A DNA stretch of 64,000 nucleotides from Porphyridium purpureum (lineage: Eukaryota), in contig VRMN01000006.1 of assembly GCA_008690995.1 (NCBI GenBank), forward strand, positions 186,001 through 250,000, in the 5' to 3' direction. This document shows positions 1 through 64,000 of this stretch, piece by piece (the stretch's first letter is position 1; the number at the start of each line of letters is the position of its first letter). The notes under the pieces were generated by a model. That model worked only from the letters and a program-made list of their open reading frames with translations, was not told where the DNA came from and searched no databases. The position numbers were made by a program, and so were the translations under genes.

Positions 1-670
1 AATTTTGAATTTTCTCACCGCGCACTTCGAGCTCGCGTGGGCGGCAAACCTTGTCCCGCGCGTCAGCAAACAAGCCATAGATCTCTTCGCGGACAAAAAG
101 TGATAGTAAGGGCCACCCAGACGATGACACACAGAACGGAAGATTCCCGAGACCTAAGAGAAGGCCCAATAACTCGGTCATCCTAGGCAGTGTTCGATCT
201 GATGACGCCATTCTCTTATCATGGACGTCTCCGCTCCTGGTTCCCGAGAAGAGGGCGTGGAAAAACCACCGCAACGCTCGAATCGGGTACAAGCAGACAA
301 AGCACGATAACAACATTCGGCCTTCAGCTGTCGGATTCTCGGGTGCTCTGCAAGCATAGTTGCACAGCCTGGTCAGTGTCAAGCGGAATTCCTTCTCTTC
401 GTGGACATTAAGTATTTCCCTGTCCTCGGCACCGCCGCTAACTTTCCACAAGCTTTCTGCATACAGATTGACCTCGTCGCGACTTGTCAACACTTTCATC
501 ATGTACTCCACGACACGCGCGTCTTCGCCGGGCTTGTCGTGCGCGCCTGCTGCCAGCCTTTGCCATGCCTGCTCGTTCGCCGCTTTGTCCTCACTGCGTC
601 CCCATTTATGCAGCAAGGCGCGTTGAATCTCGCGGTGCGCTCCGCTGAGTCCAAGAAGCTCGTCCTGCAT
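1..670 (-). CDS. Hypothetical protein, 3'-truncated by the window edge
   Basis: Manual translation: ATG at 670 opens a frame (MQDELLGLSGAHREIQRALLHKWG...) with no stop down to position 1. It is absent from the ORF track because it has no stop. No family recognised. Confidence 0.5.
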   Translation of the reverse strand, partial: MQDELLGLSGAHREIQRALLHKWGRSEDKAANEQAWQRLAAGAHDKPGEDARVVEYMMKVLTSRDEVNLYAESLWKVSGGAEDREILNVHEEKEFRLTLTRLCNYACRAPENPTAEGRMLLSCFVCLYPIRALRWFFHALFSGTRSGDVHDKRMASSDRTLPRMTELLGLLLGLGNLPFCVSSSGWPLLSLFVREEIYGLFADARDKVCRPRELEVRGEKIQN

Positions 671-1336
671 CCCGAGCCCACGGAGCCGTGGCCTAGCAAA
701 GCAGGATCGGCGAAGCCAAGCATGCGTCTGAAGTCGTGCCAGATAATCTTATCCACGTGTGCCCCAGTCAGTCCATCGGAGCACGTGGTGGTGAGTCCTG
801 GAGCTTCTCGTTTGTCACGCGTCGCGCAATGTGATCGTCCGTCTGCAGCACTTGTTCTCTTGCGCCACAAATCTGGCGCATCGAGCGCCCGAGCGGCTGA
901 ACAGCGGCGCTGTCAAGGAGGGGACAGAGGCCGATGCCCCATACCGTGCGTGCACGCATTCAGTGGCGGCTGAGCGCGCAGTACTGGAGTTCGGCTCGGA
1001 AACCGGCGTGATGGGAATGGGCGGGAGTGATGATGCGGACGTACACGACGTCTCCGGCTGGGTGCCAGCTAGTGCATTCGGTGCTCAGTGTGCCGCAGTG
1101 AAGCTTAACTTGGCTTCTGGCATTACACATGCATGTGCAAGAGTGTGACATACTGTTGGCCATCGAGACTATGTGGCTTCAGGAGTTGTTTAACCCGCCT
1201 GCCTACATGATACACACAGCGCTTCAAATAATGCGCGCTGATTCCAGGAGGGGGTTTCCGGGACATCGCCACTCGGCTGAAACTTTCTGCATAACCTTGC
1301 TATGTACATACAAACCCGCGATCAGTGGTTTTGCTC

Positions 1337-3911
1337 CTACTCCGGCTCTTGTCCATTCGTCTCCGTTGCTTCGTTGGCCTCTATTTCTTCGCGCAACATC
1401 GCAGTCAGGATTTCATCCGCCAGCTCTACTATGGACATGTTTCTGGCGTTCGCTGCCATACGCATTCTTTGGATTGTGCGTACTTGAAGCGCAAGGCGAG
1501 GATCGGAGCCTGTGTCCGCATTCCCGTTTCCTTCACGAGGTGCGTTCTTTTCTTTCCTTGTCCGGAGACTATTGTTGGAGCGTGACCCACCGAAATCCAT
1601 TGTTGAACAGAAATCACCAAACGATAGGTCAGGCGAGGATGCGGTCGCGTGTAGCCAGTTCTTAAGAATTGGCTCCAGGCTCGCCAAAAGATCGTCTTCA
1701 GCCAAGGATTCATGCCAAAGTAACCCGGCTCGGTCGCCGGCGGAAGATCCACCCAAGTAGACATCGAACGTTGGCCCATTTTCGCTTGCGAGTTGTCGTT
1801 GCAATAAACCGATCTCCCCGAGCGCACACACCCCTCGCGCAGACCTTCTCAAGTCAGAATATTCGAGCTTGACCGTCACTGGCCGAAGCTGAATGGAAGG
1901 CGTCTGCCTCGCCTGGTCAGCCGCCCAAGCATTCAAGCGTTTCATCACCGAGTTCAGTGAGATATGCGCAGCCTGCACGGCCGCTGGAGCGGCCGCTTTC
2001 ATGCCGTTCAGTGTACAAACAAAGGGCATGGACTCCCGATCCTCTTCCATCGATGGCGCTGGCGTGAACGGAAATGTGCCGTGAAATTTGATGTTGTACT
2101 CACCGAGCAACGCATCAATGTTCCGCAGTTCTGCTTCCTTGAAATTCCGGAAAATGAAATCCAGCGAGCATTTGGACGGCAAAACCTGAATCTCAAGATC
2201 ATAGACGTCAAGAAGCCGGCGAATGGCGCTCAAAATGCGCTGCTCGCCTGCATCCGAAATACCATCAGAGCCATCGAGCATCATGCGAAAACAATGGACT
2301 TCACGACTATACGGGGTACCGGGGATCCAACCACACGTGAAGCTAGCAGAATCCGAAACCGCAGAAGGTTCCGCGATATGACCCGACTCGACAGCTCCGC
2401 GCCACGACTCCAATTTTACACCACGCGCTATCAGTACTCTCCGTAACTTCTCAGGGGTAAATTTTTCCACGATGGAGAGCAGATCACATTCGGGGGATAG
2501 ATCACCGAGGGCGGCAATGAGAGTCAATACATCCGACTCGGTCTCCACAAAGCCCAAATGAGCGACATTCAAGCGGCCATCATGGGGCTTCCAAGCTGGA
2601 TTTTCGGTCAGAAGAGCGGCACCAAGTACCACATTGTATCCAAGCAGAGAGCCCTGGGCAGCTGGATCTGCGTCGAGAAGCGCAAGAAGGCCTAGATCAC
2701 AGGCGTAAATGTCTACACTGGTATCCATGTCTGGTGCACCAAACCGCACCGTCAGTATGGCGTGAGTGCCTGCCGACCGCAGAACGGTCCGCCGCTCATC
2801 CGCGCTTGATTCTGATCGCATGAGCAACTCAGTCCCACGCCATACCTCAAGATGGACACCTGTTGGTTGAAGCCGATGAGATAAGGACTGAAATGAGTCA
2901 AGGCACGATGGAGGTGACGTACGCAGAGAATACCAGCTCAGACATTCAGGCACGTGGCTCACACTCCGATTCGCGTCCCCTCCCTGCTGCGACGTGGTCG
3001 CCTCGCACAGCATGTCTACGTCGTTATCGAGCAAGGCGTTCATCTCATCGCCCGTAAGCCCATTCAAGAGAAGGCTTCCGTCTGGTGAAGTGGACAGCGT
3101 GACTTTGTTTCCCAGGCTTTCCGAAAGCGAGCAAAGGCGCTTAAAGAGAGCCGCGGGATAGACACTATCTCGCGTGATCACGCGCAGAGCATAGCCTTCT
3201 TTAGAAGATGGTAGTCTCTTCCGAACGCTACCCTCTGAATCCAGCTCTGATGCTTGCACAGCCAGAAGGTTGCTTCTGCTCGTGTCGCTGTGACGTTTGG
3301 ATCGCCATTGAGACTGCAGCGCAAGTACAGTAGCATGAAGTAAAGGGGAGGAATAAGAATATCCGCAAAGACGCATGAGGTCAGTTACCGTACGACACAT
3401 CTACGTGTTACGTGCTCATCAAGGAAGAGCCCAACGATGAGAACTTGAGTCCTGTATGGTTTGCCTCGAACAATCATTGCCGGCAGGCTATGCCAAGATA
3501 TGGGATATACAGGTCGGCCAAGTAAAACCCCACAAGGGGTATGGCCGTTGCTCTAAGGCGTAAGAGTTGCGAACTATACACCACATGATACTGAAGCATA
3601 CATCGCATGCCAGCAGGTGCTTCGTCACTCAAGTGGGAGTAGCCCTTCCGTTCGACGGGAAAGGATTACCCCGCCTATACACGACCGTCAAGCTCGCGAT
3701 CAGTCTTGACTGCAGGTGTCCGCGTCCACCAACCCATCCCATCCACGATCGAACTCTAGCTTACCTGTGTGCCTCGCACTCGTGCACCGGGTGACGACGG
3801 CCGTGCCGTCGCGGCCCATATCGCGCGGCGCCGCAGCTGCGGCTCACGCACCGGCTTACCGCGCTGGATCTGGCGCTCCAGCACCACACTAGATGGTGCG
3901 ACAAACGCCAT
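1337..3911 (-). CDS. Degenerate ferredoxin-sulfite reductase (SiR)-like protein with C-terminal ribbon-helix-helix; putative exon 1 3765..3911, putative intron 3401..3764, main exon 1337..3400
   Basis: The 687-aa ORF is colinear with plant/cyanobacterial SiR: YALRVITRDSVYPAALFKRLCSLSESLG, SVDIYACDLG..GYNVVLG, FDVYLGGS..LEPILKNW..SFGDFC. The cofactor Cys motifs are absent. An upstream MAFVAPSS... exon ends in CAG|GTAAGC and joins in phase 0 to CGTAG|ATG at 3400. Confidence 0.75.
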
Positions 3912-5280
3912 ACCTAAACATACAGCGCCCACATCCACTCCTACATTCTCTTCACCACGCCCCCATCGCCACCGCCACTCTCACGTACGCGTCGTCCGCT
4001 CGCCGTCGCACCGGCCGCACGCGCGCGCGGAACAGGCCACAAGAGGTACAGCGACACTGTACTTCTGCGACTCGGTTCGCGCCGAATACAGGTTCGGCGC
4101 CGCGTGCCGCGGCTGCGCGACTGTGCAGCGGCGCGCCTGCTGCCTGATATCCGCGGGCGCGGACCATGGCGCCATGTGACTGTTGTGCCTCTGCCGCGAA
4201 ACGCCGCGAGTAGCAGCGGTCCGTCTGGAAAGAGAGCCGCTGCGCTCGAGTTCGGCGAATGAGGTGCTGAATACCTGCCGACAGCAACAGTGCCTGCGCG
4301 CTGGCTGCCATGTTGGCTGCACTGGACGCTGTGCTTTGGGCTGGGCACGACGAGAATTGGAGCTTGAGCTCGCGCTGAGCGATGTTGCGTCCAGAGACAG
4401 AAAAGGCACGACTGGTCTTTGGCAGGTGCAAGGAGGAAAAATGCCTCGGTTTCAGTCCTGCGGCTGTAGAAGTCTTTTTGGCACGTCCGAAACGCGCGGG
4501 CGCGCGGCATTTCACCCGGGGCCGCTTGCTGGGCGTCGAGCCGGCCTGGTCAGACCCAACCGCTCCGGCGCCAAGAGGACAAACAGCGGAATCACGGCAA
4601 AGTCCTCACGGCGTAATGTCGCGACTGGGCACCGCGCTGGACTGCGACCGCACCCGCAAAACGCCCGGGAACGGTCCAAGCGGACCACGCACGACGCATG
4701 CCATCCGACCGTCAGTAGCACGCATGCGTCTCGGGCGCCTTGCACACGCTAAAGTATATCGTCTGTCAAGTCGAAGACAAAGCGGCGTATCCGTGTCTGC
4801 TGATGAAGCTGGCTCTTGCTTGGATCGGTCCGGGAATCAGGTACAAGAGTAAGGTGGCGATTTTCGACATCGGGAGACAGCGAGTTCCGGCGGGAAGGAG
4901 AACGACAAGGGGTTTGACACGTGAGGGACAAGGCGTGATTTCTGGACAGTGATTGTTATGCCGAAGCGTCGAGGTAAAGATTGATTTCCGTGAGACGTGT
5001 GGACGCGCAAAGTGTTGGGTCAAAATCACCAGCGCCCGCGAGGGGGTCGATACGCTGGAGGTTTTGATTTGGGACGGTGAATTGGATGGAGTACGATGGC
5101 GACAAAGGTCCTTGGAGCAAGGCGGCATGGAGAGAGTTTGGCGATGAGAGCAGCAGTGGGCAGCTGATCGGAATGCTAAACTCTTGCCCGGGGGAATATG
5201 ATGCGGAGAGGGGCAACAATGTCGATGCGGAAAAAAGGCAAAGTCGCGACCTAACGTCGCGTCCACGAGGCGGCCTTAGA

Positions 5281-6864
5281 ATGAGACTGTTTGCGAGTCT
5301 CTTGTTTGTTTTTCTTCTTTCAATTGCATCAGGAACTACTTTGATGTGGATTCAGCAAAGTGCTAGTCTCGTTGTGAGTGTTCACGCTGTGCATGAACAG
5401 ACTATGGCAGGTATGTTAGAGAACACCGTGGCGCAAGGTGATGAACATCTGTCCGCGACAACACATTTGCTAGTTATCAAGAAACCAGGGGACACGGCCA
5501 GCAGCCGTCTACAACGGACATTGCGGAGTGACCGCGAGTCACCGCGCAATAACTCCGTACCTGGTGCACAAGAAGGTATGAGCGGTGCAGATGCGACGCG
5601 CCGCCAAGCAAAGGAAGACGTTCGGCAGGGGCAAGAAGACCCGGAATCGCAGCACCTCGTGACTGTGAAGGTCATAGCAGGTCCGGATAGTGTGAATTTG
5701 GACAAACTTGAGGAAAGCAAGATAGCGGCAAGCCCACGCTACGTGACTGCCGATCTCAATGAACTCCATGCTGTGCGAGCTGCTCTGAGCGAAGGGAGCG
5801 TGGTAAATAATGAGCCTGATGGCGTCGGGGAAAAGTCCAGCAGCGTGACAGGGGCTTCACTTGAGACCCGGGTCCGCCATGTGTTGAATGAGGTTCGGGA
5901 ACCTCCAAGCAAATCAGTCTTGCTTCGCCCTCAACCCACGGCAGGCATTGGAGTCGGCCTGGCAAAATCGTTTAGACGTAGTCTTGGGTCTGAGAATGTA
6001 GTGGCAGATCCTGTGAAGGCAGAGACACGCGCCGCGAAAAGTCAGGGCTTTGCGGGATTGTCCAGTCCCACTGGAGCAATGCGCAAACGAGCAGCGTGTG
6101 CGCACAGGGCCTTGAAATTTACGAAAAGGTCGTGTGGGTACAAGTCCGGACTGCGGATGTTGGGCGACAAGGTGTATGGTGGGTGGAAAATGTGTGTGGA
6201 GGGTATTCACGAAATGGCGAAAGAGCAGCGCGAAGCGCTCGTTGTCTACGGTTTCGGGGTTGGCTTTGACACGTCGTGGGACGAAGCGCTCATGTCCCAG
6301 TACGGCTTGAACGTCCATGCGTTTGATCCCACGCCGAGGTCGCTCGAGTATGTTCGTGGGCGGAAAGAACTTCAGACGCCGTTGTTTCATCACAGCGCCG
6401 TGGGTTTGGGCACGACGAACCGAAATGAAACGTGGTATGAGCCGCGGAAGGGACGGTGGGAGGCGTCCAACAGCAAATACAACCACCTGAAGGACGGCAT
6501 TGCGCACGAAGTGGAAGTCAAGACGCTGAAGACACTGATGCAGGAGCGCGGTCACACGCACATTGACGTGCTGAAAATTGACATTGAGGGAGCGGAGTAC
6601 GAGGTGCTGGTTGACCTTCTGAAGGATGGCGGATGCCTGCCGACGAACCAGCTTCTGATGGAGACGCACTCGTACCAAATGAAGCAGCTGTGGAAAGCTC
6701 ACGGAGAAACCGTGGCGCTCCTTGAGCAGGCTGGGTTCAGGCTTGTGTTCGCAGGCCCAGGCAATCACGAGCACACGTGGATTCGTTTTCTTGACAGATC
6801 GAGGATGAGGGATCATCCAGGAAAAAGTCATGGGGACATGAATCAAAGCAAGGTGATATCGTGA
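5281..6864 (+). CDS. FkbM/Methyltransf_22-like SAM-dependent methyltransferase, type II membrane protein (copy 1)
   Basis: N-terminal TM (LFASLLFVFLLSIA), long stem, then YGGWKMC, VYGFGVGFDTSWD, VHAFDP and HIDVLKIDIEGAEY motifs. Start placed at MRLF; the ORF is open from 5077. Confidence 0.85.
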   Translation: MRLFASLLFVFLLSIASGTTLMWIQQSASLVVSVHAVHEQTMAGMLENTVAQGDEHLSATTHLLVIKKPGDTASSRLQRTLRSDRESPRNNSVPGAQEGMSGADATRRQAKEDVRQGQEDPESQHLVTVKVIAGPDSVNLDKLEESKIAASPRYVTADLNELHAVRAALSEGSVVNNEPDGVGEKSSSVTGASLETRVRHVLNEVREPPSKSVLLRPQPTAGIGVGLAKSFRRSLGSENVVADPVKAETRAAKSQGFAGLSSPTGAMRKRAACAHRALKFTKRSCGYKSGLRMLGDKVYGGWKMCVEGIHEMAKEQREALVVYGFGVGFDTSWDEALMSQYGLNVHAFDPTPRSLEYVRGRKELQTPLFHHSAVGLGTTNRNETWYEPRKGRWEASNSKYNHLKDGIAHEVEVKTLKTLMQERGHTHIDVLKIDIEGAEYEVLVDLLKDGGCLPTNQLLMETHSYQMKQLWKAHGETVALLEQAGFRLVFAGPGNHEHTWIRFLDRSRMRDHPGKSHGDMNQSKVIS

Positions 6865-9422
6865 GTCAAAAATCAAACTACAAGCACACAAATGAAGAGA
6901 CCGATACGGCCCTTCCTTACTTTGGCAAAAGGGCTAAACACGCGCAATAATTTGCTCGGTGATGTCGTTTTGCAGAAATGGTCGTGTTGACGTACAACGT
7001 GAAGAGAGCTTTCGGCAAGCCATACATTCTATCGCGCCGCTTCGTTGAGCCTGTTAATGACGCCATGGGGAGTCCTACTTCAATTTGCAAATGGATTGTA
7101 GTTTTGCAGTCGTGGAATCTGCCGGCAATTGAGAGAGAGATCGCGAGCACGTTTCCAGAATGCTTCCTGGGCCCCTGCAAGGCGAGCGCGAGTGATCGAG
7201 AGTGCTTACCCCCACGTGTAAGCTGCAGTGCAAGTACGCCATTACTCTGATTCCCTGGTTGAATGCTTCGCTGCACTCACTCACGGTACTTCAATGCCAC
7301 ACTGTTGTACGGAGAGACGTGCTGGGTTCCTATCGACGCACGTATTCAAGTTTTCCATGAACCCCAAAACATTAACTCAAGTTCCAAGTCATGAGCGAAC
7401 TGGTGGTAAACCGGCAAGCGGACGCACGAGAAGCAGCGGGACTCCAAGCTCGTTGAGGTGCTACGAAGCACAGCCCGTCCTTATCTGTGTGCGCGCCACC
7501 GCCGCGTCTCGCGTTGTGCCTGGCTTCACGAGCACGTGCGGTCGACTGCGGCTCTCCGTTGCGACGCCTTCTCACACAGTCGTCCAAAGCCAGCGCGCTC
7601 ATTACCTACTCGCGTGAATAACTTTTCTGTCATGCCACATGAGCTCACAAGCAAGTGCGCCGCAAGGCGCCAAGCCGTTCAAGGCCCCAAGCGGAATCAC
7701 TACTGAATTGAACGGCGCTTCACAGACGGTTTAACGGCGCGCCGCATAAATTTAGACGGAGTGTACAGTGCTGAACCTCGAGTTTAAATTCAGAATCGCG
7801 GTGTGTGTTTGTGTGGCTTACAGCGCGTGTGGTCACGCGGCTATTTGTTTATCAGTAAAGCGACGCGGTTTGATATGCGATGTTTGAACTGTACCTGCTT
7901 CGAGCTCGCTCATCGTTGAAGGTTGGCGTGCATGCTTCGACGACGTGAGACAAGAGTTTGGACTGCGTTGCGTTTCGCCCTTGGCGTGCGGCTCCTCGCA
8001 CTGTCGACTCAAATGGTCGGCACGCCCAAGCGCGCGCATGGGAGAAATAAAGAGCTTTCTTCCGGCCGCCGGCGGCTGGAGCCGGCTGGCGTCCGGCTGG
8101 GCGCACCCAGCTGCGGAGTCAACCGACCCGCCCGCCCGCGTGCGGAGGTTTGCGTCCGCGAGGCCGGTCAAGATTGCCACGGCAATGTTGCTTGTCGTGG
8201 CCCTGGGTGCGCTTGTGTTCAAGCTGCACAGCATATCTTTGTCGCATGACGCCTTTCTCGCGACGTTCGGGAATCATCATCGGTTTCTCGCGGACATCGG
8301 AGCCGTGGCGGCTGTGGGCGGCGAGGGGCTGAGCTCCGACGGCGCGCCCCAGGATAATGAAGCCCCGGACAAAAAGCACGTGGAAGTGGATAAAGCACAG
8401 ACGGTGAAAAACACAGAACCCCTCGGAATAGACAGCAGTCGCACGTCTGGAGGGTTGATCCATGTCTCATCGAAACGCGCTGATATTCAAAGCAATCGGG
8501 GAGCTGTAGAACATACTCAGGCGCAGAAAGACGGAGCACTTGATCAGCCTGCAGTTCCAAGCAACATCTCATCCGTCAAGACTAACAGAGACCATATTGA
8601 CGATATAGAAGTGCGACAAGGCGAAAGCAGAGTCGCGGCTCCAGTTTTGAACGAGTCAAAGTTGTCACGCGCAGATTCGCCGAGCGAGTTGGCCGGATCC
8701 GATGCAAGCAGAATGCAACCTTTGCGCCAAACATGCGCCGAGGAAGCATTGTCCTTCAGAAAGTGGCCGTGTGAGCAAAAGGGAGGACTGCGGATGTTGG
8801 GCGACAAGGTGTATGGTGGGTGGAAAATGTGTGTGGAGGGTATTCACGAAATGGCGAAAGAGCAGCGCGAAGCGCTCGTTGTCTACGGTTTTGGGATTGG
8901 CTTTGACACGTCGTGGGACGAAGCGCTCATGTCCCAGTACGGCTTGAACGTCCATGCGTTTGATCCCACGCCGAGGTCGCTCGAGTATGTTCGTGGGCGG
9001 AAAGAACTTCAGACGCCGTTGTTTCATCACAGCGCCGTGGGTTTGGGCACGACGAACCGAAATGAAACGTGGTATGAGCCGCGGAAGGGACGGTGGGAGG
9101 CGTCCAACAGCAAATACAACCACCTGAAGGACGGTATTGCGCACGAAGTGGAAGTCAAGACGCTGAAGACACTGATGCAGGAGCGAGGTCACACGCACAT
9201 TGACGTGCTGAAAATTGACATTGAGGGAGCGGAGTACGAGGTGCTGGTTGACCTTCTGAAGGATGGCGGATGCCTGCCGACGAACCAGCTTCTGATGGAG
9301 ACGCACTCGTACCAAATGAAGCAGCTGTGGAAAGCTCACGGAGAAACCGTGGCGCTCCTTGAGCAGGCTGGGTTCAGGCTTGTGTTCGCAGGCCCGGGAG
9401 ATCATGAGCACACGTGGATTCG
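6148..9422 (+). repeat. Direct repeat of about 640 bp (6148..6785 and 8785..9422) covering the methyltransferase catalytic domain
   Basis: Copies align at an offset of 2637 with roughly 8 mismatches counted by eye. Confidence 0.95.
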
Positions 9423-9471
9423 CTTCGAAGAGGAGAAAGGAGAAAAGACGAATCAGAAGGATTCTGTTTGA
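8038..9471 (+). CDS. FkbM/Methyltransf_22-like methyltransferase, type II membrane protein (copy 2)
   Basis: TM IATAMLLVVALGALVF. The catalytic domain is almost identical to copy 1, but the stem differs. Confidence 0.85.
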   Translation: MGEIKSFLPAAGGWSRLASGWAHPAAESTDPPARVRRFASARPVKIATAMLLVVALGALVFKLHSISLSHDAFLATFGNHHRFLADIGAVAAVGGEGLSSDGAPQDNEAPDKKHVEVDKAQTVKNTEPLGIDSSRTSGGLIHVSSKRADIQSNRGAVEHTQAQKDGALDQPAVPSNISSVKTNRDHIDDIEVRQGESRVAAPVLNESKLSRADSPSELAGSDASRMQPLRQTCAEEALSFRKWPCEQKGGLRMLGDKVYGGWKMCVEGIHEMAKEQREALVVYGFGIGFDTSWDEALMSQYGLNVHAFDPTPRSLEYVRGRKELQTPLFHHSAVGLGTTNRNETWYEPRKGRWEASNSKYNHLKDGIAHEVEVKTLKTLMQERGHTHIDVLKIDIEGAEYEVLVDLLKDGGCLPTNQLLMETHSYQMKQLWKAHGETVALLEQAGFRLVFAGPGDHEHTWIRFEEEKGEKTNQKDSV

Positions 9472-9826
9472 CCAGAGCGCTCCTGTTGCCGCCAAGTCTT
9501 TTATCCCACACTTGCACCCGTGTACATGCCTTACGTGGCGACGTGTATCGGTCCACTTTCCGTCCTTTAGCGGAACCCGCTTAAATCATCAAGGATAGAC
9601 GCATATCTCGACCAATGAACATTATGGTGTAGGACGTTTTTGCTTCTTCCGGTGCGATCGATGCCGCTAGCTTGAGGTCCGTCTGCGAGCGCCTCTCCCA
9701 TCTTTGCAAGACAGACACACACGCGGACACGCCTTTACCACTCATTCGTGATGACGTTCCCAAAAATTAGAGGTTGGACGTGAGGAGAAGGCATCATTGG
9801 CGTGAGGGGCGCGTACCACCGAGCGA

Positions 9827-10921
9827 ATGGCGCCCGCGCTGCAGCCTTCAAGGCTTTTGGCAGGTGTGTGCGTGTTCCTGTTCGGTTTGGCTCTGGGTAG
9901 CGTTCTATCATCTGCTCTGCGCGCTCATGAGGTGAGGCATGCGATCGAGATCAGGACTGGCCCCGGACTGGCTCACGGCTTTGCGCCCGCGCCAGACAAC
10001 GTCAAGCTCATGCGCCCGGCTGACATGATAACATTCAAGTCCTCGGAAACACATCCACGGCAAAGCCAATCGTCAAGACAAGATGGTCGAGTGGACGTCA
10101 AGGAATTGGTTAAACGTGGCGCAGTCAAAGTGTCAAGTATGAACGCATCAAGTGCGTCACGCGCCTCGGGCGCGACGAGCCGTAGTGACGGCGCTTCACA
10201 AGCGAGTAAAGATTCTCCCAAGTGCGCGCAAGGTGCGTTGCAGTTTAGCAAGCGAGACTGCTCGGATGAGAAGAATCTCGTCTGGGTCGGGAATCCTACA
10301 TATGGCGGTTGGAAAGTGTGCATGACGAGCATTCGAAACATGCCGCGAAAAAAGCGTAAAGGGCTTGTCGTGTACGGATTTGGTGTCGGAACAAACACGT
10401 CTTGGGATGAAGCATTAATTAATGACTATGGTGTTCCCGTGCACGCCTTTGACCCGACACCGAAATCAATCGCGTACGTGCAGAATCGCGAGGAGCTTCA
10501 GACACCCATGTTCAAGTTTAGCGCTGTAGGCATCGGTGACGCAGACCGTGAGGAGACTTGGAATATTCCGCGAAGAAGTGTGTCGCAGAGTAAGTACAAC
10601 CACCAGGATAGCGGCATGAGCACGGAGGTTGAAGTGAGAAGTCTGACATCGATCATGAAGGAACGAGGCCACACATACCTCGATATCTGTAAGATTGACG
10701 TGGAAGGGGCAGAATACGAGGTGCTAATCAGCCTGCTGGAGGACGGCGGGTGTCTACCGACCAACCAGCTGCTCATGGAAACACACTCCTACCAGGTCGC
10801 CGGACTGCAGAGCGCTCACGTCAAGACAAAGGCTCTTTTGGGGAAGGCGGGTTTCAAGCTTGTCAGCGCTGGCATTGGAGGCCACGAGCACACATGGATC
10901 CGCTTTCAATCGCGGCCTTGA
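9827..10921 (+). CDS. FkbM/Methyltransf_22-like methyltransferase, type II membrane protein (copy 3, older paralog)
   Basis: TM LLAGVCVFLFGLALGSVL, plus YGGWKVC, VYGFGVG, VHAFDPTP, KIDVEGAEY and GGCLPTNQLLMETHSYQ shared with copies 1 and 2. Confidence 0.88.
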   Translation: MAPALQPSRLLAGVCVFLFGLALGSVLSSALRAHEVRHAIEIRTGPGLAHGFAPAPDNVKLMRPADMITFKSSETHPRQSQSSRQDGRVDVKELVKRGAVKVSSMNASSASRASGATSRSDGASQASKDSPKCAQGALQFSKRDCSDEKNLVWVGNPTYGGWKVCMTSIRNMPRKKRKGLVVYGFGVGTNTSWDEALINDYGVPVHAFDPTPKSIAYVQNREELQTPMFKFSAVGIGDADREETWNIPRRSVSQSKYNHQDSGMSTEVEVRSLTSIMKERGHTYLDICKIDVEGAEYEVLISLLEDGGCLPTNQLLMETHSYQVAGLQSAHVKTKALLGKAGFKLVSAGIGGHEHTWIRFQSRP

Positions 10922-11090
10922 GCCCCAGCGCCGTCACCCCATATCGGCCGCAACCAGTTTCCACACCACTGACTGTACTCACGGTACTGTTCGGCTACCT
11001 CGCAGATTACTCGAGGCGCACAGGCGGATGAACGCTCGTGACGGTGCGTTGTCGGTGCTCTGGTTGAAAGTTTCCTCGTCCGTGCGCACC

Positions 11091-11669
11091 ATGGCTCTGT
11101 TTATTGGATGCGGTGCCGGGCTAGGCCGCGCGGCATTATCGCAAGGAACCCTCCTGCGCCGCGATTTGTGTTCAAATGGTCGTATCCGAACGCGAACCCG
11201 AACGGCGCGCGATCTGCAAATGAACACGCGCACGGAGAGCGTCAAGGCAGCGTTGGTGTCAGCGATTGGCGGGTCGTTTATGCTGGCACCGGCTTCAGTC
11301 GCTGCCGCATATGTGCAGGGCACCGGTCTTTCGCCACAGTGGGAGCTCGGTGTGGATATGGGTGCGCTGAGTCTCGCTCTGTTCGGGATTACGTACCGGT
11401 ATTGTGTGAGTGAGAGCAACGCGAAGAACTCAATGCTGCAGCAAGGCGTGGTGGGTGCTTTTGCAATAACGCGCACTGCTAGCGCGCTGCGCGCTTCACC
11501 GACCTGCGTTCCGATTCCGTTGCAATGCGGGCCGCCGCTTGGCTACTTTGACTATGCCATGTTGTTCGACGGAACGGTCATGCTGACGGAATCGCTGCTT
11601 GCGTTTGGGTTTGCCGCTATATGCTTGGAATTCGCTTTCAGGAAAGGCTGGCTGCTGCGCATGGAGTAG
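11091..11669 (+). CDS. Conserved plastid membrane protein of cyanobacterial/plant type, function unknown
   Basis: Transit-peptide-like MALFIGCG..., followed by TESVKAA, LFGITYRY and GVVGAFAITR motifs recalled from a conserved cyanobacterial/plant green-lineage membrane family; several hydrophobic segments. Confidence 0.7.
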   Translation: MALFIGCGAGLGRAALSQGTLLRRDLCSNGRIRTRTRTARDLQMNTRTESVKAALVSAIGGSFMLAPASVAAAYVQGTGLSPQWELGVDMGALSLALFGITYRYCVSESNAKNSMLQQGVVGAFAITRTASALRASPTCVPIPLQCGPPLGYFDYAMLFDGTVMLTESLLAFGFAAICLEFAFRKGWLLRME

Positions 11670-11745
11670 GCGGTGTCTTCTGCGGAATTCTGCGAGAGCT
11701 TCGAGAGAATGTCGATTGGTGCCGTGGTCGAGGAACATTGTTTAT

Positions 11746-13542
11746 TTACTCATCTGATTCAGATGCACCTTCCATGTCAAAGGTCTCGATGACCATTACG
11801 TCATCGCCATCATTACGGATATCTTGTGCTTCGCCCGTCGCCTTATTGCCTACAATACACTGGCTCTCCCTTGCATTTTCAGTCTGGGATGTGTTAACGT
11901 CTGTTTCCATTTCCCACCAATTTTGCGTGTTCGGGAGCGCGGCGGAATGTCTGCGCCTAAAGCGCTCGACCAATTTCGTGGCTGCTTCACACCCAAACTC
12001 CTCCACGACCAGTTCCGATATTTTATCACATACAGAAGCGCGGAGCTTCTCCCACGATACGGGATCAAAGAACCCGCGCTCGTTTTTAGATTCAAACGCT
12101 TGTGAGTATGTCGCAGCGAAAACTTGCTCTTGCAAACAAGACACCTGATTCAGCACAAAGCTCAAACAGCTGGCATCCTTTGGCAATCTCTCAAGTCGGG
12201 GTCCTCGCACTGCACGATCTTCGAGCGCAGCGGTCACAAAGTCGGTCAAGGATCCGTTCCCAACTGTGTGTGAGCGGTCGCGACAGTCTGGATTGAGCTC
12301 AGTGTACATGGCTTCAGCACATTCAGGACGAATTGTGAGCGCGGCTCGTGCGAGCTCATCCAAATTTTCCACGCGGATCTTCAGGAGCTGATAAACACGA
12401 TACACTTGAGCATCCTTTCTGGGATCGACACCTAGGGGAATGAGCAGCGGCGGCGCGAATGCGCAGCGAGGCTCAAATGTATAAACGCAGAAGCGCAGCA
12501 GCTTTCGCGTCATGTCAACCAGAGACGAATCGCTCGCAAAGTGACTCTCTATCTCTTGTTGCGTCCACAGCTTGGGCTGGGTTCCCAGGAGCGCCTGCAT
12601 GCGAGGCAAATGATCGATCAGCGGCTTTTGCTTTATGCCCACTATCCTGTGGCCTAAAATATCGGTCGGTACCGTCAGGGAGTTGCTCGCCACGACAACA
12701 AAGTCATTTGCACGTTCCCACAGCTTCGTCTGCATGGGACGTAAAACGGATTGCGCGCGCGGGACCTTGAAATCCCGTTCAACGTAGCCCATGCCGCGTC
12801 CAAAACTCAATGCCTCAAGTAAGTCGCTCAGGTCGTCCGAACTTTGAGCGGGCCCATTCACAACATCCATTCCGTATTCTGAGTAGGGAGCAAACGGGGA
12901 ACGCTCGTACATGGCAATCACTTGATCAAATGCTTTGCGCACATATTCGCGCGTGTTCGAGTAGCGACTTGGGTTTTTTGTGAGGTATTGGAAGTCTGCG
13001 AGGTACTTGAGAAATTCAATCGACTGTAGCGCAATGCCCACCACTTGGTAGCCATACACTTTGTCACACGAACACGCTTGCAACTTGAGCAGTGCCACCA
13101 TCCGGTTTGCGGTCGAGCCGTCGTGCCGATAAAGAACTACTTTGGGCGCAGACAGCACCGTTCGCCTCGTTCCAAGCGTGTGTTCGCGTAGTTCATGCTC
13201 ATGACGCTTTTCCCAATCGAGCAACTCTTGCTGCGTTTCGAACTTTGGCACGCGCGGCGGCGCCGCATCGAATGAAAGCCGAAGTGAGGCCGCCTGTCCG
13301 TCCTCATAAGCGCGCAGAAGGGCCTCGTGTCCACCCAGCGCAAGCACGGCGTTCCATGGACGATTCGAATCCTGCAAAACGCCGGGCAAGTGCACTTGAA
13401 GAAGTGGCGGCGCGTCCACGCGCGAAGCAGGTTGTGTAGTTTTGTCCACTCCGCCTCCACCCCTTTTGTTCTGCGCGGTGCTTGACTGGTCTGTACTCGC
13501 CTGTGTCGGGATGGGAACGGGGATGCGGATTCGCATTCGCAT
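11746..13542 (-). CDS. GTF3C5: TFIIIC subunit 5 (Tau95/Tfc1)-like
   Basis: VHLPG..AVLALGG, VVGI..EF...ADFQY, PKLWT and GVDPRKD..YRVYQ motifs typical of Tau95; acidic C-terminus. Start codon uncertain. Confidence 0.7.
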   Translation of the reverse strand: MRMRIRIPVPIPTQASTDQSSTAQNKRGGGGVDKTTQPASRVDAPPLLQVHLPGVLQDSNRPWNAVLALGGHEALLRAYEDGQAASLRLSFDAAPPRVPKFETQQELLDWEKRHEHELREHTLGTRRTVLSAPKVVLYRHDGSTANRMVALLKLQACSCDKVYGYQVVGIALQSIEFLKYLADFQYLTKNPSRYSNTREYVRKAFDQVIAMYERSPFAPYSEYGMDVVNGPAQSSDDLSDLLEALSFGRGMGYVERDFKVPRAQSVLRPMQTKLWERANDFVVVASNSLTVPTDILGHRIVGIKQKPLIDHLPRMQALLGTQPKLWTQQEIESHFASDSSLVDMTRKLLRFCVYTFEPRCAFAPPLLIPLGVDPRKDAQVYRVYQLLKIRVENLDELARAALTIRPECAEAMYTELNPDCRDRSHTVGNGSLTDFVTAALEDRAVRGPRLERLPKDASCLSFVLNQVSCLQEQVFAATYSQAFESKNERGFFDPVSWEKLRASVCDKISELVVEEFGCEAATKLVERFRRRHSAALPNTQNWWEMETDVNTSQTENARESQCIVGNKATGEAQDIRNDGDDVMVIETFDMEGASESDE

Positions 13543-13613
13543 CCTGCAAACGCCGGTTGCATGTACGCGCCGCAAAGCTCTGGGTAGTGCGCTGTGACCA
13601 AGTTTCGTCTCTT

Positions 13614-14897
13614 TTATCGGAACTCGAATTGACCCGAGCTTGTCGAGCACTTGAGGCCTTTAAATGGCTTGTACGCTTCGCCGTAGACGTCGAGCCGCTG
13701 CACGCCCATCCCGGTCAATGACGCAAGCGGGATGTAGAAATCGGCCATGACGCTAGGCTTGCGTTCTGGGCATGGCTGGTTGGGATCCAGGTGGAGCACG
13801 CCAGAGAGCTGCGCGAGACGCCCGCGCGCAAGCGTACCAATGCGCCAGTCACAAAGCCGCGTGGATGGATCGAAGCGCACTGTGCCGACGTCTGCAGAGA
13901 GCACCGCGGTCTGAACCTGGAAGGGAAACGGAATTCGCACGCCGCATTGCTCGGTACCGGAGGAGCCAGCTGCGGAAAATCGTGGGACAAAAGTGATGCG
14001 CACGGAGCCCTCGTGCCGATCGGCATTAAACCGAATGTCAGACTGGATCTCTATCGGTAGCGAGACCTGCGGGTTGCGGACGATGTACCGCATCAGCGTG
14101 CATTTGCCGTCTGGCGGGACAAACGAAAGCACCTTGTCGCGCTCATAACTTGCGTAGCGAACGCACGGGTGCAGACTGCAATCCGAGATCATGAGCGGGT
14201 CTGTGAACACCAGCTTGAGGTCGGGCATTCCAGAAAGGTGCGCGTCGCACACAACGTCAGCGGCCACGCACATGTACAGCGCCCTACCGTCCGGGCCCAC
14301 GATTGCATCCACGCTTTCATTAATGTCGATGAATACTTCATTCTGCGAGTACTTGGCGCCTAGTCTGCGCCAGGGCACAGGTGTCAACGAGCCTCGAGGC
14401 AGCTCGCGTTTCAAGAAGCCCTCCGAAACCACCGCACTGGCCATTTCCGGGCCGACCGTAGTGAGCAGCTTCGACAACATGCTAGGTGGAGGCAGCAGCT
14501 CCATGAGGACGTTGCTCTCAGTCGTCATGGCATATCCGTTGTCCATAATTTCATCGAGCAGCTCGTACACAGTCACGAAATGTTCCTTGATAGCAAACTC
14601 GTTGCACTCACCAAAGTAGATCTGCAACAGCTCGGCAATCCGCTCCAGCATCTGCAACGCCAGCGCGGGCGATGACTCCTGAGCCACGAGCGCCAGAAAC
14701 ACGAGCGCGCCACGATTGACGTGCACCGCAAAGCACGAACCGGCCAGCCGTATCACTGGTGGCACAGCGGAGCCCGCGCCGCTCATCTGTAGAAGATCAC
14801 GGAACTTATCGCACTCAACTCGACGCACATTACCACGGTAGTGCTTCTCGATGAGCACTTCCCGGCTGCCATCCAGAATAAACACCGACTGAATCAT
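13614..14897 (-). CDS. AP3M1: AP-3 adaptor complex mu subunit
   Basis: MIQSVFILD..LIEKHYR, VTVYELLDEIMDNG, VPWRR..KY..NEVFID, LSGMPDL, HPCVR, SFVPPDG and YKPFKGLK motifs. Confidence 0.93.
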   Translation of the reverse strand: MIQSVFILDGSREVLIEKHYRGNVRRVECDKFRDLLQMSGAGSAVPPVIRLAGSCFAVHVNRGALVFLALVAQESSPALALQMLERIAELLQIYFGECNEFAIKEHFVTVYELLDEIMDNGYAMTTESNVLMELLPPPSMLSKLLTTVGPEMASAVVSEGFLKRELPRGSLTPVPWRRLGAKYSQNEVFIDINESVDAIVGPDGRALYMCVAADVVCDAHLSGMPDLKLVFTDPLMISDCSLHPCVRYASYERDKVLSFVPPDGKCTLMRYIVRNPQVSLPIEIQSDIRFNADRHEGSVRITFVPRFSAAGSSGTEQCGVRIPFPFQVQTAVLSADVGTVRFDPSTRLCDWRIGTLARGRLAQLSGVLHLDPNQPCPERKPSVMADFYIPLASLTGMGVQRLDVYGEAYKPFKGLKCSTSSGQFEFR

Positions 14898-15334
14898 GAT
14901 CACACATTCAAGCTCCCGTCAGACAACGGAGTGCCACGTAACGGTCAAATCTCTGCGCTCGCTTCTTCCCAGTACAGAGCGACGTCAGGCTTGGTCCATG
15001 CACAGATTCACAGCACACCAAATACCAGACACGAAACACACAATGTCACGTCGCTGAGGCCCACCGCTTCTTCTCCACCTGTCGCTGTTTGCTCCTTCCT
15101 CGCCCCGCGCAAAACAACCGGAACGGTTCGTCTGCCGGTTTAAACCAATAACCCGTTATGGCACGTTGAAACCATTAAACCATTTGAACCGTTTTGACTA
15201 TGTGCCTCGACATGAGACAGCGATGAGGGTCGCTCGAGCAGTGGAGAGAGTCTCGCTTGCGTTTGGTTGCGGCTTGAACGGGGGCAGCCGGTGCAGGTGA
15301 AGACGCACGCGCGTGTACAAAAGTGCTGCAGCTT

Positions 15335-18300
15335 ATGATGGTTTCTTCTGGAGCGCCCGGAGACGCGCGGCACGCGCCTGCTGAGGCAGATGCCATGCGC
15401 CGTGACTCTGCGCTTGGAGACAGACCGGAGTACACTCGTGGTCACGCCGGACAGGCAGCGGGAGAATTCGGGTATGGGTATGGGTATGGATACACCTCGC
15501 CTTCGGCTCCCGAGCTCGCGAATACAGAGAACTTGCTGCATAATTACTACAACGTGTTTGGCGGCCGCAACATATCAGGCGAGCGTTCGACCGGACAGTC
15601 GAGTTTGCACCGGATTGTGCATGGTGGAAGCAGTACTGTTCATGAGATGCGAAGCACTTTGGCATTGGACGCCGCGACAGATGCAAGCTATAGTCGAGGG
15701 ACCTCTCCTCGCGTGTACAAAAACCAGTTACATAGTCCGTCAAGTCATGATTCAGGCGACGAATCCAGGCATTGGGCTACCTACAAGGACTTAATGGAGC
15801 CCATGAACGCGTCGTCAAGTTATAGGTCCGGTTCAAATAGTCCAGCATCTGGCATGATATCGTGGCGCACGCGGATGATGCGTCTGGGTAGTAACCTTTC
15901 GCTTCCGCAGCTCGCAAGGCGTGGTAGAGATGCTACGGACCCAAAAAACCAGGAAAAAGTTATTGCACTCGGCGGAGGGGACCTGGGAGGCCGAAGCAGG
16001 AAACGCTCGGGGAGCAACGCGATCAATAATCGAAAGCATAACGTGGTAACGTTCCTCCCGCTCGTCCTGCTGGAGCAGTTTCGTATGTTCTACAACCTCT
16101 TTTTTCTGTTCATTGCCTTGTCCCAACTGATTCCAGCGTTGCGCATTGGGCTGCTTTCAACCTATCTGGCCCCGTTGCTCTTTGTGCTCTGTGTCACGCT
16201 GACCAAAGAAGCTGTGGACGAGTACAAGCGCTGGGTGCGCGACCGCGAGGTGAACAACTACGAGTACGATGTTCTTCTTCCGTCGCGAGGGAATGGGCTC
16301 GGGGACGACCGAGACCGTGAGCGCGTGCCAAGCCGGAATCTGAGCGAGGGTGATATCATCGTGATCAATATCAATGAGCGTGTGCCCGCAGATGTGCTTC
16401 TGCTTCGTGCTTTTCCGTCGGACGGCTCTGGCGATGGATTATTCATCCGCACAGACCAGCTGGACGGTGAAACGGACTGGAAGCTGCGCCGCGCCGTGCA
16501 ATATACGCAGAAGCTCGATTCCGACACTGCGCTCTTCCAAGCACAAGCTGAAGTGACAGCCGAAGCACCGCGCCGCGAAATCTATGACTTCATGGGCAAA
16601 TTTATACTGCCAGAAAGGGATGGTTACGCCGAAGCACTCAGTCTTGAAAATACTCTGTGGGCAAACACCGTACTTGCGTCGGGCCATGCCGTTGCAATGG
16701 TAATGTACGTGGGACGGGAAACCCGCACCATGATGAACGCTTCCAGTCCGCGCACCAAAGTGGGCTTATTTGAGCACGAACTCAATTTCTTGTCCAAAGT
16801 TCTCTTTGTTGCGCTGGCCCTCTTTGCATTGACGCTCACCGCCCTGCGCGGATGGTATGGGGATTGGTGGCTCTACCTGTTTCGGTACATGTTGTTGCTT
16901 TCATATATTATCCCAATCTCGCTACGCGTGAATCTTGACATGGCGAAACTTGTATATGCATATATGATCGAACACGACGACAAGATTCCTGGCTGCGTGG
17001 TGCGCTCAACAGACTTCCCAGAAGAGCTCGGCCGCGTCGGCTTCTTGCTTTCGGATAAGACGGGCACTCTCACACAGAACCAAATGGCATTCAAGAAGCT
17101 TCATCTAGGCGCCGTGCTTTTTACGCGTGACAATATTTCCGACATACAGCGTCATGCCGAGCTCATCTTCGGCGCGCGAAGCCCGAACGCCAGTAGCAAG
17201 GGGACGGAGAAGGTATTCGCGCAGGAGCAAGAGATTCGGGCGGCTGCTTCCACGCCAAAGGTGGTGTCTGCAAAGGGAAATCCAAGCCGGGTGTTCAACG
17301 CTGTCCAGGAAGCACTAGTTGCCATTGGTGTGACACATAATGTGACCCCCGTAGAAGAAAATGGTAGTCGGGAGCTGCAGGCAGCGTCTCCTGACGAGGT
17401 TGCACTAATCCAGTTTCTCGAGACGGTCGGGATTGAGCTAGTATCTCGGACAGCGACCACCGTACAACTTGCAGCCGTTGCGCAAGACCGGACGCGTACG
17501 CTGAATGTTCTGTACGAGTTTCCGTTCACTTCGGACGCGAAGCGCATGGGGATAGTTGTGCAAGACGCTGAGAGTGGCACAATTACTTTCTACTGCAAAG
17601 GCGCCGACTCTGTGATGGATCGCATAGTCAAGTATAATGACTGGCTGGAGGAGGAATGCGGCAACCTCGCGCGCGAAGGACTTCGCACGCTCGTGTTCGC
17701 TAAACGCACGCTCTCGCAGGATGAGTTTGACGTCTTTGCTCAGCGCTGGGAGCAGGCACGCCTGCAGACGTTCAATCGCAAGCAGGCGCTAGCGGATGTG
17801 CAACGCACGCTCGAGCGCGACATGCAGTTGATTTGTATCACAGGTGTGGAGGATAAGCTCCAGCCAAATGTGCGTAGTACTCTCGAAAAGTTACGCCACG
17901 CTGGGCTGCGGATCTGGATGCTCACGGGCGATAAGGTGGAGACAGCGACGTGCGTAGCCATTAGCTCTTGCCTGGTAGAGCGCACGCAATCGATGTACAG
18001 CATCGTGGGTGTCACCAATCGCCTTCAAGTATCTACGCAGCTGGCCGAATTTCAGCGCATGCATAATAGCGTTCTTATCGTGGACGGTGTTTCATTACAG
18101 ACCCTCCTTGACCATTTTCCAAGTGAGTTTGTCGCGGCTGCGTCGCAGGCGCCAGCTGCCGTGGCTTCAAGATGCAGCCCTGTGCAAAAGGCGGCCATCG
18201 TAAATTTGCTGAAGAAGCATTCTGGGCTGCAAGTCGCCGCGATTGGCGACGGCGGGAATGACGTAAACATGATTCAGGAAGCGAACGTCGGGATAGGCAT

Positions 18301-19048
18301 TCCGGGCAAGGAAGGCATGCAGGCGTCTTTGGCGGCAGACTTTTCAATTACTTCTTTCGGCCACCTCACGCCGTTGCTCCTTTGGCACGGCCGCAATTCG
18401 TACAAGCGCTCTGCTCGGCTGGCGCTTTTTGTGATGCACCGAGGGCTTATCATCGCGATCATTCAAATGGTGTATTCGGCTATTTTCTTCTACGCAGCTG
18501 TTGCTGTATACCACAGTTGGATTATGGTGGGCTACGCGACCATTTTCACAATGTTTCCGATTTTCTCGCTGGTCATCGACGAGGACGTCTCGTTTGTGAT
18601 TGCAGATACGTACCCAGAGCTGTATCGAGAGCTGCAAAAGGGCCGGTCGCTGAATTTGCGCCAGTTTTTGATCATGGTGTTCAAGAGCGTCTACCAAGGC
18701 ACGGTCATAATGGTCTTTTCAGTTTACATTTTGCGCGACGATACGTACTTCAGTCTTATGAACCTCAGCACGGTCTCATTCTCAGCGCTTATATTCACCG
18801 AACTGCTCATGATTGCCTTTGAGATCAATTCTTGGAAGCTGCTCATGATAGTGGCCGAGGTGTTCAGTATGGTTGCTTACTTACTTGCTATCTTGGTCTT
18901 GTCCGATGTGTTCAACAAGTCGGTAATTTTTACCTGGAATTTCTTCGGCCGCGTGCTGGTGGTGACATTAGTCAGCTGTCTTCCAGTCACACTCGGAAAG
19001 TTCCTGCGGCGCAAGTTTTCCCCACCAGCATATGCAAAACTCACGTGA
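15335..19048 (+). CDS. NEO1: P4-type phospholipid flippase ATPase (Neo1/ATP9 class)
   Basis: RTDQLDGETDWKLR, IPISLRVNLD, DKTGTLT phosphorylation site, TGDKVET and GDGGND motifs, plus C-terminal TMs. Confidence 0.95.
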   Translation: MMVSSGAPGDARHAPAEADAMRRDSALGDRPEYTRGHAGQAAGEFGYGYGYGYTSPSAPELANTENLLHNYYNVFGGRNISGERSTGQSSLHRIVHGGSSTVHEMRSTLALDAATDASYSRGTSPRVYKNQLHSPSSHDSGDESRHWATYKDLMEPMNASSSYRSGSNSPASGMISWRTRMMRLGSNLSLPQLARRGRDATDPKNQEKVIALGGGDLGGRSRKRSGSNAINNRKHNVVTFLPLVLLEQFRMFYNLFFLFIALSQLIPALRIGLLSTYLAPLLFVLCVTLTKEAVDEYKRWVRDREVNNYEYDVLLPSRGNGLGDDRDRERVPSRNLSEGDIIVININERVPADVLLLRAFPSDGSGDGLFIRTDQLDGETDWKLRRAVQYTQKLDSDTALFQAQAEVTAEAPRREIYDFMGKFILPERDGYAEALSLENTLWANTVLASGHAVAMVMYVGRETRTMMNASSPRTKVGLFEHELNFLSKVLFVALALFALTLTALRGWYGDWWLYLFRYMLLLSYIIPISLRVNLDMAKLVYAYMIEHDDKIPGCVVRSTDFPEELGRVGFLLSDKTGTLTQNQMAFKKLHLGAVLFTRDNISDIQRHAELIFGARSPNASSKGTEKVFAQEQEIRAAASTPKVVSAKGNPSRVFNAVQEALVAIGVTHNVTPVEENGSRELQAASPDEVALIQFLETVGIELVSRTATTVQLAAVAQDRTRTLNVLYEFPFTSDAKRMGIVVQDAESGTITFYCKGADSVMDRIVKYNDWLEEECGNLAREGLRTLVFAKRTLSQDEFDVFAQRWEQARLQTFNRKQALADVQRTLERDMQLICITGVEDKLQPNVRSTLEKLRHAGLRIWMLTGDKVETATCVAISSCLVERTQSMYSIVGVTNRLQVSTQLAEFQRMHNSVLIVDGVSLQTLLDHFPSEFVAAASQAPAAVASRCSPVQKAAIVNLLKKHSGLQVAAIGDGGNDVNMIQEANVGIGIPGKEGMQASLAADFSITSFGHLTPLLLWHGRNSYKRSARLALFVMHRGLIIAIIQMVYSAIFFYAAVAVYHSWIMVGYATIFTMFPIFSLVIDEDVSFVIADTYPELYRELQKGRSLNLRQFLIMVFKSVYQGTVIMVFSVYILRDDTYFSLMNLSTVSFSALIFTELLMIAFEINSWKLLMIVAEVFSMVAYLLAILVLSDVFNKSVIFTWNFFGRVLVVTLVSCLPVTLGKFLRRKFSPPAYAKLT

Positions 19049-19226
19049 GTGGTGAAGAGCAACAGAAAAAGTCGCGATCGAGAAATCAGGGATGGGAATG
19101 GATAGTTGACAGTGCCGCTGTTATTGATCCTGCTGATAGTTAAAATCTTCTATACTTTGTCCGACGAATTACGCGACAACGTAAAAGGAGCCCTACTTAG
19201 TTGGATTCTGACACCCGTCTTCTCGG

Positions 19227-22019
19227 TCATTCACCGTCAAAGGTCTCCTTCTCGTCATACTTTGTTCGCGGTTCTTGATCAAAGTCAGTGTATCTACTAT
19301 CGAGGACGTCCTTGTCGATATTCGTGTCGTACAAGAAGTCGTCTTCGCCTCGCACCACGCGCACCGTAACCGGTGGAGGAGGTGGGGGTGTTTCTCTCTG
19401 GACATCCTTGTCGGTTTTCGGTTGCTGCACCTTGCTCGCTGAAGACGTGGATTCCTTCTTGCTACCGGGTGCGCTCTTCGGGGATGCCGATGCTCCTGCT
19501 TTCCCGGAATCGCCAGTTCCGCTGCTGCCGCTGCTGCCAGGCCCTGCAACAACCTCTCCGGACGAAACCAGGCCACTGCTGGGGCTTTTTTCAGTTCCAA
19601 AGATCTTGATCTGCCGCGGCAAGTCTTCTTCTTTCACCTTTGGCGCCTCAGTGGGCCCCGCACCTTGAGAACCAGTTCCTGGTGGCCCCTCACCTGGGGT
19701 CGGCTTATGTTTATCAGGATGTTCGCGGCCGTCGTGCTCCTTTCCGGCCTTATCAAATGGTGCTTTCTCGACAGGTCTGGTGCCAGAAGTCACGGAAGGA
19801 TCGCGCGACAGCAGGGCATCCGCTCCGCTTAAGGAAGGCGGCGATCCAGCAGCAGCAGCAGCAGCAGGACTTGACGGACCGCTGTCGCTCCGAGTGTCCC
19901 TGGACGGCGGAAGTTCATCCATGAAGAACGGATTACCCGTGTAGCTGTACCGCGTCTGCTCTGACGCGAAGCGGGCACCGTTCTTCTTGATGACGTCGTA
20001 CACCATCAACACGACGTCTTGCTGGACGCGGCGAAAGTCAGCCAAGAAGACCGACTTGGTGTAACACGAGAGCCAGATCATGACATACAGGGTATCGACG
20101 GATTCAACGTGACAAATGCGATGGCATCGCGGATCGAGATCGTTGTTTTCTTTCAGGCGCTGAGAGATCTGGTCGCAAATCGTTCCCGACTTGCCCAAGT
20201 CCTCCAGACGCAGCCTGATATCCTGTCGGATGCGCCGATTTGTCATTCGGCTTGGGTTCTCCATCACCATGGTCGAAAATCGCGAGTTCGGAACGTACAC
20301 AGGCCGTTTGTCCCATCGCCGAATACGTGTCTGGTACCATCCAATCTGCTCCACTACGCCATCAATCTGGTCGTTTTCGATCGAGCGTACCCACTCGCCC
20401 TGCACGAATGGGCGCGTTGCAATGACCATCAGCCCGCCAAAGAAGTTTGACATAATCTCACGACCTGCAAAACCGATCGCCACACCACCGATACCACCGA
20501 ACGCCAGCACAGTCTGCACATTCACGCCCATTGTGTCGAAGGAAATCAAAATTGCAATGATGAAGACAATCATCGTGGCGATACGCGACACCACGTCAAC
20601 CTGCGCCTTATCCACACGGGGGTCTCCATCGGTGAAGCGCGCGCGAATTAAATCGATCCACCTCTTCAGAAACCAGGCGGCTGCGAAAATGAAGCCCAGT
20701 TCACGAAGCATGCGGATGTACTTGACGAGACCAGTGGCAACGAGAGGCCGAGACACGACTTCGGCAAGCGAGGTTCCCACGATATAAACCGCCAAAAACT
20801 CGAGCGGCCTCTGCATGCATGAAATTACCGACCGCTCATATGGTAGCGCATTTCGATTGGGGTCGAATTTGCGGTGCAACCACTTTAGCGTGGTCGCAAC
20901 GCCCTGACGCAATAGAAGAACCAAACTGACAAAAAAGACGGCTTCCCAAGTCAGCTTTGCGACCTGCGGTCCTGTTGGAAGCGGGATGCCCGCGCTGGGA
21001 ATTACCTGAATGGCCCGCTTCACAGTCTGAATGACACGGGTCTTCTCAACGCGCGACCGCACGAGCATGCCCCGCAACGCTTCAGCCGCACGTGACATAC
21101 GTTCACTCTCCTGTGACTGGAGCTGGTTTGATCCGCGTGCACTCAAGTTTCCGCCCGCGTCCGACTGGGCCCTTTGTTGCGCTCCAGGGCCGTCTTCAGA
21201 TTTTGAATTTCGGCTGGACGCTTGAGATGCAGCTTCCATCTTTGACTGACTGGTACCATGCTGCTGTCCTTCTCCGGATTGTCCTTGTGTCGACTTTCCA
21301 TTTGCACCGTTTGCACTACTCGCACTAATGCCAGCTCCATTCGGAACCGCATTGCCAGATGACTGCAAGTCACTCTGCTTTTTCGCCTGGCGCTGTTCCT
21401 GAGACTGTTGTTGTTGTTGTTGTTGTTGCTGCTGCTGCTGCTGCTGCTGAGATGCTTGCCTTTTCCCGTTACTTCCTGTCCCGTTTTCCCTCGTGATTTT
21501 TGTGACATCTATGCTTGACACATGAATACTGTGTTCTTCAGCTTCCAGAGAGTCCAACGGAAGCGTCGTCTGACCAACTACTGGATTCACGCCCATCGTG
21601 CCCGCCGCTGACCTCACATTGAACTGCTCCTCACTGATAGCATTGCCACAAAGAGCCACGGGAGTCACAGACACAACATGCCACTCGTCGCTGTGTCCAT
21701 CGGAACTTGCGATGGCATTCGCAGCAAACACGCCAGACGTAGCAGCGGAAACGCGGCGCTGTTTTATCCTTAACAGAACTCTTTTCTCCTTCACAGCCAG
21801 AGCCTCACGCTGCTCGTCAACCTGTTGACGCTCGGAATGTGCGGCCAGGTTCTGACCGCGTCTCGACCTGTTCGCGAATGAGCAGCATCTCACTGCATGC
21901 GCGCAGGAGCTTGGTACGTCACTTCTTCGCAAACGGAGCCACTTCCACGGCGATGCACAGACGAACGCCGCGCTCACACCACTGTGACGCGTCAGCCGAG
22001 CGTTTTGTTGCGCGAACAT
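19227..22019 (-). CDS. MscS-family mechanosensitive channel (MSL1-like) with long low-complexity extensions
   Basis: LAFGGIGGVAIGFAGREIMSNFFGG, RPFVQGEW, GVVEQIGWYQTRIR, YVPNSRFS and ENPSRM. Start placed at MFAQQ; the ORF is open from 22112. Confidence 0.9.
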   Translation of the reverse strand: MFAQQNARLTRHSGVSAAFVCASPWKWLRLRRSDVPSSCAHAVRCCSFANRSRRGQNLAAHSERQQVDEQREALAVKEKRVLLRIKQRRVSAATSGVFAANAIASSDGHSDEWHVVSVTPVALCGNAISEEQFNVRSAAGTMGVNPVVGQTTLPLDSLEAEEHSIHVSSIDVTKITRENGTGSNGKRQASQQQQQQQQQQQQQQQSQEQRQAKKQSDLQSSGNAVPNGAGISASSANGANGKSTQGQSGEGQQHGTSQSKMEAASQASSRNSKSEDGPGAQQRAQSDAGGNLSARGSNQLQSQESERMSRAAEALRGMLVRSRVEKTRVIQTVKRAIQVIPSAGIPLPTGPQVAKLTWEAVFFVSLVLLLRQGVATTLKWLHRKFDPNRNALPYERSVISCMQRPLEFLAVYIVGTSLAEVVSRPLVATGLVKYIRMLRELGFIFAAAWFLKRWIDLIRARFTDGDPRVDKAQVDVVSRIATMIVFIIAILISFDTMGVNVQTVLAFGGIGGVAIGFAGREIMSNFFGGLMVIATRPFVQGEWVRSIENDQIDGVVEQIGWYQTRIRRWDKRPVYVPNSRFSTMVMENPSRMTNRRIRQDIRLRLEDLGKSGTICDQISQRLKENNDLDPRCHRICHVESVDTLYVMIWLSCYTKSVFLADFRRVQQDVVLMVYDVIKKNGARFASEQTRYSYTGNPFFMDELPPSRDTRSDSGPSSPAAAAAAGSPPSLSGADALLSRDPSVTSGTRPVEKAPFDKAGKEHDGREHPDKHKPTPGEGPPGTGSQGAGPTEAPKVKEEDLPRQIKIFGTEKSPSSGLVSSGEVVAGPGSSGSSGTGDSGKAGASASPKSAPGSKKESTSSASKVQQPKTDKDVQRETPPPPPPVTVRVVRGEDDFLYDTNIDKDVLDSRYTDFDQEPRTKYDEKETFDGE
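21405..21449 (-). repeat. (CAG)n(CAA)n tract encoding poly-Gln in MscS
   Basis: ctg/ttg runs on the plus strand; 15 consecutive Q in the translation. Confidence 0.95.
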
Positions 22020-23058
22020 GAACTCTTCTGTTGCGCTGTCCGCGCCACCACACGTCACACATTTGTCAGCAGGCTCCGTGCGCCCACGATTGAGCACGTG
22101 GCCTTTCGTCATCTCATGCTCGTGTGCAAACTACCCACGCGCACGCCTATGCCTCCTCCACTTCCCCCGCTCCAATCTCCGGCTTTCACCTCTTTCCACT
22201 TCGGCCACGCATGAGCTACATTCTCCAATCCAACTCCACAGGCTCGTTATCACAAAACGAGGCCGTGTCATCATGGAAGCACTGGCCGCCCAGGCAGGGC
22301 CGCTACGACTTTCGAAACCGTGAACACGGGCACATGCGGGCCGGAGTTACATGAGCAACGGGCTATGAGCTGCGTGCAGACCTGCGCATGAAAAGATGAT
22401 TGGATCGTCCAGCATGCCAAACTCGAGCGGGATTCGGGAAGCCGCATCGAAAACTGACGGGCTTCGCTAGTTAAAGGAAAAAGAGAAGAGAAAAGGACAA
22501 GACAGCCCGACCTTTGCAGAACTCCATCTTGCTCACGCCACTCTGCAGCAGCCGGACTTCCACGCCGCGTACCCGTCGCCAGTGGAGCTCCTCGGTCCGA
22601 AGTCAGAGCCTCGCAGCTATGCCACAGTTTGGGCAAGTGTATGTGTAGGCGTGCATGCGTGTGTGTATGTGGGTGTGTCCATATGTAAAGCCTGAGCTTG
22701 CGTTGTGGTTGAACCGCGAGAATATCCTAGCTGGCGCTCGGCGCGACATGGCGCCGCCTCGCCGCCTTGCCGTCATGCCATGTCGCAGCAGCCACCTGTG
22801 CCACGGGACCAGCCGGCCAAGACTGCCTCCCGCGCACAAAGTACAGTGACGTCGTATTCACTGTACCGACGTCGAAAGGAGGGCGAGATCGTCGGGGCGA
22901 GCGCGGCGGCGTGCGCACAGAGGCTGAGAGGTATGTTTGGTGCTTGGTGGCGAGCGTGAAGACGAGGAGCCGCGTGGGTTGTGCGAGCAGTCGGTGGAGG
23001 ACGGAAGTGCCACCCGGCGTGTTGGCGTCCCGGCTTGCGTTTGACGCCAGGAAAAAGC

Positions 23059-25368
23059 ATGCCTGAAGTGGCGTTTGTAGGCGATGGCGCAGCGCCGCGC
23101 GCAGTGCGGCACGTGCCAACACCGCGCGCGTGTCCGGTTGCGTTCCGCGCATCACGGCCGACAGGCCTACGTCGTGCGCAAGTAGACGGACGCCGCGCGG
23201 CGCTGAAGAGCGCGCGGGTGCTCACGTGTATGGCGCTGTCGGCCGAGGAACGCGCGAGAATGGTTGACATGGAACTCGCGTCTTCGTCGCCCGCATCGCC
23301 CTCCGCGAAGGAGCAGGTCGGAAACGACCAGGAAGATTCGGCGTTTAAGAATGCGTTTCCGCTTGCCGCCGTCGTGGGACAGGACAAAATCAAGCTCGCG
23401 CTGCTGCTAGCCGCTGCAAACACCAAAGTCAATGGCATCTGCATTTCAGGGCGCCGCGGCACGGCCAAGTCTGTCATGGCGAGGGCCATTCACGCGCTGC
23501 TGCCTCCGATCGAGGTGGTAAAGGATTCTTTCTGGAATGAGCCTCCGCCGGCAGAGCGCGACGATACGCTGCAAACGCAGGTCATTCGAGCGCCGTTCGT
23601 GCAGGTGCCGTTGAATATTACGGAGGATCGACTCATCGGCTCGGTCGATGTCGAGCAATCCGTCCAAACGGGTCAGACTGTGTTCCAGCCAGGACTGCTG
23701 GCTAAGGCACATCGTGGGGTCCTGTACATTGACGAGATCAATCTCTTGGATGAAGGGATTGCGAACATTCTGATCAACGTGATCTCCGATGGACAAGTGC
23801 GTATCGAGCGCGAAGGCATTTCGATTGTGCATGAGTGTCGGCCGCTGGTCATCGCAACGTATAACCCGGAGGAAGGTGACTTGCGTCCGCACCTGCTTGA
23901 CCGCATCGCGATCGTGCTGTCGGCTGACAACGAGCCGCTGGATATGGAGCAGCGCCTCGAAGTTGTCGAGTCGGCGACGCAGTACGCCAATGACCCGGCC
24001 AAATTTGTGGAGACTGTCAATTCAGAGACAGACCAAATGGCCACGAACATTGTTCTTGCGCGCGAATACGTGAAGGACGCCACCCTTACAAAGAAGCAAA
24101 TCGAGTACATCGTCACGGAGGCGATTAATGCCGGCGTGCAAGGCCACCGGTCCGAAATTTATGCGATCGAAATTGCACGAGCTGCGGCGGCATTGGAGGG
24201 CCGAGATGTGGTGAGCGCGGATGACCTCAAACTTGCGGTCCAGCTCGCGATTTTCCCCCGCGCGCGTTTTGCGCCGCAGAACCCAGAAGAGGAGCAGCAA
24301 CAACAGCAGCAGCAACCACCACCGCCGCCGCCACCGTCCCCAGAAGATGACGACAAACCGGATGACGCGCTAGATGAGGAAGAAGACGACGAGGCGGACG
24401 AAGAGCGCGACAGCAACCAGGACGAGGAGGATGAGGAGCCCGAGGACGCGCCGGAGGTGCCCGAGGAGTTCATGTTCGACGCCGAGGCAGTCGACGTGGA
24501 CCCAGACCTGCTGCAAGGTACCAAGAGCCAAAAAGGCGGTGGTTCGGGCAAAGGCGGGCTGATTTTCTCGCAGGACCGTGGTCGGTACATCAAGGCGATG
24601 CTGCCGCGAGGCAACGTGATGCGCCTTGCTGTGGATGCTACGTTGCGTGCAGCGGCACCCTACCAGAAAGCGCGGCGACTGCGTGCACCGGAGGGTTCTC
24701 GACGCTCCGTGTTTGTCGAACAAGGCGATATGCGGATCAAGAAGCTGGCGAGAAGAGCCGGCGCCTTAATTGTGTTCCTGGTCGATGCGTCTGGCTCTAT
24801 GGCGCTAAATCGCATGAATGCTGCAAAGGGTGCGGCGATTAACTTGCTCACAGAGGCGTATCAGACGCGCGACCGTATTGCACTGATTCCGTGCCAGGGC
24901 GAGCGTGCCGAAGTGCTGCTTCCGCCGACCAAGTCGATCAGCATGGCCAAGAACCGCCTGGAGACAATGCCGTGCGGCGGCGGCTCTCCATTGGCCCACG
25001 GGCTTTTGCAGGCCGTGCGCGTAGGTACGAACGCGCAAAAGACGGGCGATACCGGCAAAGTCGTGGTTGTGTGCATCTCGGACGGCCGGGCAAATGTACC
25101 CCTGCACATCAGCGAGGGCGAAGAGCGCGAGGAGAAAATGGACAAGAAGGAAATGAAGGAGGAGATTCTTACGATCTGCCGCCAAGTTGGAGCACTTCCT
25201 GGCTTCCATTTGCTTTGCATTGACACAGAAAACCAGTTCGTATCTACTGGCGTTGCCAAGGATATGGCCAAGGCCGCGCGGGGCAACTACCATTATATTC
25301 CAAAGGCATCGCAAGACGCCGTGACAAACGTCGCGAGCAAAGCGATTTCTAACATTCGCCAAATGTAG
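23059..25368 (+). CDS. chlD: Magnesium chelatase subunit D, plastid-targeted
   Basis: [38 protein letters not shown], Pro/acidic linker and vWA domain [11 protein letters not shown]; transit peptide containing AFVG. Confidence 0.97.
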
Positions 25369-25642
25369 CACTGTGAAGGGGATTCGCAGAAATTCGACAG
25401 AGAAAAGAGGGCGTCCGTCTTTTGAAATGCGTATGGCTTCTTCATAAACTTGAACCTGGCATTAGAGTGACGCAGCCGTCGCGGCACGGCGCGGCATGCC
25501 TACTACTTCAATATATGGTCTGAGCGGCCAAGCATGGAGCCGTTCTCACCGTAGCATACAGACCCGAGCCATACGCGTGCGGCACTCTCCACACTCCATG
25601 CGTTAAACCGGGCAAGAAACTGCTGCTTTCGCTGCAAGGAAC

Positions 25643-26083
25643 CTATTTCTTCTTGAAGAGGCCAAAAATTTGTTTGGACCCTGAGCCGCGACCTGGGGAG
25701 ACGGTATCCGAGCCTTTTCGGGACGAGGATGCATCTCTTTCGGCCATCGAGAAACCCGATGGTGACGACGGCGTCAGGAATGACTTCATCGCACCTGAGC
25801 CTGAGCCTTGCGCTGCCTTTTCCTTTTGCTTCTTCTCATTCCATATTCTTATCTGATCCTCGTGTTCACTAATCATGTTTTGCAAATCTTGCGGCCTTGG
25901 CGTCACCTTGTGCTGCTCGCTCTCCGTCGATGCCGCACCGGAGGCCGCCCCAGTGTGGCTCCCTGCGGAGCCCGGCGTCTTTGCCTGGCGAAGTTGCATA
26001 TCTGCTTCCATTTGCTTACCAGATATGATCTGGATGTCTGCGGTATCATCCGCGTCCGGAAGCTCGAACAACTTTGCATCCAT
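25643..26083 (-). CDS. Hypothetical low-complexity protein (146 aa)
   Basis: ATG-started ORF with protein-like composition filling the gap between chlD and the C2 gene; no family recognised. Confidence 0.55.
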   Translation of the reverse strand: MDAKLFELPDADDTADIQIISGKQMEADMQLRQAKTPGSAGSHTGAASGAASTESEQHKVTPRPQDLQNMISEHEDQIRIWNEKKQKEKAAQGSGSGAMKSFLTPSSPSGFSMAERDASSSRKGSDTVSPGRGSGSKQIFGLFKKK

Positions 26084-26686
26084 GGCTCACGGCAAGTAGA
26101 TCTTCTGGGTCGCTGAGCCTTGCGCACTTACGAGCGGAAGCCGTTGCGCCGGTCGGATAGCACACGCACGAATCCACGCAAACCCCTGCCAAGCTGCCCA
26201 ATAAATTAGAGCCGCGCTCGCACCTCCGCGCGGGCGACGCTCGGGGGCGTAATGTTCCGACCCAAGAAGAAAGCCCGCCCGTGGGGTTGGCGCGTTCCGG
26301 CACAGCTGCGCGGTTCGGCGACTCGAATTCCCGGTGCGCGCGCACACGCACGCAGACAGGGGGACGTGCGGGGCGGAGTCCGAGCCTCGACGCAGAGCGC
26401 TGGACGCCGCAAGTCAAATTGAGTGAGCAGGCCGCACGCCGCGAGTCACTTGGTTCGATGTGCTGCGCGCGCTCGTCCCCACACTCTCTCACGCTGTGGC
26501 GCTTGCTTGTCATCACGAGCGCTCAGCGCCGGCTGAAGTAAAGTGATGGGTGTACTGTCCACTGAACCTCCTCATTAGGATAAGAAGAAGGGGACTGTAC
26601 CTCCTTGTGGTTCTGGGCAAGCGAGGCAGAATGGCCAATTGTGGGAGTGGAGGAGCTGGGAGGAGGGAGGAGCGAGACCGGTTGAG

Positions 26687-28084
26687 ATGGAGCGGGAGGC
26701 GACGGAGCGTGAGCGGGACACGGAGCCCAAGTCGCCGTCGTCGGTGTCGGCGCTGATGCGGCGCAGTATTTCGGCGCGGACGGTGCCCAGTGTGCCCAAG
26801 TTGTCCCGCTCGTACTTGCAAGGGCCGCGCATGCTGCTGACCATGCAGGCGTACAATTTGTGCCTGCCGTCTGGCACTGCGATGAGCGCCAAGATGTTTT
26901 CGCAGATCTCGGTGCTCAAGCGCAGTCTGGCCGCAAAGGATACCCCGGCCTGGGAGTGGAACCTGGCGATGCAGTCGGAGCTCGCGTACGATCGCGAAAA
27001 TCCCAAGTGGGTGCAGTACGCCGTCTTCCCAGAGTTTCTCGCCAAGGACCTCGTCTTGCGCTTTGAGGTTCGCGCCGTGGAGCAAAACGCAATAGCACTC
27101 ATGAACAAAAAGCCGGTCGTCGTCGGATTCACCGAGACAAGTCTGGCAGTGGCGGTGGGTGCCGAAAACGGTGTGCTGGACTGCGAGCTGGAGAACGAGG
27201 AGAACGGTGAGCTGACGGGCGCCGTGCTGTACGTCTTTGCGCACCGAATCAGGCAGCTCGCTGTTCGACGGGTTAATTTCAAAATGACGTGGTCAGGTGT
27301 TGGCATGTTGTACGAAAGGTGCAAATTCATCATTTGGCGGAGGATACCTGGCTCCGCACAGTATCAGACCCCCATCTTTGTCAGCGACACCATAAGCAAA
27401 CCTGGAACCACAACCGTTGCGTCTCTACCGGCTGAATGCCTCGCGGAGGGGCTAGACACACGACTACGAGTAGAGTTTCTGGACTGGGGCAAGGGCAGAA
27501 AACGGATCGGCGAGTTCCAGGGACTGCTCGGCGCGTTTCGGGAAATCCCAATCCCTCCAAATGCTGACCGCATGGTGTTCTCCCCTCACATCAAGGTGAA
27601 CATTTTCCACGGCTTGGTGAATCTTCGCAAGCGCAAAGAGAGCGATGACGAGTGGATGTTTGATTTTCATGTTATTATTCACAGAGAAGCAGCATCGAGC
27701 GCTCCCCAAATTTCATCTAATGTTGAAGTGCAATCTATGGTAAGCAGGCAAGGTTCATCGAGTTCGACGCGCTCAGTATCAGCAACGGAACCACTGAGGC
27801 CGGTAGAACGGCGATCGGGAATGTCACTAACGAGGTCGTCGACTGCTGATGCCTACGCTGTGGTTGGCGACAAGTTGTTCAATGGCGATGGATATCATTC
27901 TGTCCGGTCTGGCCCGCCACTCCCCGGGGATCTGAAGCGAGGAACATCAGTGCCGCTTCCGCATGGGTCGATGGGTTCGACGTATGCCACCCCACCTGGG
28001 TTGAATGGGTCTTCGCGTGCGAGAATGAAGATGCGCTCATCCGGTGGACCTCAATCTCCGGCGCCCTCCACACCGCAAAGGTAA
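26687..28084 (+). CDS. Copine-like tandem C2-domain protein without vWA domain
   Basis: ENPKW..LRFEV..VGFTETSL resembles copine C2A; VSDTI..CL...DTRLRVEFLDW..RIGEF resembles C2B; Ser/Pro-rich tail. Confidence 0.6.
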   Translation: MEREATERERDTEPKSPSSVSALMRRSISARTVPSVPKLSRSYLQGPRMLLTMQAYNLCLPSGTAMSAKMFSQISVLKRSLAAKDTPAWEWNLAMQSELAYDRENPKWVQYAVFPEFLAKDLVLRFEVRAVEQNAIALMNKKPVVVGFTETSLAVAVGAENGVLDCELENEENGELTGAVLYVFAHRIRQLAVRRVNFKMTWSGVGMLYERCKFIIWRRIPGSAQYQTPIFVSDTISKPGTTTVASLPAECLAEGLDTRLRVEFLDWGKGRKRIGEFQGLLGAFREIPIPPNADRMVFSPHIKVNIFHGLVNLRKRKESDDEWMFDFHVIIHREAASSAPQISSNVEVQSMVSRQGSSSSTRSVSATEPLRPVERRSGMSLTRSSTADAYAVVGDKLFNGDGYHSVRSGPPLPGDLKRGTSVPLPHGSMGSTYATPPGLNGSSRARMKMRSSGGPQSPAPSTPQR

Positions 28085-28290
28085 AAGATGGAGGTGGATC
28101 CACGCCGCGAACGAAGGCCAGGTCTCGAGATCATGAATCGGTCCATGTGACCCTAAGTTTTTGGCAGTTTGCGAGCGCCAGGATGATGACCTGAACGGGT
28201 GCGCGAGAGTGTTTGTAGCATGCGGCAGGAGTACGATAATTTATTGCACAGAACAGTTATTTTATTTTGTAAGTTCGTTTGAGTTGTCCT

Positions 28291-29406
28291 TCATTCTCTG
28301 GAATCTGAGGCTCTCCCTGGCGACGGCGCCATTCCGCTTTGCTGTGCTAGCATGCTCATCTGCTGCAAAAACATGCTGAAGTGCAGCGGCGTCAGCCCCT
28401 CGAACACCGGCTGCGACGGCTGGCTGCCGGGCCCCATCGCAGCCAGCGCGGACATCAGCGCCGCGGGGTCCATCATGCTCGGCAGCACCGCCGCGTTTGC
28501 GGGTCTCGTCGTGGTTGCACCGCCGGCAGCCGCGTTCACGCCAGCGACCGCTGCGCTGCCACCACCCGCGCCGCCTTTCTTCCCCTTGCACCCATGCGCC
28601 CGCGACGGACGGGTGCGCTGCGTGTTCTTCTTGTACACGTTGCACTGCGCACGCGTCGGGCAAATGCGCATGCAGTGGCAGCAGTACCACTCGTTGTCCG
28701 GCGCGGTCGCCAGCTCAAAGTCCCACCCGTTCTCCGCAAAGCACTTTTCGCAAATCACCTTGCGGCACGAGCCCGTCTGCACATTGTAGCACACCGCCTG
28801 CCGCACCACCTTGGCGCTCTTGGTGCAGATGTGGCAGAAGCGCGACGGCTCCACCGCCACGTCGTCCGTGGTGTCTACGGCCCCCGGCAGGTCGCCCGTC
28901 CCGTAGATCTGCGACATCAGCGGGCTCATGAACCGCGACGAGCCGCCCGGTGACGCCTTGTTGCCCGTCTTCACATGCTTACGCGCTGAGATCTCTGGGT
29001 AGAACAGGCCCAGCTCCGAGTCCACCGTGTTGCACACGGAGTCACTCGCTTCGCCGACGGCCTTCATTGCCTCCAGCGACCGCTTGCTCGAGCACGGTGT
29101 CAGCATCTCGGGCGTGACCGCCTCCAGTGCAAACGCCTCGTGCATGGGCATGGTCATGGCCTTGCACGGGTGTGGCGTCACTTGCTCGATGCTCGGCGGT
29201 AAGCTGGACAGCGAGCTGATCATCGCATCATCGACGTCGAAATCAGCCAGGAACGAGAACTCGTCGTCCGCGGCGTCGAAGCCACGCGCTTGAAGGCTGC
29301 TGAGCGCGTGCTTGCACGCCTCACCTTGAGTGTCAGGGTCTGTCCACGTGCTGCCAGAGTCGGCAAACACGTCCTCGAGCTCTGCCGTGATATCCACGGT
29401 CTCCAT
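28291..29406 (-). CDS. Cys-rich zinc-finger protein (PHD / zf-4CXXC_R1-like), copy A
   Basis: SRFCHIC..VC..CRKVICEKC..WYCCHC..CP..AQC domain, acidic N-terminus and Ala/Met/Gln-rich C-terminus; probable transcription regulator. Confidence 0.8.
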   Translation of the reverse strand: METVDITAELEDVFADSGSTWTDPDTQGEACKHALSSLQARGFDAADDEFSFLADFDVDDAMISSLSSLPPSIEQVTPHPCKAMTMPMHEAFALEAVTPEMLTPCSSKRSLEAMKAVGEASDSVCNTVDSELGLFYPEISARKHVKTGNKASPGGSSRFMSPLMSQIYGTGDLPGAVDTTDDVAVEPSRFCHICTKSAKVVRQAVCYNVQTGSCRKVICEKCFAENGWDFELATAPDNEWYCCHCMRICPTRAQCNVYKKNTQRTRPSRAHGCKGKKGGAGGGSAAVAGVNAAAGGATTTRPANAAVLPSMMDPAALMSALAAMGPGSQPSQPVFEGLTPLHFSMFLQQMSMLAQQSGMAPSPGRASDSRE

Positions 29407-32400
29407 GGTCTCTTAACCCAACGTTTCCTCCGTGCGGCAAAAGCTACAGAGAAGGAACGCAGCTCTGTTCCCTGCTCGTCAGCAACAGTCATGCCAGCCT
29501 CTTACTCTCCGCGACCAAGCGCGCACAGGCGTCCGACAGGCCCGCTTTATATACGCGGCACATGCATGGCTCCGCCAGCCACCGCGCGAGTCAAGATCGA
29601 CCGGTTCAAGGGGCCATTTGCGCGATTCCGGTGCAATCTCCGCATGGCTGTGTCGGCGCCATTTCTGCGCGGAGAATGTGATGTGAGTGAAGGTGGGCCC
29701 CGAAGCAGTCGGCTTCCCATGTGACGTCGTCATTACACATCCTCCGTTGGCGCCAGCGCCCGGAACTACTCAAGATCACGTCAGATGGATCGGAGGACAG
29801 ACTCTGCGCTCTCTTGCGGAGCTTAACAAATTTACGTCGAAAGTGAAGGGGGGAATGGACATCTTTAAATTAGCGCGGCTGTGGCTGACGAGGATGGCGA
29901 GCGTCCGGAAGCCATGTAACACCTGCCAGAGTGACAGGCCGTTGAAGCACAGTGCCGAGATGACACGCAAGGAAGCCTCCCGTCGGCACATGGCAGGTGA
30001 TGGTTCGTTTCCCGCAGGAGCATGTGGCCTGACTCAAGCCAGATACGTGAGGATGTGACGCGCTGGTCTGGCATTCCGGGTCACAAGAGGAACACTGGCA
30101 GCTGTAATCCCGCTGGAACGACAAGGTCCTCAGCGTCACCGCCGCAGCAGCAGTCGCACCTGGCGCCGAGAAACGGAAGGATCTGTATCCAGCCTTTCCG
30201 GAGCCCGTCTTTTTACGTGCATGGCCTGTGAATACGAAAACCGGTCCCAAGACTTTATCCGCAAAGAATGATTATAGTGTGGCGAGACAGAGCGGATTGG
30301 TGTTTCTTCATGGCATCGAGGGCATACCCAGATGTACGAAATGGTGTCGGTGCAGGCGTGAAGGGTCAAAATTCAGCGTTTGTCGCATTCGGATGAAATG
30401 GAAACGCATGCCTGCACTTGCCAGTACACACATGACAGCACGAGGCTTGAGTCTTCGGATTTTCGCGATTCGCTCATATCCGGCATGCTAGATAGTACCA
30501 TATCCTTCACCTGGGCCTCTCGCGCGCATCCACGGACAAACGCCGCGTGCGCGCCACGCGACAATGTCCAAGACCATAAAGGCCAGGCCACGGATTCTGC
30601 TCACATGAATACGTACAGTGTCCTGCTTTGATTCCTGAATGATGAAGATTTGCCCCACATTCTCGGCTACCTGCTCACACCCACCGCAAGACGCTTACTG
30701 CGATTCCCGCGGCAATATGCGAGGCCCCGCTTTCTGGCTGATCCCCATGGTGATGAGCTGCTATTCCTTCTCCACGGCCAAAGACGCTTGTCCACTGACC
30801 CAAGCCGAGAGTGCCGCACTCGCGCCTCAACAGACGCGCAGCCGCAACAGGGCGGACCCGCCTCGAGTCGCGCTCGCCCTCGTCGCTTACAAAACGGGTG
30901 AGCGCGACTGCCGCCCATGCGGTGCTGCGGGGACCGTTGGAACGCCCTGTCGCACGCACGCCACGAACCCAACTCACGGCACCGCTCCACTGTCAACCTC
31001 GATACTTGTCTATTTCGGCAAGAGCTGCTGCTGATTGGGACCTTGGCGAATCACAAAATGCCATCAATTTACTAGTTTGCATGGGAGCGCCTTTTATCTG
31101 AATCTGTCGAGCGCGAGCTGGTGCTGGGCGCGCGGTTGGCGCGTGTAACCGGTGTGACGATGTGGGTGATGCGGTGCGCGTGTGCTGCGACGCATGCAGG
31201 TGCAGGACATCCACGCGAATGCGCCATTGACAGAGCTGATGGCTACCAGTCGGCAGTGCGCGAGCGCGGGCTGCTCTTGTATTTAGGCACTGCGGAACGC
31301 TCGCAGAGCAGAGCATGTGATGCGGCCCGTTGTATGTGAGTAGGAATCGGGTCTGGGGCTTTGGAGCGAATACAAGCTGACGCTGAAACCTTTGCCGCAC
31401 GTAGGAAACGTTGGGTTAGGAGACCATGGAGACCGTGGACATCATGGCAGAGCTCGGGGACGTGTTTGCCGACTCTGGCAGCACGTGGACAGACCCTGAC
31501 ACTCAAGGTGAGGCGTGCAAGCACGCGCTCAGCAGCCTTCAAGCGCGTGGCTTCGACGCCGCGGACGACGAGTTCTCGTTCCTGGCTGATTTCGACGTCG
31601 ATGATGCGATGATCAGCTCGCTGTCCAGCTTACCGCCGAGCATCGAGCAAGTGACGCCACACCCGTGCAAGGCCATGACCATGCCCATGCACGAGGCGTT
31701 CGCACTGGAGGCGGTCACGCCCGAGATGCTGACACCGTGCTCGAGCAAGCGGTCGCTGGAGGCAATGAAGGCCGTCGGCGAAGCGAGTGACTCCGTGTGC
31801 AACACGGTGGACTCGGAGCTGGGCCTGTTCTACCCAGAGATCTCAGCGCGTAAGCATGTGAAGACGGGCAACAAGGCGTCACCGGGCGGCTCGTCGCGGT
31901 TCATGAGCCCGCTGATGTCGCAGATCTACGGGACGGGCGACCTGCCGGGGGCCGTAGACACCACGGACGACGTGGCGGTGGAGCCGTCGCGCTTCTGCCA
32001 CATCTGCACCAAGAGCGCCAAGGTGGTGCGGCAGGCGGTGTGCTACAATGTGCAGACGGGCTCGTGCCGCAAGGTGATTTGCGAAAAGTGCTTTGCGGAG
32101 AACGGGTGGGACTTTGAGCTGGCGACCGCGCCGGACAACGAGTGGTACTGCTGCCACTGCATGCGCATTTGCCCGACGCGTGCGCAGTGCAACGTGTACA
32201 AGAAGAACACGCAGCGCACCCGTCCGTCGCGGGCGCATGGGTGCAAGGGGAAGAAAGGCGGCGCGGGTGGTGGCAGCGCAGCGGTCGCTGGCGTGAACGC
32301 GGCTGCCGGCGGTGCAACCACGACGAGACCCGCAAACGCGGCGGTGCTGCCGAGCATGATGGACCCCGCGGCGCTGATGTCCGCGCTGGCTGCGATGGGG

Positions 32401-32519
32401 CCCGGCAGCCAGCCGTCGCAGCCGGTGTTCGAGGGGCTGACGCCGCTGCACTTCAGCATGTTTTTGCAGCAGATGAGCATGCTAGCACAGCAAAGCGGAA
32501 TGGCGCCGTCGCCAGGGAG
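28313..32519. repeat. Large inverted repeat: arms 28313..29441 and 31391..32519 (about 1.13 kb), spacer about 1.95 kb
   Basis: The arms are reverse complements with only a few substitutions, mostly near the ATG. Confidence 0.97.
29546..29553 (-). promoter_or_regulatory. Putative TATA box (TATATAAA) for zinc-finger copy A
   Basis: AT-rich TATATAAA on the minus strand about 140 bp upstream of the ATG, in a GC-rich context. Confidence 0.45.
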
Positions 32520-32544
32520 CAGTTCGGAATCGAAGAAAAAATGA
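31426..32544 (+). CDS. Cys-rich zinc-finger protein, copy B
   Basis: Identical protein to copy A except T7M, E11G and the last few residues. Confidence 0.8.
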   Translation: METVDIMAELGDVFADSGSTWTDPDTQGEACKHALSSLQARGFDAADDEFSFLADFDVDDAMISSLSSLPPSIEQVTPHPCKAMTMPMHEAFALEAVTPEMLTPCSSKRSLEAMKAVGEASDSVCNTVDSELGLFYPEISARKHVKTGNKASPGGSSRFMSPLMSQIYGTGDLPGAVDTTDDVAVEPSRFCHICTKSAKVVRQAVCYNVQTGSCRKVICEKCFAENGWDFELATAPDNEWYCCHCMRICPTRAQCNVYKKNTQRTRPSRAHGCKGKKGGAGGGSAAVAGVNAAAGGATTTRPANAAVLPSMMDPAALMSALAAMGPGSQPSQPVFEGLTPLHFSMFLQQMSMLAQQSGMAPSPGSSSESKKK

Positions 32545-32742
32545 GGCAGCCAAGTGCTCAACGCTCACCGCTACGCGAGCGGCGGTTGAAGAGTGCGTTC
32601 ACATCTGTAAAATTATTATATACTCCTTGCGACACACGCTGCGCCGCGCGTAGGTCCTTCTTTGTCTCTGTCGACTCGGAAAAGCAGAAGAAGTCGCCCG
32701 AAACCTTTGTTACTTTTTGTGCTCCTGACATGCTGGTGAGTC

Positions 32743-33504
32743 ATGGGCGCGTTCCCGCAGCTGGTGTGGGGTCACACACGTGGCGGTCAAGGTCATGAAA
32801 GATTGCGCGCACGTATCCGTCTCGAGACGCAGGAGCAGCGAGGCGCGAGAGCCACAGCGCACGATGGTGTCACACAGGTCTGGCCAGCCACGTCGACTCG
32901 CGCTGAGTTGATGGAACATCTGACGCACGACAAGAAGCTCGTGCCACAAGTGTGCGCTCGCGGCGGCGCGTATGTCGTCAAGCACACTTCCGCTGAAGTC
33001 GGCTGTGGCGAGTATGCGGCGATCTGGCCGCGCGCGGTGCAAGGCATCGAGTCAGGCGACGTAATGCGGTTGTGGTGGACGCGTTTTGTGATGCCCACGG
33101 AGGTTGCACCGGATAGAAACGTGGTTGTGTTGGTTCACCCGGTACCGCTGCTTCCGCTCAGTGCGGCCATGGTGTGCAACGTGCTCTATAAAACGAGCAA
33201 ACCGCACAGCTACGCGATTGGATGGTTGACGACGGCGCGCCACTTGCTGCACGGCGAAGAACGGCTGCGGCTGGACTGGATACCAGAGCCTTCGCGCTCG
33301 TGTCGCTGCAAGGCTACAGACAGCAGTTCTAGCGCAGCACATGGCCGTGTTGTGTTCGAGATCGTTTCGTACTCTCGCTCGGCACACCCCGTGGCGCGTA
33401 TTGCACAACCGATGGTGCGGTGGCTGCAGGACCGATTCGCTCACGGGGCGATCAGGAACATGCAGCGTTTGCTTCAGCACGCTGACAAGCAAAAGGCTAG
33501 TTAG
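32743..33504 (+). CDS. DUF1990 (UPF0548) family protein
   Basis: VGCG..., YAIGWLTTARHLLHGEERL, VVFEIVSYSRSAHPVARIAQPMVRWLQDRF motif pattern. Confidence 0.8.
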   Translation: MGAFPQLVWGHTRGGQGHERLRARIRLETQEQRGARATAHDGVTQVWPATSTRAELMEHLTHDKKLVPQVCARGGAYVVKHTSAEVGCGEYAAIWPRAVQGIESGDVMRLWWTRFVMPTEVAPDRNVVVLVHPVPLLPLSAAMVCNVLYKTSKPHSYAIGWLTTARHLLHGEERLRLDWIPEPSRSCRCKATDSSSSAAHGRVVFEIVSYSRSAHPVARIAQPMVRWLQDRFAHGAIRNMQRLLQHADKQKAS

Positions 33505-33552
33505 AGCGTCGTTAGCGAAACAACACGCGTATCATCCTATTCAGAAGTGTAT

Positions 33553-34644
33553 TTACAATGCAATTTGATCCTTTCTCGGCGTTACACGCATCAGAACCGC
33601 CTTGGCTGTCACAGGCTGAGTATCTTCATTGACAAGCCCGACCATTTCAAGCTCGTCTGCGCAGACAACCGTTTGGTGCCGCAATGCCCAGCCGGGCGAC
33701 AGTGCAACGACATCACCGACAAGAATCAAGGTCGGACTCTCCAGTGCAGCGCGCTGGATGCGCTGCTCCAGCTCGTGAATGGTACAAAACACCACGCGTT
33801 GTTCTGGTGTCGTACCGCGCTCCACCGCGGCCACGGGAGTCTCTGGACTCAAGCCGTGCTCCACGAGCAGGTGCGACAGTTCTGCGGATGCACCTAGCCC
33901 CATGTAGATAACCAACGTTTCAGATGCATTCACGCTACCGCCGCGTAATCCCGCCAGTGCCTCTTCGAGCCCTTCCTTCAAGTGCCCGGTAACAAATCGG
34001 CATCCCTGCGCAATCCCGCGGTGTGTCAGTGGGATTCCCAGGTGCGCACCAATGCCCGCCGCACTGGTGATTCCCGGCACGGCTTGCACGCGAATACCGA
34101 GCGCCCTCAAGAACTCGGCCTCCTCCCCGCCGCGCCCAAATACGTACGGGTCGCCACCCTTCAGACGCACTATCACCTTGTGCTCTGGGTCGGACGCATA
34201 CATGCGGAGCAGATCGTGAATTTCCTCCTGCGTGCGTGTGTGCATACCCTTCTGCTTACCCACATACACCATGCGTGCATTTGGGTTCACAAACTCAAGA
34301 ATCTCCCTGGACACGAGCCGGTCGTACAATATCACATCTGCGTGCTGCATCAGCCGCACTGCTTTCAGCGTCAGCAACTCTGGGTCGCCCGGTCCCGTGC
34401 CCACAAGGTACACCGTTGCGCCTTGCGCAATGTCCGTTCGCTGCAGACGAGCGCGCAAACGTTCTCCCACCGAAGCGTCGTCGCTGGCACTTTTCTCACT
34501 GCCGCTGCCACGGCATACCATTCGCGCGCGGCCCGCAGCCTTGGCCGAGCGGCAAGGCCATCTCTGCTGTCTGGCGTACTGGCCCGTCGCAGGCTCACTG
34601 TGCTGCGTTGCCCTCGCAGCTACATTCACACTGGGAACAAACAT
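33553..34644 (-). CDS. UPM1: Uroporphyrinogen-III C-methyltransferase (siroheme synthesis), plastid-targeted
   Basis: VYLVGTGPGDPELLTLKA, YDRLVS, VRLKGGDPYVFGRGGEE, VPGIT, IPLTHRG and VERGTTPEQR; transit peptide MFVPS... Confidence 0.96.
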   Translation of the reverse strand: MFVPSVNVAARATQHSEPATGQYARQQRWPCRSAKAAGRARMVCRGSGSEKSASDDASVGERLRARLQRTDIAQGATVYLVGTGPGDPELLTLKAVRLMQHADVILYDRLVSREILEFVNPNARMVYVGKQKGMHTRTQEEIHDLLRMYASDPEHKVIVRLKGGDPYVFGRGGEEAEFLRALGIRVQAVPGITSAAGIGAHLGIPLTHRGIAQGCRFVTGHLKEGLEEALAGLRGGSVNASETLVIYMGLGASAELSHLLVEHGLSPETPVAAVERGTTPEQRVVFCTIHELEQRIQRAALESPTLILVGDVVALSPGWALRHQTVVCADELEMVGLVNEDTQPVTAKAVLMRVTPRKDQIAL

Positions 34645-35649
34645 GACTCTTTCGCTCCTTCCCGATACTCAACAAACCACCAAATGTCTGTCACGTCTAG
34701 CCAGCGTCCACCGGTAAAGCTGTCCCGCCCTTGTCTCCTAGAACACGTACAACCTTGTCACCGCAGCGAGCGACCCCGACAGCTTTATACCCGTATGTCG
34801 GAGTGCGACAGCACACCGCCAAGTCGCCCGGCCTCCTGCTAACGTTACTCAGGTGGGCGAACGTCTACCTCGCGCGAAGGAGGTGGCGCACGGATGAGAG
34901 CGAAAGCCCGCGCCGTCGTGCCTTGCCAGCCGTTGTCGAAATTCTCCTGCGCCGCGTCAGAAAGCCGTGTGGGGCCGCCGCACCTCTCGCGCGTACGTGT
35001 CGCGGTGTGGCGGTGTCGCGGTGTCGCGAGTTTCTTCACGGCTGCGGCGCGCGCGCAACACCACCACCGCGCGATGGCGGGTGTACAGTGCCGAACGCTG
35101 CGCCTATCAAAACGCGCTGTTTTACTAGGACGTCGCCATCGCGCGAAGTGTACTTCCACGTGTGGCGCGGTTGACCGGCTCATCGGTTCGAGCTCAACCG
35201 TTTTCTGTGTTCCATGTAAAACGTCCCGGTTTTGATAGAAAAACGCGCCACATCCCGAGATGTTCGGCCAAGTCGCGCGCTATTTCCGGTAGGAGCGGCA
35301 ACACATGGAGCGTGAAAGCGCTGCTCGTGCGGAGGTCCGTGGAGAATGGCGTCATTGTCGGTCGCGTTGCATTTGCCTCGAGGTCTGCGTCCTGGTTGCC
35401 GCGCGGGTCTCTGTGGTTCACGCAGCCTGCTGCGTCTGTGCGACACGCAGGTATAAAAGTACCCCCGCGTGGCAGCCGGAACGTAGCGAAGATTGGGAGG
35501 GACGCAAGACGTGACAGAGTGAACGGGTAGAGAGGACAGCAAAGGAACATCACGGCCGGCACGTCTAGGGTTGCGCTGTGACGTTGTTGGGGTAGCACAA
35601 GGGCGTGTGGGTTGGGCAGCACGGCAGGCGTGGACAGGTAAGGAGAAAA
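34645..35649. promoter_or_regulatory. Putative bidirectional promoter shared by UPM1 and nitrite reductase
   Basis: Divergent genes; TATAAA on the minus strand at 34784..34789 and TATAAAA on the plus strand at 35452..35458; 4x8-bp GTGT(C/G)GCG repeat at 34997..35028; central inverted repeat at 35168..35200. Confidence 0.55.
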
Positions 35650-37389
35650 ATGGCCGCATTTGTGAGTTCGGTGACGTCGTGGACCGGCGCGACGCACAGG
35701 CGGGCAGCTCGGGGCACGTGCGGGCAGCTGCGCATGACGCTGGCCGAGCCAGAGGTGGAAGTTAGCGCAGGCTCTGGCCTGGCGTACTTGTCGCCCGCTG
35801 CTAGAGAGCGCGCAACGGCCAAGAACGCCAACCCGGTTGAGAAGCTTAAGAACGCCAAGTGCGGGTCAAACATATGGACGGAAGTGTTTGAAATGTCGCG
35901 ACTGATTCGTGAGGGCAAGACGTCATGGGAGGATCTCAATCTGGATGACCGGGAGAAGCGCCTGAAGTGGGTCGGCCTCTTCCATCGCGAAAAGGCGACG
36001 CCGGGCAGATTCATGATGCGCCTGCGCGTGCCCAATGGTGAATTGACGGCGGAGCAGCTCGACTTCTTTGCCGACGTTGTCGAGAAGTACGGTGAGATCG
36101 GTGTCATTGACATCACCACCCGCCAGAACATTCAGTTGCGCGGCATCGACATGGGCGACGTGGAAGACATCTTGAACGGTCTGAAGAAGCTGGGATTGAC
36201 CAGCGTGCAGTCCGGTATGGACAACCTCCGAAACATGGTCGGGAACCCGCTGGCCGGAATCGATCCTCTCGAGCTGGTCGACACACGCCCATACATGCGC
36301 GACATCCAGGACATGGTCACGAGAGACGGCCTTGGAAATCCCGAGCTGTGCAACCTGCCGCGCAAGTTTAACATTTCGATGAACTCGACCGGCGATAACT
36401 TTGCGCACACACACATCAATGATCTGGGTCTGGACGCCATTGTGCACCCCGAGCTGGGCCTGGGTTTTAATGTGATTGTGGGCGGCATGTTCTCCGGTCA
36501 GCGCGTGGCAATGAGCGTTCCGATGGACACTTTCGTCCCAGCAGACAAGGTCGTGGCGCTGTGCAAGGCCGTGCTGGAAGTGTTCCGTGATTTTGGACCG
36601 CGCGCCACGCGCACCAAGTGCCGATTCATGTACCTGGTTGACGAATTGGGCGTCGAGAAAATCCGCGAGCTGGTCGCCCAATATATGGACTACGACGGCG
36701 AGCTACCGCGCGCAGTGCCCAAGACCGAGTCGGGCCAGCACCGCCACATCCTCGGCGTCCACCCGCAAAAACAGGAGGGTTTGAGCTGGGTTGGGATTTC
36801 TGTGCCGGTGGGCCGCATGCTGCCGGCAGACAGCCGTGCACTAGCTGACGTTGCGCGCAAGTACGGCGACGGCACGATCCGCATCACCGTAGACCAAAAC
36901 GTGATCATTCCAAACGTGCCCACCGACAAGGTCTCCGAGATGATCGCCGAGCCGATTTTCTCCTCCTTCAAAGTGACACCGGGCAAGCTGATGGGCAGTT
37001 TAGTAAGCTGCACAGGCGCCCAATTCTGTCCGTTTGGTCTTGTTGAAACTAAGAACCGCGCAAAGCATGTCGCCGAAATTCTCGAGTCGCGCTTGGATAT
37101 GCCCAAGAGTGTACGCATCCACTGGACCGGCTGCCCGAACAGCTGCGGGCAGGCACAGGTCGGCGATATTGGATTGATGGGCAGCCCAGCGCGCCTGGAT
37201 GGCAAGGCCGTGGAAGGCGTGCGGATTCTGCTCGGTGGCGAAATTGGCAGCGCGCCCGAACTTGCGACGGACTTTGAGAAGTCTGTTCCGGCCGCGGACG
37301 AGCACTTGATTCCTAAGCTGGAGGCAATTCTCATCGAAAAATTCGGCGCGTCGCTGCTGCCTGGCGTGGGTTCCTTTGTGGCTGCGTAG
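35650..37389 (+). CDS. nirA: Ferredoxin-nitrite reductase, plastid-targeted
   Basis: RLKWVGLFHR, FMMRLRVPNG, DITTRQN, SGMDNLRN, NLPRKFN, and cofactor motifs SCTGAQFC and WTGCPNSCGQ; transit peptide MAAFVSS. Confidence 0.97.
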   Translation: MAAFVSSVTSWTGATHRRAARGTCGQLRMTLAEPEVEVSAGSGLAYLSPAARERATAKNANPVEKLKNAKCGSNIWTEVFEMSRLIREGKTSWEDLNLDDREKRLKWVGLFHREKATPGRFMMRLRVPNGELTAEQLDFFADVVEKYGEIGVIDITTRQNIQLRGIDMGDVEDILNGLKKLGLTSVQSGMDNLRNMVGNPLAGIDPLELVDTRPYMRDIQDMVTRDGLGNPELCNLPRKFNISMNSTGDNFAHTHINDLGLDAIVHPELGLGFNVIVGGMFSGQRVAMSVPMDTFVPADKVVALCKAVLEVFRDFGPRATRTKCRFMYLVDELGVEKIRELVAQYMDYDGELPRAVPKTESGQHRHILGVHPQKQEGLSWVGISVPVGRMLPADSRALADVARKYGDGTIRITVDQNVIIPNVPTDKVSEMIAEPIFSSFKVTPGKLMGSLVSCTGAQFCPFGLVETKNRAKHVAEILESRLDMPKSVRIHWTGCPNSCGQAQVGDIGLMGSPARLDGKAVEGVRILLGGEIGSAPELATDFEKSVPAADEHLIPKLEAILIEKFGASLLPGVGSFVAA

Positions 37390-37887
37390 CTGCATTTCTG
37401 GATTCGGTCTTTTTGTCATGGCCATACCAACTGTGTGGTGTGTGATCATTTATTGTCATCTTTAGGCTCTCGTGATGCTGGGCTCGCCCCGAATAATATG
37501 TGAAGATGTAAATGGTGTATTTGCCTTTTTGACGTTGCTTTCAGTCCTCGTCGACAGCATCCCCCGCGCATTCGTCAGCCTCTGAGTTCTGCAGAGCACG
37601 CGCGAGCGTCTCAGATTGTAGAGTATGTACAGCGTAGCTGTACCTAGAGAATAATGCATTACAGTGCAATGAGGCATTGCTCGCGGCCCCCCATGCGGCG
37701 GCGTGACGTGCGCGCAGCGCGTGCGTGGCGGGGGAAAGGTGGGGGCGACCGAGGGGGAGAGACGGCGCGGCGTCACCTACATCATCGTCATCACTATCAT
37801 CATCTTCCGCGGCGATTGCAAAGAGAGTCTCGGCACTTACACGCACTTTGTCGCGCTCGGTGGAGTGAGGTCGGAGAGTTGGGAACG

Positions 37888-38562
37888 ATGGGGCCGCCAT
37901 TCGAAGTGGATTCAAGCGAGGATATGTTGGTCGAGGAGCAAGTGGCCAACATGCTGCTTCATCAACGGTATAACCCGGCGATCATTCCGCGGCTAGAGGA
38001 GTACGTAGACCACCAGCTCCAGAAGGAGAAGTATGACTACGACGCAAACATGGGGCTGCTTAAGCTCTACCAGTTTCATCCCGAAAAAAGTAACAGCAAG
38101 AAGATTGTGCAGATCATGGCCAAGGCCATGCTCGCGCTTCCCGCCCAGGACTTTTTGTCCGGGCTGTACTTGGTGCCGCAGCAGAGCCTTTCGCAGGAGC
38201 CCATGGCCACTTTGGTAGAGCTTGTGAGCCTGCTCGAGACGTGCATGTTTGAGCTCTTTTGGCAGCGGCTCGCCGGCATTGATTCGCTTCGCAAGACCAT
38301 TGTTGGCTTTGACGATGCAGTGCGCAGATTCATCCTGGACGTCGTTGCCAGGACATACAGCAGCATCCGCCTCGACCTCCTTGGCCAGCTGTTGAATGCG
38401 TCCACGGAAGACACCACGAGCGCGGTGCTCAAGTTTGGCTGGGCCGTTGAAGGCGATGTCGCCACCATTCCCCCGAATACCGAGAACACGGCCAAGCCCA
38501 GCAATGACCGTGGCGAGCAGCTCGGTTTCGCCGTCATCGCAAGCAGTCGATCAATCATGTAG
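37888..38562 (+). CDS. EIF3K: Translation initiation factor 3 subunit K
   Basis: RYNP..LEEYV..Q..YDYDANMGLLKLYQFHP, LLETCMF..FW and GFDDAVRRFI..VARTY. Confidence 0.92.
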   Translation: MGPPFEVDSSEDMLVEEQVANMLLHQRYNPAIIPRLEEYVDHQLQKEKYDYDANMGLLKLYQFHPEKSNSKKIVQIMAKAMLALPAQDFLSGLYLVPQQSLSQEPMATLVELVSLLETCMFELFWQRLAGIDSLRKTIVGFDDAVRRFILDVVARTYSSIRLDLLGQLLNASTEDTTSAVLKFGWAVEGDVATIPPNTENTAKPSNDRGEQLGFAVIASSRSIM

Positions 38563-38726
38563 GCACGTGGAAGAAAAAGAAAAACGAAAAACGAAAAATC
38601 AAATAAACCAGGTCCCGTGACTCGCCTCACCCATTTAATTATTCCCCGTCGCACTTTCGATTTCCAAGATCCGCGAGGTGGCGCGACGTGAGGCGAAAGG
38701 GTGACGAAGCAGACGGGTCCTCAAGC

Positions 38727-40277
38727 ATGCATGCGACTGCATGGCGCAGGCTGACCGTCGTGTACGCGCCCTTGGCGCTGGCGACGCGGCACATTGCACG
38801 GAGCGTGCTGGGGGCGCCAGTGTTTGAAGCGGGCGTCGGTGTGCTCCGGAAGGCAGAGCAAGCGGGTGCTGCGGTGTGCTCCAGCGTGCATCAGTCGCCT
38901 CTGGCAAACCTTCCCAGGCCCGTGCTCGTGCTACTTGCCCTCGCGTGTCTTGGGCTTGCTGCTGTCGTGGCCGGTTTGACGCTGGGCATGATGTCTCTCG
39001 ACGCCGTCGGGTTGGAAATTTTGAACAATGCGGCGCCATCCGAGGCGGACCAGCGCGCCGCCCAAGCAATTATTCCTGTGCGGAAAAATGGAAACCTGCT
39101 GCTGGTCACGCTGCTCCTAACGAACACCATTGCCATGGAGTTCTTACCGCTTGTACTGGAAACGCTGTTTCCCGGTGGCCTTGTGGCTCTGATTATGTCG
39201 GTTGTACTCATCATGATTTTCAGCGAGATCCTGCCGCAGGCAACATTTGCAAGGTACGCGCTGCGAATCAGTGCATTCTTTGTGCCTTTTGTGAAGATTC
39301 TGATCATGGTACTCTATCCTTTCAGCGCCCCCATCGCGTACCTGCTGGATAAGTTGCTGGGCAACGAAAAGCCAAATGTGTACAGCAAAGAAGAGCTCAA
39401 GGAACTGCTGCATGCACACACGCTCGAACGATACGGTGAATTGACTCTCGACGAGATGTCCATGCTACGAGGCACGCTCGACTTTGCGAACAAGAGTGCG
39501 AGCGACATTATGACAAAAGAGAAGGACGTCTTTATGTTGAGCGTCGACGAAGTGCTCGACCGAAAAACGATGGAGGAGATCATGGAGGCCGGTTATTCGC
39601 GCATCCCACTCTATCAGAACACGAGGGCGAATGTGGTTGCATTACTACTGACGAAGCAATTGATCATGTATGATCCGGACGAGGAGCTCGAAATTGTGAG
39701 CCTGATTCGGAAGAAAAAGAAGAACGCCAAAATTCGAGTAGCGCCCCCATTGTACGCAAGTCAGCACACGAAGCTCAGTGATCTGCTCAATGAATTCCAG
39801 CTTGGACGCAGCCACATGGCGATCGTGTATGACGACTTGAACAAGAAAATGGAGCAGCGCACATTGATGGGCGTGGTGACGCTTGAAGATATTATCGAAG
39901 AAATTCTTCAAGAAGAAATCGTCGACGAGTCGGACGCATTCTTGTCGAACGACGCGAAGATTCCCGTGCTACGACGCGACCTGAAGTCTGGCCGACTGAC
40001 ACGCGGCTTTGTTGGGCCTGCGCTTGTCACAACCAAGAAGATTAAGGGCACCTCTGCGATCGTGCTGCATGAGATTGATGTGAAGCAAATCAAGAAGAAG
40101 ATGCTTGCAAAGATGGAGTTCAGGATGTTGGAGACGGGCTCGCAAGGGATGACATCCGCCGAAAGCTCTATGGCACCGACGCCTCGAGACGCAGAGCATT
40201 TGACCATGGCGCGCCAGCGTTCGAATACATACAGCGCGATGAGCGACTGGGAACGTACGCCTTTACTCCCCAAGTAA
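38727..40277 (+). CDS. CNNM/CorB-type (DUF21 + CBS pair) metal/Mg2+ transporter
   Basis: GLTLGMMSLD, LLVTLLLTN, FSEILPQA, GYSRIPLY, FQLGRSHMAIV and GVVTLEDIIEEILQEEIVDESD. Confidence 0.93.
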   Translation: MHATAWRRLTVVYAPLALATRHIARSVLGAPVFEAGVGVLRKAEQAGAAVCSSVHQSPLANLPRPVLVLLALACLGLAAVVAGLTLGMMSLDAVGLEILNNAAPSEADQRAAQAIIPVRKNGNLLLVTLLLTNTIAMEFLPLVLETLFPGGLVALIMSVVLIMIFSEILPQATFARYALRISAFFVPFVKILIMVLYPFSAPIAYLLDKLLGNEKPNVYSKEELKELLHAHTLERYGELTLDEMSMLRGTLDFANKSASDIMTKEKDVFMLSVDEVLDRKTMEEIMEAGYSRIPLYQNTRANVVALLLTKQLIMYDPDEELEIVSLIRKKKKNAKIRVAPPLYASQHTKLSDLLNEFQLGRSHMAIVYDDLNKKMEQRTLMGVVTLEDIIEEILQEEIVDESDAFLSNDAKIPVLRRDLKSGRLTRGFVGPALVTTKKIKGTSAIVLHEIDVKQIKKKMLAKMEFRMLETGSQGMTSAESSMAPTPRDAEHLTMARQRSNTYSAMSDWERTPLLPK

Positions 40278-40351
40278 AAGTAAAAGGAAAAGTGTCAGTA
40301 CGTGGTATATACAGCTGTGCTTGTGCGTATCAACGATCCTTTCGCCCTGTG

Positions 40352-41557
40352 TCAACGAAAGATGCGCTTGAATTTCAGAAACGCAAGAATTCCGCGAAAC
40401 ATGAGCACGCAAGTGGAAACAGAAGCCAGGGAAATCGCGTAGAAAGCGTGCGGTGATTCTTCGAGCCCACTGAGCAAGTTCATCCCAAAACATGCAGCCA
40501 CTGTGCCGCCGGACGCAATGCTGACGGTGGCGATGTTGAGATAAACTTCTAGACGAAGCACGCGATTGCGCATGGCATCGAGTCGAATCTGCGTGACGTT
40601 TTCGGTAGATTTCACCGCCCGCAGAGTGGCAGAAATCTCGTTGTGCACCGAGTCGATCACCTTCATGTAGTTCTCTAGCATCATTTCTACCTCCTCGTGC
40701 TCGTCGCGCCGACGTCGGTGACCAGATTGGATGACGCTGGTCAGGTACATGGCGCTCATATCCTCGTCGCTGCTGAGCACATCGTCAATCGCGGTGCGAA
40801 TCATGGTAACTTTGTTCAAAAATTCGTTGAGCGCGTTCTCGAGCGGCAGAAGCCGATCGAGTGACGTCTGCACCGAGTCTGACCCAAAGCTAGACACACC
40901 TGTCGAGCTGAGATTATCCAGCACCGAGTCCACCGCAGGCGAAAGCGTGCTGGCATGCCGCTGCAAGCTGGCGCACACATTGATGAGCACGACTTCTAAT
41001 GCACGCAACTCAAATGGAAGCAAGCTGCTTTCCGCTTGGAGCCGCGCTTGGAGTTCAGGAATGAACGCCTGAACTGAAGGATGCATGGGCTCAAACAAAA
41101 GCAAGCGATCAGCCTGGAGAATCGCGCGAATGTGCTCCAGATTCACTATGATTGCCTTTGAGCGGACGAGCACCGCGGGAGATTCTTGCCGGAACGACGG
41201 ATCTACGTTCCGAATATCACGCAGATTGAGCCCTGTTGTGGCGGCGAGATCTGCCTTTGTCAGATTCCTCAATGTACCCCTTTCGCCAGCATTCGTCCGC
41301 ACCTTCACGGCGCTGCCACTACCACTACTACCACTCGCATTTGTTCCATTCCCAGCCGTACTCACACTCTCAGCGTCTCGTCTCACGTTTCCGCCTCCCG
41401 GCGCCAAAAACTCCAATGCCTCGAGCGAGGTGGAGCGACTCGCAGACGTCCAATCCTGGTAGCGCCTGAGCGCGCCGCGACCCACGCCGCCTGCAGCGAC
41501 GCGATGCCATGATCCCCGAAACCTGACCGCAGCCCAGTGCCACATCCACGGGCGCAT
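40352..41557 (-). CDS. MRS2: MRS2/CorA-family Mg2+ transporter, probably organellar
   Basis: GLNLRDIRNVDP, IIVNLEHIRAI, LPFELRALE, EEVEMMLENY, LDAMRN and the GMN motif (CFGMNL). Start placed at the Arg-rich MRPWM presequence. Confidence 0.92.
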   Translation of the reverse strand: MRPWMWHWAAVRFRGSWHRVAAGGVGRGALRRYQDWTSASRSTSLEALEFLAPGGGNVRRDAESVSTAGNGTNASGSSGSGSAVKVRTNAGERGTLRNLTKADLAATTGLNLRDIRNVDPSFRQESPAVLVRSKAIIVNLEHIRAILQADRLLLFEPMHPSVQAFIPELQARLQAESSLLPFELRALEVVLINVCASLQRHASTLSPAVDSVLDNLSSTGVSSFGSDSVQTSLDRLLPLENALNEFLNKVTMIRTAIDDVLSSDEDMSAMYLTSVIQSGHRRRRDEHEEVEMMLENYMKVIDSVHNEISATLRAVKSTENVTQIRLDAMRNRVLRLEVYLNIATVSIASGGTVAACFGMNLLSGLEESPHAFYAISLASVSTCVLMFRGILAFLKFKRIFR

Positions 41558-41845
41558 TCCTGTCCACTCTCCACCGCATGTGCCCACCCAATGCGGCCCA
41601 ACTCCAACCCGCACACTCGATCGACGTACGCCAGCTCGCGCCCTTGTCCCACGCACGCACGAGCCAACAAAACACAGAAACTGGATTCGAAGGCCGTTGT
41701 ACAGTGTGAGGTACAGCCTCTTCTGATGAAACGAGGGCGTTTTACTATGTTCAATAAGCGACCTTCGCGCGGGATGCGGGGAAAGCGAACAGGAAGAAGA
41801 AGAGGAAGAAGAAGGAGGACGAAGGTGGGTGGGTGTGTGTGTTGG

Positions 41846-44581
41846 ATGGTTGATGGAGTGATGGGGTCGTTGGAGCAAGGGCTCGCAGGCGCCCTGAAGC
41901 GGTGGGAGGATTTGGAGAGCGCGTCGAGCGCGGAGCGCGGCTCGGCGCCGTTGTGCGTGCTGGATGCGAACCCCACGGCCACAGAGACGGCGCCAAGTTG
42001 CACAGACAGCCCGACGTGTGGCCCACATGCCGCGCTGCCGAGCGCGCAGGGTGCGCAGGGCGTGCCGTGCGTGCCGAGTATGACAGCGTCGCAGCAGTTC
42101 CAACAGAGCCAGCGGCAGCTTGCGGGCGTGGAGGCAGGAACTGCGGCGCGCCAAGCTCACGTCGTGGGTCATGGCCAGGCGATGGGGCATAGCCACGGTC
42201 AGGTTCAGATTCCGTCCATGCCAGAGAATTTCCTCCAAGGACCTGACTTGCTTCGCACGTGGAGGCATCCAGAACTGAGCAGCATCGGAAGTACTGGAAG
42301 CAGAGCTCCCCGACTGCCGTCGGATTCCGGGCAGCACAACGCACCAGTACGCGCCGCTCCACAGCCGTCTCAGCCGGGACGCCCCGCACCTCAACGCGCT
42401 GAATCTCAGTCTATGTATGGGCGTGATCCCACTTCCGGCAACACAGGGCTCGCGGCTGCCATGAGCGCATCCGGGCATCATCTCAAGACTTTCCCGGCGT
42501 ACACACCATCTCGCTCTTCAAGTGGAATGGAATCAAACTGGCAGCACCCGCCTACATCTGGGGAAAGCAGGTCACAGATTGCAAGCACAGATACCACTGC
42601 AAACAGAACGAGCTCCGCAGTGATGAACGGAAGTGATAGCAACGGTCGCTGCCCAATTCTTAGGCTACGCGATAATCCACGCATTGCGAAAAACGTGGAG
42701 AAGCTGGATCCGGATGAATTACCCTTGTGGGCATTGGCCAAGTGCTGTGGCCATACTGCGGACAATGTTGATGTCAACGCGGCGCGCAACGCAATCCTGA
42801 ACTTTGCGAGCTTCTCTGACGAAGAGGCCAAAATGGATGCGTACTACGCGATGAAGACCTGGACGAAGAAAGACCTTGACCTGATAGCGTGGGCGCTGGA
42901 CCTAGTGCGCACGGGTAAAAAGCGCGACGAACTTGTGAACATGGTGATCTCATTTTTGGCGGAACCGGCGGGAAGACGGGCGAACCCGCGCGTTGCGGCG
43001 ATGCCCTCAGCGAGGGGAAGCAAGCGCTTTGGACACAGCGTGGTTTGCAGCAACGGTCTGGCTAGTAATGCATCCAGCACGATCCGTCGGATTGAGTATG
43101 ACGATCGAGGTGTTCCACTGCATGCAGATTTGCGCGAATACATTAACTCATCGAAAATGCGGCGACTTTCGTCGCCGCAGCAGGCACCCAGTATAAACGG
43201 GAATAACGGCTCCGCTCCAGCTGCGCGGCGTGGGAGTAGTGCCACTACTCTCGCCCAAATGCCAGAGCCATCATCCATCGCGACTCCGCCTAGTCGGTTT
43301 GGGAACATTTCGCAGTATGAACTTAACAAAATAGTAAGTCCAATATCGCGGCACGGAATAGCGACCGTACGAGACTTGCTATCGCAGCCCTTTGACGAAA
43401 AGGAGAGTGAGTGGGATTTGTGTGTCAGCAAACCTCTGTCAATCGCGTGTATGAACGTGTCACTTAGTGCCGGCTTGCAAAGGCTTGCAGTGCTGACATT
43501 CAAAGTGCCGCGTCTAGCCTGCTCCTCTCCTTCCAGCGAGAAGGGTGGGCGTATTCATCTCAGATGCCGTCAGGCTGATTTTGCGAAGCAACCCTCGTTG
43601 TACAAGTTTTGCTGGCCCTTTCCGTGTAGTGCGCGCGAAACTCGAAGAGACCGGCTTCTGTCGCTGAAGCAGGCTCAGCGATACACGAACGGAAAAGAGG
43701 TGGGCAGTGATCAATCGACGGACATCACTGACGGGATTCTTGGGCGCGAGGGAGATACTGTGTCGATCTTGTTCGAACGGAACTCGAATTTACCACTGAA
43801 GGGTAGTTGCAGGTTTGTGGTATATGCATGCGTGGTGGAAACCCGGACATATGCGCATGTGCTGGATAAAGTGCGAGAGCAGTCGAAAACGTATTACGAC
43901 GGTTTAACGGACCGGGCGAGAAGGGCCGAGTTGGAATTGGCCAGACTACGGGAAGATGGTAGCACATCGGGCACGGGTGACGACGACGATCTCGTGGTGG
44001 ATAACTTGGTGATCAGTTTGAAATGTCCACTTTCGCTTGTACGCATCAAAACGCCCGTAAGGAGCACGCAATGCACGCACATGCAGTGCTTTGACCTCAC
44101 GACTTTTGTTGACTATTCCAAGCAGACTCTCAAGATGGATTGCCCCGTTTGCAACAAGCCAGCGAGATGTATGCCTTCTCTGCTTGTGATTTCGCATGTC
44201 TTCGAGCAACTCTTGGTCGACTTTGCCCACGCAGACGAAGTCAGCTTCAATCCGCGCACGCAGGTCTTTTCTGACGTTCGACCCTCTGCGCGAAGTAGAA
44301 ACGCCGAGGCGTCTGACAGCGATGACGATGATGGCGGAGCTATGCATCGAAGCGGGGTAAAGGCTGAGCAGGTTGAAGCAGCAACTCCAGGGTTGCCTTT
44401 GAGCGAGTGTGTCGATCTCACTGATGAAGCGTCTCCGCGACACCATGTACTGCCTGTGTCCTCGTCCTACGGGACCTGCGCGGTTCCTTCGCAATATAGG
44501 AGCTTGAGTGCAAGCTTATCGCCAGGACCGCCGCACTGGAGCACAACTGATGTAGATGTGATCGTCATTGACTCGGACTAA
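41846..44581 (+). CDS. SIZ1: SIZ/PIAS-type SUMO E3 ligase (SP-RING / zf-MIZ)
   Basis: ISLKCPLSLVRIKTPVRSTQCTHMQCFD..CPVC, a SAP-like helix (KKDLDLIAWALDLVRTGKKRDELVNMV) and SIM-like VDLT and VIVIDSD. Start uncertain. Confidence 0.85.
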   Translation: MVDGVMGSLEQGLAGALKRWEDLESASSAERGSAPLCVLDANPTATETAPSCTDSPTCGPHAALPSAQGAQGVPCVPSMTASQQFQQSQRQLAGVEAGTAARQAHVVGHGQAMGHSHGQVQIPSMPENFLQGPDLLRTWRHPELSSIGSTGSRAPRLPSDSGQHNAPVRAAPQPSQPGRPAPQRAESQSMYGRDPTSGNTGLAAAMSASGHHLKTFPAYTPSRSSSGMESNWQHPPTSGESRSQIASTDTTANRTSSAVMNGSDSNGRCPILRLRDNPRIAKNVEKLDPDELPLWALAKCCGHTADNVDVNAARNAILNFASFSDEEAKMDAYYAMKTWTKKDLDLIAWALDLVRTGKKRDELVNMVISFLAEPAGRRANPRVAAMPSARGSKRFGHSVVCSNGLASNASSTIRRIEYDDRGVPLHADLREYINSSKMRRLSSPQQAPSINGNNGSAPAARRGSSATTLAQMPEPSSIATPPSRFGNISQYELNKIVSPISRHGIATVRDLLSQPFDEKESEWDLCVSKPLSIACMNVSLSAGLQRLAVLTFKVPRLACSSPSSEKGGRIHLRCRQADFAKQPSLYKFCWPFPCSARETRRDRLLSLKQAQRYTNGKEVGSDQSTDITDGILGREGDTVSILFERNSNLPLKGSCRFVVYACVVETRTYAHVLDKVREQSKTYYDGLTDRARRAELELARLREDGSTSGTGDDDDLVVDNLVISLKCPLSLVRIKTPVRSTQCTHMQCFDLTTFVDYSKQTLKMDCPVCNKPARCMPSLLVISHVFEQLLVDFAHADEVSFNPRTQVFSDVRPSARSRNAEASDSDDDDGGAMHRSGVKAEQVEAATPGLPLSECVDLTDEASPRHHVLPVSSSYGTCAVPSQYRSLSASLSPGPPHWSTTDVDVIVIDSD

Positions 44582-44770
44582 TACTTGCGTTCGATGTCTT
44601 TGCGGTGTGCAGAAGGCGATGCTACAAAGATTTCCGAGTGGTTATTCAGGATGAACATCATGCGTCCTGATGCGTCGAGCAAGAAAGTTTAGCGTTTGAA
44701 AGGGACCACGTTGACGCAAGCACGTTCAATCCTTCTGGTCCCTGTCAAACCGTTTTATGGTTGATGCTAA

Positions 44771-47701
44771 TTACACGAAACGTAGGCTGAGCTCGGACAG
44801 CTTAGCACCGAAATGCGTGGCAGCTACACCCTCCTTCATCACTTCGGCAAACGTGACAAGCAATCGTGCCGAGTGAGTGCGCTCGGCGACGATGTCGCTC
44901 ATGCAAGTGCCTGACTCGACAGCACTGGTGCGCACTCGATCTTTCATGTCAAGAAGATGACACAAGCAGTCGAGACACACTACTGCTATGTCTGCAATAC
45001 ATCGCGGAACGCTTCGCTGGTCAAACTTTGACGCGGCTTTAAATGACTGCGCAAGCGACATAACTTCAGCCTCAGAAGCTGGGAGTAACTTTGCTTCTAT
45101 GGCGTTCCGAATAGCATCTTCGTATTGCTTCTGGTAATACAGAACAAGTACCTGATTCACGCCGAGAAGAACCTCCAACGAAGATCGAAATGTTTCGTCT
45201 TCCCGGTTCAAATGCGTGTCTCGAAATCGCCTCAAATACATCCTGCACATAGATAGCAGCCGGCCGTGAACCGAGGATGAGAGCAGTGGCTGCATAAATA
45301 AGAGTGCTTCTGTCACTTCCTTCAATAAAACGGCAAAAACCATGCCGGGGGCACCCGCTTTTTCAAACAACTCGACGGCGCTATGGACTCGCCGCTCTTC
45401 GAGCATCATCCGAGCAAGTGCGAAGGCAACTCGTGCGCAAACAGCTTTAGCCTTCTCTGGGCTGTAACCTGCAGAGATTAGGATACTCTCGTACGAGCTA
45501 GGCAACGAGCCAGAGGTCAACAGCATTTCAAAATCCTTGGTGGTTGCGAAAAGCAAAAGCTGCAATTCCAACTCTTCGCTCAGATCATCTTCAGAAAGTA
45601 TCTGGCCAGACGTGCTGTGCCTGCGAGTTTTAAGGCTCAAGCAATACGTCAGTGCGAGGTCCAACCGATCATCTGCAAAGCACAGCATGTAAGACCACAG
45701 AAGGGTAGCGTATGTGTCGTCGCTCAACGAGTGCAAGTCGCTAAATCTCGCAAGATAAAAGAGATGCACTGTATCCTCGATTAGGCGCAACAAACGGCGA
45801 CATAGATCGACGGGAGTTGCGGGACTTTTCAGGTTCCTGCTTCGGGGCGCAGTTCCGGCACACGCAGCCTGCACCTGCGCATCGAGCTCCACGACTTTTG
45901 CGATCACGCTACTGAGTGCGCCTTGGAAATCTCCGAGCACGAGCAAGATAAAAACGTACATGAGCATTGTGTCGTCGGCAAAGTTGGCTGCTCCAAAAGC
46001 CTTGACTTGATCAAGGACGCGTTGCTCGGGGCTCTGTCCTCCGGTAGGTGAGCTGATCACCACTAAATCTTTCAGTTCAGGCAGCACGGTGGGGCCAAAA
46101 ATGGAGGACATGGATGTGGACGAGTCGTGACCGGTTGAGGGGCACGGCCTTGTGCAAACTAAACGAAACCAGAGCCAGTCCTCCACGCTGTTCAGTCCAA
46201 GCTTGTAATCCTCCTCTGCGAGCTCAAGTCTTCCGGTCATTTCAAGACGGAACAGCACCGCGTAGCACAAGCGTCGAAACGTATCTCTGCCCTTGCGCAC
46301 GACTACCAAATACTCCTGAAACATTCGCTGCAGTGTCTTAGCATCTCGAATGACAAGCTCCGAGTCAGCGCACCACTCCTCAAAATACACGACAAACCCT
46401 CCAAGTTCAGGCTTGTCCGTGCCAGCTGCATTGGAAGCTCTGTTCAGCAGAAGCTGGGCGGACTTCAGGCTACCCGAGCGCAGGCAGAAAAACAGGGTCG
46501 CCCAGAACGGAAGCCCGTGAAAGGACACACACGAGCTGTCACGGCCGTGCGGTATGCGGGATGAACGGCACAACTGATTCACGAATTGCCCTACTTCCTC
46601 AAGGCGCTGTTCAGCCTGTTCTTGAGCCACTTCCAAATCATGATCGTCATTATTGGACAAAATCATGTTATGCAGAAAATGATTCTCCAACAGTGCCCGA
46701 GAAATGCCTGGCGGGTCCCCGAGACCCACTTTCGAGCGACTTTCTACTTTCAGACGCTCCCACAACTGCAATACGCGAATGCAGTTCAAAAGCATGCTCT
46801 TGTCTTTCGGTGTTTCCGCGAGCGCGCTTCTAAGCGCTCGCCCTCGGACACTTCTGAACAGCTCAACGCCCAACATGTTGCGATTACAGTCAGAAAGGGT
46901 GTACGAAGCACATACAGCGTCAACGTAGACAGGATCTGGAGCTACTCCAGCCAGCGAATGTGGAAGTTGTCCCAGTGTGCCACGATATGATTGCATCGAA
47001 GAAGCATCGGGTGTCCGTATCCAGACCCGCGGGTCCGCTGGTTTGTTTGCGATGCATACTTGTGCGATCCTGCTTAAATTTCCGCCGGTGCCAAAGTCAT
47101 TTGTGCGCTGCGTACCAGTCGGTACGCATTGTCTCTGTGCACTGGCATCCTGAAATTCATGCAGGAGCGCCCCATGCAATGCGATTCCGTCTGCTTCCAG
47201 CTGCCTCTCAAGTCGTCGATATGACGCGTTTGTACCCCAGCGCTGGAGTTGTTGTTGCCGATGAGCGCGCACTCCGGCACTCTGCAAGTTTGCATATTTC
47301 ACCACATCGTCACCTGCCTGGGCAAGAATGTCCTCAAACGCCCCCTCGATCGCGGACGAGCGGGCCGCTTGCATGCGCACGGCATCCAAGTTGCGCGAGA
47401 GCTGTGCGACTCCAAATCCGTGCTGTGCGAGCAACCGCGTTGCTGCTGCGCGCGTTGCGTTTTCACTCTGCAATGCACCGTATCGCGCATCGGTTGCGCG
47501 CTCGACTTCGGCGCGGATCTGCCCAAAACTTCGCGGCATACTCAAAGATAAGCGCGCCATCGATGCGTCATCGCCGCTTTTGTCTCCGTCCACGCGCCCC
47601 GCACGCAGACGCGTTACGGCCTGGCTGGTGTGAACGAGGCTTTCTAACTCTGGCGCTGTGCGCACCGCGCTCATACCCATTCCATCCATCCTAGCAACCA
47701 T
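44771..47701 (-). CDS. NUP93: Nucleoporin Nup93/Nic96-like
   Basis: MPRSFGQIRAE..ATRLLAQHG, GLPFWATLFFCLRSG, DTFRRLCYAVL and SVEDWLWFRL motifs. Confidence 0.8.
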   Translation of the reverse strand: MVARMDGMGMSAVRTAPELESLVHTSQAVTRLRAGRVDGDKSGDDASMARLSLSMPRSFGQIRAEVERATDARYGALQSENATRAAATRLLAQHGFGVAQLSRNLDAVRMQAARSSAIEGAFEDILAQAGDDVVKYANLQSAGVRAHRQQQLQRWGTNASYRRLERQLEADGIALHGALLHEFQDASAQRQCVPTGTQRTNDFGTGGNLSRIAQVCIANKPADPRVWIRTPDASSMQSYRGTLGQLPHSLAGVAPDPVYVDAVCASYTLSDCNRNMLGVELFRSVRGRALRSALAETPKDKSMLLNCIRVLQLWERLKVESRSKVGLGDPPGISRALLENHFLHNMILSNNDDHDLEVAQEQAEQRLEEVGQFVNQLCRSSRIPHGRDSSCVSFHGLPFWATLFFCLRSGSLKSAQLLLNRASNAAGTDKPELGGFVVYFEEWCADSELVIRDAKTLQRMFQEYLVVVRKGRDTFRRLCYAVLFRLEMTGRLELAEEDYKLGLNSVEDWLWFRLVCTRPCPSTGHDSSTSMSSIFGPTVLPELKDLVVISSPTGGQSPEQRVLDQVKAFGAANFADDTMLMYVFILLVLGDFQGALSSVIAKVVELDAQVQAACAGTAPRSRNLKSPATPVDLCRRLLRLIEDTVHLFYLARFSDLHSLSDDTYATLLWSYMLCFADDRLDLALTYCLSLKTRRHSTSGQILSEDDLSEELELQLLLFATTKDFEMLLTSGSLPSSYESILISAGYSPEKAKAVCARVAFALARMMLEERRVHSAVELFEKAGAPGMVFAVLLKEVTEALLFMQPLLSSSVHGRLLSMCRMYLRRFRDTHLNREDETFRSSLEVLLGVNQVLVLYYQKQYEDAIRNAIEAKLLPASEAEVMSLAQSFKAASKFDQRSVPRCIADIAVVCLDCLCHLLDMKDRVRTSAVESGTCMSDIVAERTHSARLLVTFAEVMKEGVAATHFGAKLSELSLRFV

Positions 47702-47814
47702 GCACTTCCGCGCAAACGCACGAACGGGAGTCTTCCTCACGTTCCCAGCAAACAAAAAATTCTGCGCAGACGGGTATTTGCTCACGTGAATGGGCGGCAG
47801 CCGAGGTGCGTGAG

Positions 47815-49683
47815 ATGGGTGTCACTGCAGCGCTTCTGAAGCGCGCGCACGCGTACCCATGGACTGCGCTGGCGGCCGCACAGGTGATGGTGCAGAGCCC
47901 CTCGTCTGCTTCTGCTGCGACGAAGACCGCAGCGTCCGTCGCAAGGTTTCCGCTTTCCGTTGAGACTCCTCTTCGAACGACACCAGGGAGGTCCGAGTCG
48001 AATCCGTACAACCGCATCTGGAGTGCCAGTGCTCGTAGCGTCGCAACTGCGGCAGCAACGCTGGCAGCCGTGTGGGGAGCCGGGATGTATGAGACTGGAT
48101 GGATGATTCACGCAGACCAAGGCGATGGACCATCCTCGAACGGCGAGCAGAAGCAAGGCGTTGGGCTCCAGATGTGTCTACAGGAACTGTGCGAGCATTT
48201 TAAGACGAGACCGCATGTGATCACGGCTGACCAGGATGAGCGCTCGAGCTTCTCGCGTGACCCGTCCTTCCACAACCCCGTTTTGCCGGACGCTGTTGTG
48301 CGACCAGAGAGTGTGGACGATGTTGTGGCCGTTGTCAAAGCATGCAGCAAGTATAAGGTGCCCATTATTCCATTTGGCGCCGGTACGTCGCTTGAAGGAC
48401 ATGTTATTCCGACCGAGTCGCGACGTGGGATAACCATGAGTCTTGCCGCGATGGATGCGATGCTCGAGTTCAGGCCGGAAGATATGACCGTGACTGTGCA
48501 ACCCGGGATGAGCTATAATGATTTGAACGAATGGTTGGAGCCCCACAGGTTGTTCTTCCCGCCGGACCCAGGTGCCGGTGCCCAAATTGGAGGCATGATC
48601 GGCACCAATTGCGGCGGGACCAATGCAGTGATGCACGGTTCAATGAAGGATAATGTACTGAGTCTGGAAGTTGTGCTTGCCAACGGGGACGTTATTCAGA
48701 CACGCAAAAATACTCGCAAGAGCTCAGCTGGGTACCAAATTACGAACCTGTTCGTCGGGTCTGAGGGCACGCTGGGCGTTGTAACTTCTGCCACGCTCAA
48801 GCTGTCACCGCTTCCAAAGACGAGTTCGGTGGTGCTCATGACCTTTGATTCTATTGGATCAGCAGCAGCATGCGCTGCGCATCTTGTGAGCAGCGGCGTG
48901 CCGCTTTCGCGTTGTGAATTGCTGGACGATGTCATGATTCGCGCCGTCAAGGTCACAGAGCCGCTGCCAGATGTGCCGGACGGCAGAACGGTGCTTCTAG
49001 TCGAGCTGGTGGGTACACCTGATCATGTCAAGACCAATGTTGAAATGGTGTCCAGCTGCGCGAGCGACTTTAAGGTGAAGTCTCTGCGTATGTCGCAGAA
49101 TGACGAAGAGCGTGAAGAGTTATGGCGGATCCGGAAGGTCGCCTACTGGAACACGTACAGCCTGCGCAGCGGGTGCGAGGTGTGGACGACAGACGTGTGC
49201 GTGCCTATTTCACGGCTCGCCGAGTGCATTGAACAGAGCCGTTCCGACTTTGCTCAAGCCGGCTTGATCGCGCCGGTGGTCGCGCACGCTGGAGACGGCA
49301 ACTTCCACTTCTTCATTCTGTTTGACCCTGCGAACAGCGCGGAAGTTGAGCTTGCGGCATCCGTGAACCGCAAGATGGTGCTGAGGGCGCTTGACATGGG
49401 CGGCACGTGCACTGGTGAACATGGCGTTGGCATGGGGAAGATGGAGTTCCTCGAGCCGGAACATGGCGAGCCGACGCTGAACCTCATGCGAAGCATCAAG
49501 CGCGCACTGGATCCAGACGAGCTGTTCAACCCCGGGAAGATCCTACCCGCCGCGCATCTGGCTAGCGAGCACGTTCCGCAGGGCGCACCGCCGTCCCCAC
49601 TGCCTCACACCGGCGCGTCTTGCTCCTCCTCCCTCACCCCCACCATCGACTCCCCCCACACCAAAACTGAAACCACGCGCTGA
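47815..49683 (+). CDS. DLD1: D-lactate dehydrogenase (cytochrome), FAD-linked oxidase, mitochondrial
   Basis: PFGAGTSLEGH, FFPPDPG, RKSSAGY, GSEGTLG, TDVCVPIS, HAGDGNFH, GTCTGEHGVG and LDP..LFNPGK. Confidence 0.93.
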   Translation: MGVTAALLKRAHAYPWTALAAAQVMVQSPSSASAATKTAASVARFPLSVETPLRTTPGRSESNPYNRIWSASARSVATAAATLAAVWGAGMYETGWMIHADQGDGPSSNGEQKQGVGLQMCLQELCEHFKTRPHVITADQDERSSFSRDPSFHNPVLPDAVVRPESVDDVVAVVKACSKYKVPIIPFGAGTSLEGHVIPTESRRGITMSLAAMDAMLEFRPEDMTVTVQPGMSYNDLNEWLEPHRLFFPPDPGAGAQIGGMIGTNCGGTNAVMHGSMKDNVLSLEVVLANGDVIQTRKNTRKSSAGYQITNLFVGSEGTLGVVTSATLKLSPLPKTSSVVLMTFDSIGSAAACAAHLVSSGVPLSRCELLDDVMIRAVKVTEPLPDVPDGRTVLLVELVGTPDHVKTNVEMVSSCASDFKVKSLRMSQNDEEREELWRIRKVAYWNTYSLRSGCEVWTTDVCVPISRLAECIEQSRSDFAQAGLIAPVVAHAGDGNFHFFILFDPANSAEVELAASVNRKMVLRALDMGGTCTGEHGVGMGKMEFLEPEHGEPTLNLMRSIKRALDPDELFNPGKILPAAHLASEHVPQGAPPSPLPHTGASCSSSLTPTIDSPHTKTETTR

Positions 49684-49905
49684 CCAGATGACAACGACAT
49701 CATCAAGGCATTCCAGAAGACCTGTCATCTTTATATATTTTCCAGCATCTCATTGTCATCTTTCAGTCAACATGCATAGTGTACAGTCATCTCACTGTAC
49801 ATCCAACATGCTGGCGCTTCTCTTTTTGTTTCTGTTTCGTTTGAGGCTGAAGGGCGGGAGCGGGGAAGAGGCAGGAAGCGGGGGAAGAAGAAAGAGGGTC
49901 TCGAG

Positions 49906-50295
49906 ATGTATCTGAAGAACGGACAGGTGGTAGAAGGCAGTGCGCCGGCGTCGGCGCCCGCCGCGTCTGGAGCGCAGGGAGCGCTGGGCGCGCCGACGGG
50001 AGGCGCGTGGTTTTCGGGCGTGGGCACGTGGAGCAGCTCGCTGCCGGGCGTGCTTGGTAATGTGGTTGATGGCGTCTACGCGTATTTCGCGTCGCTCGTG
50101 ATGCCCGGATGGGAGGCGCAGTATTCCACGGGTTATGCGGCCACGGGGCGTAGCTCATATGCTGGTGGAAGTGCGGCAGGGGGCAGTGGAGGCGCGGGCG
50201 GGCGCGCGCCGGGGCCAAGAATTTACGGAATGGGAAGTGTGCGCAGCTCTCAAGGCGCTGCCGGCGGCGGGTGCGCTCGCGGTCGTTGCGGGTAG
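49906..50295 (+). CDS. SELENOK: Selenoprotein K / SelG-like protein, Cys form
   Basis: MYLKNGQVVE N-terminus, single TM (VYAYFASLV), Gly-rich tail GPRIYGM and C-terminal CARGRCG-TAG. Confidence 0.75.
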   Translation: MYLKNGQVVEGSAPASAPAASGAQGALGAPTGGAWFSGVGTWSSSLPGVLGNVVDGVYAYFASLVMPGWEAQYSTGYAATGRSSYAGGSAAGGSGGAGGRAPGPRIYGMGSVRSSQGAAGGGCARGRCG

Positions 50296-50499
50296 GCTTG
50301 TGAGAAGTCGGTGGTCGTTCTCTCGGCACCAAGAGTGTGCTTCATTAAAGGAAGGGAATTTTTATGCATTTTCGTTTCCCTTTTTGTTTTCTTCGGGTCC
50401 CGCTTGAACGGCCGGAAATCCATTTTGGCGGAGCAGCGACAGCTGTACGGGATAACTGCGCGCAGTTGATACTGCCGACCACCTCGCACCGCCAGCTGC

Positions 50500-53300
50500 G
50501 CGCAGCAATCACGGAAAGTGACGGATGCAGCCATTCCCGGTTCCGAATCCAGTCCGGGGGCTGAGCGCGTATCGCGCGACACCACTTGGCCCGCTTCGTT
50601 CGGGAAGGAGAAGAACCCTGACAGCTATGGACCTGTCGATGAGTTTTCCGTACACTGGAAGAGCTCCGGCTTGAAGGCAGTACGCTCAACGACAATGTCG
50701 CTGCATTTGGCAAACCAGATGACGATGTGTAGATCTCCATGGGCCACGGCGAGTTCGCAAAAGACGCCGGTCGAGACGACGAGGAAAATCTGACGTTAGA
50801 TTCTGTGGGTCACGACAAAATACACCGTGCGCCGGCGCAGTTTGATGTTCCAAGAGACGCGCCCTCGTTGCTCTCACCCAGGAAGTGGAAGAAGACAGTC
50901 AGCGTCCAGCTGACAATCTCACAAGGTCGCAGAAGACGAAAAGATGAGCGGGGACGAGAACAGGGGGATTGCCGTGATCTTCCTGGTTTGCATGCTTTAG
51001 ACGAGTTGCCGAAGACACTGGAGCACGACATTCTAAAGGCTGTCCGCTGCGAGCTGCGATGGGAGCACCTGTCTCCGGATCAAGCGCACTGCATTGCAGT
51101 GGCACTGGAGAGGTTGGATCAGTTGGAATGACCCTGATACCCGTTCGCCAGCTGGCGACCTTAGTCGAAAGAGATGTGCTGCAACTCTTGTCTGCATGTG
51201 AGTTGAGCGTGCTGCTAGTTGCAGGGAGAAAGCCTCGTCATGAGGAGTTCAAGCAGCTACGACAAAAAAAGTAGTTCTCATTTTTTGATTGGCACGCTCG
51301 AACGCCTGATTGATTGGCTGAAAACACAAGCGTATGGGTCTCTGGTGCGTGTGTCTTGGTTTGTGCTCGACGAAAGAGGTCGTCTGCCGGATTTGTGGAC
51401 TTGGAAGCGCAGGTACGAGTCATCCTGAACCGAACAGGACCAGACCGACAACTGCTGCTTCTTTCGGCTGCACGCAGGCCGCTCAAATAAGCTCGTCGAT
51501 GAATTCTCTGCTGACATTGGTCCTCGCATTTGCATCCGGACCTGACGGGAATATGAGCTACGTATGCACTTGATCATGACTTGATTGGACAGCAATTTAA
51601 AGTCTTTGGTACTGAATGGAGACACCATGTAAGGCTTTGTGAAAACTTGCGGCTTGCCGGCCGGACAGGAGACGTTCAGACGTTCAAGAAATGTTCAGAC
51701 GAACAAGAGCACATCACTGTAAATCACACGGATAAGAGACTTCCTCCTCTGAAGCTCATCTTAGAGTTTCCTCGAGGCAGCTCCGCAGGGCTTGTGAACC
51801 CGCTGTGCGCATGTGTACTGCACCGCGAACTTGAAGGGCCGTGATCGTGCAGACGCCTGGAGTCATTTCAGCACCCGACTCAGACCCGTATTGGTCGCGT
51901 TCGCCTTGGCGGCTTGCGGCTTTCAAATCAACCGCGTTCGGCAGGTCAGCAACCACGTACCGCTTTCTTCAGTCCAAGTGCACATGCGTCGGCGTGGCCG
52001 CACTACGTGGGCCGGTGGACATGCTGTGGTGACCCGTTTGCTGCTGCGCACCAGGAAAGAAGAAGTGCTGTTCGCGAATGGCTTGGATGCCAAGCTATTG
52101 AAATCATGACGAGCACATTCGTGACTTGTGCGTCTGTCCGTCACTTGGAATCCTGCAGCTCCAAAAAACAAAAACAAAAAAAAATGGCGCGAGATTTAGC
52201 AGTTGGCGACACGAAACGCAGCGCTTGTTTCCAGGCTGGGATGCTGGTAAAGATGGTGTGTGAATGAAAGTCTGAGAACGAGAGAGGGAGAGGAAGACAG
52301 GCAGACCCGTTGGGTGGACGCTGGTCATGCCGCGCGCAGCGCGCCGCCGTGATCGCCTGGCTCGGAGGCGCCAGGCGATAGAGCGGTGTCGCAAGCACGA
52401 GCAGGTGGGGCACGTGCTGGAGGCTGCCATGCGGTGTCTGGTTGGTGCGATGGGCGCGGCAGCGGGCCCTCACGCAGGCGCGGGGACGGGAGAAAGTGGT
52501 CCTCATGCAGTATTGTCGTTGCGGGTGCCATCATTTTCACATCAGTCGCATCCTATGCAGTAACAGCATGCACGCCTACAAGGTGTGCCCCCGGCTCACC
52601 GCGAGCCCTTTCACGACCGAAGGAGCTTTGCGCTTGATGGCAATATGCACGCAACAAGACTGGAACTGAACGAATTTCTCCGCGACGTATTTGAACAGAC
52701 GTTAACGAGCGTACAAGACGTGCAGGATGCCGACGAACCGAAGTGGCCCGGCCGTGGAGGATTCTATAGCCGAGCGTTGTGCACTGAATACGTGCTTGAT
52801 GTGATTGGATATTTGCTCAGGGGTAGCAGCCGGGAAAGCTTCCGATAGAACATCATTTGGTGTGCGGTTTGCGAGCAGGCTCGTCCGTACTTCATTTCAG
52901 GATCTGTGATGACAGGGAGAATAGGGTACTTCTCAAACCATCTGACCAACCTGAACTCGCGGATGACCTTTGTGGTAGGGGCAAATGGAAGCGACAGGCA
53001 TTCTGGCCTCTCGGCACTAGCGATTTGATTCCGCATCGGTCTTGGATACGAGCGTCGTGACATTGGTGAAACGACTCGCTGACGCCGTTGCATATAGGAT
53101 AGCTTCGGGTATGCCGCCTCTGTGTTTTGCCCTTCAGGGCTTCTGAGAGGACATATTGTAGGCTGAGGTTATGTGGAGAGTCGTGCAATGTGTCCAAGGC
53201 CGCCTTTTGCTGAAAGCTTGAATAAGCGCCCGCGAGCCTGCGATGCTGGAGCACCTATAGTTGTATCACTTGCTTGCACAACGCCGTAAGTACGCTGAAG
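50500..53300 (+). pseudogene. Possible decayed coding sequence(s)
   Basis: A chain of short abutting plus-strand ORFs that shift frame (50739, 51059, 51219, 51581, 51813, 52585) in an otherwise densely packed region; no family recognised. Confidence 0.3.
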
Positions 53301-53400
53301 GATGCAAGACGCGTCTGCGGTTTGCCACAAACTCACACAGTAGCGCAGACCGCGATGAATTAGCCTGAGTTACTATCCGTGTGAGTCACCCGGCGCTTAA

Positions 53401-55968
53401 TTAAAGAGTTTTAAGCTCCTCAAGGTCAATGGCCTCAAAGATTGATCCACGCCGCTGCGCGAAAATGAGACGCTTGCTGGCGTCTATGTACACAGGCTTG
53501 CTCGCGAACAGGTACACAGTGTTCCCATTCACATTCCTTCCACTGGGTACCATCTCGACCCCAAGCTTCTCCGCATACTTCTGAACAAGCTCACGCAGCG
53601 TCAGCGAATCATCGTTCGCGGCACTTGCCATCCTCTTCGACGCTGTCGGCTGATTTTTTCGCACTGATCCAAGTCCCGACTGCGCGCGCGCCGGTTCCTT
53701 CCACAGTGAGAGACGGTGATGCAAAAAGGAAGCCGCGCCCCACTCGCTTGCACCGGCCGCAATGTGCTCTCCGAGCGCCATGTTGATCATATCAAGACCT
53801 GCCAGAAAGCCGACCTTGATTGCATCGGTCTCTCGCAGTGCACTGGGTATTCTTTTCCTCCATTCGCTGTGCCAGGCTGAACTCGCCGCCAGATCCACAT
53901 CTGGGGCCTTGATCTTTCCCAGAAGCACGTGCAGCCAGACTGGCACAAAGGTGTCTAACAAAACATCACTGAGCGTATTGGTGGGAATCAAGCCGTCCCA
54001 TGCCTGCAGCACATTCAGTTCCTTGGCGCATGTTTCAAAAATAGCTGCGTCGACGCGTTTCTGGAGGTGCAACAGTAGCTTTGGAACGATGGCCTTGTCC
54101 ACAAAAGATCTCCACGAGTGCTTTTCCACGACGGCCTGCCACGGCTTCAGAATTCGAAGGAGAGACAGGTCGAACGGGCGCCACAACACAAGTATCGGGC
54201 TAATCCTGAGGCAGAATGGTTCAAATAGAGGCCGGATGTTTCGCTTTCCGAGCAACGGAAGCCACACGAACAACCACGCGTGCACCGGTACCTGATCTGC
54301 CATCGGATCCCACGACAAAATTTCCGCCTGCAGACGGGGAACCACAAGGTCCTTGGCAAGTACCTCCATGAACTCATCCGGCATTGCCGGTTGAGTGGCT
54401 TGAAGTGCGCCGATTAGTACATCAGGCCTCCGTGGATCCCACGCACACGAAGGTGCAGATATATGGTCACGTATCGCCGGGAGAACCCCGCGCATGAAAA
54501 GTACCGCCGTGCTTCTGTCATTGGTACCACCAAAGAGCGAGCTCAGCTCTGCCATATCATAGGCGAATGATGCACGTGTCGTCCCGCCTACGCGATTTAA
54601 GACATCGCCAAGCGACCTTTTGACCTGCTGAATACTCAGCTCGAGGACGAGCTTGTCCAGATTATCACGACAGCTCATCAAATCATGTTTCGTATCGAGC
54701 TGACATGGTGTTTCCGGCAGCGACCGTACCAATCTCACTATTTCCGGAATGGTCAGTTGACTTGCTTGAAAGCTGCGCAACAGCGACAACAAGGACTCGA
54801 CGTACTCGAGATGAAGTTTCGTATTTTCGACCACCTGGTGGGTCTCCTTTGCTTTGATCTCGACACGGTTTTGCGTATTCAAAGCCGCATGAGCCGCTTG
54901 CGCGTGTTTTGCGTCCTCACGCTTATGCTTCTTGATGAGCTGGTCGACGTTTCTGAGAAGTTCGGAAAGGCCTTGTGACGATCGCGCCACATGCTTGCCA
55001 GCCTGCAACTCTTTCTCGGGCTTTTCGTCGTGCGCCACAGTCGGAAAAGTACGTGTGCCATGTGCGCGTTCTTGTGCGACTCGAGACGTAGACGGATGGC
55101 AGTCAGATTTACGCAACGTGTGCCCTGGGCGCATAGCACCTGCACTTCCTTCCCGGCTTTCGTGGCTGAATCGACAGCCAGACGCCTGTTTGATTGGCGA
55201 AGACTCAGGCGACGGTGCTATGTCGTCAGCAGAAATACCCATTTGCCGCGACCGGCGCGGATGAATGACTAACGGCTCCGCGATACCCTGTTCGTGCTTG
55301 CCGAGCCGCTCGTTGAAGCCCCACTTGTCCAGAATGCCGAGCGCTTTCACGGAGTACAAACCGGTTCTCTGCAATCTGGGCAGGGCGCCAGAGCGAATCG
55401 CGGCTCTGGCATGCGACCGTGGTTGCGCACTTTCAGTCGTCTTTTCTTCAGCAGGACTTCCGAACACCGGAGGCTCTTGGCCATGATCGACGTTTGGTTT
55501 CGCTACGGGTTCAGCGCCTGATGAAGATGACGAAACAGAGGACGACGACGTCGAGCCACGAGAGCTGCGTTCCTCTGACGACCTGTCCGGACCACCAACG
55601 TCCGGGATGGGCTGCACCATTCCTACGGACGTGAATTTGGACGGGCTCAGCTGGAATGCATATCCGTGGTGCACTGGCACATGAAGGTGGACGTCTTCGT
55701 CACTTTCGTCCGTCATTGCATGGAACCGCTTACGTGGCCTCGAATCGCCTGTATCGCCAGTTTCCTCATCATCAATCATCGCAAACCCGTCGCTCGATTG
55801 CACTTGCGACAGCTCGTTCCAGGCATCCATGCTCCCAGAGTCGCTGTCGTCTTCTGCCGAGTCATCGAAATATGGGTCAGCCTCGCTCCACTCGTCATCT
55901 TCCAAGTAGTCGCCCCCATCTAAAAACTCCTCGAACTTCTCCGGCTGCTGTGCTGGGCTCGGGTCCAT
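53401..55968 (-). CDS. TFIP11: Tuftelin-interacting protein 11 / Ntr1 (G-patch + GCFC) spliceosome disassembly factor
   Basis: G-patch GILDKWGFNERLGKHEQGIAEP, WDPMADQVPVHAWLFVWLPLL, LKPW..V..W..FVDKAIVPKL, and C-terminal LRELVQKYAE..P.GR...VYLF. Confidence 0.9.
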   Translation of the reverse strand: MDPSPAQQPEKFEEFLDGGDYLEDDEWSEADPYFDDSAEDDSDSGSMDAWNELSQVQSSDGFAMIDDEETGDTGDSRPRKRFHAMTDESDEDVHLHVPVHHGYAFQLSPSKFTSVGMVQPIPDVGGPDRSSEERSSRGSTSSSSVSSSSSGAEPVAKPNVDHGQEPPVFGSPAEEKTTESAQPRSHARAAIRSGALPRLQRTGLYSVKALGILDKWGFNERLGKHEQGIAEPLVIHPRRSRQMGISADDIAPSPESSPIKQASGCRFSHESREGSAGAMRPGHTLRKSDCHPSTSRVAQERAHGTRTFPTVAHDEKPEKELQAGKHVARSSQGLSELLRNVDQLIKKHKREDAKHAQAAHAALNTQNRVEIKAKETHQVVENTKLHLEYVESLLSLLRSFQASQLTIPEIVRLVRSLPETPCQLDTKHDLMSCRDNLDKLVLELSIQQVKRSLGDVLNRVGGTTRASFAYDMAELSSLFGGTNDRSTAVLFMRGVLPAIRDHISAPSCAWDPRRPDVLIGALQATQPAMPDEFMEVLAKDLVVPRLQAEILSWDPMADQVPVHAWLFVWLPLLGKRNIRPLFEPFCLRISPILVLWRPFDLSLLRILKPWQAVVEKHSWRSFVDKAIVPKLLLHLQKRVDAAIFETCAKELNVLQAWDGLIPTNTLSDVLLDTFVPVWLHVLLGKIKAPDVDLAASSAWHSEWRKRIPSALRETDAIKVGFLAGLDMINMALGEHIAAGASEWGAASFLHHRLSLWKEPARAQSGLGSVRKNQPTASKRMASAANDDSLTLRELVQKYAEKLGVEMVPSGRNVNGNTVYLFASKPVYIDASKRLIFAQRRGSIFEAIDLEELKTL

Positions 55969-56203
55969 CGCCTGTCTGCTCTCCGCCAACTGCAAAAGTC
56001 GGTCTCGCGCTTTAGGCACCGGCCATCATGGCCAAAAGTTTCTACGGACACTAGCTTAGCGCCTTGAGGAAAGGTTTGACCAGTGCTGGGCCGCGTTTTC
56101 AAGTCTTAGACAATAGTTTCCTCGTCGGCCGGCGACTGCTGGCTCGTGCGCGGGCGCTTGCGTCGACCGGAACGAACGTCCGCAGGTCGCGGCGCGCGGC
56201 ACG

Positions 56204-56578
56204 ATGAGGACCGGTGAAGTGGACTTGTCCGTGGTGCCGCTGGAATTTAACAGGACAAAGCTGCGCGCGTGCCTTTCCTGCTCGTTGGTCAAGACAGCGA
56301 CGCAGTTCTTTCGCGACGGGTGCGATAACTGCGAACGCTTTGCTGCCATGAAGGGTGATGAAGAGCGCGTGGAGGAGGCCACCACGCCGGCGTTCCTTGG
56401 TGTTTACGCGCTGATGAACCCAAAGGAGAGTTGGGTGTCAAAGTATCAGAATGTGAGGACATTCGTGCCGGGCTGCTACGCCATTTCCATGGACGCGGAG
56501 CTCCCTGCGTACTTGGAGGAAGTATATCGGGAAAATGGCGGCCGCGTAAAGCAAATCCGCGCCACGAATCTTGCTTAA
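56204..56578 (+). CDS. SPT4: Transcription elongation factor Spt4
   Basis: LRACLSCSLVKT..QF..DGCDNC, F.G..ALMNPKESWVSKYQ and PGCYAI. Confidence 0.96.
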   Translation: MRTGEVDLSVVPLEFNRTKLRACLSCSLVKTATQFFRDGCDNCERFAAMKGDEERVEEATTPAFLGVYALMNPKESWVSKYQNVRTFVPGCYAISMDAELPAYLEEVYRENGGRVKQIRATNLA

Positions 56579-56968
56579 GCGTCTGCATCATGGATTTCAA
56601 ACAGGCGAGAGACGGGACAGTCCAGTCTGCGTGCGCGATGGATCTTACCGGAAGGAATGTCCGTGTAGTTGCGTCGTTCGTGTTGTTCTAGACCAGAAGC
56701 CATATCAAATCGTAAAATGTGCACTTGACCAAACCATCTCCATTTGCCAGCAAACACTGGTTCCGTTCAGACAAGGTAAGGTGTTGGCCGTGACTCGACA
56801 CGAGAACAGGCGGTCAGTTCATAGAGATACCTTTATTTCAATGACCCTGTCACGTACGCTCGGAACCCAGAGCATGATTAACCGGACGCCCCCGTCCGTG
56901 TTCGCACAAACGCGCCACTAGTCACTCGCCCCTCACGCGCGCACGAACTGACAGAGCCGGCAACCAGT

Positions 56969-57421
<453 letters not shown>

Positions 57422-58216
57422 CTATCCACTCAACCTTCACGCCGTCTCCACACCTGCAACTACCTCCCCACCCGCCTTACTAACCTTCCTCACCAATTCT
57501 GTAAAGGCTTTCTGATTCTCATATACAAACGAGTGCTCTTTCCTATGAACGCCGTGCTTCATCGTCCCCACGCCGTCGTCCGCGGTACACCCCACGAACC
57601 CCTAAGCGCTGCAAGGCGCGTGCCCGCACCGTACCGCAGGCACCAACCCTCGTTCTAACCCGACGACGCAGTCAGATCCCGGGTGTTCCTGCGCCCTGCA
57701 GCACGAGCTGCCGGACTGTACTTTGGCCGCACTTTGAACTTGTGCTGCTGCTTGCTTTTGGCGCGGGGGGGAAGCAGGCACGAAACCGCTGAGTTTATTT
57801 TTAGAATGTTTGGAACGTGCGCTGGTTTTGTATGGATTTGGGCTGACGCTGTGGTTTTTTGGATGAGCGGATCAGTGTCATAGAAGACGCGATGAATTTG
57901 ATTTGTGGAGAGAGCAAAGAGACTAAAGAAAGACTAGAGAAAGACTGGAGAAAGGCTAGAGACTAGACAGAGACCAGAGAGAGAGAGAGAGAAAAGGTGC
58001 AGCCGGTGGTGGTGTGATGGTGGATGGTGTGGGGCGTAGTGTTGGACGCGGGAGGTACGTTGAAGCGTGTACGCAGAGCACAAGAGCAGAGCATACGTGT
58101 GGGGAAGGAGGGGGGGAAGGGGAGCGGGTGGGAATGTGGAGGGGACTGTTGGGGTAGGGGGGGAGGCGCCGCAGAGCTGTATGCGGCGGGGGGACGGTGG
58201 ATGCATAGAGGGCGCG

Positions 58217-61200
58217 ATGAAGAGCATCATGAAGCGCATGGGCGGCGGCAAGAGCGACGCCAGGAGCGACGCGAGCAGGAGCGACGCGGGCTCGTCGCAG
58301 GAGGTGGCGAGTGGCACGTGGCTGCGAGGGTACAGAATACGCAGGGAGACGAGTAAGAGTGCCCGGCAGGCAACAGCGGAAGCACGGGCGGCTGCCGCGG
58401 CTCTGGCCGCGCAGGCTGGTGGCGGCAGCGCGCCGGGCTCGGCGCCGCCGGTCGGCGACGCGATCGTCAGTCCCCGCGCGATCGCGAGTCCGCGCGCAGA
58501 GCAGAGTCTGGGTCTGGGAGAGCTCGTGGAAGACGCGGGTGCAGGAGATACCTTGCTGGCACGCGCCGCGCCTCCTGCGTCAGACGCGGCGCAAAATGGC
58601 ACGGAGACCAATCACGTAGCTGCATCACCACTTGTCCCGGTGAACGGCGCGGTCCTTGCGGAAAATGTATCTTTGTTTGCGCCCCATGAAATTTCTCCGT
58701 CAGGAGCAGAGAAAATTCTGCCATCAAAAGATGGCACAAGTGCTTCTGCGCGCAGCGTGGAAGCCGGCGCCTTGGCGCACAGCACCAAGGACGCTGATTC
58801 AAAGATCCAGACCGAAACGCTAGAGCCGCAAAACAGTGGTGATCAGCAGACGCAAACCACATCAGTGTCGAGTGCCGTAGAAGCTAGTGGCTCCGGCCTG
58901 CCCGTGAATTCCGAAGAGAGGCCTGTAGAACTATTCTCTTTCTTAGACAAGGTGAATGCAGAACTTTCTGTGCCATCTTCAGAAGTGGTGGATTTGGATC
59001 AGTCCGCTCCCCAGCCGGAACAGGTGGGCTTGGATATGTCTGCTTCCGGGACGGACAAGGTCGATGTCGATCTGTCCCGCTCTGTCAGTGGAAACGTGGG
59101 CGTAGATCTATCCTCCTCTGCGACCGGAAATATTAACGCCGACCTGCAGTCCTCGGGGACCGAAAAGCTTGTCTCAGTTCCTCTTTCAAAGCCAACGGAT
59201 ATAGATGAACCGACACCGCAGCGTGACAACGAAGACTTGGTCAAAGTTGCATCTGGTGCTGAGCCCGCAGTTTTTTTCGGAGAAGAAATTCACACTTTGT
59301 CACCAGCAGAAGAAGCCATGCTTACAACCTTGCCGGGTGAACATATCGCGGTCGACGGAGAAGAAAAAGAACTCGTGCCAGACGTCGAGGGTAAGGTGGC
59401 AGAGCCATGCGGGGAGCAAGGCGGCGAGCAAGACGGCGAGCAGCAACATGATACGAAAGAGAAAGATATGGCAAGGGAATCACAAACCGAGTCACCACAT
59501 GTGACAGTGGCCTCAAACACAGCATCGGAGTTCGTGGATGATGTAGTGAAGCCAGACACGGGAGCGACGTTCTTATCTCTTGATAGTCTCAGTATGGCCT
59601 TGGACAGTGGCCTGAGCAAGTCAGCGGGAGAGCAAAGTGAGTCGCAGGCACAACGCCAGTTGCCTGGTGTGTCGCAGAAGAAAGCAACGGAAGCGAATTG
59701 CACCCAGACTGAGCCGGATACGACAAAGCCAGCCGAACCGTCGCAAGAAGTCGTAGGCGTTGCTGATGTTGCACGTGACAATGGGCAAGCGGACGGAGTA
59801 CCAGCCCTGGCGGCGGCAGAAAATGGCGCACGAGATATTGGGGATACGCAAAGATCGCAGGACAACGAGCTGCCGAATCTTTTGGTTGTGATGGGAACTG
59901 CAAGTGCTGCCGCGACGGTCGCGGAAGAGACAGCGAACTCAGGCGCTCCGAATTCGTCTGTAAATGTTGATGCAACGCGCGCCAACGGCAAGGTGGCAAT
60001 CGAAAGAGCTGATGAAGAGCCGCGGCGTTCGTTCGAGCAGACCGGAACCCCCACTCAGTCGGATGGTATATTTGTGCAAATCACAAGACGCGCCAAGTCG
60101 TTTGGGACGTTGCTGACCAAATCCGAGTCAATAGATCCGAATGGAACAACCCCTGGGCGCCGAGGTATGATGGGCGGTCTGCTTCATCGCGACGGTAGCA
60201 GTAGGAGTGACGTCTCTGGGGACACCAATGGCACAGACATCGCGGAGAATCGGAGCAAGAGCAGTCGTAACAACAGCGACAAAGATATGGAAGCAGCGTC
60301 CATGGGGAGGGCCGCCAGCGCGTTCACGGAAATGAAATCACGTACTTTCTTAATCACTGAGCCGCGGAGTACGAGTGAGGCTGCAAAATACCCGGCGCTT
60401 GATCAGCTGACTCCGGTTCCGCTGAAGCCGGCGGCAATGGGTGAGCGGGAAGTTTCGGTCAAAAACCACATCACACAGCTTCCGGTCATGGTTCCCAAAC
60501 CGCTTGGACGCAATTGGTCATCGGATCTAGTAGCCCTGCTGCACAATGGCATTCTGAGCGAAGTGATTGACCTGTACAGCATCCTCGAGTCGATGCGACT
60601 GCGCAGACTCGACTTGACGGTGAGGGATGTCTCGTCGTTCTTCGAGTGGTGGTGGGTTTTCAAGCGCTTTGTTTTGCAGATGATGATCACGGAGGAGGAC
60701 GTGATCTTCCGCTTCATCGAGTCTCGGGCTAACCTGCCGCCGGGCCTCTCGGAGAGTGTTCGAGAGAAACAGCGCGTCAACATCTTAGACCAGATGTCAA
60801 ACATCGACGAAAAGGGCGACTCCTTTCTGTCGGGTATGATGGTTTACGATGAGACGGAACTTCTTGACGAAAGCGAAGGGGTGGGAAAGGCGGTACTGAA
60901 TTACATGAACGTTATTGACCGTTCGGTGCCTGGATTCATGCGCCGCACTATAGAAGAGGACGCCAAAGTCACAACGCGTTTGCGGCACGAGATTGTGCAT
61001 AATATGATGAAGGCGCCTACACAAGAGAGCGTATTCATGATCCAGCGCGGGAGTAATCTTGAAAGACAGTCCGAATGGCTCCGCGAACACGTGAAGCCGG
61101 TGAACCGCATGCTACTCATGTCCCGCCGCAAAAAGTATCTGCAGCATCGTGCTATCGTGAAGGGATTCACGACTCGGCAAGCAGAGTATCAGCTTCAGTG

Positions 61201-61291
61201 GGGTCATTCAGGCTTGGGTGTGTCTCGCAGCAACACCCAAAACACGGATTCGATGCATGAGCGCGACTTCATCAGCAAGCAAACCCAGTGA
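58217..61291 (+). CDS. Large protein: disordered acidic N-terminus plus C-terminal hemerythrin-like helical domain
   Basis: Long ORF whose C-terminus (WSSDLVALLHNGILSEVIDLY..FFEWW..F..TEEDVIF) resembles an HHE/hemerythrin helix pattern; family assignment is tentative. Confidence 0.7.
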   Translation: MKSIMKRMGGGKSDARSDASRSDAGSSQEVASGTWLRGYRIRRETSKSARQATAEARAAAAALAAQAGGGSAPGSAPPVGDAIVSPRAIASPRAEQSLGLGELVEDAGAGDTLLARAAPPASDAAQNGTETNHVAASPLVPVNGAVLAENVSLFAPHEISPSGAEKILPSKDGTSASARSVEAGALAHSTKDADSKIQTETLEPQNSGDQQTQTTSVSSAVEASGSGLPVNSEERPVELFSFLDKVNAELSVPSSEVVDLDQSAPQPEQVGLDMSASGTDKVDVDLSRSVSGNVGVDLSSSATGNINADLQSSGTEKLVSVPLSKPTDIDEPTPQRDNEDLVKVASGAEPAVFFGEEIHTLSPAEEAMLTTLPGEHIAVDGEEKELVPDVEGKVAEPCGEQGGEQDGEQQHDTKEKDMARESQTESPHVTVASNTASEFVDDVVKPDTGATFLSLDSLSMALDSGLSKSAGEQSESQAQRQLPGVSQKKATEANCTQTEPDTTKPAEPSQEVVGVADVARDNGQADGVPALAAAENGARDIGDTQRSQDNELPNLLVVMGTASAAATVAEETANSGAPNSSVNVDATRANGKVAIERADEEPRRSFEQTGTPTQSDGIFVQITRRAKSFGTLLTKSESIDPNGTTPGRRGMMGGLLHRDGSSRSDVSGDTNGTDIAENRSKSSRNNSDKDMEAASMGRAASAFTEMKSRTFLITEPRSTSEAAKYPALDQLTPVPLKPAAMGEREVSVKNHITQLPVMVPKPLGRNWSSDLVALLHNGILSEVIDLYSILESMRLRRLDLTVRDVSSFFEWWWVFKRFVLQMMITEEDVIFRFIESRANLPPGLSESVREKQRVNILDQMSNIDEKGDSFLSGMMVYDETELLDESEGVGKAVLNYMNVIDRSVPGFMRRTIEEDAKVTTRLRHEIVHNMMKAPTQESVFMIQRGSNLERQSEWLREHVKPVNRMLLMSRRKKYLQHRAIVKGFTTRQAEYQLQWGHSGLGVSRSNTQNTDSMHERDFISKQTQ

Positions 61292-61299
61292 TACGACTT

Positions 61300-64000
61300 C
61301 CAACGCCGCTAGACTGAGTTGGCCAAGACGTCTCGCATCGTGCCTGGTCTCATTGAATTCCGAGACAATCGGCATCTGCTACAGATGATGAACTTTTCGT
61401 TCAGCAGAAAAATCAAACTTTCTCCCCTCGAGCGCGAAGAATTGCAGCGGCTTCCGCGCTGAGTTTTCCCTTTGAGTTCCCTGTGATGATGAGGGTTCAA
61501 TACTTGCCCAAAACCCATGGTTGGGTACTTCCATGCAGACCTTTCGCCGGTCCATCAAAGGCGCAGTAGCATCAGAGACTCGATGCTGTTCTTCCAGATG
61601 CCCTCTTTGCGCATCGAGCGCATGATTCGGAGAGTATACTTTGCGTTGGGTCTTTAGCTTGATTGACTGGTTGCCCACTTGCCACTGTTGCGTCATGAAG
61701 TATCTTGAACAAAGCAGCTGTCTGCCAAGCGGCGCACTCGGCCGCAAACGGTCTCATGTTCGTCTTTGCCGCTTCGGAGCTCTTGTGCTCCGTTTGGAAT
61801 GGGCCTGACGATTAGGCCAGTTGCCGAAGACGCTCTGTTTCCCACCTGCTATGATTTAACACGGTCTGAGAATTTCAAGCTGGGTGTCGTGTTGTTAATA
61901 AGAACTCGCTCACAGGAGACCAAGACGGTTGGAAAGAAGGCCTTCTTTCTCTCGCTTTTCCGTGCCGCAGCATCGCTCGCGCGCCATCAGTCCGTGGCTC
62001 GCTTGCGCGTGGCGGCGTGCAGATGCGACACTGTGATAATCGCGGGAACTTGAATCGATTTCTCGAATTGATCGCGCAAGCAGAACAAAGGTCCGCGACT
62101 CCTTGTGTCTGGTATGTAGAGTGTGTCCGAGCACCATTATAAGCGAGATGCTTGCCTGCTCCGGCGGCGAGTCTGCTACGACCAGCTCTGCTAAGACCAG
62201 CTCTGCAACGACCAGCTCTGCAACGACCAGCTCTGCAAATGAACATGAAGCAGTCTTCTCAGAGCCTGCTGTATCCAGTGCAAGCGAAAATAATATTCAT
62301 AAAAAAATATAGAGATCCATGATGGCTTTACCATCGCGCGTTTCACATTCAGACACAGCAAGCTTTGGCTCGAGTACAGAAAGTGCCTGGTTCCGCAAAA
62401 CTGGTCCCCGTAGTGACCTTTTCAGGGCGCTTCGGTCTGAAGACATCAAAACGGCGCGTGTGGCGGATGCGAGACATTTGGATCCAAGCCGTTCCGCAAG
62501 TGGCGCTCGGAGGTCTATTAATTTGCCTTCGTCCTTGTAGCCGGCTCTCCACAATGTCAACTACACACATGGGTATCAGAATTTGATTCTTGTGCTCTTC
62601 GTGCGCAACCATGTAGTCGAGCGGGGTTTTCGACGTGGACGTCGACTGATTCGCTCTGCGTGATCGTAGCTCGAATCCTGCCTTCATCATTGCCACTGGG
62701 ACAACGTGCAGTGGACTGAAGCATGCAGAATTTCACAGCATGGCTGTCGCAGCACGATGAAGCAGACTGCGAAAGGCCTCTGCATGGGACTATGATCGTG
62801 ATGAGCTCGTACACTCACGGCACCGCAAAATCATGCACATGATCCTGACGGTCGCGTCGGACTTGGCCGCCCAATGGGCTTTGGCCCCTTGCTGCGACGA
62901 AGAAAAGCTTCTTGTCGATGATTCTTGGCCTTCATGAGAAGGTCAATGCTTCAAAATACAAGGCAGTCATCCAGTCTGGCCGAAATCTGCACGTGCAATC
63001 CTCTCTCCGCACGAGTCTCTGCAAACTTCTCTCGCCGCGGGCGAGAAGATAACACGTGATTCTCACCGCACTGGCCGTGGCGTGTTCAGAATGTTCTGCA
63101 GATGTGTTGAACACTTCCTGCAAACCAAGATGAATGGATTCGTGCCTCTTCGTTTTGAAGCAAGGCGTCAAGACTCCAGAACGCCTCGGAAAGAATACTG
63201 CTTCGTGCAGTGACGCGGGCAGTGACACGAGGAGGAGAAGAATAATACGTGCTTGAGCTCCTCCGGGATTCGGATTCTCATTACCAAGCCTGGGCAGCAT
63301 GTCGTTCGATTTGACACCATGGAAGAAGCTCAAGTTGTAGTCGCATGAACAGGCACCCACGAGACTGTGTGGTGAGTCCAAAGCTCACGAAAGGTCAGTG
63401 ATAACATGAAGCGCAGAGTTCCTGGGCGACAGGCACACTGGCGGATCAATGTCGGCAAATCAAAAACGCTTCGGCTTCAGCAAAACAGCAAATGCTTCGT
63501 ACTGGCGGGTAATTGGACACCTTTCATCCGCAGTGGAGCCTTCATCATCCTGTTCAAACGGGCTTTGGCTATCAAAGCACTTCATCTACCGATCTTTACC
63601 ATGATGCGCGAAGTCGCGTACGGGGAGCTGCTGATCCTTGTGTTCGTATATTTCAGCGCCGGGCTTTGCTATATCATCGTCCTCCACAACAGTGCTTAAT
63701 TCCACCTCTCTACACTCAAGACAGACTTCATTCTACCGGTCACAACTTTCCGCACCACCCGTCTCCGTGAAAGTGGCAACTGCAAGAGTCGCGTCAAATG
63801 CCTCTGACCTGGCACTCCCGCAAGCAGGATATCATTACCCTCCAGAGTCTCAAAGCTCAATCCTTCGACTCTGCAGTTGTGGTTCAGCAGTAAGATTATT
63901 GCGGGGCTTTCTGGTTTTCTACATTCCGGGGACCCAAGACTGCGCGCGTGATGCTTATGCTCCCATAGGCGGGCGGCACGGGATTTCTCCCGTACCGAGC
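61300..64000 (-). pseudogene. Possible decayed minus-strand gene or element
   Basis: A protein-like acidic frame (EVELSTVVEDDDIAKPGAEIYEHKD..KDR*MKCFDSQSPFEQDDEG) is broken by an in-frame TAG at 63586..63588; only fragmentary ORFs over 2.7 kb. Confidence 0.3.
62178..62237. repeat. 15-bp tandem repeat x4 (ACGACCAGCTCTGCW)
   Basis: acgaccagctctgct / aagaccagctctgca / acgaccagctctgca / acgaccagctctgca. Confidence 0.95.

Follow-up and report, generated by a model that had tools for sequence, protein, structure and literature searches.

The question raised by this locus is what remains for a sulfite reductase (SiR)-like protein to do when its catalytic residues have gone and its C-terminal ribbon-helix-helix (RHH) tail has been conserved. 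The gene, hereafter the paralog, lies on the minus strand of a 64-kb stretch of Porphyridium purpureum DNA (64,000 nucleotides, contig VRMN01000006.1), which was analysed as a whole and is called the window; the positions of its features within the window are collected in Table 1.

Table 1. Features of the SiR-like gene and of its intron, with positions in the 64-kb window
Feature	Position	Strand	Description
SiR-like gene, Porphyridium purpureum	1337..3911	minus	
Three upstream ATGs (3946, 3934, 3921)	3921..3946	minus	very short frames in the 5′ leader, read from sequence
Exon 1	3765..3911	minus	49 codons, ATG at 3911
Intron	3314..3764	minus	451 nt, GT-AG; joint seen in 6/8 runs
U17/snR30 (SNORA73)-like H/ACA snoRNA	3443..3677	minus	Rfam RF00045, folds; inside the intron
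H box	3554..3549	minus	after the 5′ domain of the U17-like RNA
m1 variant (AUAUCCCA)	3508..3501	minus	differs from the published motif
m2, exact	3462..3456	minus	3′ side of the 3′ hairpin pocket
ACA position, reads UCA	3448..3446	minus	no variant listed in eight runs
Exon 2	1337..3313	minus	658 codons and stop; SiR-like body and tail
TSPD replacing the substrate-binding TTR motif	3080..3091	minus	alignments
HAILTVRF replacing LPRKFK	2741..2764	minus	alignments
Decayed cofactor motif 1 (ligands 1 and 2), FVCTLNGMK	1997..2023	minus	alignments and model
Decayed cofactor motif 2 (ligands 3 and 4, likely both Ser), LEYSDLRRSARG	1832..1867	minus	
C-terminal ribbon-helix-helix (CEP), residues 653-691	1388..1504	minus	profile, model and structure matches

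The minus-strand open reading frame of the gene comprises 687 codons (1337..3400), and an earlier note on this DNA had taken it as the intact frame; it is open throughout, but its start is intronic, and the spliced product from the ATG at 3911 is 707 aa long (49 + 658). The joint 3765/3313, by which 451 nt are skipped, was found in two of four runs of a first set and in all four runs of a second set, on contig pieces with a short side of 20-27 letters, which is under the bridging rule of the tool; seven of these eight runs were guessed to be RNA or were of unrecorded kind, none was recorded as DNA and could serve as a control, and the contigs of the sole run recorded as RNA (X13) were without the joint. 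Intron-retaining contigs were obtained from 8/8 runs, and spliced and retained forms both occur. The 5′ ends of contigs near the gene fell at 3909-3963 in five runs, and the cover was near zero on either side of the gene (four runs), which fits transcripts. The only database protein that matched the 687-codon frame was FVE85_4668 of P. purpureum. The 758-aa model of the database was rejected, its start being the intronic ATG and its C-terminal extension having no supporting joint in the eight runs. The first 45 residues of the spliced product begin with MAFV, contain nine R/K and two D/E, and resemble in composition the starts of the NiR, ChlD and tetrapyrrole methyltransferase encoded in the window, unlike the starts of four non-plastid control genes, which have 6-18 acidic residues; the start is thus like a transit peptide, and from its composition alone we infer import of the paralog into the plastid.

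Curated families were matched by the paralog at NF010029 (E 5e-16, 58.1 bits against a cut-off of 457), TIGR02042 (E 3e-9, 35.4 bits against 731.5) and TIGR02041 (E 1e-8, far under the cut-off); the protein thus fails the cut-offs of the ferredoxin sulfite reductase families (TIGR02042 and NF010029), and no SiR domain was found by Pfam search. In the PDB, E. coli SiR hemoprotein was matched (E 3e-4). A cyanobacterial SiR profile constructed from 18 SiRs (18/20 genomes searched) gave 48.8 bits in colinear blocks, which begin at the first ferredoxin-like domain and run on through the tail, and the top-scoring relatives among 188 proteins compared were red-algal SiRs. An AlphaFold model obtained with a 125-row alignment (pLDDT 70.9; an earlier model from 16 rows was poor, pLDDT 49) matched maize SiR in Foldseek (E 7e-18, TM 0.52-0.58) and SiRHP (Z about 20, rmsd 4.2 over 412 residues), and because the model was guided by that SiR alignment, the fold match is not independent of homology. 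The SiR origin of the paralog is beyond chance, and the end-to-end ferredoxin-SiR layout that had been read from the sequence earlier is borne out by the colinear blocks, the tail included, and by the structural comparison with SiR. A bacterial CysI origin was considered and rejected, as red-algal SiRs score highest and the tail is of the red-algal type (nine diagnostic columns were split). Atlas searches returned NIR_SIR clusters at 0.79 and, at rank 14, an RHH_1 cluster (23% of members) at 0.83, all of which are leads only.

A normal SiR (P0099), separate from the paralog, is annotated in P. purpureum, its gene being absent from the 64-kb window, and a normal SiR (P0083) is also present in P. 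aerugineum. Both of these catalytic copies carry a C-terminal tail. The proposal that the catalytic copy lost its RHH was accordingly discarded. The NiR of the window (35650..37389), described in the earlier note as intact, scored 635.7 bits against a cut-off of 594 and is confirmed as such.

The paralog retains 54 of the 179 columns that are invariant among 12 canonical SiRs, with 0/5 of the invariant Cys and 6/33 of the invariant K/R. Its TTR, PRKFK and GRTH motifs are all replaced, and the replacements of TTRQ and LPRKFK as well as both decayed cofactor motifs were confirmed at the places where they had been reported before (Table 1). Cys482 is the sole surviving Cys in the first cofactor motif; the model places it in the middle of the strand that precedes the ligand loop, and in the pairwise alignment with the P. 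aerugineum counterpart (P0002, described below) its partner is the first Cys of a CC, which is not a ligand. The aligners disagree on this residue, two of three multiple alignments (hmmalign and A3) setting it on ligand 2, and at most one Cys of the paralog aligns to any ligand in the three alignments. Judged from alignments and model, at least three cofactor ligands have been lost, and probably all four; the previous count of three of the four is retained as a minimum, the placement of Cys482 making four the probable number. Whether three or four are missing, a siroheme-[4Fe-4S] site cannot form. On the evidence of these residues, catalysis is lost in the paralog, and with a separate normal SiR in the species the earlier claim of a loss of catalysis after duplication stands.

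A search of 1.84 billion representatives returned 16 proteins at E<=0.001, and the best non-self match to the paralog was P0002 of P. aerugineum (E 4e-11, 29% identity). P0002 keeps 4/5 invariant Cys, including all four ligand Cys, and 5/33 invariant K/R. The two proteins share 32/182 residues that are absent from the 12 canonical SiRs (permutation mean 12, maximum 25), a count that may be inflated by their co-alignment. They are joined in a tree of 36 rows (quick search) by saturated branches, and this tree informs neither their orthology nor the date of duplication; counts of diagnostic columns (7-30 columns, mostly third states) were likewise uninformative. P0002 is likely to be orthologous to the paralog, as far as these comparisons go. 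If it is, the retention of four Cys in a protein that has lost the basic residues suggests a stepwise loss, in which the cluster ligands disappeared after the binding of substrate and siroheme had been given up. Word-index protein searches returned only the paralog itself (1/7994 candidates in one, 1/1904 in another), and the 113 pattern matches obtained when metagenomes were scanned with the paralog alignment included no relative. Diverged SiR copies were found in two Porphyridium species only, with searches of limited sensitivity.

Thirteen coding variants (seven synonymous and six not) were recorded across eight runs, corresponding to a pN/pS of 0.28-0.34 (p 0.02-0.05, without a control gene), and neither stops nor indels in the coding frame were present among these runs. 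Together with a frame of >650 codons that has stayed open in two species whose proteins are only 20-29% identical, this ratio points to some constraint on the paralog protein.

The tail was compared with a red-algal RHH profile (44 tails, mostly from one closely related group, with Porphyridium-group rows excluded), on which the paralog scored 27.6 bits, P0002 47.9, and the two catalytic copies 7.6 and 6.8, the best of 500 tail shuffles reaching 4.8. With a profile of all 59 rows the paralog scored 24.9 bits and the best of 500 shuffles 4.7. A cyanobacterial profile of 15 rows gave 6.4 for the paralog, equal to its best shuffle (6.4), 17.6 for P0002, 1.3 for the catalytic copy of P. purpureum and 15.8 for that of P. 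aerugineum. In both species, identity of the paralog to Compsopogon and Chondrus was 21-24% in the core and 38-46% in the RHH; for the catalytic copies, the corresponding values were 61-68% and 19-25%. In relative-rate counts, ancestral residues are lost from the paralog core about ten times as often as from that of the catalytic copy, and the losses in the paralog tail are similar to or fewer than those in the catalytic tail. The difference between core and RHH was significant in 10/10 comparisons (Fisher p 4e-10 to 7e-3; the comparisons are not independent), and the paralog tail was nearer to the outgroup than the catalytic tail in 9/10. Within a species, the two tails are only 25% (P. purpureum) or 14% (P. 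aerugineum) identical, so that the paralog tail is less like the catalytic tail of its own species than like distant red-algal tails. On these alignments and profiles, the sparing of the tail from core decay in both species can be regarded as firm, and the retention of an RHH claimed before holds. A decay of the tail of the catalytic copy is suggestive; the cyanobacterial profile, on which the P. aerugineum catalytic tail scores about as P0002 does and the paralog no better than a shuffle, lends it weak support.

The helices of the tail were modelled with a pLDDT of about 91-96, and they resemble Arc, NikR, MatP, CdbA, TacA2 and ORF56 at Z 4.7-5.9, values that are weak alone and agree with the profile match. 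RHH domains are obligate dimers, and in the CopG/Arc type, polar or basic residues that point outward from the ribbon read the DNA. The monomer model of the paralog has no strand at the ribbon, as a monomer would show, and a prediction of a two-tail complex (0.02 against a mark of 0.32, alignment unused) is evidence neither way. The alternating hydrophobic positions of the RHH are retained. The ribbon Arg, present in 58/59 canonical tails, is kept in the paralog; the T/S two places after it (44/44 red-algal tails) is replaced by Ala, the R/K two places before it (42/44) by Asp, and a Ser of helix B (41/44) by Val. P0002 retains all three outward ribbon residues, and the paralog has changed two of the three.

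What such a tail implies for localisation can be gauged from published work. Addition of CEP to Arabidopsis SiR moved the enzyme to nucleoids, and cyanobacterial and red-algal SiRs carry CEP, but C. merolae and cyanobacterial SiRs were reported off nucleoids despite it (PMC4898807). The SiR of Chlamydomonas was reported near the pyrenoid, and the main nucleoid protein of C. merolae is the HU-like HLP (PMC4758235); in the text available from PMC5534331, hupA is named for C. merolae and G. sulphuraria only. Since RHH-bearing SiRs have been reported off nucleoids, the tail alone is not proof of nucleoid binding. The plant SiR that compacts DNA is basic, with a pI of 9.1 (PMC4154389), a property that the mature paralog fails to show (pI 5.16, net charge -22); P0099 has a pI of 8.95 and a charge of +11, and 6/13 canonical SiRs computed are below pI 6.5. 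Much of the acidity of the paralog is explained by its lost basic pocket.

Because the tail has been selectively conserved in a dead enzyme, DNA binding by an RHH dimer is the best single guess at what the paralog does. It would then be a non-enzymatic plastid RHH dimer that binds plastid DNA, that is, a dedicated nucleoid protein, and to this leading hypothesis we assign a probability of roughly 0.4. An ancestral SiR with two jobs would have been duplicated, one copy continuing as the enzyme; the other, now devoid of cofactor and substrate residues but with a conserved C-terminal RHH, would be imported into the plastid, dimerise through its tail and bind plastid DNA. In view of its acidic body, an accessory or site-directed role appears likelier than compaction in bulk, as has been described for pea SiR. 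P0002 would represent an intermediate and may still hold an Fe-S cluster, and the same transcript would likely also deliver an intronic U17-type snoRNA. It counts against DNA binding that it gives no reason for keeping about 600 residues of SiR body, and against production of the putative protein that three ATGs lie upstream and the intron is often retained. The earlier note had proposed a duplicate kept only for a DNA-binding or scaffold role; the separate SiR, the lost catalysis, the spared RHH and the transit-peptide-like start agree with it, and the proposal is weakened by a CEP that is not specific to nucleoids, a pI of 5.2 and the change of two ribbon residues.

The retained SiR body is the strength of a second reading, which ranks next to DNA binding by an RHH dimer and is in itself somewhat unlikely: a pseudoenzyme that uses its RHH or retained surfaces of the SiR body to pair with the active SiR, or with some other plastid protein, and tunes or scaffolds sulfite reduction, any DNA binding being incidental. 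The protein retains the SiR fold in full (Foldseek E 7e-18, with a model made from an SiR alignment), RHH domains dimerise obligatorily and the catalytic copy has a tail as well, and in the paralog the hydrophobic positions of the RHH are those retained, the outward ribbon residues those changed. Against it stand the low identities of the two tails within a species, 25% in P. purpureum and 14% in P. aerugineum, and the outward ribbon residues that P0002 retains.

The intron offers a different reason for which the gene might be kept. The whole RF00045 model was matched at 3677..3443 (42.5 bits, E 6e-8, under the gathering cut-off of 74), and this was the only Rfam match at E<=0.01 within the window. 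The 3′ hairpin has a 7-bp basal stem, and forcing m1 and m2 open costs 0.3 kcal/mol; the fold z-score was -2.4 for the whole RNA and -0.25 for the hairpin alone. In U17, the ACA box stands seven nucleotides after m2 (PMC2664660), and in the intronic RNA this box is missing, UCA being found there. As ACA at this place is a defining feature, the RNA was filed as U17-like and not as U17. A variant m1 with compensation is known from T. brucei. In a scan of metagenomes with a U17 pattern, eight loci were recovered, one of which had a SNORA73 match (1/8) and none of which (0/8) was near an SiR gene; one locus with canonical m1, m2 and ACA (L105) scored only 56.3 bits on RF00045, also under the cut-off. 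Red algae and plants are not among the 14 species in the table of a U17/snR30 review, in its accessible portion (PMC7601244), a plant U17 is not named in the portions seen of two Arabidopsis snoRNA papers, and those of PMC12095548 contributed nothing about its distribution. We consider the intronic U17-like RNA to be probably functional.

If so, the gene might be kept mainly as host of the intronic U17/snR30, with the protein a weakly constrained left-over in slow decay, a possibility that we rank third and regard as unlikely. The U17-like RNA lies in the only intron of the gene, and the host gene of vertebrate U17 is seemingly non-coding (PMC7601244); the intron-retaining contigs of 8/8 runs, the upstream ATGs, the saturated branch lengths and a decay of the paralog that exceeds that of P0002 point the same way. 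Such a left-over is hard to reconcile with a frame of >650 codons open in two species at 20-29% identity, with a pN/pS of about 0.3 and with the selective sparing of the RHH, and the UCA at the ACA position may make the RNA itself a variant or a relic.

Fourth and quite unlikely is a family of Fe-S-bearing RHH regulators, redox or metal sensors, in which the paralog either uses Cys 482 and 545 or lost sensing and kept the output domain. The four ligand Cys of P0002, retained despite the loss of 28/33 K/R, suggest that Cys were held after catalytic loss, and the paralog has Cys near both cofactor motifs; it is nevertheless without the four-Cys arrangement, and the Cys of P0002 could be slowly decaying remnants. 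That the paralog is still an enzyme of altered specificity, like the SiR variant of C. merolae that reportedly prefers nitrite, is very improbable even with the SiR fold retained, as the ligand Cys and the basic siroheme and substrate residues are gone and SiR and NiR are both present in normal form.

The paralog is a real SiR pseudoenzyme with a conserved RHH and a putative function, and one that is apparently undescribed. Neither a dead SiR paralog nor a red-algal U17 was described among the literature matches listed, most subscription papers lying outside the search. In the complete picture, the SiR of Porphyridium was split in two, an enzyme and a plastid RHH protein dedicated to DNA binding, through an intermediate that bore only Fe-S and is still seen in P. 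aerugineum, and the gene also hosts a working U17/snR30 whose box is non-standard and whose m1 is compensated; this picture is tentative and, taken as a whole, rather doubtful.

Why the plant-type SiR bears an RHH where it has been reported off nucleoids is an open question in the field (PMC4898807). In a copy that is free of catalysis and has its tail conserved, the two functions come apart, which makes the tail testable without disturbing sulfur assimilation, and the copies of P. purpureum and P. aerugineum would show a pseudoenzyme at two steps of its formation. Should the intronic U17-like RNA be functional, a snoRNA that is essential for ribosome assembly would be extended to a lineage missing from the species table of the review, in the part available; the m1 variant of this RNA provides a checkable prediction about 18S rRNA, and a functional U17 here would open a search for U17/snR30 in red algae and plants.

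Compared with known systems, the intronic RNA shares with U17/snR30 the H box, a 3′ hairpin with a basal stem, an exact m2 and, as in vertebrates, an intronic location, and differs from it in its m1 variant, UCA at the ACA position, an Rfam score under the cut-off and a host gene that is a paralog of a plastid protein. With Arc, NikR, MatP and CdbA, the tail has the helix-helix geometry in common (rmsd 2-4.6 Å over 41-60 residues); in contrast to these bacterial RHH proteins, to which its Z is middling, it forms one chain with the body of a dead enzyme and its ribbon is partly changed. The nucleoid SiR of plants (DCP68 of pea and soybean; PMC4898807 and PMC4154389) is like the paralog in domain order, fold, plastid-type start and RHH tail, but DCP68 is an active, basic (pI 9.1) enzyme with two jobs, whereas the paralog is acidic, is without the cofactor ligands and exists beside a separate active SiR. 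The canonical SiRs of red algae (P0099, P0083, and those of Compsopogon and Chondrus) are its highest-scoring relatives and have the same type of tail; the paralog core is only 22-24% identical to theirs and its catalytic motifs are gone, and its tail is closer to the red-algal consensus than is that of P0099.

The public database model of the sulfite-reductase (SiR) paralog (P0001; 758 aa, window 1337..3400) was rejected. Its start codon is an intronic ATG, so that the model is left without a transit peptide, and its C-terminal extension of 71 residues is supported by no splice junction in contigs of the 8 runs. The intron of this gene contains a U17/snR30-like snoRNA, in which m1 is a variant and the ACA box position reads UCA. 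Contigs from two public sequencing runs end close to its 5′ end (3663 in X13 and 3670 in X12), and these ends were taken as no more than a weak hint. A canonical-looking U17 and two C/D snoRNA-like matches, all three under their Rfam cut-offs, were also observed in a metagenome contig (L105:59..1931).

Features located in the window
Feature	Position	Strand	Remark
U17/snR30-like snoRNA	3443..3677	(-)	inside intron of SiR paralog gene
FkbM-type methyltransferase genes	5086..10921	(+)	three in tandem
Inverted duplication, 1,137 nt	28313..29449 and 31383..32519		99% complementary
Tetrapyrrole (uroporphyrinogen-III-type) methyltransferase gene	within 33553..37389	(-)	
Ferredoxin-NiR gene	within 33553..37389	(+)	intact

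The inverted duplication carries two near-identical Cys-rich zinc-finger-like genes, and the first and second FkbM-type genes have nearly identical catalytic halves and different N-terminal parts. The tetrapyrrole methyltransferase and ferredoxin-NiR genes lie head to head with approximately 1 kb between them, and are likely a pair of siroheme supply and siroheme enzyme.

The C-termini of the Pyropia/Porphyra and diatom SiRs that were viewed are without the ribbon-helix-helix (RHH) tail, and the tail of the Rhodella SiR (P0080) apparently contains, as judged by eye, two tandem RHH-like repeats. Among the large group of canonical red-algal SiRs (P0033-P0072), the RHH tail is almost invariant despite a preceding linker of highly variable length, and this conservation suggests a strong function for the tail in certain red algae.

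What the first reader, a model, noticed from the sequence alone, without database searches (positions are those of the whole stretch)
1385..1504. C-terminal CopG/MetJ-like ribbon-helix-helix on the SiR-like protein
Seen: DPRLALQVRTIQRMRMAANARNMSIVELADEILTAML shows an alternating beta-strand, helix A, a short turn and an SxxEL helix B, which is the RHH pattern. It follows a basic linker (RTRKEK). This bacterial-type DNA-binding fold is rare in eukaryotic nuclear genes and points to cyanobacterial endosymbiotic origin (inference).
Basis: partly seen in the sequence, partly recalled or inferred. Interest (0 to 1): 0.7.

Follow-up and report, generated by a model that had tools for sequence, protein, structure and literature searches.

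The report
Dead sulfite reductase keeps DNA-binding tail
This red-alga gene is a sulfite-reductase copy that has lost its iron-sulfur and catalytic residues yet keeps a worn version of the known bacterial-type DNA-binding tail, which here likely serves to pair proteins inside the chloroplast rather than to grip DNA.

Summary
The segment is real and is the ribbon-helix-helix (RHH)-type C-terminal peptide (CEP) already published for plant, cyanobacterial and red-algal sulfite reductases (SiR; PMC4898807). It aligns without gaps to 55 cyanobacterial tails; 2 of 20,000 shuffles and 0 of 13,100 other windows score as high. It is degenerate: 11 bits against at least 45.9 in cyanobacteria, ribbon position 2 Asp, position 3 Pro, local charge -1 against +2 to +7. 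Models give both helices but no strand. The new part is the carrier, a Porphyridium purpureum 'hypothetical protein': an SiR paralog with no CxxxxxC or CxxxC motif, no K215/K217 equivalents and no N-terminal block, so probably catalytically dead. The gene is transcribed; one of 4 runs shows an unannotated exon adding a plastid transit-like peptide, and the public 3' exon is unsupported. Its only relative of the same kind, in P. aerugineum, also lacks the lysines but keeps an intact basic ribbon. Best reading: a plastid pseudo-SiR whose tail likely mediates pairing, not DNA reading. DNA binding and dimer formation are untested; whether the genome holds a normal SiR could not be checked.

The parts
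3765..3911 (-). Unannotated coding exon 1 (49 codons from ATG 3911), red-algal plastid transit-peptide-like: Phe at position 3, 10 R/K, 2 D/E
   Evidence: Spliced joint in 1 of 4 runs (X12); in frame, 707-aa product; Phe motif per PMC7038456. Targeting is inferred.
3314..3764 (-). 451-nt GT..AG intron; its 3' part holds the ATG (3400) used by the public gene model
   Evidence: Contigs of X3, X4, X8 run into it and stop at 3663, 3638, 3571.
1337..3400 (-). 687-codon ORF (P0001); first 686 residues identical to P. purpureum FVE85_4668 / KAA8493531.1
1565..3193 (-). Degenerate SiR hemoprotein core (residues about 70-612), lacking the canonical N-terminal block
   Evidence: NCBIfam, cyanobacterial SiR profile E 1.4e-17, Foldseek to maize SiR E 1.4e-17, no match to the N-terminal block
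2738..2767 (-). Site of the lost RKFK motif (E. coli K215/K217); the protein has no lysine between residues 100 and 270
   Evidence: Alignments; sequence; residue roles from PMC11947256
1826..2017 (-). Site of the four Fe4S4/siroheme cysteines; only C462 and C525 remain, no CxxxxxC or CxxxC
1547..1564 (-). Basic stretch RTRKEK (613-618) at the start of a low-confidence linker, 14 residues before the RHH-like segment
1484..1507 (-). Degenerate ribbon, residues 632-639 (S-D-P-R-L-A-L-Q); only the invariant Arg (position 4) and the inward hydrophobics (5, 7) are kept
   Evidence: ribbon numbering from PMC3413123
1445..1483 (-). Helix A, residues 640-652
1358..1435 (-). Helix B from the S656 N-cap, extended into an acidic tail (net -6 after residue 669)
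1337..1339 (-). TAG stop; the public model instead splices 1340-1177 to add 71 residues, which the RNA contigs do not show

Best explanation
The segment is the worn-down ribbon-helix-helix tail of a duplicated, likely chloroplast-imported sulfite reductase that has lost its iron-sulfur and catalytic residues, and it likely now works as a pairing module (with a second copy or with the tail of an active sulfite reductase) rather than as a DNA reader. Shown: homology of core and tail to cyanobacterial SiR, loss of the cysteine motifs and lysines, an intact transcribed frame, a spliced 5' exon in one run, the changed ribbon. Inferred: no siroheme/Fe4S4 binding and no catalysis (about 0.85); plastid import (about 0.7); weak or no DNA binding (about 0.65); pairing through the conserved hydrophobic faces of helices A and B, which would let it act as a scaffold or damper of the active enzyme (about 0.4, untested). 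Identity of the segment as a CEP/RHH homolog: about 0.9.
For: Tail aligns gap-free to 34 of 34 cyanobacterial tails given and follows the SiR core collinearly in one profile match, residues 543-671. PSSM nulls 2/20,000 and 0/13,100. The tail profile (34 cyanobacterial rows plus this one) hits RHH structures AvtR 6e-5, a CopG-family protein 0.003, ParG 0.026; members of alignment A2 hit Pfam RHH_1 (7 of 44). The first 11 of 14 listed Foldseek rows for the tail model are RHH-type chains at 0.4-1.3 A over 29-44 columns. Core positions L636, L638, A650, L660, L665, L669 score positively while D633, P634, A637 score negatively. Catalytic loss. Still under selection: intact 687 codons, 4 of 5 coding differences in run X8 synonymous and the fifth V658L (binomial p 0.015-0.05); a counterpart in P. 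aerugineum at 28% identity. Intact nitrite reductase in the same window, so it is not needed as one.
Against: No pairing partner was shown, and a normal SiR in this genome could not be looked for. The strand that RHH dimers need is not predicted in either monomer model, and no cyanobacterial tail was folded as a control. Foldseek E-values for the tail are 2.4-7.8 and VIA Z at most 5.7, and the models were built on cyanobacterial alignments, so they lean towards that fold. The P. aerugineum counterpart keeps a canonical basic ribbon (charge +6) and four near-register cysteines, so the family need not share this role. Exon 1 is seen in only 1 of 4 runs; the other three stop inside the intron. 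Five SNPs are few.
Confidence: 0.42

Rival explanations
1. The tail is still a working dimeric RHH that ties the dead enzyme to plastid nucleoids; the duplicate kept SiR's DNA-binding second job and dropped catalysis.
For: Invariant ribbon Arg (55 of 55) kept as R635; R645, R647 on helix A and RTRKEK upstream could grip the backbone. The P. aerugineum ribbon is canonical (28.5 bits). A bean CEP is sufficient to move Arabidopsis SiR to nucleoids (PMC4898807).
Against: Asp at position 2, Pro at 3, Ala at 6, each in 0 of 55 cyanobacterial tails at positions 2 and 6; charge -1 against +2 to +7 and an acidic tail of -6. PMC4898807 reports that cyanobacterial and C. merolae SiRs carry CEPs yet are not on nucleoids (citing Sato 2004).
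Confidence: 0.25
2. A decaying duplicate with no function; the tail is a passive remnant.
For: About 20% identity to cyanobacterial SiRs in alignment A2, 47 of 158 invariant columns kept, saturated branch, only 28% identity to the P. aerugineum protein.
Against: Unbroken 687-codon frame, transcript contigs in 4 of 4 runs, 4 of 5 coding SNPs synonymous, retained in two species.
Confidence: 0.15
3. A repurposed metal- or redox-sensing protein: the core binds a different cofactor or ferredoxin and signals through the RHH tail.
For: P. aerugineum keeps CxxxxxC and a CxxxxC at the ligand sites; P. purpureum keeps C462, C525 and the R153 equivalent R145.
Against: At most 2 of 4 ligands in P. purpureum, and the cofactor loops are low-confidence in the model (442-477, 513-517); the cysteines are not shared between the two species.
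Confidence: 0.12
4. The segment is an unrelated amphipathic helix pair that resembles RHH by chance.
For: No direct Pfam or PDB sequence hit; no strand in the models.
Against: Same position and gap-free register as the CEP of homologous SiRs, nulls 2/20,000 and 0/13,100, and a clear CEP in the P. aerugineum counterpart that shares T642, R645, A650, M655, S656, A661, E663, T666, A667.
Confidence: 0.06

Closest known systems
C-terminally encoded peptide (CEP) of ferredoxin-dependent sulfite reductases (PMC4898807)
   Same: Same place after the SiR core, same length and register, same helix A-turn-helix B pattern, invariant ribbon Arg.
   Different: Ribbon positions 2, 3 and 6 changed to Asp, Pro, Ala; adjacent basic patch lost; acidic extension; carrier is not a complete enzyme.
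Ferredoxin-sulfite reductase (TIGR02042; maize SiR, PDB 5H8V/5H8Y/5H92)
   Same: Fold and domain order; plastid-type leader; CEP.
   Different: 35.2 bits against cut-off 731.5; no CxxxxxC/CxxxC; no K215/K217 equivalents; N-terminal block absent.
CopG/MetJ/Arc/ParG ribbon-helix-helix superfamily (Pfam RHH_1 and kin)
   Same: Helix A-turn-helix B geometry and hydrophobic pattern.
   Different: No direct profile hit; ribbon not predicted; base-contacting positions 2 and 6 not polar/basic; fused to a large enzyme-derived core.
Cyanidioschyzon merolae SiRB (SiR paralog acting as nitrite reductase; recalled, not read here)
   Same: A red-algal SiR duplicate with changed role.
   Different: SiRB keeps its cofactors (recalled); this one has lost the ligands, and P. 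purpureum has an intact nitrite reductase in this same window.

Membership tests
SiR CEP | About 40-50-residue peptide C-terminal to an SiR core, at the end of the protein | tested here: met
   stop at 1337-1339 read through unspliced in 4 of 4 runs
SiR CEP | Significant, gap-free match to a CEP profile | tested here: met
   11.0 bits, 2/20,000 shuffles, 0/13,100 windows; but far under the cyanobacterial leave-one-out minimum of 45.9
SiR CEP | Directs the protein to plastid nucleoids | not testable with these tools
   Needs localisation; not universal even among CEPs (PMC4898807)
Ribbon-helix-helix superfamily | Helix A - turn - helix B with conserved hydrophobic core | tested here: met
   geometry matches RHH chains at 0.4-1.3 A but with E 2.4-7.8
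Ribbon-helix-helix superfamily | N-terminal eight-residue beta-strand with alternating pattern | tested here: inconclusive
   Hydrophobics at 5 and 7 kept, Pro at 3; coil in one model, helix in the other; monomer models, no control
Ribbon-helix-helix superfamily | Hydrophilic base-contacting residues at ribbon positions 2, 4, 6 (PMC3413123) | tested here: not met
   Asp, Arg, Ala; cyanobacteria R/Q/K/S, R, S/G/T/N/R. P. aerugineum: Lys, Arg, Ser (met)
Ribbon-helix-helix superfamily | Intertwined homodimer | tested here: inconclusive
   See Tried and rejected
Ribbon-helix-helix superfamily | Direct match to a curated RHH profile | tested here: inconclusive
   None for this segment; only 7 of 44 alignment members hit RHH_1 at E 0.1, so the test is weak
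Active ferredoxin-sulfite reductase (TIGR02042) | Four cysteines as CxxxxxC and CxxxC (ligand role recalled; invariant in 55 of 55 here) | tested here: not met
   Neither motif occurs; only C462 and C525 lie in the region
Active ferredoxin-sulfite reductase (TIGR02042) | Anion-binding R83, R153, K215, K217 (PMC11947256) | tested here: not met
   R153 equivalent kept (R145); R83 equivalent depends on the alignment (R73, I75); both lysines absent
Active ferredoxin-sulfite reductase (TIGR02042) | Score above the curated cut-off | tested here: not met
   35.2 against 731.5 bits
Active ferredoxin-sulfite reductase (TIGR02042) | SiR fold and domain order | tested here: met
   Foldseek E 1.4e-17 to maize SiR, TM 0.37-0.44, model pLDDT 61.6 built on an SiR alignment; the Atlas's own low-confidence model also lists NIR_SIR clusters
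Red-algal plastid-imported proteins | N-terminal Phe-based transit peptide (PMC7038456) | tested here: inconclusive
   Present on exon 1, seen spliced in 1 of 4 runs; no targeting predictor was available

The most novel reading that the evidence does not exclude
Porphyridium has split sulfite reductase's two jobs: a duplicate gave up catalysis and was kept for its RHH tail, as a non-enzymatic plastid nucleoid protein or as a pseudoenzyme that pairs with and tunes the active SiR, possibly with plastid and non-plastid forms from two transcript starts. The two species would be two stages of the change (cysteines and ribbon intact in P. aerugineum, both eroded in P. purpureum), a natural experiment on what the CEP is for.
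Probability: 0.3. Interest if true: 0.65.

Novelty: new variant of a known kind. Interest (0 to 1): 0.4.

Why it matters
Why cyanobacterial and plastid SiRs carry an RHH tail is open: PMC4898807 shows it can direct SiR to nucleoids in land plants, but says cyanobacterial and C. merolae SiRs have it without being nucleoid proteins. A copy that kept the tail after losing catalysis separates the two functions in a culturable alga. I found no paper describing such a paralog (searches; open-access library only). It also corrects the public gene model at both ends. The RHH observation alone is already known and would score low.

Tried and rejected
Homodimer prediction of residues 626-680: no answer, score 0.02 in 2 of 2 runs against a mark of 0.32, alignment not used, no controls folded; not evidence either way. 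Direct RHH searches of the segment in Pfam, NCBIfam and PDB sequences: nothing; the Sirohm_synth_M hit (E 0.19-0.38, 11 residues) is treated as chance. Tree of 31 rows (quick method only): both Porphyridium branches saturated at 10 changes per column, so neither their placement nor their pairing can be read from it; their pairing rests on P0003 being P0001's best non-self hit (58.1 bits against 42.2), while P0003's own best hits are cyanobacterial SiRs, so orthology is likely, not shown. Searches for more family members: three word-based searches returned only self hits, the representative search 13 proteins with one of this kind, metagenome contigs none; absence elsewhere is not shown. VIA-align of the tail: top rows RHH-type but Z at most 5.7, mixed with unrelated helices. 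No exon-1 cover in runs X3, X4, X8 is only a weak hint of a second start; contigs drop minor branches and no DNA run was laid. The 758-residue public model was rejected as the main form (X3 and X8 bridge the whole 1177-1340 stretch unspliced; no joint listed), a minor spliced form is not excluded. SiRB-type nitrite reductase role rejected (ligands lost; intact NiR present). Earlier findings: none in 3 look-ups. Supplements of PMC6811547 and PMC7038456 held no row identifying this gene or a P. purpureum SiR (the latter lists only differentially expressed genes). The supplementary figures S1-S2 of PMC4898807 (red-algal CEP alignments) are pictures and were not seen.

Full report
Observation. Window 1385-1504 (minus strand) encodes residues 633-672 of a 687-codon ORF at 1337-3400. 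The first 686 residues are identical to Porphyridium purpureum 'hypothetical protein' FVE85_4668, a 758-residue public model. The quoted peptide, the S-x-x-E-L start of helix B and RTRKEK (613-618) are present.

Gene structure. I laid 4 of the 24 listed runs; X3 is RNA by record, the other three by guess, all are contigs. All four run through the public model's 3' donor without a joint, and X3 (1133-3663) and X8 (1058-3571) bridge its whole 1177-1340 intron, so the TAG at 1337-1339 ends the main form and the segment is C-terminal. X12 shows a joint that skips 3314-3764, a GT..AG intron, in frame with an ATG at 3911. The spliced product is 707 residues; the 49 exon-1 residues start Met-Ala-Phe-Val and hold 10 R/K and 2 D/E. 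PMC7038456 (passages) describes an N-terminal Phe motif for red-algal plastid import; the nitrite reductase in this window starts similarly and the P. aerugineum counterpart has Phe-Val at 7-8. Import is inferred. The other three runs stop inside the intron with no exon-1 cover, a weak hint of a second start; replication with more runs is open.

The carrier. It matches SiR models far under their cut-offs (PRK13504 57.9 of 457 bits, TIGR02042 35.2 of 731.5) and no NIR_SIR Pfam model. A pattern scan gave 120 loci; 73 held complete SiR frames over 500 residues, of which 55 (all cyanobacterial by title) have a long C-terminus and 18 do not. A profile of the 55 matches the protein at E 1.4e-17, core and tail in one collinear stretch. 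The AlphaFold model (44-row alignment with 34 of the 55; mean pLDDT 61.6) finds maize SiR first, partly circular. Four cysteines invariant in the 55 are reduced to C462 and possibly C525; no CxxxxxC or CxxxC occurs (their ligand role is recalled). PMC11947256 (passages) names R83, R153, K215, K217 as anion-binding; the alignment places K215/K217 in the RKFK motif, and this protein has no lysine between residues 100 and 270. R153's equivalent is kept; R83's depends on the alignment. The canonical N-terminal block is not found in the protein, in its upstream frames or in P0003. Catalysis is therefore unlikely (inference).

The tail. It aligns gap-free with cyanobacterial tails. Those tails are RHH-like: a profile of them hits AvtR, a CopG-family protein, ParG, Mnt and Omega among 13 PDB sequences at E up to 1, and alignment members hit eleven or so RHH-type Pfam families weakly. 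With a matrix from the 55 cyanobacteria only, the best window starts at 633 (11.0 bits); 2 of 20,000 shuffles and 0 of 13,100 control windows reach it; cyanobacterial leave-one-out scores are 45.9-93.0 and P. aerugineum scores 28.5. PMC3413123 (passages) gives ribbon positions 2, 4, 6 as the base contacts. Here they are Asp, Arg, Ala with Pro at 3; the cyanobacteria have R38/Q12/K4/S1, R55 and S28/G15/T8/N3/R1. Charge over the ribbon and the 8 residues before it is -1, against +2 to +7 in all 55 and +6 in P. aerugineum; an acidic tail (-6) follows. Models give both helices confidently but no strand: coil in one, helix in the other. The first 11 of 14 Foldseek rows are RHH-type chains (ParG, PutA and StnY by title or call; MazE-mt9, MatP, YiiF, CopASO recalled as RHH) at 0.4-1.3 A, but none is significant (E 2.4-7.8).

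Relatives and selection. Among 1.84 billion representatives 13 proteins scored under E 0.001; the best non-self one is a 722-residue Porphyridium aerugineum protein (E 7.6e-11), 28% identical. It also lacks the lysines and the N-terminal block, but keeps CxxxxxC, a CxxxxC and a canonical ribbon. In run X8, 4 of 5 coding differences are synonymous and one is V658L (p 0.015-0.05): a weak sign of purifying selection.

Mechanism. I commit to a plastid pseudo-SiR whose tail pairs through helices A and B, with itself or an active SiR, and does not read DNA (0.42). Rivals: working nucleoid anchor (0.25), decaying duplicate (0.15), altered sensor (0.12), chance resemblance (0.06).

What is known. PMC4898807 (parts 1 and 2 of 3 read: abstract through results and discussion) reports the CEP, models it on CopG, shows that a bean CEP moves Arabidopsis SiR to nucleoids, finds CEPs in cyanobacterial and red-algal SiRs and proposes endosymbiotic origin. 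Cyanobacterial ancestry here rests on the CEP (55 of 70 cyanobacterial, 0 of 3 verrucomicrobial SiRs) and on P0003's best hits; the tree was uninformative. No paper on a degenerate Porphyridium SiR came up in searches (listings only). Verdict: new variant of a known kind, interest 0.4.

Noticed in passing
window 33553-37389: Intact ferredoxin-nitrite reductase (35650-37389 +, PRK09566 635.7 bits, cut-off 594) lies head to head with a tetrapyrrole methylase (33553-34644 -), likely the siroheme-pathway methyltransferase: an enzyme beside its cofactor-synthesis gene, about 30 kb from the pseudo-SiR.
   Followed up: partly
window 3314-3911: Public gene model FVE85_4668 misses exon 1 and adds an unsupported 3' exon; three runs stop at 3571-3663 inside the intron, which may mark a second transcript start giving a protein without transit peptide.
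   Followed up: partly
L008, L012, L015, L023, L027, L039, L047, L056, L062, L066, L068, L076, L080: All 13 complete Prochlorococcus and Synechococcus SiRs in the sample lack the RHH tail, which 55 other cyanobacterial SiRs have.
   Followed up: no
window 5086-10921: Three tandem FkbM-type methyltransferase ORFs on the plus strand.
   Followed up: no
window 19227-25368: MscS-type mechanosensitive channel and a Mg-chelatase ChlD-like AAA+vWA protein, divergently arranged.
   Followed up: no
window 40352-44581: ORFs on opposite strands (MRS2-like Mg transporter, 40352-42481 -; MIZ/SP-RING protein, 41591-44581 +) overlap by about 890 nt as called from the first ATG; a CNNM-type transporter is adjacent. 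True starts not checked.
   Followed up: no
P0003, residues about 590-650: The P. aerugineum protein has an acidic insertion of about 55 residues before the SFGEFC motif, absent from P. purpureum and cyanobacteria.
   Followed up: no
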